Assembly: GCF_001194135.2 (NCBI RefSeq)
Contig: NC_068994.1
Coordinates: forward strand, 38,567,192 to 38,613,721
Source: Octopus bimaculoides
Taxonomy: Eukaryota
DNA length: 46,530 nt
Direction of reading: 5' to 3'
Positions 1-46,530 of this stretch are shown here, one piece after another. The notes beneath the pieces were generated by a model. It saw nothing but the letters and a program-made list of their open reading frames with translations, was not told the origin of the DNA and ran no database searches. Position numbers and translations under genes: made by a program. The number at the start of each line of letters is the position of its first letter. The first letter of the stretch is position 1.

Positions 1-565
1 TATTATTTATATATATATATATATATATTATTTATATATATATATATATATATGTATATATAATTAAATTATGTGTTAGAAGCAGCTCAATGATATAAAC
101 ATTATAAGCTTCACATACTTAACATATGCATGTTGTTAAGAGCCAGGAGCGGCTGTTTTGCCTTTTTTAAAAGGGATCTCTCCCAGACAGAAATAGCACA
201 GCTCCTGGTGTTCAACAACTTAATAACATACATACGTTAATATGTGATATTGGTACCGTAAAATATCTCTAATATTTGTATATATTATACTTTAATATGT
301 ATGGCATATGGCATACTTTCTAGTATTCTTTCCATTTTAGCTATCATTATGTTTTATTATTATTTCATTGTTCTTCACGCAAATTCATTTATTTATTGAG
401 TGCTTTGATAAGATGCTTTGCATGACAAAGCATTTTCATTATATCTACAAGATAATTATTTCTGTTATAACTGTTACTAACGGGCCATATTGCCTCAATA
501 AACTCTATCCAACTCAAGCAAGAAATGGAAAAATGGATGTTAAAATGGTGCTGATGGTATACACA

Positions 566-601
<36 letters not shown>

Positions 602-1089
602 NNNNNNNNNNNNNNNNNNNNNNNNNNNNNNNNNNNNNNNNNNNNNNNNNNNNNNNNNNNNNNNNNNNNNNNNNNNNNNNNNNNNNNNNNNNNNNNNNNN
701 NNNNNNNNNNNNNNNNNNNNNNNNNNNNNNNNNNNNNNNNNNNNNNNNNNNNNNNNNNNNNNNNNNNNNNNNNNNNNNNNNNNNNNNNNNNNNNNNNNNN
801 NNNNNNNNNNNNNNNNNNNNNNNNNNNNNNNNNNNNNNNNNNNNNNNNNNNNNNNNNNNNNNNNNNNNNNNNNNNNNNNNNNNNNNNNNNNNNNNNNNNN
901 NNNNNNNNNNNNNNNNNNNNNNNNNNNNNNNNNNNNNNNNNNNNNNNNNNNNNNNNNNNNNNNNNNNNNNNNNNNNNNNNNNNNNNNNNNNNNNNNNNNN
1001 NNNNNNNNNNNNNNNNNNNNNNNNNNNNNNNNNNNNNNNNNNNNNNNNNNNNNNNNNNNNNNNNNNNNNNNNNNNNNNNNNNNNNNNNN
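602..1089. other. Assembly gap (others: 5847-6025, 12600-12872, 14029-14115, 18539-18918, 19895-20246, 26500-26928, 27809-28155, 29267-30014, 33259-33553)
   Basis: N runs, mostly flanked by microsatellites. Confidence 1.
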
Positions 1090-1112
1090 ATTACTAGTTT
1101 CTTTCAGTTTCT

Positions 1113-1331
1113 TATTTCTTTATTGCCCACAAGGGGCTAAACATAGTGGGGACAAACAAAGGGATTAAATCGATTGCATCGACTCCAGTGCATAACTGGT
1201 ACTTGATTTATCGACCCCGAAAGGACGAAAGGCAAAGTCGACCTCGGCAGAATTTGAACTCAAACGGAATGGCAGACGAAATACCGCTCAGCATTTTGCC
1301 CGCATGCTAACGTTTCTACCAACTCATTGCA
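1113..1331 (-). mobile_element. tRNA-derived SINE, family A, copy 1
   Basis: Minus strand reads ...gttagcatgcgggcaaaatgctgagcggtatttcgtc...gagtttgagttcaaattc...gaggtcgactttgcctttcgtcctttcggggtcgataaa; homologous copies at 1343, 25118 and 37325. Confidence 0.8.
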
Positions 1332-1342
1332 TTTCAGTTTCT

Positions 1343-1517
1343 TATTTTTTTATTGCCCACGAGGAGGCTAAACATAGAGGGGACAAACAAGGACAGACAA
1401 AGGGATTAAGTCGATTACATCAACCCCAGTGTGTAATTTGAACTCAGAATGTAACAGCAGATAAAATACTGCTAAGAATTTTGCCCAGCGTGCTAACGTT
1501 TCTGCCAGCTCACCGCC
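1343..1517 (-). mobile_element. SINE family A, copy 2 (central core deleted)
   Basis: Same head (ggcggtgagctggcagaaacgttagc) and tail as copy 1, but lacks the gtcgacctcgg/cgaaagg core. Confidence 0.75.
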
Positions 1518-1645
1518 TTTCAGTTTCTGTCAACCAAATCCAGTCACAAAGGTTTGGTTGGCTCAAGGCTATTGTAACCCAAGGTGCTAAACATTAGGAT
1601 TGTACTTGAAAGCAAGTGATTGGGAAGTGAATTCCTTAAACATGC
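1518..1645 (-). mobile_element. SINE family B, 5' part (interrupted by the family A copies)
   Basis: tttcagtttctgtcaaccaaatcc...caaaggtttggttggctcaaggctat is the reverse complement of the family B sequence at 13940-14010. Confidence 0.65.
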
Positions 1646-1980
1646 AATTAATTTGACTCAGATTTCTCCATTCATAGGTTATTCAACCAGTTTGGTTACA
1701 TAGGCCATTAAAGGTAATATCTAAGGTTCCATTCAAATCAATAAGTTTTAGTCTTCTTAAGATATAGTGTATTATCATCAATGAATAATTGCTGTTTTGT
1801 TAATAATAATATTTACATACATTATTTACATTATTTACATTTGACGGACAAAAGATGAAGACAAATATCTGTCAAATGCAAATAATGTACATAATTCCTC
1901 ATCTCTTAAATATAGAACTAACATTCACATACATATATAATAATATTTACATACATATATATATGGTGTGTGTGTATGTA

Positions 1981-2020
<40 letters not shown>

Positions 2021-2889
2021 TATGCAGTTAAGTTTAAGTCCAGTGACCAGTGGTTTAACATCAATAAAGGGCTTAGTTCCATGGGCAGCTTGCCAGATTC
2101 CAAAGCGAAAGACATATAACTCATCAACTCTGGGAGGCAGGAATCCGTTACAATCAGTTAGTAAGTAACCAAAAAATAAACAACCTGGGTCGGCAAGGAT
2201 GAATATATATGTGTGTGTGTGTGTGCATGTGTGTTACAAAATGTATATCATACATAAATACATAAAGCAGATACATTATTGAACACCTAATTAATTGCAG
2301 TATTCATCCTGAGATAGCATCTCTTATAGACATAGTGTTAAAAGATGCAGAAGTATATCAGTAGCAGATGAAAATTGTTCTGCAGAGGTAGTGGTCACGT
2401 TGCTAAATGTGCATTTCTCCATCTTTGGGCTTTGTCAATAAGAAGTTTCCATTGGTAACTGTATGCTAAGACAAAATCTGCCATTGCTAGTATAGTAAAA
2501 TAGTGAGTGAAAAATCATTGGTATCACAAAGTGAAACTGAGCCCAAGATCCAGTGGTTGGGAATCAAGCTTCTTCTTCTCACACCCATATCTGTACCTGT
2601 AAGTGTGTGTGTGTGTGTGTGAGTGCAATGTTTCACTTACATTAGTTTTGTTCGGTACTCAGTAGAAATACTATATGTTGGATTAAAGGTAATATACACA
2701 CATCTGCTTTGTATGATATATTCTAAATTCCAGCTTTTTCTACTTTATGTAAAAAAAAAACTTTGTTGTCATAACCCTAAACGATTTAATTAATTTCAAA
2801 TTTCATATGGAGTCATTCACAATTTGTTATGAGATGAGTGGAAGCTGGTGCTATAAAGCACATGTGTAATTGCTATCCACACACAGACG

Positions 2890-3165
2890 TTAACCAATGC
2901 CTTATGAATGAATTTGGAAGAGGAAATTGGGTAGAAATAAGTAGTATATATGTGTGTGTGTGTGCATGTATGTATCTCACTGAATGATAACCGATGTTAG
3001 ATTGTTTACATCCTCTAATGAAGTTGTCCAGCAAAAGGAGGCTTATGGAATAAGTACTAAACTTAAAAGAGAATAAGTACTAGGATTACTGGGCTTGAAT
3101 TCACTTGGAAGGTGGTATGCCAGCATGACCACAGTCAAATGGCAGAAAGAAATAAAAGAATACAA
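2890..3165 (+). mobile_element. Degenerate SINE family B, 3' part
   Basis: gaataagtact...ggtggtatgccagcatgaccacagtcaaatg matches 14250-14345. Confidence 0.55.
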
Positions 3166-3460
3166 AATAGAAGATACTCTACAAACACACATAAGCATGT
3201 GTTTTTACATATGTATATAAATGTTTGTGTATGCAAATATATATAAATTCACACCAAATATATATAAATATATATTTATTATTCTTAAGCAAAAATTGCT
3301 GTCGACAGTAACTTTGAAGTTTCAGTCAGCCAAACTTCGAAGTCACTGTCGACAACATTCTTGTTTTAAGAAGAAGAAATTTGTACTCTACAAAAGTATA
3401 GAGTAACCCTTCAGATTAATATAAAATTATTTTCATAATAACTGAACATAGAGATATCAG

Positions 3461-3491
<31 letters not shown>

Positions 3492-4886
3492 TTCTATACA
3501 TTTATGTTTGTACTCATATACATATACCTGTGTATATAGGTATATGTATACATACAAAAATATATGTGTACATGTGTGTATATGTATGCATAAAAACAGA
3601 ATGGGAGGTATGAAAAAATATTTACAAAGTGAGAAAATAAACCCAAGTTATCTTATCATAAGCATAAGTGTTATCTTCCGCTCACATCTTCCCAGATGTT
3701 TCAGAGGGGGTAATCTACCTTTAATTTGTTTTTTTTTTTATCTTTTCATATTTCATTTTATGTTATGAGACTTTAAAAACTTTCCTATTTTCTTAAAACA
3801 TTGACATATAGCAAGCAGCCTATGAAAAAGGGGGCAAGCCAGCTGAATATAATATTCACTCACATAATGTTGACCTCTTTTATAAATCTTTTAATAACTG
3901 AAGATTAAAAAAAAAAAAATACCAGATCTACCTTATTGCATTAAAACAAACAATACGTTTAAATATTATCATTGTTAGTAATAATAATGATGAAGAGGAT
4001 GATTATCAATGACTGATGCATGTAATGAATATATATAACGATGATGACACAACATACACATCATGTGTATGTCATCATCTCTATTTATATATCATTATAT
4101 ATGTATGCATATATGTATGCATGTATGTATGCATGTATGTATGCACTCATGTGTCTACATATGTATGTATACGTATGTGTGGACATATACCTATATATAT
4201 AAGTAGGTATATGCATACACATACAAATATATGAGCATGCATGTACATGTATGCATATATGTATGTATGCATGTATGTAATATACATTAATATGTGTGGA
4301 TGTATACCTACATATATGTATACCTACACATGTGCATACACATACAAAAATGTGAGCATGCATGCATGTACATACGTATGTATGTATGTGTCTTTTTATG
4401 GTTGGGGAAAAATTGTAGAGTATAAATTTGTTACCCTTAAACAAGAATGATGTTGATAGTGACTTCAAAATTTAGCTGGTTGAAACTTTAAAGTTACATT
4501 TATCAACACACACACACCAAATACATATATATGTATATATATATATGTATGTATGTATGTATATACACATATGTATATGTATATATACACATATATACAC
4601 ACATATGCATATATACATTCACACACATGGACCCATGTGCAAAAACATCATGTGTCTGTGTACATATTTGTGTGTGTGTGCGTGTGTTTGTGTCTACACT
4701 TGTGTGGAATTACGATAAAAGTTTGTTGGATGTTACTGAGTTGACCAATTTTTTTTTTTTGTTCATTCATGCAATACATTAAGAAAATGTGATTCATTGA
4801 AAAGTATATAAATAATCACACAGCAAATATCTATTTTATAAGAAGTTTTAAGAGAAGGGAACAAAGAGAAAAGTATTTTCACTTAC

Positions 4887-5050
4887 AAAACAGAGGCAGG
4901 ACGTTCGATGTGTTGACAAAAGTTCCTGTCTGCTGCCGAATTGAAGAGAGTCTTAAACGCTGTTATTGGAGGCTGTGGGAGTTGTTTTGCTTTGTCTGTG
5001 AGGAAGAGAGAGTGACTGGCTGGCTTCTTTTAAAAATGTTGTGTGTGTTT
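4887..5050 (-). other. Putative non-coding first exon of a second, tandem gene (probably a paralogous protocadherin; its coding exon would lie left of the window)
   Basis: TATAAATA at 5081-5074, donor T|GTAAGT at 4886-4881, and the 19-bp element shared with protocadherin exon 1. Confidence 0.55.
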
Positions 5051-5073
5051 GTGCGAAGAGTACGATAGTGAAG

Positions 5074-5357
5074 TATTTATAAGCGAGTGTGTATGTAGGC
5101 AGGTTTGCGTGTATGTGTGTGTGTGTGCGTGTGTGTGTGCGTGCGCGTGTGCTGGGGCCAACTGCAGAGCTGCCGAAGCTTGTACGATAAAAAAAAACAA
5201 TAAATATGGATAAATATATGTGTGTGTGTGTGTTAAATACAGTAATGATGGTGGAGTTTGGGGTTTAGAGTAGTGAGGCTAGAGGGTGGGGTGGGCGGAA
5301 ATACAGCCCCTGATGCCTTTAGCAGGCAATTAGATTTTTCAGTGAGAATGAGTCATC
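5074..5357 (-). promoter_or_regulatory. Promoter of the putative second gene: TATA box, GT microsatellite, GC-box-like tract, conserved block with AP-1-like TGAGTCA
   Basis: TATA box 5074-5081; GGGGTGGGCGG around 5288-5298; GCAATTAG 5326-5333; TGAGTCA 5349-5355; homologous to 42470-42546. Confidence 0.55.
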
Positions 5358-8300
5358 GTGTTTTGGTCCAGAATCATACACCTGCATTGTATGTCATCAT
5401 CTCTATATCAAGAGATGAACAGTTTGGGCTGAAGACAAATATCATAGTAACATAAACGAAATAAAAAAAACAAAAATTATATTAAATAAATAAATAATTC
5501 CTATTAAATGGCTACAGATTTTACTCATATTATATTGTTATAATGAGTAAATGAAATATTTAAGGAATATTCTTGAAAAACTAAAACAAATAATTAAAAC
5601 GAAATAATATTAATTAATAAAAGAACAGTTGTCTTGAAATAAAAGAATAAATGTTGGTTCTTTTAAAATTGATTCAAATGTCAGGATTCATTTTGATTGT
5701 CTTGTCCGGAAGTCAATTTGCATTGTATTTGTTATTCATGTATTTCTTTTTTTTTTTTTTGTCAAATTAAAATGCTTGTCTGAAGTCCTAGTATGACCAT
5801 AACAGTATTGTTCCAATTAGCTTAAATAGGTTATGATAATTAAAGCNNNNNNNNNNNNNNNNNNNNNNNNNNNNNNNNNNNNNNNNNNNNNNNNNNNNNN
5901 NNNNNNNNNNNNNNNNNNNNNNNNNNNNNNNNNNNNNNNNNNNNNNNNNNNNNNNNNNNNNNNNNNNNNNNNNNNNNNNNNNNNNNNNNNNNNNNNNNNN
6001 NNNNNNNNNNNNNNNNNNNNNNNNNTTTGTTGTTTGTATCCTTGAATATAATATGAATAAAAACTTTAAACTTAAAATTCAATATAAGATTTATATTTAC
6101 ATATTTTTCTTTAAAGTGTCCTATTATTCATATATTTTCCCCATCTTATACAAAATAGCGGAGAGAAAAGAGGAACTCTGCAATTAATATTAAAACAAAA
6201 TATCTAATGTGTGTACTGTTAGTATAAATATAAGTTTGGTGGAATATTTCCTGTTTCATTTTGGGTATTTATCTAAAGACAGCTGACCAAAGTAGAATCT
6301 CAACAGCATGAACTAATTAACCATGCTTATTGCTGCTCTAATATCCAAGTTTTAATCAAGTGAAATGGTTTCTAAGCATTCCAATATTTAAGCTGATTAT
6401 TAAAAATTTTTTAAGTTTAAAGAATTATGTCTCAAAAGGATTTTTAATCTTTGGTTCATAATTCTGTCTCATGATGTTAATGATATTAATTATAAAATAA
6501 ATATTGGTTCATATTTGCTTTATACCAGTACTTATATGCTATATAGAAAACATACCCTTCCTGCAGAAAGGCTTGTTTAGCTTAATGTTTAAATATAAAG
6601 TCCCAAAAGATTCATGATAAAACCACAAACTGGAGTCTATGTTTATTTATTTATGCTTTGTTTGTAGTTCTTATCTAGTCTTATACACTAGGGAAAACTC
6701 CCCAACAGATTTAAGTTTAATTGAAATAAAATATATATATAAGTACATAGCAAGATGAGTTGGTGTTAAACTTTCGCTCAGCATTGATCAAAGGATCTTA
6801 TAATCAAATCCATTCTTGCCATGACCATCATGTCTTTTATTTCAGTTTATCTAGAACTATGTGTCCTCTTGTGGTAGGGGTGTGATCTGCAGAAAATTAA
6901 TCTGCTATTTCTAGCAGTTTGTGCAACTACATAGAGAATCTCTCGATGAGTTGATAGTGGTGATATTGGAAAGAAAAGATGGTTAAACTGATCTGGTAGC
7001 CAGAGAACGAACTTGTTGAGAAGCCAGCATTTATGTTCTATTACCAGCTTTGCATCTGCTTGTCCATGACTAAGGCACTTAACCCACAAAAACTGAGTCC
7101 ATAGGTCTCTATGTAAGTATGATGGACAATATAACAGACCAGTCTAGATAATAGCAACATTGTGGAAATGAAGAGGGACATTGGCTTATAGTGTTGTCTA
7201 CAGTTACTCTTGTAGGTAAAGTTATCTATGACAGACCAACATCAGAATAAAGGGGAAAGTTATCCCTCCTCCAAACACTAGCCAACTAATGTAAACACTA
7301 GCCTTTTGATTCAGTAAAGCATGACACATTGAGAGGTATAGTTAGCAGATGCATAAGATATATTTGTTCTTTTAAGTAATAGCTCATACTATGTTACCCG
7401 ATTGTACTGTAATAATATATCCTGTCCAAACTGACTTTATCCTCACTGGCTTAATTCACCTAACAGCAACAGCAACACTATGAAGAAGTACTTATTTAAA
7501 GCACTTTTCATTTCGACCTGCCTGAGATTGCCAAAAGTTCTATGACACAAAATTGTTCATTTAACAGTGTTTATATTTAAATAAAAATATTTCTTTACAA
7601 TTTTATGTTAGTTATGATGTAAACACCAGCTCGGATAATAAAGGAATTAATAATTTTTACTTAACTATTTCAAATCTTTGATTATGGAAACACATACACA
7701 TGAGAAATATGGTTATGAAAGAATTAAATCTACAAACTTCTGGGAGTGTAGTATAATTGCCAAATTTAGTCCATAAGGGACTGCTTTGAATAAAACAATA
7801 GCACCATGATACAGCTGCTATCACTCTTGAGTAAGTGTAACTTGGTAAGGTGGACCATGCTGTTACTAATTGTTATGTAGCTACAAGCAGACATAGATGA
7901 CATCTCATGTCTCCCTCATGTTTGACCTCAGTGGAACATTCAGGGTGTGATAGCTGGAGGGAGAGAGGACTGCACTAGTATCTGGCTTGCACTAATAATA
8001 ACTGCATACATAGCCTGCAATAATGTGAAATGAAGCGTCTTGCTCAAGGGGTTGAATTAAATCCACAACCTTATTATTTTGAGCTGAAACATCTTAATCA
8101 CTAAGGGCACACATTCCTCTGATGGAAAGAACATTGGAGCCGTTATCTTCGTTACACTTATCTCCAGTTAACGTTGTCAGAGAAATGAGCCCTGTGAGGT
8201 GGAGTGGCTGTTGCAATGAGAGTCACTGGCCATTCTCCATGGCAGCACCATCACAGTCATTACCGTGGGGCACAGCTGAGTGCACCATTTGTTCTGGGGT

Positions 8301-8694
8301 ATGTGGCCCATCGTTCCCTCCCCTCCGATCTTCAGCCATGACCTAGCACAGTTTTTATCATAGTAAGTCACAGCAGATGAATATTAATCTTTTTACTTGA
8401 AGAAGACTGCCTCATCAGTATAAGAAATACAAAGAATGCATCATCAATATGCATTCTAAACAATAGTTCTTGCATTCGTTTTCTCTAATAAAGCACTTTG
8501 AGAATTTCAAACAGACTTTCTTGACTATTTTCAGCTCATATCAAAATAAAAAAATGACATGTTTATTCATTTTAATACTTTGTCAATGAACACTAAACAG
8601 ACCACATACAAACGATAAAAAAGAAATCTCAGGATATAAAATTCAGGAAACCCCAGAACTGCTTTTTAAATGTTTGTACAAAAATATTTCAGCA

Positions 8695-8726
8695 TTGTTG
8701 TTGTTTTTATTTTTATTATTATTATT

Positions 8727-8766
<40 letters not shown>

Positions 8767-8938
8767 TTATTATTATTGTTATTGCAGGGTTGATTATACA
8801 AAATTTTCAGTCAAGTACTAGGGTTAATATACTTGACAAACACCTCCCTCAAATTTTTAACCATGTGCCAATGTTAGAAATCATCATCCTCATTATTATT
8901 ATTAATATTCATTATTATCATTATTATCATTATTATTA

Positions 8939-8985
<47 letters not shown>

Positions 8986-9010
8986 TACTATTATTATTAT
9001 TATTATTATG

Positions 9011-9049
<39 letters not shown>

Positions 9050-9065
9050 GTTATTGTTATTATTG
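8695..9065. repeat. (GTT)n and (ATT)n trinucleotide microsatellites
   Basis: Direct inspection; source of the poly-V/L/N ORFs. Confidence 0.95.
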
Positions 9066-9590
9066 AGTGAGAGAGCAGTACATGCTATGAAAGTGACACT
9101 GGGGTAAAATATATGAAGCCCAGTATATATACCCATCATGACTACCTGTCTGATAAGAGTACACCAGGTACATGCATCACAATCATGTGTGCGTAACATG
9201 GTGATTTCAAATCAAGATAAACAGCACATGACCTTGCAGGTGGGGGCCCAGTTAGAAATTTCTTCGGGTCAAGTAGCCCACCCTGCACAATAGGACTGAA
9301 TAAGGGTTATTTAAGGATGTTGAATGAAACAGCCATATCTCCAGAGGTGAATTATCCAAACCCCAAAGAATTCCTCTCAACACATGGCTAGTTCTGCTCA
9401 TGATCAGAGATGCTCATATCGTCAGCCACAAAGGGACATGCTCGACTGGTTAAGGTCAAACAACTGACAAGCAAATCTATGGTATTGAGTAGAATATTTG
9501 CTGTAGTCCATCTTTTGTACCAAGACAAAACACGTACATGATAACACTTCCAATCAGTCAAGATCAGAAGCCACAAAAGCCACTGTATTA

Positions 9591-9666
<76 letters not shown>

Positions 9667-9671
9667 CATCC

Positions 9672-9705
<34 letters not shown>

Positions 9706-9894
9706 TGCTTTTGATTGTTAAACTTAATTTTCAGCTCTTTTCATTATTTGTTTTATATTTTTCATGGCTGAGGGCTCCTTTAAATTTTGTCATTGTAAAT
9801 GAAATTTTGGAGCAAAAAAAAAAAAGGATTCTTATAACTGGTGTCTCTTTATAAACACCAAATATTTTGTATTTATTCCAGTTTTCATATTGCT

Positions 9895-9937
<43 letters not shown>

Positions 9938-10259
9938 AAGTAGCAGCAGCAGCAGTTGTTATTGTTTTATTTACAATCAGTATTGATTGAGGAAGCATAA
10001 GTTCAAAATCATTACAGCCAGGGCCTTCCTATCTCTCAAGAGTTATTTAGAAATACATTATTTGATGTATTCTTTCTTTTGCCTTTTCGAAAATGCTAGG
10101 CAGTAGTTTGAGGAAACTTCATTGCATGACCACATAGATGTTCCTGGCTGCTATATTTAGCAGGTCTGGCAACTATGAATAGGATGAGGAAAAAAACTTC
10201 CTGAGTCACAGACTCACAGGGGTATTTTTCTGGTTTTTGTGGCGTATATATTACCCTTG

Positions 10260-10637
10260 AGTGGATGCGCAATGGTCCAGTGGTTAGGGCAGCAGACTCG
10301 CGGTCATAGGATCGCTGTTTCGATTCCCAGACAAGGCGTTGTGAGTGTTTATTGAGCGAAAACATCTAAAGCTCCACGAGGCTCCGGCAGGGGATGGTGG
10401 CGAACCCTGCTGTACTCTTTCACCACAACTTTCTCTCACTCTTTCTTCCTGTTTCTGTTGTGCCTGTAATTCAAAGGGTCAGCCTTGTCACACTGTGTCA
10501 CGCTGAATATCCCCCTAGAACTACGTTAAGGGTACACGTGTCTGTGGAGTGCTCAGCCACTTGGATGTTAATCTCAACGGCAGGCTGTGCTGTTGATCGG
10601 ATCAGCTGGAACCCTCGACGTCGTAAGCAACGGAGTG
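10260..10637 (+). mobile_element. tRNA-derived SINE, family C
   Basis: Pol III A-box TGGTCCAGTGG 10273-10283 and B-box GTTTCGATTCC 10317-10327, followed by about 300 bp of non-tRNA body; a fragment of the body recurs at about 31130-31220. Confidence 0.75.
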
Positions 10638-10639
10638 CC

Positions 10640-10830
10640 AACAACATTACCCTTGAACAGGATGCTGATCCATCAGTCCATTGAAGGATTGTTCACTTTT
10701 GCCAGCTGAGTGGCGGACTGGAGCAATGTGAAATGAAGTGTTTGCTCAAGAATACAATTCATTGCCTGATACAGGAATCAAGACCACAACCATACATTCA
10801 TGAGTTCCGTCCCCTAACCACTAAGCCTGC
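10640..10830 (-). mobile_element. SINE family D copy, tail-to-tail with family C
   Basis: gccagctgagtgg...gagcaatgtgaaatgaagtgtttgctcaag...ccctaaccactaagcc is the reverse complement of 20247-20380. Confidence 0.7.
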
Positions 10831-10899
10831 ATCTCCATGAATAGGCTACCTTGTTAGCTTGTTATTATTTAAGTTATTCAGATATATGATACTCAAGAA

Positions 10900-11215
10900 G
10901 ACCTGTCATCCACAGCAGAAATATTACGGTTGCATCCCCTGGTGAAGAGGATTGTCCTGCAAGAGTCCTATGCTGGTGCCACATAAAGTGCACTTGTGCT
11001 AGTGCCTCATAAAAAGCACTCATGCTGGTGCCATGTAAAAGCCAGTGGTATGTTAAAAGCACTCAGCACACACTGTAAAGTGGCTGGCATCAGGAAGGGC
11101 ATAAAGCCGCCATAGAAACCAAGCCAAATCAGAATGGAACCTAGTGCAGCTGGCTAGCTTACCAGCTCTGGTCAAAATGTTCAACCTATGCCAGCATGGA
11201 AAATAGACATTAACA
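10900..11215 (+). mobile_element. 3' UTR fragment of the same RTE-type LINE family
   Basis: tggtgccatgtaaaa repeats and ggcatcaggaagggcat...agaaacc..gccaaatcaga...ccagcatggaaaa match 21850-22170; reverse copies at about 32930-33050 and 45060-45115. Confidence 0.7.
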
Positions 11216-11772
11216 CATATATGCCCATAAAAAAATGAGGTCTTAAAATTACACTGTATTTAGATTAAACATAATGGTAAGCTTTCACAATCTGGAAGAG
11301 AAGGACAATATGCAACTGTTAGTTATGGGTGTCGACTACCTACTGAACATTTTGTATGATCAGTCAGATGTTTCCTGGTGAATTCATGTCCAAGCAAGTA
11401 GGAGCAGGTTTTACATTGCGAAAATGTAACCAGGGGTATATATGCTGATGAAGGATGATAATGAGGATGATGATATTTTAATATGGAGAAATATTCATCT
11501 GTTTTTGTTTTTTTTAAATAGGCATTAGACACTAAAAGAATAAGGTGAAATCATGTCGTTTGCATTTTTCTTAAGAGCAGCATAAAAGAATAGAATTGGC
11601 ATGAACCAAAAAAATGCTGAACATGATGTGCAAACTTGGCTTATCAAGGGATCTATATCTACTTCATGATACCCCTAAAGTATGTCGAGAAATGTCAATT
11701 AAAAGTTTAGATTTGATGATTGAATATATTTGCTTTTGTGATGATGATATAAAAATGGGTATATGTGTGCGT

Positions 11773-11810
<38 letters not shown>

Positions 11811-12552
11811 ATGTATACATACATAGATACATACATATATACTTACGTATGTACATATATATATCTATGTATATATATATATGTGTGTGTGTGTGTATGT
11901 GTTTATATGTTAGGGCTATATATACAAGCAATGCATATGAGTGATATATATATTTAATGGTAATAGATATATATATATATATATGTCATTATTTAGCTTT
12001 GTATGTATGTATGTATGTTTGAGAGTAATATATGCTTAGTGATGATATAAAAAGGGGTACTATATATTTGGTGATTATATACATATAGATATAAGTGATA
12101 TATGCTTAGTGGTGAAATATATTGATATATAATAAGAGTAATACGTATTTTGTGGTTATATATAGATATACATAAGTGATATATATATATATATGTGATT
12201 TAGGTAACAGTTTAGTTGAATAATGGTTTTAAAATATATTGGAGGCAACCATTGTAGTTAATTATATTTGACTATTAAATACAACTGATAGGTCTTTCAC
12301 TAAATGAACATAATGAATATAGAACCTCGTTTTAGGGAACAGTAATTAGGCACCATAATTTTAAAAGGAAAAAAATCCTTATCAAATGTTAATTAGTATG
12401 ACTTATTGGCTATTATTTAGTGGATGAAGATTTACTATGATTGAGCAGATATTGGAGGGATTTCAATGTAAATGAGTATAAAAATATTTCATTATATTAG
12501 AATTGTCAAATATAAAAAAAAAAATTACGACAAATTTTGTACTGTGAATATG

Positions 12553-12599
<47 letters not shown>

Positions 12600-12872
12600 N
12601 NNNNNNNNNNNNNNNNNNNNNNNNNNNNNNNNNNNNNNNNNNNNNNNNNNNNNNNNNNNNNNNNNNNNNNNNNNNNNNNNNNNNNNNNNNNNNNNNNNNN
12701 NNNNNNNNNNNNNNNNNNNNNNNNNNNNNNNNNNNNNNNNNNNNNNNNNNNNNNNNNNNNNNNNNNNNNNNNNNNNNNNNNNNNNNNNNNNNNNNNNNNN
12801 NNNNNNNNNNNNNNNNNNNNNNNNNNNNNNNNNNNNNNNNNNNNNNNNNNNNNNNNNNNNNNNNNNNNNNNN

Positions 12873-12913
<41 letters not shown>

Positions 12914-13273
12914 TATGTATGTATATGTATATGTATGTATATTTGTACAGTATATTCTTGTATATTTGTATAGTGTGTTTTTGTATATAAGTTTTTTTTC
13001 TTCGTGTGTTCAAATCTGTGTATTATATATTAAGAATAAAATTTGAACTTCTGAGTCAAAGATACAGACTATCAATAGAGTTCAAATTATATATTCAATA
13101 TACAAAAAAAAAAAAAAAAAAATCACACGATTTGAGTGGATGTTTTGAAGCATCTAGCCTTTTATACAAGGTGTTCATAAACTATTTTTACAACTTCCAC
13201 AATTTATCACTTAGATGTGTTGTATGCAACCAATAGAGCACCTGCGGAAGTGTTCTTATATTTTCATTAAAAT

Positions 13274-13279
13274 TTTATT
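13274..13279 (-). terminator. Candidate polyadenylation signal for the protocadherin
   Basis: AATAAA on the minus strand about 230 nt after the exon 4 stop; weak evidence in an AT-rich region. Confidence 0.35.
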
Positions 13280-13505
13280 TGTTTACCTATGCTTTCCAAT
13301 AAACTCTGCTGAGTTATCCTTATTTTTCATTTTTTACTGAATTTTTCAAATTGTAAAGATAATTTATGAACACCGTGTATTATATTACCATAGGTAATTC
13401 TCTCATTCGATATAAAGGTTTGCAAAACTGAAATATGTTACATCCTGGTCATAATGTGTAAATTTAAATTTCTTAATGGAACTTTTATGTGTGCAGTTCC
13501 ATAAG

Positions 13506-13768
13506 TTACATCTTTGGTATCGCTGGCAGTGGTTTCGAATAGCAATTGAAACTGTTTTTCTTTGGTAAATTCCAAGGTTTTGATGCCAATGTAGGATCTG
13601 TTGTGTTAGCTCTGTTTGATTTCAGATCAATGATATCAGTAGGAAGTGGGTTTTTAGCTCTTTTCAGTGACTGATTGCATTCTGATGAGGAAGTATCACA
13701 TTCACTTTTCTGGTTGAAAGACTGTTGGGGATATTCAGGCAATTCAGGCTCTATCTCATCCATTCTGG
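13506..13768 (-). CDS. Pcdh: Probable protocadherin terminal exon 4 (cytoplasmic C-terminus ending KPLPAIPKM*)
   Basis: Long pyrimidine tract ending ttttcttttgtcatcAG|CC AGA ATG is phase 1, matching the exon 3 donor (G|CC = Ala). It has 86 further non-repetitive codons to TAA, and AATAAA lies about 230 nt downstream. The link to exon 3 rests on phase and position, not transcript data. Confidence 0.75.
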
Positions 13769-13853
13769 CTGATGACAAAAGAAAACAAAACACCAATAAG
13801 AAATATAAAAATAAAAATAAAAAAAAAATAAAATAAAAAAATAATAAATAATA

Positions 13854-14355
13854 GGCACAGGAGTGGCTCTGTGGTAAGAAGCTTGCTTCCCAACTACATG
13901 GTTCTGAGTTCAGTCCCACAGCGTGGCACGTTGGGCAAGTGTTGTCTACTACAGCCTTGGGCCAACCAAAGCCTTGTGAGTGGATGTGGTAGATGGAAAC
14001 TGAAAGAAGCTTGTCATTTATATATATANNNNNNNNNNNNNNNNNNNNNNNNNNNNNNNNNNNNNNNNNNNNNNNNNNNNNNNNNNNNNNNNNNNNNNNN
14101 NNNNNNNNNNNNNNNAAATATATATGTATGTATATATATGCATGTATTTGTTATTTTTGCATGTGTTCGTCCCTCCACCATTGCGTGACAACTGATGTTG
14201 GTGTGTTTAGATCCCCGTCACTTAGTGGCTCAGCAAAAAGAGACCGATAGAATAAGTACTAGGCTTACAAAGAATAAGTCCTGGGGTCAATTTGTTCGAC
14301 TAAAGGTGGTGCTCCAGCATGGCCACAGTCAAATGACTGAAACAAGTAAAAGAAC
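13854..14355 (+). mobile_element. SINE family B, near full length (spans an N gap and internal TA repeat)
   Basis: tRNA-like head ggcacaggagtggctctgtggtaagaagcttgcttcc...ggttctgagttcagtccc; 3' end ggtgctccagcatggccacagtcaaatgactgaaacaagtaaaaga. Partial copies at about 2510-2600(-), 16630-16686(-), 24470-24620(-), 33555-33660(-), 44325-44480(+) and 45820-45945(+). Confidence 0.8.
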
Positions 14356-14514
14356 AGAATGATAAAAATGTGTGTGTGTGTGTGTGTGTGCATGCATGCA
14401 TATGTGTGTGTGCGTGTGTGTGTGGGTGTGAGGGTGTGCCAGATGACAAATGACCATGATAGGTCAGGTAGCAACATGCTGTGTCCAACTTTTCCAGTAT
14501 GGGAAAATGGACAT

Positions 14515-14867
14515 AGGATGATAATGATAACAATGTTGATGATGATGATGATGATGATGATTGTGATGACAACAACAATGCTAATAGAAATAATGGTGAT
14601 AGTGGAGATGGTAGAGATGCTGCTGTTGCTGCTAATGATGGTGGTGGTGGTGGTGGTGGTGGTGGTAGTGGTTGTGATGATGATAATGATGACAATGACA
14701 AAAACGATTGTGGTGGTCGTGTTGGTGGTGGTGATGCTACTACTGGTAAATTGCAAAGGTGGTGGAGGTAGCATTTGCAATGGTAATGATGACGACAATG
14801 ATGATGATGATAATGTTGATGGCTGTGTTGGTGTTGATGCTGGTGGTTGTGTAGGAGGCCACAATGG

Positions 14868-14916
<49 letters not shown>

Positions 14917-14975
14917 GACGGTGATGATGATGACGATGATGATGACGATGATGATGACGATGACGATGATGACAA
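14515..14975. repeat. Compound (GAT)n/(GGT)n/(GAC)n trinucleotide repeat field
   Basis: Direct inspection; similar fields at 9590-9705, 18140-18540 and 35635-36005. Confidence 0.95.
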
Positions 14976-15703
14976 AATTAAAGAAAACAAATCAAGATCA
15001 AACTGCAGATGAAAACAAGAACAATTCTCTGAAAAAAACCCAAAAAACAGCCAAAACGTTCTAAAACAATTTAAGAAAAAAGACAAGTTTTTAACACTTG
15101 GAGTAGTTTTTAGGAATATTACATGTGACCCTGAAGTATAGATTCATCTTGAAAATGTAAAACAAATGACCTGACAAAGCTACTTGAAAGTCAATCCTCT
15201 CCCATCACATTGGGATCAAAATTAATGTGATCAAATGAGATGTATATAAATAAATAAATAAATAAATAAATAAATGTTACCATCAAACTGAACTGCAATC
15301 TTTAATTTGCAATAGATAAATGAATAAATACAACTACATAAAAAAAAAAAAGTAACTATAATGGTCTTTCTCTTTTATGAGAGGAATATATATCAGATAA
15401 TTCCCCTCACTGAATTGTTTCAGTATCAAAGTGGATCACGTAACAATGACTTGAAGACAATGTCTCATTCGTACGCAATAACATGAGGATTTTTCTCTCG
15501 TAACAATTGGAACAAATAAATTGGGTGTCCCAAAATACTTCCTCAATATACACCAAGTGGAAATGGTATGGAGAAGAGATTTATTTGCAGAAATATAACA
15601 GGAAAGAATAATATAAGTGATTTGTGGATAACTTAAATGCAAATTTAGGAACAGGATTTGTGCAGATTACTTAAACAACAAATAAAACCTCTCTTAATGT
15701 CTA

Positions 15704-15746
<43 letters not shown>

Positions 15747-15779
15747 ATACATTTATCTCTCAGTCTATCTGTCTTTGTC

Positions 15780-15842
<63 letters not shown>

Positions 15843-15899
15843 GCATATATCCATATATGTACATACTTACATACATATGTATATACACATGCATATATG

Positions 15900-16330
15900 G
15901 GTACAGGACGTCATAGGACATAAACAACATGAAATATGAAAGCAGCAGGAAATACAAAATATGAAAACATGGAATACGAACGACGAAAGGAACAAATGGA
16001 AAACAAGACAAGCAACATAAAGAATGACCCTTCATCAGTTGTCAGCTGTTTTTCTACTCTGCATTTCGAGCAATTCATGACAAGATACATCTTCGACAAA
16101 ACAGTTGTTCCCGCAATGCAAATTAAATAAAAATTTGGGATTTTGTGGAGGGTCAAAGTTGGTAACAAAAACAGGACAGTAAAATAAACAAAAAGCGAGG
16201 TGGTGAACACTGGAGGAACATGCTTTGATAGGAGATAGACAAGAATGTGTCTGATCTCTGCTGCTAATCGGAAGGAAAGATAGAAACTCAAGATAGGAAA
16301 AGAAAGATGGCCAATGGTCATGTGCAAGCA
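15900..16330. mobile_element. Unclassified interspersed repeat, possibly a Penelope-like terminal region
   Basis: Non-simple sequence between microsatellites, containing CTCGAAA and CTGATGAAG on the minus strand; classification inferred. Confidence 0.35.
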
Positions 16331-16819
16331 ACAAGAGAGAAAGAGAAGGGTGAGGGAGAGAGAAGGACAGACAGAGAATGGTGAAGGGGAGAGGAAAAGA
16401 ATTAGAGAAAGGATGAGAGAGAAAAAAACGAAATGGGGAGAAGGGGAGATAAAAAGAATTAGAGAAAGGAAGAGAGAGGAAACGAAAGGGGAAAGAGAAA
16501 GAGAAATAGGAATAAAGATAGTGATACAAAAAGAGTTGCATCAAAATTATTAAGATAAAACATATGTTTTTTGTTTTGTTCATGTGCCACCAGCACAAGT
16601 GCCAGTAAGGCGATGCACACATATATGTATTCTTTTATTCTTTTATTCTTTTCAGCTCAAAGGCTGTGGCCATACTAGAGCACCGTGCAAGTTTTCATCT
16701 TTCTGTCACTTGAAATGTAAGAATGTAGAGGAAAATTCTGAGCAGTGATAGAGTAAATCATCAATTTCAATTGCATAAGCTCTACACCATGTATTGAGAA
16801 CTTCTGTCCCATATGTAAA

Positions 16820-16869
<50 letters not shown>

Positions 16870-19800
16870 TATGTAGAGAGAGAGAAAGAGAGAGGATGAG
16901 AGAAAGAGACAGAGGAAAAGATGCATAGCATTAGATATCTTGAATGCAATTTTTCAAAGCTTTCAAGATATTAATAAAAGATTCAGGCATTATCATAGCA
17001 GAAGCAAACAATTATAAATGTATTTGTCAGTGGGGAAATCACAGGCTATTTTGGAGACAAATCATTTTATAAATCATATACTGTATTCAATTATCTGACT
17101 CAGTAGCTCAAATATTACATAACATCTCACTGAACATTAACTCTTTTGCTTAGTTAAACTCAAATATATGACTGTGTCTACATCGATAATTACAAAGGTT
17201 CTATGATGAACGTCATGCAATTCTGTATTCCAGACATATTTTCACATTTTAGAAACAACTTATGTACGTGTACAAAGAAGAACTATGAACCTGTTGTGAT
17301 TTTTGATAACGAACATGTATTAACAGAAGATATAGATAATACAGGCACTCCCCATACACACACATGCACTTACAAAACATATTGAGGGATACACATGCGT
17401 AGACACATACAATAGGAATACAAAATACAAAAAATACAAAATGGCTGACAGTTAGCAAGGTGGGACACACATAAGAAAGAAGAAAGCAAAGGACCACTGA
17501 TGAGGTCACAGAAGTGTGACAAAAGAACTCTGGCCGAAATAGGATTAATGTAATGTAATGTAATATAAAGCTGAAGCAAATTAACACCAAATATACAGTG
17601 TTTCAACACACGATTTCACATCAAAAATCTTGCAAAACAAATATATAAAATTCTTATTCTTTTTGTACACACACAGGAAAAACAAAAATGTTGTCATTAC
17701 TATGAATGACAAAAATATTGAGAGTCTGAGTTTGTGTGTTATTGTTCTTGGTATAATTATAATGATAGTCAAAAAATTAACTGGTGATCATTTAGTTGCT
17801 GATCATTCATTGGTTGTTGTCAGCAGCTGTCTGCATCTTTTCACCATCTGTTTGCCACCTCATCTCTGTTGTTTCCCAATGTTCTCTCTGTTGCAGTCCA
17901 AAGCTCTGCTAAGTAACCGAGGTGCGCTGAATTTATACTGATGGATGGGCTCAGAAGGAAGCATGCGAAAAATTAAAATTATCACTAGAGCACTAAAACC
18001 TATTCCACATTAGGTCAGGATTAATCAGATTTTATTCGTCTTGTGGGTAATATTCAAGTAAATTGTGACGTCAGATGTATTGATGTAACTGCTGAGCATT
18101 CCTACCGTGTATGAATCTAACCCTTTAACTTCCTGAAGCATTTTGGTCATCGTTGTCACTGTTATCATCATCGTTGGCGTCATCACTGTGATTGTTATTG
18201 GTGTCATCATTGTTCTTGTCATTGCCAGCATTGTGACCATTATAATTGTTGTCATTGAGGTTGTCATCAACATCACTGCCAGCGTCTTTGAATCCTTGCC
18301 ACTATCATTATCATCTTCATCATTGTTGTTGTCGTCATCGTCGTTGTGGTCGCCGTCATCATCATCATTGTCATCATTATCATCACTGTTGTCACTGTCA
18401 TTGTTGTTGCTGCTGCTTCTGCCACTGCTGCCACCACTGTCATCATCATCATCATCATCATCACCAACCCTCCTGATCCTCCTCCTCCTCATCAACACCA
18501 ACACTTCTCTTCCTCATTATCAATCCACCTCTTCCCCCNNNNNNNNNNNNNNNNNNNNNNNNNNNNNNNNNNNNNNNNNNNNNNNNNNNNNNNNNNNNNN
18601 NNNNNNNNNNNNNNNNNNNNNNNNNNNNNNNNNNNNNNNNNNNNNNNNNNNNNNNNNNNNNNNNNNNNNNNNNNNNNNNNNNNNNNNNNNNNNNNNNNNN
18701 NNNNNNNNNNNNNNNNNNNNNNNNNNNNNNNNNNNNNNNNNNNNNNNNNNNNNNNNNNNNNNNNNNNNNNNNNNNNNNNNNNNNNNNNNNNNNNNNNNNN
18801 NNNNNNNNNNNNNNNNNNNNNNNNNNNNNNNNNNNNNNNNNNNNNNNNNNNNNNNNNNNNNNNNNNNNNNNNNNNNNNNNNNNNNNNNNNNNNNNNNNNN
18901 NNNNNNNNNNNNNNNNNNGCCGCCGCTGCTGCTGCTGCTACTGCTGCTACTGCTGCTGCCACTGTCACCATGTCCATCTCCACCACCACCACCACTAGTT
19001 TCAGAATGCTACATATTGACAAAGGCAAGAAGCAATGATATGAAGATTCAACTCCACACATGTCCAATGCTCTTCACTCAACGCCAAAGAAATTATGAAC
19101 AAAATTAAATACTGTTCCTGAAATGTTAAGAGGTGCAACACAGTGTGGTCAGTAGTACTCTAACCTCTAACCTTATAACCCTTTCAGCTGGTGTGTGTGT
19201 GTGTGTGTGTGCATGTGCATGTGTGTACAGATGTGTGCAAGAGTACATAAATATGCATAGTACACACACACACATATTTGTATACACACATACATACATA
19301 TACATATATATATATATATATATGTCCATAAATTTATGAATAAACATATGTATATGTATATATCTATGTGCGTGTGTGTGTGTTTGTGTGTGCCTGTGTA
19401 TACACGTGTGTATTTACATGCATGTATACATGTGTGTATTTAGATGCATGCATACACACACACACACGCATGCACATACAAACACACACACACACACGCA
19501 TACACACACACACACACACATCTTTTATAGTATAAAAAGGCATTTAAAGTACTTGATAACTTACATACTTATACTGAAAGGATGTACAGTCAGTCAGCTC
19601 CTCTGTTTAACAATTAGTATCACAGTGCCAAATCTGAAAGGTCCTTTTATATTAAAATCAAGTAATTGTTGGGGTTACTGACTGCTGGGTTAATTGGCAA
19701 ATGCCTGTGAGCTCCATCCCAAGCACATACAAACACACACACACACACACACAAATGCTGATATAGGCGAACATACATTAATACATCATCAGGCAGAGAA

Positions 19801-20246
19801 GCAGACAGTGAGAGATAGATACATAAATTGCAGTTTTGATCTTTCTCTCTATTTATCTAGTTACACACATGTATATATATATATATATATATATNNNNNN
19901 NNNNNNNNNNNNNNNNNNNNNNNNNNNNNNNNNNNNNNNNNNNNNNNNNNNNNNNNNNNNNNNNNNNNNNNNNNNNNNNNNNNNNNNNNNNNNNNNNNNN
20001 NNNNNNNNNNNNNNNNNNNNNNNNNNNNNNNNNNNNNNNNNNNNNNNNNNNNNNNNNNNNNNNNNNNNNNNNNNNNNNNNNNNNNNNNNNNNNNNNNNNN
20101 NNNNNNNNNNNNNNNNNNNNNNNNNNNNNNNNNNNNNNNNNNNNNNNNNNNNNNNNNNNNNNNNNNNNNNNNNNNNNNNNNNNNNNNNNNNNNNNNNNNN
20201 NNNNNNNNNNNNNNNNNNNNNNNNNNNNNNNNNNNNNNNNNNNNNN

Positions 20247-20485
20247 GCGTGGTTTAGTGGTTAGGGTGTCAGCATCATGATCGTAAGATTGTGGTTTCGA
20301 TTCCTGGACCGGGCGACGCGTTGTGTTCTTGAGCAAAACACTTCATTTCACGTTGCTCTAGTCCACTCAGCTGGCAAAAATGAGTAACACTGCGATGGAC
20401 TGGCGTTCCGTCCAGCTGGGGAGCACATACACCATTGAAACCAGGAAACTGGGCCCATGAGCCTGGCTAGGCTTTAAAAGGGCGT
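20247..20485 (+). mobile_element. tRNA-derived SINE, family D
   Basis: A-box TGGTTTAGTGG and B-box GGTTTCGATTCC, then cttgagcaaaacacttcatttcacgttgct; reverse-complement copies at about 10640-10830 and 7960-8110. Confidence 0.75.
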
Positions 20486-20994
20486 ATTTATTTATTTTAT
20501 ATATATATATAAAAGTATAGCATATTTAGCCCTGATTTGACTACATTTAGAAAAGTTAATATGCTTACTTCTGAATCAAATGACAAGAAAATCAACAACA
20601 ATAATACATGCAGATGCAGCAGATGAGTTTACTAATTTATGAGATTTACAATCTAAAAGACAAAGGGAACATATTTTCAAAGAAGATTCTTTCATTTGTG
20701 CATATGTGATTTCATATCTATTTTTGTTTGTATCTAGTAATGGAATCGCTAATGAGGCAGTTTTGGTACAGGACATGCTGAATGAAGAAATAAGAAAATT
20801 TTTTTTTAGGTTAAGAAGTTGGTTTTAGTGAACAGTTGGTTTTAGTGAACAGTTGGTTGTTATTCTATAAGAGCTTTTTGATCCACACGTGTCTTCAAAG
20901 TAAACAGTAAGCTAAGCAATAAAACAGTAAATTTCGAGCAAATGATTTCAGTATAAATACATTTGAATATGAAACATATGTCTATGTTTAGACA

Positions 20995-21220
20995 GTTTGT
21001 TGTGTGTGTTTGTGCATGTGCTTGCGTGTGCATGTGTGTGTGCATGTGTGTGTGTGTGCATGTGTGTGTGTGTGTGCATGCGTGTGTTTGTGTGTGCGTG
21101 TGTTTGTGTGTGCATGCGTGTGTGTGCATGCGTGTGTTTGTGTATGTGCGTGTGTGTGTGTGCATACGTGTGTTTGTGTGTGTGTGTGTGTTTGTGTGTG
21201 TGTGTTTGTGTGTGTGCAAG
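20995..21220. repeat. Degenerate (TG)n/(TGCA) microsatellite
   Basis: Direct inspection; dozens of similar TA/TG/CA/TATG arrays occur across the window, many next to N gaps. Confidence 0.95.
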
Positions 21221-21299
21221 ATCTCTTTCATGAAAAAACAGTTATGGACACACAAGAGATGCAGTGGATTAATAGGAAGGCTATCTGAGAAGGTAGTGT

Positions 21300-22197
21300 T
21301 CATTTGTGGAGGATGTACAGATACATCAAACTTGTAGAAATTTAGGAAATTGATTCTCTCAAATTCCCTGGTGGCTCATTAGAGGTAGTAGATAATTTCT
21401 GCTATCTAGGGGACCAAATTAGTAGTAGGATAGGATGCATGGAGAGTGTGATAGCTAGAATAAGAATAAGATGGAGGAAATTCAGAGAGTTGTTGTGCAG
21501 AGGATATGTGAAGGCTAGAGAGGAATGAGTCTAGTATGTTATGCTGGATGTGTAATGTAAGTGCACATATTCAACAGAGTGCTAGTATATTGAGAGAGAA
21601 GTTAGGCCTAAGAGGAATTAGATACTGTGTGCAAAAGAGAAAACTCTACTGGTTTGGTCATGTGATGTGGATGGATGGTGACAGCTCCATAAAGAAGCAT
21701 TGAGCTTTCAAAGTAGATGGAACAAGTGGAAGACATGGAATGAAGTACTGAAGAACGACCTCAGGACACTGAAACACTCAGGTGAGTTGACAAATGACTG
21801 AGATGCCTGGCACCTTGCTGTACTCAAGAAAACCTGTGCTCCACAGCAGAAGTATTAAGGCCAGTTCCCCTGGTGGAAAAGACTGGCCTGCAAGAGTCCT
21901 GTGTAGGTGCCATGTAAAAAGCACTTGTGCTGATAACATGTAAAAGCATCTGTGTGGTGCCATGTAAAAGTACCTGTGTGGTGCCACATGAAAACATCCA
22001 TGTGATGCCATACAAAAGCACCCAGCACACCCAGTGAAGAGGTTGGCATTAGGAAGGGCATCAAGCTGTAGAAACCATGCCAAATCAGACTGGAGCCTGG
22101 TGCAGCTCTCCAGCTTGTCAGCTCTGGTCAAACCGTCCAACCCATGCCAGCATGGACAACAGACGTTAACTGATGATGATGATGATGATGATGATGA
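21300..22197 (+). mobile_element. Degraded RTE-type LINE 3' end (RT C-terminal region, 3' UTR, (GAT)n tail)
   Basis: Translates LEVVDNFCYLGDQISSRIGCMESVIARIRIRWRKFREL and LREKLGLRGIRYCVQKRKLYWFGHVM, with indels and stops. The 3' UTR has about 20-bp gtgccatgtaaaaagcac tandem units and ends gacgttaactgatgatgat. Confidence 0.8.
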
Positions 22198-22237
22198 TAC
22201 ACACACATGTGTATTTACTTATACATAAGCATATATG

Positions 22238-22285
<48 letters not shown>

Positions 22286-22931
22286 AATATATATTAATTG
22301 ATGACGGACTCTTAAGTAATTGAAAATTGTTTGATTTCTCAGTAACATAAGAAAAAATCTTTGTTACAGAACAAGCAGCACAAACAAATTTATTCCAGTA
22401 GAGTAAGTTTGTGCAGAGTCTACCCAACTCTCTCTTCATTTAATGGACTAGTCCAGTGCCAGACTCCAAAAGGACACATACTAAGAAAGCTTGGGACACA
22501 AAACTCAGAGATCAATGATGATCTCCTCTCTCCTGTAGTAATCCACATCTCATTTAATGTGATCTCCTTGCTGCTGTTTCTCTAATAATACTAAGGTTGA
22601 TTGCAAGGTTGATTGCAAACACAAACCAAAATACAGAAAATAACATATGTAACTACATTGCAACCAGGCTAGCCTGATGGCAAGAGCCATTTAAGTTGCT
22701 AAGGACAGAATTATGTAATGTTTTTTTATTGGATCACAATTGCCAGTAGAGACTACATAGACAAATGCACTGCTTGCACCTCCTATGCATAAACACACAT
22801 TCAAACATCTACACACACACACACAATGTATATGTATGTATATATATATATATGTGTGTTTTTATATATATATACATACATACATACATACATACATCTC
22901 TATCTATCTATCTCTATCTATCTATCTATCA

Positions 22932-22985
<54 letters not shown>

Positions 22986-23149
22986 ATATAATCATATACA
23001 TTACATATGAAGGTACCCTTACATATACATGTAAACACACACACACACACACATACACATACATGTACACATATGCAGACACCCAGCAAATATATATAAT
23101 CATATACACTACATGCACAGGTACCCTTAAATAAATACATACACTCAAA

Positions 23150-23181
<32 letters not shown>

Positions 23182-23502
23182 GCGACAGGTACACCTGTAT
23201 CACTTCCTTGCCATTAAAACCATAATTACCTCTCACACTTCCGGTTAGTCACAGGTCAAACATGTCAACCTAACGAATGTGCTTTTCCTGGTTCTCTTCC
23301 TTTTCCTTTTCTTTTCTATATACATTCTCTTTGTCTCTCCTGGACTTCCCTCTACGATCCAATGAAACCTTATACTTTTGCTCAATTAATTTTCCACTTG
23401 TTTCCCTTTCTTAAACAGTATCCTAATAATATTAACTGTAAACATCCTTTGGACTTTGTTGTTTTTCGATATTTGTTTTGCTTTACTCTCCCCTCTTGAT
23501 AT

Positions 23503-23730
23503 ACAGGGTGCGGTGAATAAACCGTCATCATCTAAATTATGCAAAAATAAAAATAACACTGACAACTCATTTTAATATATATTTATCAAAATTACATGAA
23601 AATATCTTGAAATACTAAAGAGTAAATTCATTCAATAAAATCGCCATTGGTTTCAACCACGACCTCCAGACGACTTTGGAATCTTCTGCAGCTCTTCTGG
23701 ATGGTCTCCTTGTTTAAGTTGGTGAAAGCT
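23503..23730 (-). mobile_element. Tc1/mariner-superfamily transposon 3' end with terminal repeat
   Basis: Minus strand translates AFTNLNKETIQKSCRRFQSRLEVVVETNGDFIE*, a typical transposase C-terminus; ends at TA-CAGGGTGCGG. Confidence 0.7.
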
Positions 23731-23887
23731 GTTATAATACACACGCATACATCCATATATATATGTACACACATATACTAACATACACACATACACATGT
23801 GCATCACATCAATATTTGTATTTGTCTATCTATTTAGCTATGTATATACACACAAATATATTTCACATTCCAAATGTGTGTGTATTT

Positions 23888-23928
<41 letters not shown>

Positions 23929-24421
23929 CACATGTGCACACACACACACGAGCGTGCACACACACAGTTAAGTAATAATCCAAAGAGGAAGCACTCAAGG
24001 TAAATGTGAAGTGCAGTAGTGGATTTTGGTTGGAGTTTCCATGATATTGAGTCATTTCTTCAAATAGATGTCACTTTGTCAGTCCAGACTATAAACTGAT
24101 GAAGAGGTATGCTTCATCGTAATGATGCCAGAAGCAGGATGGAAAGAAATGCATATAAGTAGTGCCAAAGTAATAAAAACAACAACAATAACCATTATGG
24201 TCATAAGGAGGATCCAAGAAGAAAGGGGAGGGGAAAGGGAACTGTTCAACATGCAAGTATAGACAAATACGTAAACACACACATCCGTGTGCACCTACAC
24301 ACATCCCCAGCCAGTATATCATTATCTGTTCAGAGATCACTCAGAAGGCTGGATGATAAAAGAGTAATAAAAAGGATGGCTAAAGAGCAGAAATAGCAAC
24401 TTTCATGCATTCACACACACA

Positions 24422-24455
<34 letters not shown>

Positions 24456-25117
24456 CATGCATGCATGTGATGGGTTTCCGTGCAGTTTCTGTCAACAAAT
24501 TTCTCTCACAAAACATTGCTTGACCCTAGGCAATGGCAGAAGATGCTCAGCCAAAATGTTGCCCAGGGTATTAAACTAAAACCATGTGGCCATGAAACCA
24601 CACATTTTCTCAACCATTTAGCAAATCCTGTTCATACTGCAAATTCCTCAATCAATATAATAATACATAATGAGCTTACTGTCTGCAGTGTTCAGGTACA
24701 CAACAGCACATTAGAAAAGGTTTAAAAAGGGGACAGAGAGAATAGTTATATAAGTTGAGTAAAAAAAAGACAACAAAGACCAGAAAGACGTGCACAGTAC
24801 AAAGAAGAAATCACAAAAACACATAAAATTGAACATAAAAAGTGTCATAGAGAGTAAAGTGAGCATTGCCATGTAATGTTGGTGAATTTTGGAAAGTTTG
24901 GAATTTTTGAAGGATGCAGTGTCTTGACAGTAAAATGCGTATCCCTTTTTGATGATTACTAGTAGAGATGTAAATATCAGTAAGAAGACTCTAAAAAAAC
25001 TGGTCCTTTGTAACTTTTGTTCTGCTCTGCTTTGTAAACACTCACTGTTACTGTTGTCATCAGAAATGCAGTGAGTCTTTGATTATCCTGTTGGTAGCCT
25101 GTAACCAACAACGTTTT

Positions 25118-25350
25118 TGTTCAGCAATTACAATATACTTTTCTACTCGAGGCACAAGGCCCGAAATTTTTTGGGAAGGGGCCAGTCGATTAGATCGACC
25201 CTAGTATGCAACTGGTACTTAATTTATCAACCCCGAAAGGGTGAAAGGCAAAGTCGACCTCGGCGGAATTTGGGCTCAGAACATAAAGACAGACAAAATA
25301 CTGAAAAGCATTTCACCTGGCATGCTAATGTTTCTGCCAGTCTGTTGCCT
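25118..25350 (-). mobile_element. SINE family A copy
   Basis: ccccgaaagggtgaaaggcaaagtcgacctcggcggaattt...atgctaatgtttctgccag matches 1200-1320. Confidence 0.8.
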
Positions 25351-26244
25351 TGGGCTAGCAATTACAATATAAGATATATAAATAATTAACTTGAAATGAT
25401 TAATTATTCAATTTTTTATATATTTTGTTTAATCATTTTAATATGTTAATTTACTTACTCCATTATTTATTTCATTTAATTACAATTAATCCAAGACTTG
25501 CATGTAACTTAAGAAAACCATTTACATCAAATGCAAACTCATGGGAGCATTAATGATTTGTTTTACGAAAGCATAAAACTACACAGTTTGAGAGAGAAAT
25601 AGGCATGGATATTCATATATCAACCCTAATATTTAACTAGAACTTATTGTATCAATCACAAAGGATGAAGAACAGGGTTAGTCTTAGTTTTTTACTATAA
25701 TTTCCTTTACACCTAGGATGCCTTATGAGAATATTGAATTGACCCATGTAATTGATTGGTACTTATAGTTTATCAAGCCTGGAAGAATGAATAGCAAAGT
25801 CACAATTACTGAGATTTAGAAACAGAAGATAAACGAATGTAATTGAATAACACAGAGTATGTAGTCCATAATTCTACTATGTCTGCTAATCTACTTCACT
25901 TTTTTGAAGTATCAATATTTTTCTAAATGTATTCATTTATTATAGTTACATATAAACATATCTTTCCAATTGATATGTAATCCACACATGCACATATACT
26001 TGTACACACACACACACACCATGTAAGAGAAAAACTTACCACATTGTACACACCCATTGGTGTAGCACTAGTAAAGTAAAGCAGATGACAAAGGTGTTTT
26101 CATATAGCTAACATTTTATGGTTCTTTTTCATTTAGTATCAAGTTTTGGATCAATGCACACCTTATGTTTATTGTTGAAACATTTTTCAACCTGTAAAAT
26201 GTATGTGTGTGCACGTGGGGATGGGGGCTTCTTTACTGTACACT

Positions 26245-26282
<38 letters not shown>

Positions 26283-26379
26283 AATCCTCAAAAAACGAAG
26301 AACAAACCAAAAAAACAACAACGCGAGGACGTAGTACATGTAAAGTATTAGCAGATGTTCAGGGAAGGAAAGAAAGATG

Positions 26380-26414
26380 GTTTTACGTTTCGAGCAAAGC
26401 TCTTCTTCAGAAAC
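26380..26414 (-). ncRNA. Minimal type I hammerhead ribozyme motif in a Penelope-like fragment (about 26290-26499)
   Basis: GUUU-CUGAAGA-A-GAGC(UUU)GCUC-GAAA-C-GUA-AAAC: 4-bp stem I, core, 4-bp stem II, palindromic ACGU stem III, GUA cleavage triplet; one extra A after the core. Confidence 0.6.
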
Positions 26415-26928
26415 AGGAGACAGAGGAAAGTTCAATAGAAAAGGAAGATGGAAGGAAAAAATCAAAAAATTGCTGATTCACATGTTGTTACAGTGTGTGN
26501 NNNNNNNNNNNNNNNNNNNNNNNNNNNNNNNNNNNNNNNNNNNNNNNNNNNNNNNNNNNNNNNNNNNNNNNNNNNNNNNNNNNNNNNNNNNNNNNNNNNN
26601 NNNNNNNNNNNNNNNNNNNNNNNNNNNNNNNNNNNNNNNNNNNNNNNNNNNNNNNNNNNNNNNNNNNNNNNNNNNNNNNNNNNNNNNNNNNNNNNNNNNN
26701 NNNNNNNNNNNNNNNNNNNNNNNNNNNNNNNNNNNNNNNNNNNNNNNNNNNNNNNNNNNNNNNNNNNNNNNNNNNNNNNNNNNNNNNNNNNNNNNNNNNN
26801 NNNNNNNNNNNNNNNNNNNNNNNNNNNNNNNNNNNNNNNNNNNNNNNNNNNNNNNNNNNNNNNNNNNNNNNNNNNNNNNNNNNNNNNNNNNNNNNNNNNN
26901 NNNNNNNNNNNNNNNNNNNNNNNNNNNN

Positions 26929-27134
26929 GAAAAGTTTCTGGCTTTAAGAGTATTGTGAAGGGCCTAGCTGGAGGTCCAACTTCCCAAGGTCTTTCACAGG
27001 GCTTAGAAAAATTGAAGGAGTACTACATAAAGTGGGTGAATCTGAGAGGGGAATATGTTGAATAAAATCATAATTAACTGATTGATCTGCTGTATTTTTT
27101 TTTTACCCAAAGCTAGGAACTTTTCAGCACCCCT
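26929..27134 (+). mobile_element. Mariner-derived non-autonomous element (MITE) with TIRs
   Basis: GAAAAGTTTCTGGCTTT (26929-26945) is inverted at 27109-27125 with 2 mismatches. Internal QGLEKLKEYYIKWVNLRGEYVE* resembles a mariner transposase C-terminus. The left end runs into a gap. Confidence 0.75.
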
Positions 27135-27294
27135 TCTCTCTCTCTCTATATATATATTTAAAACTATCATCTTCATCATCATAATTGGATCTACGGTTGC
27201 CATGGTCACCGATGCATTGAACTTTGTTCACCTAATTACTATTCTTCTGAAAGCGCTATGGATCAGCCTTTGTGATGAAAATGTCATGATGTTG

Positions 27295-27500
27295 CAAGCC
27301 TGTGTCTGTTGCATCAAGCAAGAGAATGTTCAACGCACTTTGCTGTTTGAAGACCTGACTCCAAACTACAATGACACAACATCGTCTAACACACTGTGCT
27401 GTAATGTATGTACATAAAAACTTGTACAATGAAAACACTTTCGGCATACTCAATGAAAACTGCATCACCAAAACTAGCAAGTACAGAAAAAATTTTGGAG
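27295..27500 (+). pseudogene. hAT transposase C-terminal dimerisation domain relic
   Basis: PVSVASSKRMFNALCCLKT*LQTTMTQHRLTHCAVMYVHK matches the PxSxAxxERxFSxLxxLKTxLRSTMxQxRL consensus; one in-frame stop. Confidence 0.75.
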
Positions 27501-27647
27501 TGACTTGAAGCATTACTTTTCCTTGTATAATAATAAAAGACATTATTATACCTGTGTTTGATTTGACAAAATCTTGGCTCTGTTTGTAAAAATATTTTGG
27601 ACCTGAGTTTGTACTCGCTAAGTAAATTTTGTTCCAGGGTCACTGCA

Positions 27648-27678
<31 letters not shown>

Positions 27679-28184
27679 ATTCATATATACATGAAAATAT
27701 TATCAGTGATAGTAAATGTCGTACTATAGAAAATTCTGCTTTAATGAATTAACATCTGACCCATACAAGCATGGTAAGTGGCATTAAAATTATGATGGTG
27801 GAGATGATNNNNNNNNNNNNNNNNNNNNNNNNNNNNNNNNNNNNNNNNNNNNNNNNNNNNNNNNNNNNNNNNNNNNNNNNNNNNNNNNNNNNNNNNNNNN
27901 NNNNNNNNNNNNNNNNNNNNNNNNNNNNNNNNNNNNNNNNNNNNNNNNNNNNNNNNNNNNNNNNNNNNNNNNNNNNNNNNNNNNNNNNNNNNNNNNNNNN
28001 NNNNNNNNNNNNNNNNNNNNNNNNNNNNNNNNNNNNNNNNNNNNNNNNNNNNNNNNNNNNNNNNNNNNNNNNNNNNNNNNNNNNNNNNNNNNNNNNNNNN
28101 NNNNNNNNNNNNNNNNNNNNNNNNNNNNNNNNNNNNNNNNNNNNNNNNNNNNNNNACACACACAAGAGGGTGCTGCTGAAAAGT

Positions 28185-28650
28185 GGTTTCTGTAGTGTAC
28201 AAAATATGTACCAGGAAACATGTATCTTAATCTCTTTTGTATGCCTGAAATATTTCTGCTCATGGTACATGCACCATCAAAGGCAAAAGCAGCATAATTT
28301 TGAGTCCAGATCAATGTTTAGGTGACAAAAAACATCCAGAATAATGTTACTTAGTGTCTCTGAAGTATACTCAGGAGGATATCTTCGTGGACATCTGGTT
28401 TTCAGAAACATAACGACAATAATTGATTCTTGTCCCATGCCAGAGCAATCACATGTAATACCAATAAACAGAGAATCTTCAACCATTTTTCTGATCTCAT
28501 GTAGGGTGTTAAGAGCATATACTTCAAGGATTTCATTTTGTATGGTATCAGATAGGAAATTAACTCTGACTTACTTCTGCACCACATTCTTTGGCAAGTT
28601 CTTCCATGAGATTTATAAAGTTTCCTGTGACATGTGTTAACTTTCTCTTC
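28185..28650 (-). pseudogene. hAT-superfamily (ZMYM1/DUF4371-like) transposase relic, N-terminal and central part
   Basis: Frameshifted pieces GNFINLMEELAKE, LSDTIQNEILEVYALNTLHEIRKMVEDSLFIGITCD and FDGACTMSRNISGIQKRLRYMFPGTYFVHYRNH match hAT motifs GNF, SxxIQNE, DGAxxM and VHCxxH. Confidence 0.75.
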
Positions 28651-29224
28651 AAAGGTGGAACTAGTAAGCTTTTATTTTTTACTAAGGATTTCCTTAATTC
28701 CCTGATCATGGAAGTACTAACCACTATTATCTTTCACTAAGTTTGTTCTTTAATTCTTCGATGAACTGGCAACTAATAATATATTTTATTAAAGATATTC
28801 CTTAATTCTCTCTCTTCAAAGATGGAATAGTTGGCTTACTTGGAAATCTTTGCTCAATGATATATGATCCACATGCCCAGCTATTCTAGGAACAACTTTA
28901 AGAAACTTTATGCATTATTTCTTAATCCTTTATTTACTATAATTACTCTGTAATTATGTTTGAATTAAAAGTTACATGCACTAAAGTGATGCCACATGTT
29001 TTACTTGTTCATCTCTCTTTCTAAAATACATCTACCAGCTCAATGATGAACCACTGATAGCCATCTTTCATAGGCAGCTTCAACAACACCTTTGTTTCAG
29101 CTGCTGTTCAAGCTGGAATTTTAGTGCTAAACCAACCTGAGTACTTATAGTACATACCTATTATATTATCTATATATGTGTGTATACACATGTATATATA
29201 AGTATTAATATTTGTGTTTGTGTA

Positions 29225-29266
<42 letters not shown>

Positions 29267-30093
29267 NNNNNNNNNNNNNNNNNNNNNNNNNNNNNNNNNN
29301 NNNNNNNNNNNNNNNNNNNNNNNNNNNNNNNNNNNNNNNNNNNNNNNNNNNNNNNNNNNNNNNNNNNNNNNNNNNNNNNNNNNNNNNNNNNNNNNNNNNN
29401 NNNNNNNNNNNNNNNNNNNNNNNNNNNNNNNNNNNNNNNNNNNNNNNNNNNNNNNNNNNNNNNNNNNNNNNNNNNNNNNNNNNNNNNNNNNNNNNNNNNN
29501 NNNNNNNNNNNNNNNNNNNNNNNNNNNNNNNNNNNNNNNNNNNNNNNNNNNNNNNNNNNNNNNNNNNNNNNNNNNNNNNNNNNNNNNNNNNNNNNNNNNN
29601 NNNNNNNNNNNNNNNNNNNNNNNNNNNNNNNNNNNNNNNNNNNNNNNNNNNNNNNNNNNNNNNNNNNNNNNNNNNNNNNNNNNNNNNNNNNNNNNNNNNN
29701 NNNNNNNNNNNNNNNNNNNNNNNNNNNNNNNNNNNNNNNNNNNNNNNNNNNNNNNNNNNNNNNNNNNNNNNNNNNNNNNNNNNNNNNNNNNNNNNNNNNN
29801 NNNNNNNNNNNNNNNNNNNNNNNNNNNNNNNNNNNNNNNNNNNNNNNNNNNNNNNNNNNNNNNNNNNNNNNNNNNNNNNNNNNNNNNNNNNNNNNNNNNN
29901 NNNNNNNNNNNNNNNNNNNNNNNNNNNNNNNNNNNNNNNNNNNNNNNNNNNNNNNNNNNNNNNNNNNNNNNNNNNNNNNNNNNNNNNNNNNNNNNNNNNN
30001 NNNNNNNNNNNNNNTTTTAGAGTGCATTCAACATATTGCACATCCAAAGATTTGGCTGTTATTTCTAGGAAGCATATGTAGCATGTGTATGTA

Positions 30094-30136
<43 letters not shown>

Positions 30137-31309
30137 ATGCATGTGTGTTGACACTGAAGGGTGAACAAGAAGGATGAGAGAGAGTACTGAATCCCGAAAG
30201 AATAGTATTATATTATTATAACATATCTATTGAAACTGAAGCATCATGTTTCTTTACTCTGAGTTTCAGGTCTCCAATCATCAGACAAAATTCGAGGAGT
30301 TAATAAAAAATGACTGATTTTAAGAATAGAAAAAAAAAAGGAAGAAAGCTTTTGATTTATTCCAAGTGGAAACATGAATGAATGGATAAATAAATAAATA
30401 AATGAGTAAATAAATAAATATATGAATAATGGTATAATGCGATAGAGTTGTATATACATACAATTAAGTTGGTAATGGTGGAGGTAGGTGATAGACACTC
30501 AACCAAAAAAGGGCCAACCATGTTTAGATACTCAATTATACAAACATAACTACTAAAAGTGTGAAAGTAAGATAAGAATTGGAAAGAAGGTAAGTAAGAG
30601 TGTGAAAAATAAATACAGGACAGAAGGAGTGAAAACATTGCACTAAATTTTTAACTTTTTCAAAAATAATATAGTGATTGAATCAATTCATAAAATCTGC
30701 AGTTTGGAAAGCATGTCAGATAATGTAAGAAGAAGATGAAGAAAGAAGGAAAGAAAGAAAGAAGGAAAGAAAGAAAGAAGGTAAAGAGTAAAATGAAACA
30801 AAGAAGATAAAGATGAGAAAAGGAAGAACAGAAAATGAAATGAGATAAGAAAGTGACAGAAAGGGATTAAATAAGTGAGTAAGAAAGGAGGAGGAATTGT
30901 AAGGAAATTGAGGAAAGGAAAGAAAGAGATTAAGTTAGAGTGTTGGAAGACAAGGAAGTAAGTAAAGAAATCGTTGGTGAGAAAATATAATGTGAAATAT
31001 CGTGAAGTTAATTGACACATTCTTTGTCCCATGCACTCACGCTGTTTCTGCTTACACACTATCTCTCCTCATGCACACACACACACACAGATACATTCAA
31101 CCTTCCCTGCATGCATAGGTTCTGCTTGAGGATTACATTAAAGGTACACATGTCTGTGGAGTACTCAGCCACTTATACACTAATTCAATGAGCCTGGTAG
31201 TTTTATACAGCTGAACACCCAGGGTTAGAAATTTGTCCAAAATCTATCTATCAAATCATGTCTGTCTACCTCTCTTTCTCTCTCTCTCTGCCTGTCTGCT
31301 TTCCTACTA

Positions 31310-31349
31310 ATTACCTACCTACATTCCTACCTACCTACCTACCTACCTA

Positions 31350-31440
<91 letters not shown>

Positions 31441-31470
31441 GTCTGTCTGTCTCTATCTATCTCTCTATCT
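31310..31470. repeat. Compound tetranucleotide array (CCTA)n(CCTG)n(TCTA)n
   Basis: Direct inspection; (TCTA)n also at 22898-22985. Confidence 0.95.
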
Positions 31471-31611
31471 ATATTCACATATTTTTGGGCGGTTTATTTG
31501 AGAAGAGGGAACATTTGCCAATTCCTTTGTAAGCTGAGAATGATGAAATCAATAACATTGATGTTCAGTTTTAACATCTCTACGTTGACATCTACAAGTA
31601 AAAAAGCTATT

Positions 31612-31815
31612 GTTGGTTAATCTCCATGTCAACCGACTGAGCAAACTTATGAATAAAAACACTCCAGCTATGACCATCCTTTCATTTTTCTATATACAAG
31701 GAATCCAGTAAAACATTATACAACAGTCCCTTTTAAAGATGGAAAAGGGTGTGATTTGAGGGAAATTTGGCTGCTATTTCTAGCATTTTCATCGACCATG
31801 TAAGGACCCCTATGT
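31612..31815 (+). mobile_element. Interspersed repeat family E (unclassified, SINE-like); other copies at about 6760-6950, 35110-35310, 37865-38060 and 42955-43160
   Basis: Recurrent collinear motifs cagctatgaccatc...aagatgg...gtgtgatttg...ggctgctatttctagca at five positions, all in the same orientation. Confidence 0.6.
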
Positions 31816-33208
31816 GCAGTGGTTAGTTTGGAAGACCAGTAGGGGAAGACAGAGTATGGGTAATCAGAGAGACAGATGCATTTACCCAGGAAAGCCTGTG
31901 TGGTGGTGGGATGTATATAACTAATTCAGAAAAATAGTAATTGTGGAATATACTAGCAACAGAGGCAATATTATTAGTGAGAGATAATATTTACCTCCAC
32001 TTAAACATGAATGTTCTGTTAGAACAAACTATATGGTGGTAGATATTATGAGAGAAACTCTCATATTAGCTTTTGGTGCAAAATGCACTGTTGTTTATCT
32101 TGTTAGTGGGGAGATAAATCCCCACCAGCTCCAGTGCCAAAACCAACAGATCACGTGATTTTGACCTTCCTTGGTTTCATCAATGATTGACACTTGACTG
32201 CTAGAAATAGTAGTGACTCAATTCCTCACCAGCAATATATAGAAAAACAGTGCCAGAACATGCGCTGATGTTGCCACTAGCCACTGAGTTTGTAAGAAAA
32301 TATATATTAGTGACAGAGGCAGTATCAAAACAGGGAGCTAATATTTATCCCCATGCTTATTTATGTCACCACCGAGGAGATAAATCTCCACCATTTCCAG
32401 CACTGAGACCACCAGGTAGTAGGAACAGATATGCAGAGTGAGGACACATTGTTTCCTGTGGATTAGAAATTATTATGTATTGGTGAGTAATGTTTTATAA
32501 ATTGATTATTTAACCCTAATTTGGATGTGGTCCAGAATGTGTATATGTGTCACAACTGCATCACCTCAGGTGTAGTAGTAGTAGTATTCCACTGAGGGGA
32601 AGGATTAGTAGTGAATTTAGAGAAGAATCTAATATACAAGCAACTAAAGCAGGGCTTTGCCTTGTTTTTAATCCAATTCTCTTCATGATAATTCTTGAGG
32701 CTAATACTTAGAAGCTGAAGTTTTATTGTTGCAAAGAATATATAAGTGAGAAAGTAATTAAAGCCTGGTTAACTTCGCAAAATTTGTTCAAAGCTACAAA
32801 AAGAGATTCAATGTGTGAAAGAACAGTCTAGAATGAAGTGCTTTAACCTTTTTGATACCAAACTACTGGAGAACTCCACTTTCATTTAATGGTACAAATC
32901 TCACATTAAAAAAGAAAAAAACTGATGATGATCATCTTCATTTAACATCCACTTTTCCATGTTTACTTTGGTCAGACGGAATTTGTTGAGAAAAATTTTC
33001 TACGGCTGGATGCCCTTCTTGTCACCAGCCTTCACTCATTTCCTAGCAAGCTAATGTTTCCCAATGGCAATCATATCTTTCACAGAGGGCTGGAAACATA
33101 CAGCCTTCCTTGTATGATGATGTTCATTTACAGCCATTGTGTGATGTCTAAACAAATATACATATGAAAGCACAGATACATATATACATGCATACACACA
33201 CACACACA

Positions 33209-33258
<50 letters not shown>

Positions 33259-34419
33259 NNNNNNNNNNNNNNNNNNNNNNNNNNNNNNNNNNNNNNNNNN
33301 NNNNNNNNNNNNNNNNNNNNNNNNNNNNNNNNNNNNNNNNNNNNNNNNNNNNNNNNNNNNNNNNNNNNNNNNNNNNNNNNNNNNNNNNNNNNNNNNNNNN
33401 NNNNNNNNNNNNNNNNNNNNNNNNNNNNNNNNNNNNNNNNNNNNNNNNNNNNNNNNNNNNNNNNNNNNNNNNNNNNNNNNNNNNNNNNNNNNNNNNNNNN
33501 NNNNNNNNNNNNNNNNNNNNNNNNNNNNNNNNNNNNNNNNNNNNNNNNNNNNNTATATGACAGGCTTCTTTCAGTTTCCTTCTATGAAATCCATGTACAA
33601 GGCTTTGGTTTACCATGGGCTATTATAGAAGATACTCCTTCATGGTGCCATGCACTGGGATGGTTGTCAAACAATTTTCGTAACTCCACAACTGCACTTA
33701 TGCCTATGTTTGAATTAAAACTGTCCATTACTGTTTTACTTTAGAACTGTTTTAAAGTTTTGCTTTAGAAACCGACTTAATGAATTTTAGTTATTTTACT
33801 AAATCCCTTACTAATTTTCAAAATTAATTTAAACGCATAGTGCATTTTATTAAAAAAAATAGGCATAAAAGTGTTAATGATAAACATGCCAAACACTTAA
33901 GTTCTAATTAGAAGTAGAGGGAGCAATACTATGTGAGAAATGGGCTTGCATAATATGTAGGAAGGAAACTGGTAGGAAGTCAATATGTACTCAGCTTATG
34001 ATATGGGTACATGAATGTCACAGTGAGATCTCTCATAAACTGACAGAGGAAATCCCTTATAAACTGACAGAGGAGTGGGATTCACAAATATAATTAGCAG
34101 CATGACCATGGTTCCATTTGGATGAGCTACAGCCATCGTATTGAAGGCAGTGAAGAAAAAATCTAATTAATTAACAATAATGAATTAACAATGTAGTAAG
34201 GAACAGAAAATGTTATTTTAATCTGATTTTCATAAGATTAGGCAACAACTCAAAACAATTTGTATAACCCTCTTTGTCCTTGTCACTTTAGTGAGAAGAG
34301 AATTACTATGTAGATGTTCAATAAGGTACATGATTAGCTGTGAATCATAATTATCATCATAACAATTATGAAGAAGGTACCCAGGGATGCGATCTGCACA
34401 GAAAATAACAGACAAGTTA

Positions 34420-34800
34420 ATACAAGCTTATTGAGTGTAGTGAGGAAAAATATCTTTCTGGGAGTCATATATATGTTCTCCAACTGAAGTGATGTAGCGT
34501 AAAAATAAAAGGCATGGTAACTTGAATGTGAACTGACAGAGAGATGTTTAATGAGCTGTTATGTCTGCTGGTGACAATATGCATATCTTCCCAGGCTAAA
34601 TGTAAACTGAATGACGGGTGGGGGTGAACATACAGCAGCGTAATGATGTATTGTGACAGTGAAACATGGATGACAATATGCTGTAGTTGCGAGGGGTGGA
34701 GCTACAAAGGAGTTGAGTATGAGCCATTGGATGAACCTCATCAGTTTACGTGAAGAACTATGAAGCAATGAGGCAGCCTCTGTATAGTTACTTGACCTTC
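34420..34800 (+). mobile_element. Possible highly degraded LINE fragment
   Basis: gtaatgatgtattgtgacagtgaaacatgg gives VMMYCDSETW, resembling the RTE motif MLYGSETW; nothing else is clearly recognisable. Confidence 0.3.
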
Positions 34801-36036
34801 TAAAAATAACAGCCATGTCTCTCTCTCAATTCCTATTCTACAATTTCAGAAGAAAATTATAGGATAGATAATGCAGTCCTGGGTTCCTTGCACATAAGGG
34901 TAAAAAAAAAAATATATATATGGGGTGGTCACGGCTGGAATGCCTCTGATCATAGATCTGCTCAATCAAGGTTTGCCTGGGAGCTAAACAAAACAATAAC
35001 AACTACAGCAGCAGCAGCAGCGACGACGACAACAACAACAACAGCAACAACAACCACAACTGCAACAACATATGAAAGGCTAACATATATGAATTGAGAA
35101 AGTTATAGTTGTTGTTGTTGTTTAACCCTAGGTCAGCTATGGTCATGCAGGCCTTCCTTTCATCAAAGGTACTTCAATTATGACAACTATGATAACATTA
35201 TTTCAATGTGACTTTCTTTTTTATTTTAAAGATGGTAGAATGTGGTTTTGGAGAGAAATTTGACTACCATCTCTAGCAGTTCAAGTAGCTACATGGAAAA
35301 TGCTTTTCCATTAGCTCAGGAGAACAGAAAGAAGAGAGTTGTGTTGTTAGTTGTTAGTTGTTAGAGGTATCGGTCACAGAGATGACAGCACGGATAGGGA
35401 AACTATTAGTGAAAAGAGCTTTCAGAGCATAAAGACAGATAAAAGAAAACAGAGAGGAGAAAAGGGGGCAAGGGATTATCTGAAAACATTAGGGTTCACT
35501 GAGGAAAGAAATGGCGAATGGAAATAAACAGTGCTGCAAATCCACCCAATACAGAAATGCTAACATTAAAAAGAAAAAAAAAGAACAAAAACAAACAAAA
35601 AAAACATGCATTATGTCAACAACAGCGACTTTGAAGATGATATTGGTGGTGGTGGTGGTGATGGTGGGGGTAGTGGTGTCTGTGGGTGAGGAGGTGGTAA
35701 TAGTGGAGATGATGGTAATGATGATGACAATGATGACGATAATGATGCTGGAAGAGGTAGTAGAACAATTGGGGGTAGTGATAGAGGTTGGTGGTGTGGT
35801 AGGGATGATGATGATGATGACAACGAAGATGATGACAATAATGATGAGGATGATGATGCCACATTGCCACCCCTTCTCCCGCTGATGCCGGATGATTATA
35901 ATAATGGTGATGCTGATGATGGTGATGCTGATGGTGGTGATGCTGATGCTGATGATGGTGATGCTGATGGTGATGGTGATGGTGATGGTAGTAGTGGTGG
36001 TGATAGTTTAATGGAAGTAATGTTGTTGAAACTTAC

Positions 36037-36196
36037 CTGGCAATTCCTCATAGAGGATTGTGTTGCCATCACTACAACCATGGCCACTGTCATCATATGA
36101 CGACATTGTGGACTTCTCACTAAAATGATCAGAAGATGTCAGCATATCTTCTCTTTCTCTGAAATTCTCAGCTGCCAATGAATTATGTAAGGCCAT
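36037..36196 (-). CDS. Pcdh: Protocadherin exon 3 (cytoplasmic, DSGHG / CM1-like motif)
   Basis: Acceptor ctctttattcccttccAG|ATG is phase 0, matching the exon 2 donor. 160 bp encode MALHNSLAAENFREREDMLTSSDHFSEKSTMSSYDDSGHGCSDGNTILYEELP plus 1 nt. Donor CAG|GTAAGT, phase 1. DSGHG resembles the CM1 motif of delta-type protocadherin tails. Confidence 0.88.
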
Positions 36197-36341
36197 CTGG
36201 AAGGGAATAAAGAGACGATGATTACAACTCAATAATTTTAGTTAACGATTGTTTATTAAGGAATGAAACGTCATTATTTAATTGTTAGTTTGAATTTGAG
36301 ATTGATGTGTGTGTGTGCGTGTGTGTCTGTGTGCATATGTA

Positions 36342-36450
<109 letters not shown>

Positions 36451-36806
36451 CATATACATGTATATATATGTGCGTGTCTGTGTCTGTAAGTATGTATATG
36501 TGTATGTATATGTGTATGTGTGTATGTGTGTGTAGGTGTGTGTGTGTGAGGTGTGGCTAGTGGTGTCTTAGGGCACCAGTCTGCAGATTAAAGGGTTTAG
36601 TTTTAATAGTTTATATACTATCAAACTCATTATCAATGTTTGCCTTACTCTACCAGAGCCCCGTTCTTCCTCTGTGATAGGGAGGAAGTGGTTGTTTTGT
36701 AGGAAGGAAATGGATACTTGGGAGTGATCCCTGAACTTTTCAACCAGTGCAGCTGTTCAGGGCTTGAAGAGCCAAGCAGGGACCTTTGAATATCTGATGG
36801 GTTCAT

Positions 36807-36838
<32 letters not shown>

Positions 36839-37324
36839 TGCATGCACTGCACACACACACACACACACACACATGCATGTGTGTGCGTGCATGCATATAC
36901 ACACAGAGACACAGACACACAGAGACACAGACACACACACACTCACATGAATAGATAAATAAATAAAACCACAGATTCCTCAAATTTCAAGTGCCCTTCC
37001 TTTCCTAGAAACCTCCAGCTTGCAAAATCTCTCTTGGTAACCTTGGGCAGAGGTTGTTCTCTGTATCTTACTGACTCTTAATTTTTCTCAATCCTCTGAA
37101 GGATGGAAAACAGATTTCATTAGGGTAGGTTTTTGTTCTCAGAATGCAAAGAGCTTAGAACAAACACTATAAAATATTTCTCTGGGTTTTGTAATGATTC
37201 TACCAATCAACCTCTGTGTCAAAATGACCTAGCAAGAGAAGAAAGCACAGTTTATCATTGAAAGCTACTAAGATGCTATACTGGAATAACACTCTGTCCT
37301 GAATTAATATTAAGGAGATCGATG

Positions 37325-37552
37325 CCTTCAGTAATATTCTTTTTAATTTTGGCACAAGGCCTGCAATTTTGAAAGAAGTGGGATTGTAAGTCAATTGCAT
37401 CAACACCAGTGCTGAAATGGTACTTTTTCATATTGATCCTAAGAGGATAAAAAGCTAAGTCACCATCTGTGGTATTTGAACTCAGAACATAAAGAGATGC
37501 TGCTAAGAATTTTGCCCAGTATGGTAAATGCTTCTGCCAGCTTGCCCCCTTA
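37325..37552 (-). mobile_element. Degenerate SINE family A copy
   Basis: ggcacaaggcctgcaatttt...aaaagctaagtcacc...gaactcagaac...tttgcccag...cttctgccagc is collinear with 25150-25340. Confidence 0.6.
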
Positions 37553-38544
37553 ATATCTCTAGCAGCATTAATTTCCAAGAAGCATCAAGCATGATGCAAT
37601 CTTTTGTCATAAGTTATTAATATCCTGCTGTTTTAAGGAGATGTTACAATTCCTAGGAATCTATATGTGAATGAAATGTTACTACATATCAATACGAGCC
37701 ACGAGTTCCCAAAGTTGATGTTATGACCTTTTACTATTTGTTAGAATTTAGGTAGCAGTGTGAATTAAAGCTCTCTATGCAATTATTCATAAGAGGCTTA
37801 TTATTAACTCCTCAGTATCTATTGTGCTATTATACAGTATTAAATAATCCATAGTTGCTGATTGTTACTGTGGGTTAGCTTCATGTCAGCCCCAATCAAG
37901 CCAACCTATGATCGAAGGTGTTCCAACGATTAATATCTCATTTCATCTATTTTCTATATTTAGGAAAATATTGCCCAATGTATACTTCATTTTTTTTAAG
38001 ACACTAGATGGTGTGATTTGGCTGCTATTTCTAGCAAGTTGAGCAACTGAATATACACTCCTTTATTGACTTTTATATATTTCAGGGTACAGCATTAAGG
38101 CATAGAGACAAAATTGAAAAGGTTTAAGATTCTCTCATGTTGAAAACAATATCTGAGATAAAGACTCAGAAATAAACATTTTGTATAGTTTTGTATCAAA
38201 ATCAATCAAACTATTTGTGCTATGTAAAGGAGCATTGATCTAATAAGAATTCTTAGGCTAAATGAATTAATACAGTTTTTAAGTATTGATGAGTATTAGT
38301 CATATATCGAAAAGAAAGCAAAAAAAGCATCAGCTGTAGCCAATATTGTTATCAAAATTATTGATTCAGTAAAACAGCTCCTTGTTTGGAACCTTAGAAA
38401 ATTGTATATGAGATAAAGTTAGAATTTTACTATAAGACAGAAGAGAACTAATACAGATCTTACTGAAGATTTAGAATTGTCTAATATACATTTTGATCTG
38501 ATTCATGCATTTTATTTTTATTCATGTAGATATTGCATGTTTAC

Positions 38545-40923
38545 CTGGTTTGTTCCTTGGCAGATGTTCTGTCGATGAGACTGTAATGGAGAACCATGCC
38601 ATGTTGAATCATGGTAAAGCTCCTTTCTTAATAATGTTGCCTGAGAAACTGCAGAATTAATTCCTGGGTGTGTCAACATTACTTCTTGACTGTCACTTTG
38701 GGGAGACATTGGGTTACATCCATATTCAGACTGCCCATTTTGATTCATGAATTTCTGTCCTTGTTCTCGCCTTTCACAGTAAAGGATTTCTCTCCGATGG
38801 TTTCTCCTCACAATGCACACTGTTATGGAGACCACAATAGTTATAGATACAATAACTGCTGCTACTAGTATAATAACCATCACATTGACAGGTATTTCTT
38901 TGGTTGATAGTTTATGACGACTTGTCAAAAATTTGGAAGTACTATTGCTGACTGTCAATGTTAAAGTTAATGAAGTTGTTGTTGACAAAACTGGAGTGCC
39001 ACTATCTTTAACAGACACATTCAGTTTATAGAAACCAGCATCAATATTGTAAACAGAGCGAGAAAAAGATATGACTCCAGAGTACATGTCAAGGGAAAAT
39101 AACTTCTTGTCATTGCCCTCAAGTATTTCATATTGAAGGAAAGCATTCAACTGACTATCTCTGTCGTATGCTCTGAGAGTTGTGATGGCTTTTTGTCTTT
39201 GAGGATGGTAATGGACTTTAAGATGGAATGGATCAACTCCAGGAAAAGTGAAATATGGAACATTATCATTTTTATCCATAATTTCAACAATGACATTTGC
39301 TGTATTTTTCAATGGGGGTGTCCCATTATCTTTGACTACGACTGCCAATCGATATCTGTCTTGTTTCTCTCTATCCAGTGGTTGTGTTGTTGTGATAAAT
39401 CCATAGTTTGAAATTCTAAAAGGAACTATATTTTCAGTAGAATTCAAGAGATAATATGTCAGTTGACCTCCTGCTCCCAGATCTGGATCGGTGGCATTGA
39501 TTAGACCAATTGGAAAGTCTGGTTCTCCATTTTCATATGTAAAAAACTGAAAACTTTCCTGACTGAACTGAGGTTTTACATCGTTGATATCTGTCACTTG
39601 TATAGAAATTTTTCTAACAGCTGTCTTTGGAGGAGTGCCTCTGTCTTGACAAGATATGTTAAAATCAATGTAGCTGTTTGCTTCTCTGTCTATGGCATTC
39701 TTCACAACAATCTTATATTTCTTGTCATCTAATGGTTGAAGAATAAAATCCTCATGTTCCAATTCGCAGCTTACTTGTCCATTGTTGCCAATATCATTGT
39801 CAATAACCTTCACATATGCTACAAAACTACCAATATCAACATCTTCAGAAATGCTGGCCGTGTCTTCATTTGTCTGTGAAAAGAAGTTGAGCTCTATACT
39901 TGGACTCCCATTATCTTGATTTTCAATGTTGATTTGTAGAATGGCTGTTGAACTCATTGATGGACTGCCACCATCTCTGGCATCAATATACAGCAAATAT
40001 TTGTGTTTCTTATTAAATGAGAAATCATTTGACAAGAATACTTCTCCTGTTGCATTATTTAGTTTGAAATATAATTTGGCCAATGGTGTAGTTTTAGTTC
40101 CAAAATGGTAAGAAACTTTTCCATTTCTTCCAGCATCAATATCACTTGCTTGTAACCTAACAATGGGTTTCCTTGTTTGGTGTGTATTGTTTAGTGAAAT
40201 ATTATAGGTATTTTGAGCAAAGACAGGGGCATTATCGTTTTCATCTGTGACAATTATCTGAACATTTGAGACACCTAACTTTGGTGGAGTGCCTCCATCT
40301 TTAGCAATTATTTGTACAAAATAAGTGTCTTTTATTTCTCGATCTAATTCTTCAGTCAGGATAATTTCAAGTTTTGAAGAACCATCCACTCTTTTGTCTG
40401 TTTTCAACTTGAATTGCTTATGTATATTTCCCAGCCTGTAAGTGATCTGCGAATTTAAAAAACCAACGTCTTTGTCGACTGCATTTGGGACTGATTTTTT
40501 GGTTCCTTTCCCATCTGTTTCATAAAACTGTAGGTTTATGTACTTTTCTTGAAAATCTGGTCGGTTGTCATTAACATCTTCTATTATTACTTTCACTTCA
40601 AGTATCTTAACAAATGATTTTTTCTTTAGGACAGCAATTTCAAGTATTTCAAAGCATTCTGTATTGTATTTACATGTAATTTCAGCATCAATTGTTTTTG
40701 CCAAATAAAGTCTTCCCTTTTTGCTGATATTAAAAAAGTCAGAGAACTCATTCTTTTGTAGCGGAGAAAATTTTACTTCACTTCGCCTTATAGATGGCAG
40801 TGTCACATTACGTGCAATATCTCCAATGAAGGTTCCTGGCAGTAAATTTTCTTTCACTCTATATGTAATGTCCACACTCAGAGATGTGGTGAAAAGTAAC
40901 AGAAAACACACTTCTCTCAACAT
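38545..40923 (-). CDS. Pcdh: Protocadherin coding exon (exon 2): signal peptide, EC1-EC6, TM helix, proximal cytoplasmic tail (aa 1-793)
   Basis: 801-aa ORF. N-terminal hydrophobic signal MLREVCFLLLFTTSLS. Repeated cadherin motifs DVNDN, LDRE, DENDN, DxD, KDGGTPP, DKNDN. EC1 has a C-X5-C motif (CKYNTEC) and no Trp2. TM VMVIILVAAVIVSITIVVSITVCIV (about 38883-38809). Acceptor tttaatttcAG at 40938-40937, 13 nt before the ATG; donor CAG|GTAAAC after 38545, phase 0. The symbol is family-level only. Confidence 0.97.
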
Positions 40924-41277
40924 TATAAAAATTTACCTGAAATTAAATTTAAAAAAGAAACAAAAACAAAAAGAAATATTGTAAATATTATTTGTCATGT
41001 GTTTTGCACACAATTTACTGCAAAATCAGTTAAAAACAACAACATGAACGAAGAATAAAAAAGGGTAAAACAATGTTCATGATTGTATGTCTTGTTATAG
41101 AAATCAACTTCTGACTTCTGCCTTTTCTATTCTTTTACAACTGTCTTGTGACAGCTTACTTCAATATCAAACAATTAAGATTAGATGGATTGTTATGAGT
41201 GACATTGTTTGTGATTATTGCACTTGCATCCATTCCCCTTCTAGGTGAAGGTGACTAATACAAAAAGGAATAAGGAG

Positions 41278-41295
41278 AGTAAGAGAGAGAGAGTA

Positions 41296-41372
<77 letters not shown>

Positions 41373-41377
41373 GAGAG
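41278..41377. repeat. (GA)n microsatellite in protocadherin intron 1
   Basis: Direct inspection. Confidence 0.95.
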
Positions 41378-42184
41378 AATTGTTATTGTTTTCCTGGGAC
41401 ACTTTACAAGTAAGCTAACTATTGTGAAACAATATTAACAATCAATAAACAATAACCTAAAATAGCAATGCTATACAGTGAAAGGCTTTATATATATTTA
41501 TTTCCATCTTGGAAATATTGTCATGAGTGTATTTATCTTTCATTTATCACCAGAAAATATGCAGGTTCTTAAATATCTTCTAATTATGAAAAAAGTAAAA
41601 TAGATTTCCAGAATTTACAGAAAAACAAGAAAGAAAAAAAGTAAAGAAAATATTGCAATTATTGCCATATTGTTAATTTTAAAATCCAATGTAATTACTT
41701 TTGAGTAGTGTTAACAATTATTACAATAATTATTATAATAGAGTTGTCAACAATAATAAACAAAGTCATCAACATGAAAACATAAGAAAACTTGCTTCTC
41801 TTTTCTCTGACTCATTCACAAACCTGTTTGTTTATTAATGATAATTTATTCACTATTTATATATTGATTATATATACTGGATGTTGTGAAAACTGTTGAA
41901 TGCTTAAACTTGAACTAAATGGTTAAATTTTGCAAACAAAAATTATATTTATAAGAAAGATCACAGACTGATGTAACATGCATAAAAATAATCACCACTG
42001 ACTCTGAAGGAATAAAACACCATGTAAACAAGAGTAAGGTAGGGCTCTTTGTTCTTACGCAATGGTTTATAATTGGTTATATGTATGAGATAAGGCAGTG
42101 TTGTTGCCTAACAACTTCTAAAGCAACTAAAGAGAAAATATATATTTGGAGAAAATACAAAATTGACAAAGAAAACTGACTTAC

Positions 42185-42460
42185 ATAGATGCAGATCCTT
42201 TTTGTGTGTCATCTATCCAGAGACAAAAAAAAACCCTGTCCCTTTACTGCTTAATGATAATCCCTCGTGCTTAATATTCTGTGTTAGTGTTTTAAGGATT
42301 GTGAATGCTGTTTTGCTTTGTCTGTGATGGAGTGAAACCGGCTTGCTACTTCTTCATGTGCTTATGCTGTGTTGTGTTGTGCTGTGTGTATGTTGTATAC
42401 ACAGTAGCCAATAGCAGGCAGCTTATGCTTAATACTTGCTATCCAGTAAGGTGTAGTAGG
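42185..42460 (-). other. Putative non-coding exon 1 (5' UTR) of the protocadherin; 5' boundary approximate
   Basis: Donor AT|GTAAGT at 42184-42179, 1.25 kb upstream of the exon 2 acceptor. Contains a 19-bp element identical to 4983-5001. Confidence 0.6.
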
Positions 42461-42469
42461 GTGTAAATA

Positions 42470-42546
42470 GGTGGGGAAGGGGGAACAGGAAACATAGGCC
42501 CCCTGTCTCCCTCAGCAATTAGGATTTTCTATATAAATTAGTCATC
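42470..42546 (-). promoter_or_regulatory. Conserved promoter block of the protocadherin (G-rich tract, GGAAA..GCCCC, GCAATTAG-N17-AGTCATC)
   Basis: Aligns with 5284-5357; the 32-bp block 42515-42546 matches 5326-5357 at 24/32 positions without gaps. Confidence 0.6.
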
Positions 42547-43553
42547 AGTCTATATTTCTTTCCTTAAATTGAATTTCAGAATTATCATCAAGGATCATAA
42601 ATCAAAAATCATACTAATGTAACAAATAAAAGCCTGAAATTTTAAGAGAAATAAATTTCTCACTTTTATTTTCAGGTTTTGCATAAAGACAAAAAAAAAT
42701 GCAAAAAAACCAGAAGCAAAAAAAAAAAACAACAAATATATATTTCTTGTATTGATTGCATTTGTAAATATAAAAAGGAACTTAAGAAAATCGACAAATA
42801 AGCAAAAATTTAATTATAATCACACTTTCTACATTTTATTAATTAATTACAAAACTAATTGGGACAGTTATCAAGTTTGGCTTACTTCTTTCTAACAAAG
42901 GAAAAGTTTAGGGAAGCATCAATATTTATTCTTTTGTGCATGTCTATGTCTGTCTGTGTTGTATAACCCTTGGTTAGCCTTTATCCTGCAGACAAATGAA
43001 TCTTTAAAGACATTCTACCCATGACCATTCCATCTTATTTTCATAGATGATGCATCTAGGACTACAATATTCAAAGTCCTTTCTTTGTCTAAGATGGTAG
43101 AGCTTGTGATATGAGGCAAATTTAGATACTGTTTTTAGCAGGTCAAATGATCATACAGAGGCATGTTCATTATCATTATATCATGTAGCACGTGTAGTAA
43201 TAATGTATGTGTATATGTGTACTTGGCACAGTGTGTGTATGTGTGTGCAAGTGTGTGCATGTATGTGCATGTGTATGCGTGCATGTGTGTGTGTGTGTGT
43301 GTGTGTGTTTGCACAGAATCATGTTTACAATGTTTGGAGACAGAAAAGAGGGAGTGAAAGGAGCGAGAACGACAGAAAGAAAATATGGGGAAAGAAAGGA
43401 AAGAGATGGGGGGGGGACACACAAAGAGACAGCAGAAGTAAAACATGTAAAGTAATATGTATGACCAAAAATTTTAAGGAACCCTAATGGATAAAGCCAT
43501 ATCATAAGTGATGGCGCTAAAGGCACATAGATTAATATCAAATAATTAAATAA

Positions 43554-43597
<44 letters not shown>

Positions 43598-43849
43598 GCA
43601 CACATATGTATGTATACACACACACACACACACATTTATATATATAGGTACACACACACACGAAACACATACACATATATAGATATATATATATGTGTGT
43701 GTGCATGTGCATTTGTGTGTGTATGTTGTATATATCTATATCTACATATAAACAGGTGTATCAAAATTGAATATATCTGTATATGTAAGTATAAATGTGT
43801 ATGATATCTATCTATCTATCTATATACATACATACATATATGTATGTGT

Positions 43850-43881
<32 letters not shown>

Positions 43882-44951
43882 ATATGCTTCATGAGATGGA
43901 AACATTTCCCAGATATGCTTTTTGCATGATGATGAAATATTTAAAAAGGAGCTGACATAATATATTTAGTCAAATAAAAGAGCAAAATATAAAAATATAA
44001 ATCATTGAAAGTTATATCACTAATTAAAAATAAAATAATCATTAATTACCATTAAAGATAATTCTTGTCCAAAGCATAGTAACTACTCCAAAATTCAACT
44101 TGATTAAAAAGAAATTGAATGGTGAGTGACATCATACAGAGAGGATATTTGTCTGATCCTTTATAAGAATAGGGACAATTCCAGACATGTCTAAATTTTA
44201 AAGTAAATTTGTTCCCACTTAGCTATATATTCTCCATGCAGGAAGCAGCCCTGAGACGTTTTTCTATGTCATAATTTTACATTTCCTAATCACTCACTTT
44301 TGTATATGTGTATACAACGATCTTAGGTGTGGTTGTGTGGTAATAAGTTTGCTTTCTAACCACATGGTTCAGGGTTCAGTCCCATAGTGTGGCACTTTAT
44401 GTGAGTGTCTTTGACTATAGCCCAAAGCAAACCAAAGGTTTGTGAGTGAATTTGATGAATGGAAACAGAAAGAAGCCTGTCATATATATTTGTATGTATG
44501 TATGTATGTGTGTATGTATGTATGTACTTATTATTTATGTATGTATGTATGTATCTATGTATGCATGCATGTATGTATGTATGTATGTATGTATGTATGC
44601 AAGTATAAATGTACATATTTATGTATATAACTATGTGTGTATGTGTGTGCATCTTTGTATCTGGTTAATACATTAAGACTATTCCACTGAGGAGATTTAA
44701 TAAGGCTCAAACATGTCTCAAGTTGATTACATATTTATCAAATATCAGACACACTCCACACTGCATGCTCCACTCTTCAATTTTAATGAGCATTAAGCAT
44801 TAATCCTTAAGAAAATTAGAAATTTATTTTAATTATGGGTGTAATATTGACTGATTAAACATAATTTTCTTTGTTGGCCAACTGTATTAAGAATGTGTTA
44901 ATTCCCACTAGAGGTGTGTGTATGTATGTATATGCATACACACACATATTG

Positions 44952-45003
<52 letters not shown>

Positions 45004-46148
45004 CATATGTACATATGTACACATACATAAACAAACTCACACACACACACTCATATATCACCATCATCCTCATTCAACATCAATTTTTCATGGTGGCATG
45101 GGCTGGACAGTTTAACTGGAATTGCTATTATTATTTGCATAAATATATACATACCTCTACACACACATATGTATATATAATTACTAATATGTACATGCAT
45201 GCTCATATATGCACACATGTGTGTGCACACATATATATGTGTTTGTTTGTGTCTGTGTATGCATGGATATGTGCATATATGTATATACCTGTGTGCATGT
45301 ATGCATGCATGTATGTATGTGTGTTTGTGTGTTTGTGTGTGTATGTGTATTTATACACACACATGCACACACACAATTATTATACACACACACAATTATT
45401 ATACACACACACACGCAATAGCTTTAACCTTGCCTCTAGTCAACTCAATCCTAGTTAGTGAAATTGGAATGATGTTGGAAACTGCTTGGAAGCCTGACAA
45501 ATAAACTCTAGCTGTAATTCAATGGGCCAGCTTCCTTAATCGGTGTGTCATGTGCCATGTAGATTCTGATGAATTATTATGTGAGAAGTACAATTGTCTA
45601 TAAAATACTCAGCCTCTTGTACCATAGTTGAGGAAGAAGGAGTTCAGTTAATTGAGAAACTGGAATACTTGTAGTTAAAAAGTGACGGAAGAGACTTTTA
45701 TCAGGAGTTGGCTGAAAGATTCATAGGCTGACTAAGAAATTCTCATGGAATGTGACCAAATGAGATTTATTTTTCGGCATAGTGACCCTTGCGGTCCACA
45801 CACTTCTTCTATTGGTCTTGTAACCATGTGGTTTCATGTTTAGTCCCACTGTGTGGCACCTTGGATAAGTGTTTTCTACTATAGCTCTCAGGTTGACAGT
45901 TGCCTTGTGAGTGAATTTGGTACATGGAAACTGAAAGAAGCTCCCTGGAAATACAAAACTGTAAGGACCTTTTGGATATTAACAAATGAGGAACTAGGTA
46001 TGAATTTTACATTTGCTATGTTTTTGGTAATTGTTTGAAATATTATCTGTGTAATGCTACACACTCCTGCACTCCTGCTTTATATGTGTGAGTGTGTGTG
46101 TGTGTCCTTTAAGTTCATTTACAGGAATCCAAGGATTATTATTGTTAT

Positions 46149-46185
<37 letters not shown>

Positions 46186-46188
46186 AAT

Positions 46189-46530
46189 AATTACAGAGGC
46201 ATCAAGCTGTTAGATCAGGTTATGAAAGTTACAGAGAGGGTCATAGCCCAACTAATTAGGGAGCGAATCAATTTAGATGAGATGCAGTTTGGGTTCGTGC
46301 CAGGTAAAAGCACTACTGATGCCTTATTTCTAGTGAGACAGCTGCAGGAGAAATACATAGCTAAGGATAAACCTCTGTACCTGGCTTTCGTTGACATGGA
46401 GAAAGCCTTTGACAGGGTCCCCCGATCTCTTATCTGGTGGTCAATGAGGAAACTTGGGATAGAAGAATGGTTAGTGAGAGCTGTGCGAGCCAAGTACAGA
46501 GATGCTGCCAGTAAGGTGAGGGTTGGAAAT
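46189..46530 (+). mobile_element. RTE-type LINE reverse transcriptase fragment (5'-truncated, runs off the window)
   Basis: 114 uninterrupted codons NYRGIKLLDQVMKVTERVIAQLIRERINLDEMQFGFVPGKSTTDALFLVRQLQEKY...LYLAFVDMEKAFDRVPR..., with the non-LTR RT motifs QFGF, STTDA and FVDxEKAFDRV. Confidence 0.92.

What the first reader, a model, noticed from the sequence alone, without database searches (positions are those of the whole stretch)
42488..42546. Conserved promoter block shared by two tandem loci 37 kb apart: a candidate cephalopod protocadherin promoter element
Seen: 42515-42546 (GCAATTAG GATTTTCTATATAAATT AGTCATC) aligns without gaps to 5326-5357 (GCAATTAG ATTTTTCAGTGAGAATG AGTCATC), 24/32 identical with an exact 17-nt spacer. 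Both are preceded 27-29 nt earlier by GGAAA-N4/5-GCCCC(C)TG and a G-rich tract. Both lie 330-440 nt upstream of a minus-strand GTAAGT donor, while flanking DNA does not align. The block holds a homeodomain-like CTAATT and an AP-1-like T(G/T)AGTCA. The minus-strand CAGGGG(G)C resembles the CTCF core only weakly. Established: vertebrate clustered protocadherin promoters share a CTCF-bound conserved sequence element used in stochastic promoter choice, and cephalopod protocadherins expanded independently. Inference: this is a selectively retained cis-module that may be a convergent promoter-choice element. I am not aware of a description of it but could not search.
Basis: partly seen in the sequence, partly recalled or inferred. 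Interest (0 to 1): 0.8.

Follow-up and report, generated by a model that had tools for sequence, protein, structure and literature searches.

The report
Paralogous octopus protocadherin promoter module
Two neighbouring protocadherin genes of Octopus bimaculoides keep the same short DNA motifs in front of their non-coding first exons, conserved as far as Argonauta. The motifs were found only at this gene pair among the seven protocadherin genes sampled, so they are not a family-wide 'promoter-choice' element like the vertebrate one.

Summary
GCAATTAG-N17-AGTCATC occurs exactly twice in the window, at 5326-5357 and 42515-42546, with 24/32 identity.

The two regions are collinear homologues over about 450-650 nt (z about 10 against shuffles). 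They include a 19-nt exact block, TCACAGACAAAGCAAAACA.

The window is from O. bimaculoides. Locus 2 lies 1.6 kb upstream of the ATG of a protocadherin, gene A. Locus 1 lies 8 kb past A's 3' end and belongs to the next protocadherin, gene B, whose coding exon lies outside the window. I found B in the O. vulgaris orthologous locus.

Both modules are conserved at orthologous positions in O. sinensis, O. vulgaris and Argonauta hians, where most non-coding DNA no longer aligns. That supports purifying selection.

The module is absent from five other protocadherin genes (about 590 kb scanned). Its CAGGGG box misses the CTCF core at 5-7 of 14 positions. A and B do not share constant exons.

It is therefore a gene-pair-specific proximal regulatory module, not a counterpart of the vertebrate conserved sequence element (CSE). 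The transcription start site and the bound factors remain untested.

The parts
42470..42620 (-). Gene A upstream conserved island. It contains blocks A and B plus about 75 nt of 5' flank that is also shared with locus 1.
   Evidence: Paralogue alignment. Octopus-Argonauta identity peaks at 95% over 42560-42521.
42515..42546 (-). Block A of gene A: GATGACTAAT-TTATATAG-AAAATCCTAATTGC. It holds a bZIP/AP-1-like TGACTAA, a TATA-like spacer and a homeodomain-type TAATTG.
   Evidence: It is 94% identical to Argonauta L002 4645-4678.
42488..42505 (-). Block B of gene A: CAGGGGGCCTATGTTTCC, followed by a C-rich/CACCC-like tract at 42462-42487.
   Evidence: It is a weak CTCF-core match only (6 of 14 mismatches).
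42400..42462 (-). Segment of gene A conserved with Argonauta, including an inverted CCAAT box (GCTATTGGCTA, about 42401-42411). Locus 1 has only a degenerate counterpart (CAGTTGGC).
   Evidence: 42460-42441 is 100% identical to Argonauta.
42309..42329 (-). Block D of gene A: CATCACAGACAAAGCAAAACA. It lies in or at the start of the non-coding exon 1.
   Evidence: Exact 19-mer shared with 4983-5001. Conserved in all species.
42185..42329 (-). Gene A non-coding exon 1. The 5' end is unknown and is shown from block D as a minimum. The last base is 42185 and the donor GTAAGT is at 42184-42179.
   Evidence: The donor is conserved in four species. Its use is inferred by paralogy with gene B.
38545..40936 (-). 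Gene A exon 2. The acceptor tttcag| lies 13 nt before the ATG at 40923. It encodes aa 1-793 of protocadherin XP_014774871.2.
36037..36196 (-). Gene A exon 3.
13506..13768 (-). Gene A exon 4 (last coding exon; stop at 13508-13506).
5290..5446 (-). Gene B upstream conserved island, containing blocks A and B.
   Evidence: Window 5287-5467 matches Argonauta L002 67724-67919 at 79%. TAATTGCCTGCTAAAGGCATCAGGGGCTGTATTTCCGCC is 39/39 identical to Argonauta.
5326..5357 (-). Block A of gene B: GATGACTCAT-TCTCACTG-AAAAATCTAATTGC. It holds a perfect TRE, TGACTCA, plus TAATTG.
5297..5312 (-). Block B of gene B: CAGGGGCTGTATTTCC, followed by CCGCCCACCCCACCC (GC/CACCC-box-like).
4887..5003 (-). Gene B block D plus non-coding exon 1. 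The last base is 4887 and the donor GTAAGT is at 4886-4881. Positions 5003-4937 are 65/67 identical to Argonauta.
   Evidence: In the O. vulgaris model CAI9732439.1 this donor is joined to an acceptor 68 nt upstream of gene B's ATG.

Best explanation
The block is one piece of a roughly 150-nt upstream island, which together with a non-coding first exon forms the 5' regulatory region of two adjacent, head-to-tail protocadherin genes of Octopus bimaculoides.
- Gene A is XP_014774871.2 and its coding exons are in the window.
- Gene B is the orthologue of O. vulgaris A0A411DZ05, and its ATG lies beyond the window start.

The two regions are homologous. They descend from an old whole-gene tandem duplication, or from an equally old conversion event. 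Since then most of the sequence has decayed, while a collinear set of short blocks has been held by purifying selection.

The most likely mechanism is ordinary. The blocks are binding sites for sequence-specific transcription factors in a proximal promoter or promoter-proximal enhancer:
- a bZIP/AP-1-type site, TGACTCA in B and TGACTAA in A;
- a homeodomain-type TAATTG;
- a GGAA/TTTCC box;
- a C-rich Sp/KLF-like tract;
- in gene A, a CCAAT box further downstream.
These sites would give the two paralogues related transcriptional inputs.

What is shown and what is inferred:
- Shown: homology, collinearity, orthologous conservation, gene assignment, and use of B's exon-1 donor in an annotated model.
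- Inferred: that transcription starts here, which factors bind, and that A and B are co-regulated.
For: - Motif and 19-mer are far above chance.
- Collinear alignment has z about 10 against dinucleotide shuffles.
- Gene A is identified as a protocadherin with 793/795 aa identity to O. bimaculoides XP_014774871.2. Its exon structure is mapped.
- Gene B is identified in O. vulgaris locus L005. Locus-1 block A is at 52211-52241. The 934-aa protocadherin has its ATG at 68501 and is 98.7% identical to P0003.
- An annotated O. vulgaris model joins the locus-1 donor to an acceptor 68 nt upstream of B's ATG.
- Both modules are present at orthologous positions in O. sinensis, O. vulgaris and Argonauta.
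- They are among about ten collinear non-coding segments of the 46-kb window that still align to Argonauta.
- Locus-specific states (TGACTAA against TGACTCA, and TAATTGCT against TAATTGCCTGCT) are fixed across the Octopus species. This indicates independent evolution under constraint rather than recent conversion.
- No other paralogous non-coding similarity exists upstream or in intron 1.
- There is no sign of structured RNA, an Rfam family or a tRNA.
Against: - No TSS, chromatin or expression data could be consulted, so 'promoter' rests on position and conservation.
- The distance between the upstream island and block D or the donor varies. In locus 1 it is 260 nt in O. bimaculoides and about 600 nt in O. 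sinensis and O. vulgaris, filled with microsatellite. The island may therefore be an upstream enhancer rather than a core promoter, or the first exon may start at the island.
- Factor assignments are consensus look-alikes only. The TATA-like TATATAG of locus 2 and the CCAAT box are not shared by locus 1.
- Annotated read-through models show that transcripts from the upstream gene can enter these exons, so some of the conservation could serve splicing.
Confidence: 0.72

Rival explanations
1. One reading: a family-wide cephalopod protocadherin promoter element, analogous to the vertebrate CTCF-bound CSE and used for stochastic promoter choice.
For: The block sits upstream of two tandem protocadherin genes and is under constraint. 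CAGGGGGC matches 8 consecutive positions of the CTCF core in locus 2. Regulation of cephalopod PCDH clusters is an open question (PMC10658181).
Against: - Blocks A, B and D are absent from the upstream regions of five other protocadherin genes. One of these has its whole 92-kb upstream interval in hand. They are also absent elsewhere in about 590 kb.
- The CTCF core has 5-7 of 14 mismatches, while matches with 4 or fewer mismatches occur 4.6 times per kb in the background. The box is GGAGGGGAT in Argonauta locus 2.
- There is no CGCT box.
- The block is 1.6 kb and about 16 kb from the ATGs, against about 200 bp for the CSE (PMC4978886).
- There are no shared constant exons (PMC9068888).
Confidence: 0.04
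2. The similarity comes from gene conversion between A and B, not from selection on regulatory function.
For: Conversion clearly operates between these genes. Exon 2 nt 600-2250 is 87-100% identical between A and B, which is higher than the Octopus-Argonauta orthologue identity of 78-86%. Nt 1-600 is only 50-63% identical.
Against: - The promoter similarity is a mosaic of 8-21-nt islands in unalignable sequence, not a contiguous tract.
- Each locus carries its own substitutions shared by the Octopus species, and mostly by Argonauta, so no conversion has occurred there since before that split.
- Orthologous conservation at each locus separately needs constraint in any case.
- An ancient conversion as the origin of the homology cannot be told apart from duplication.
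Confidence: 0.08
3. The blocks act at the RNA level, or as splicing signals. Block A would lie inside a long 5'UTR exon. Block D and the 65-nt ultra-conserved stretch would form the 3' splice region of an internal exon used by read-through transcripts from the upstream gene.
For: In O. vulgaris an annotated model uses an acceptor, CTCTTCAG|TT, directly after the ultra-conserved stretch of locus 1. Read-through models ending just before the next gene's ATG recur in L003, L005 and L007. Exon 1 of B is 65/67 identical to Argonauta, more conserved than the coding sequence.
Against: - That acceptor AG is absent in O. bimaculoides (CTCTTCAATT).
- There is no thermodynamic structure signal (z from -1.6 to +1.2).
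- Indels of 7 and about 95 nt in Argonauta fall inside or next to block A.
- Block A is made of classical DNA-binding-site cores.
Confidence: 0.12
4. Chance resemblance, or a fragment of a dispersed repeat or transposon.
For: Short AT-rich motifs such as TAATT and TGACTNA are common. The window is rich in interspersed repeats and microsatellites.
Against: - Shuffle tests.
- The blocks are collinear.
- There are exactly two copies per species, at syntenic positions in four species, and no further copy in about 590 kb.
- A whole-genome scan was not possible.
Confidence: 0.02

Closest known systems
Vertebrate clustered-protocadherin CSE/SSE promoter elements (CTCF-bound)
   Same: Short conserved elements upstream of tandemly arrayed protocadherin genes. 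They are conserved between species and combine paralogue-shared positions with gene-specific ones, as the CSE and SSE do (PMC3333863).
   Different: - The CSE is common to nearly all cluster members, lies about 200 bp upstream of the ATG of each variable exon, carries a CGCT box, binds CTCF and serves promoter choice among exons spliced to shared constant exons (PMC3333863, PMC4978886).
- Here the element is seen at 2 of 7 genes sampled and lies 1.6-16 kb from the ATG, in front of a separate non-coding exon.
- It has no CGCT box or CTCF core, and each gene has its own 3' exons.
Sub-cluster-specific 13-bp promoter motif of Xenopus tropicalis pcdh-gamma2 15-36
   Same: A promoter motif restricted to a contiguous subset of tandem protocadherin paralogues rather than the whole family, with an unknown binding factor (PMC4978886).
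   Different: The Xenopus motif is shared by 22 genes at a fixed position about 200 bp upstream of the ATG. Here only two genes share the motifs, at variable distance, together with a homologous non-coding exon.
Phylogenetic footprints / conserved non-coding elements in promoters of duplicated genes
   Same: Islands of 8-40 nt are held by purifying selection in otherwise decayed paralogous and orthologous 5' regions. They are composed of recognisable transcription-factor site cores.
   Different: Nothing essential. This is the category it belongs to. The particular module has not been described in the papers I could search.

Membership tests
Vertebrate-type protocadherin CSE (CTCF-bound promoter-choice element) | Present in the promoters of nearly all clustered family members | tested here: not met
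   Found at genes A and B only. Absent upstream of five other protocadherin genes (L003 x2, L004, L006, L007) and from about 590 kb in total. Caveat: three of the five had only 10 kb of upstream flank, and gene B's own exon 1 lies about 16 kb from its ATG.
Vertebrate-type protocadherin CSE (CTCF-bound promoter-choice element) | CTCF core motif / CGCT box | tested here: not met
   The CAGGGG sites have 5-7 of 14 mismatches to CCASYAGRKGGCRS. Background matches with 4 or fewer mismatches occur at 4.6 per kb. The box is not conserved in Argonauta locus 2. There is no CGCT in blocks A or B. This was a consensus comparison, not a position-weight matrix; the consensus is from my own knowledge.
Vertebrate-type protocadherin CSE (CTCF-bound promoter-choice element) | Located about 200 bp upstream of the start codon of each variable exon | tested here: not met
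   The block lies 1592 nt upstream of A's ATG, across a 1.25-kb intron. In O. vulgaris it lies 16.3 kb upstream of B's ATG.
Vertebrate-type protocadherin CSE (CTCF-bound promoter-choice element) | Alternative promoters feeding variable exons into shared constant exons | tested here: not met
   A and B each have their own exons 3 and 4, with C-terminal regions only about 46% identical. PMC9068888 states that cephalopods use full gene duplications instead.
Vertebrate-type protocadherin CSE (CTCF-bound promoter-choice element) | CTCF/cohesin occupancy and stochastic single-cell choice | not testable with these tools
   No ChIP, ATAC or single-cell data were accessible.
Proximal promoter / conserved non-coding regulatory element | Lies immediately 5' of a first exon whose donor is spliced to the coding exon | tested here: met
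   For gene B, the donor at window 4886-4881 equals L005 52982, which an annotated O. vulgaris model joins to the acceptor at 68433. For gene A this is inferred from the homologous, conserved donor and from the acceptor 13 nt before the ATG.
Proximal promoter / conserved non-coding regulatory element | Orthologous conservation above the neutral background | tested here: met
   Conservation with Argonauta reaches 94-100% in the peaks, while most of the window's non-coding DNA does not align to Argonauta.
Proximal promoter / conserved non-coding regulatory element | Mapped transcription start / open chromatin | not testable with these tools
   No CAGE, cDNA or ATAC data were available. The gene ranges returned by the look-ups start at the CDS.
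AP-1/TRE site | Consensus TGA(C/G)TCA | tested here: inconclusive
   The site is perfect (ATGACTCAT) in locus 1 of all four species. Locus 2 has TGACTAA in all four. Binding was not tested.
Interspersed repeat / transposon fragment | Multiple dispersed copies | tested here: not met
   There are two copies per species, at syntenic sites only. A whole-genome count was not possible.

The most novel reading that the evidence does not exclude
A and B form a two-gene unit. Gene conversion keeps EC3-to-transmembrane nearly identical, while EC1-2, the likely recognition domains, stay as different as in unrelated family members. The shared upstream module would then be the common regulatory address through which one input, possibly an activity-dependent bZIP/AP-1 factor together with a homeodomain factor, drives expression of the pair. 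It could drive the two genes together or choose between them. Read-through transcription from A into B's first exons could contribute promoter interference. That would be a small-scale, CTCF-independent analogue of protocadherin promoter choice.
Probability: 0.08. Interest if true: 0.55.

Novelty: new member of a known kind. Interest (0 to 1): 0.3.

Why it matters
How cephalopods regulate their independently expanded protocadherin arrays is unknown. A shared promoter-choice element would have been a striking convergence with vertebrates. The evidence here argues against that for this motif. The element is a deeply conserved regulatory module, but it was found only at this one gene pair.

It still has practical value. 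It gives two well-delimited, phylogenetically footprinted promoter candidates for reporter or ATAC work in octopus, with defined cores: TGACTNA, TAATTGC, CAGGGG..TTTCC and TCACAGACAAAGCAAAACA.

The same locus also gives a clean example of domain-restricted gene conversion (EC1-2 spared) in an invertebrate protocadherin pair. This parallels the pattern described for vertebrate clusters.

Tried and rejected
- **Gene B in the window.** I looked for its coding exon in window 1-4880 and found none. Its intron 1 is about 15.5 kb in O. vulgaris.
- **Guessing the neighbour by similarity.** P0005 and P0007 turned out to lie megabases away.
- **Accession-number adjacency.** This helped only indirectly. 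The look-up of the O. vulgaris orthologue P0122 solved the question.
- **Look-ups that gave no DNA.** P0022, P0062 and P0021 were not on record, and the gene ranges of P0017 and P0014 were too long. As a result, the paralogue closest to A in EC1-2 (the P0178/P0021 group) could not be tested for the module.
- **CTCF reading.** Rejected on the consensus comparison.
- **Structured RNA, miRNA, Rfam family or tRNA-derived element.** Rejected.
- **Other paralogous non-coding similarity between units A and B.** There is none apart from interspersed repeats.
- **TSS from sequence features.** The TATA-like TATATAG inside block A of locus 2, a TATAAATA at about 5088-5081 in locus 1, and the CCAAT boxes are not conserved between the two loci or between species, so I did not commit to a TSS.
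- **Literature.** Albertin 2015 (PMC4795812) is not held. No paper found describes a cephalopod protocadherin promoter motif.
- **Collections.** No collection available here holds whole cephalopod genomes for a pattern scan.

Full report
**Observation.** GCAATTAG-N17-AGTCATC occurs only at 5326-5357 and 42515-42546, even with two mismatches allowed, against 0.13 matches expected. The GGAAA-N4/5-GCCCC(C)TG box (42488-42505 and 5297-5312) and the minus-strand GTAAGT donors (42184-42179 and 4886-4881) are confirmed, at the stated distances.

The statement that the flanks do not align is wrong.
- A 19-nt exact repeat, TGTTTTGCTTTGTCTGTGA, lies at 4983-5001 and 42309-42327 (expected 0.05).
- The local score is 28 against 12.8 +/- 1.5 in 300 dinucleotide shuffles. 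The chained score is 177.6 against 89.9 +/- 8.6.

The finding is therefore the most visible piece of two homologous 450-650-nt regions.

**What the loci are.** The window carries an 801-aa cadherin-repeat ORF on the minus strand (38518-40923). It is 97% identical to O. sinensis 'protocadherin gamma-B1-like' and matches O. bimaculoides XP_014774871.2 at 793 of 795 residues. The window is therefore from O. bimaculoides.

I call this gene A. Mapping the 933-aa product gives these exons on the minus strand:
- exon 2: 40936-38545 (ATG at 40923; acceptor 13 nt upstream);
- exon 3: 36196-36037;
- exon 4: 13768-13506.

Locus 2 lies 1.6 kb upstream of the ATG. It is followed by a non-coding exon that ends at the conserved donor at 42185.

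Locus 1 lies about 8 kb beyond A's stop codon, and no cadherin ORF follows it in the window. The orthologous O. vulgaris locus (L005) resolved this.
- There the locus-1 block sits at 52211-52241.
- A second protocadherin exon starts at 68501. It encodes a 934-aa product that is 98.7% identical to UniProt A0A411DZ05. I call this gene B.

Locus 1 is thus the 5' region and non-coding exon 1 of gene B. Its intron 1 is about 15.5 kb, which puts B's coding exon outside the window.

**Conservation.** The window is collinear with the O. sinensis locus (L001) at 80-93% identity. With the Argonauta hians locus (L002) it aligns only in exons and about ten short non-coding segments. Both promoter regions are among those segments.
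- Window 42514-42547 matches L002 4645-4678 at 94%.
- Window 5287-5467 matches L002 67724-67919 at 79%.
- Window 4939-5011 matches at 92%.
- In locus 2 the whole stretch 42710-42150 is alignable, with peaks at block A (95%), at 42460-42441 (100%) and around block D.
- In locus 1 there are two islands, 5445-5290 and 5030-4860. A non-conserved microsatellite spacer of variable length separates them.

Invariant in all eight sequences (two loci in four species) are [A/G]TGACT[A/C]AT, an A-run, TAATTGC, AGGGG..TAT.TTTCC, and CACAGACAAAG...CA.AACA.

Each locus keeps its own state across species. Locus 2 has TGACTAA and locus 1 has TGACTCA. The two copies have therefore evolved separately under constraint since before the Octopus-Argonauta split.

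The 17-nt spacer is 24 nt in Argonauta locus 1. Argonauta locus 2 has a 95-nt insertion between blocks A and B, so spacing is not rigid.

**Is it a protocadherin-wide element?** I fetched five further protocadherin genes:
- L003, two O. sinensis genes, one with its full 92-kb upstream interval;
- L004, O. bimaculoides;
- L006 and L007, O. vulgaris.

None has block A, B or D, or any blastn-short hit better than chance in a sensible position. The composite TGACT[AC]A-N6..30-TAATTG occurs only at the A and B sites in about 590 kb.

The caveat is that three of these genes had only 10 kb of upstream flank. Gene B shows that a first exon can lie further away than that.

The CTCF reading fails. The CAGGGG sites have 5-7 mismatches to the 14-nt core consensus, while matches with 4 or fewer mismatches occur 4.6 times per kb in background DNA. 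The box is not kept in Argonauta locus 2.

The vertebrate CSE differs in every defining respect. It is about 22 bp long, is common to nearly all cluster members, lies about 200 bp upstream of the ATG, carries a CGCT box and binds CTCF (PMC3333863, PMC4978886). It also operates on variable exons spliced to shared constant exons. Genes A and B each have their own 3' exons. Albertin et al. 2022 state that cephalopods diversify protocadherins by full gene duplication instead (PMC9068888).

**Rival readings.**
- Chance or a repeat is excluded by the shuffles, the collinearity and the strictly syntenic two-copy distribution.
- Structured RNA is not supported (z from -1.6 to +1.2). There are no Rfam or tRNA hits.
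- Gene conversion is real at this locus but does not explain the promoter pattern (next section).
- A role in splicing of read-through transcripts cannot be excluded for block D and the ultra-conserved stretch of B's exon 1. However, the acceptor used in O. vulgaris is absent in O. bimaculoides.

**History of the pair.** Over exon 2, A and B are 50-63% identical in the first 600 nt. They are 87-100% identical from nt 600 to 2250. That exceeds the identity between the Octopus and Argonauta orthologues of A, which is 78-86%.
- By the N-terminal 200 residues, A and B are not each other's closest paralogues. They are 43% identical, while A reaches 54% with another group.
- By the C-terminal exons they are each other's closest (about 46% against 40% or less).
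- Outside exon 2, the only paralogous similarity is the promoter/exon-1 module.

The simplest reading is as follows:
- An old tandem duplication included the promoter, the non-coding exon and the 3' exons.
- Recent conversion was confined to EC3 through the transmembrane region.
- Selection maintained the regulatory blocks.

**Mechanism (inference).** The module looks like a cluster of transcription-factor sites in a proximal promoter or promoter-proximal enhancer:
- a bZIP/AP-1-type heptamer;
- a Q50-homeodomain-type TAATTG;
- a GGAA/TTTCC box;
- a C-rich Sp/KLF-like tract;
- in A, an inverted CCAAT box about 75 nt upstream of block D.

The TSS probably lies between block B and block D, or at block D. 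I could not test this.

**Verdict.** It is a conserved cis-regulatory module seen only at this gene pair among the seven genes sampled, inherited by two neighbouring paralogues. It is not a convergent counterpart of the vertebrate protocadherin CSE. I found no prior description of it. In kind, however, it is an ordinary phylogenetic footprint.

Noticed in passing
window about 40323-38670 (gene A exon 2, nt 600-2250); L005 10601-12250 vs 69100-70750: Domain-restricted gene conversion between genes A and B. Exon 2 nt 1-600 (EC1-2) is 50-63% identical, but nt 600-2250 is 87-100% identical. That is higher than the Octopus-Argonauta orthologue identity of 78-86%. The pattern mirrors that described for vertebrate clustered Pcdhs. 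Conversion in cephalopod PCDHs has only been suggested in general terms (PMC9068888, PMC6339937).
   Followed up: partly
L005 43583->52919..52981->68433..68455; L005 1-9879; L003 10001-104511; L007 1-9951: Annotated read-through models recur. The upstream protocadherin's last exon is spliced, through an internal donor just before its stop codon, into the next gene's non-coding exon 1 and the 5'UTR part of its exon 2. The model then stops 25-122 nt before that gene's ATG. This was seen in O. vulgaris and O. sinensis annotations. Whether these are real transcripts or model artefacts is unknown.
   Followed up: partly
window 5003-4937 (minus strand): Non-coding exon 1 of gene B is 65/67 identical between O. 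bimaculoides and Argonauta. That is more conserved than the coding exon (83% nt). The stretch contains a forward CCAAT (CTCCAATAAC).
   Followed up: partly
window 6227-6504: A further non-coding element is conserved with Argonauta (74.6% over 283 nt; L002 65834-66106), about 0.9 kb upstream of gene B's island. It has no paralogous counterpart upstream of gene A.
   Followed up: partly
window 41272-41501 and 41797-41902: Two segments in intron 1 of gene A are conserved with Argonauta (73-76%). No counterpart was found in gene B's intron 1 within the window.
   Followed up: no
L005 9760-9880 vs 9880-10003: O. vulgaris carries a local tandem duplication of about 122 nt that includes the exon-2 acceptor and start codon of gene A. 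O. bimaculoides has a single copy (window 41045-40915).
   Followed up: no
window 13506-13600 (gene A C-terminus) and the C-termini of P0003, P0005, P0007, P0038: Octopus protocadherins share a C-terminal motif, WNLP(K/M)(K/R)NSF..Y.KPLP..PK. Each gene encodes it in its own last exon, so it is a paralogous copy and not a shared constant exon.
   Followed up: partly
window 13819-14353, 33554-33660, 44324-44521, 45822-45941; also 1113-1444, 25184-25340: Copies of interspersed repeats of about 200-430 nt match many places in all fetched loci at 70-92% identity. Long CA/TG and TA microsatellites are abundant, and there are ten N-gaps (for example 602-1089 and 29267-30014).
   Followed up: no
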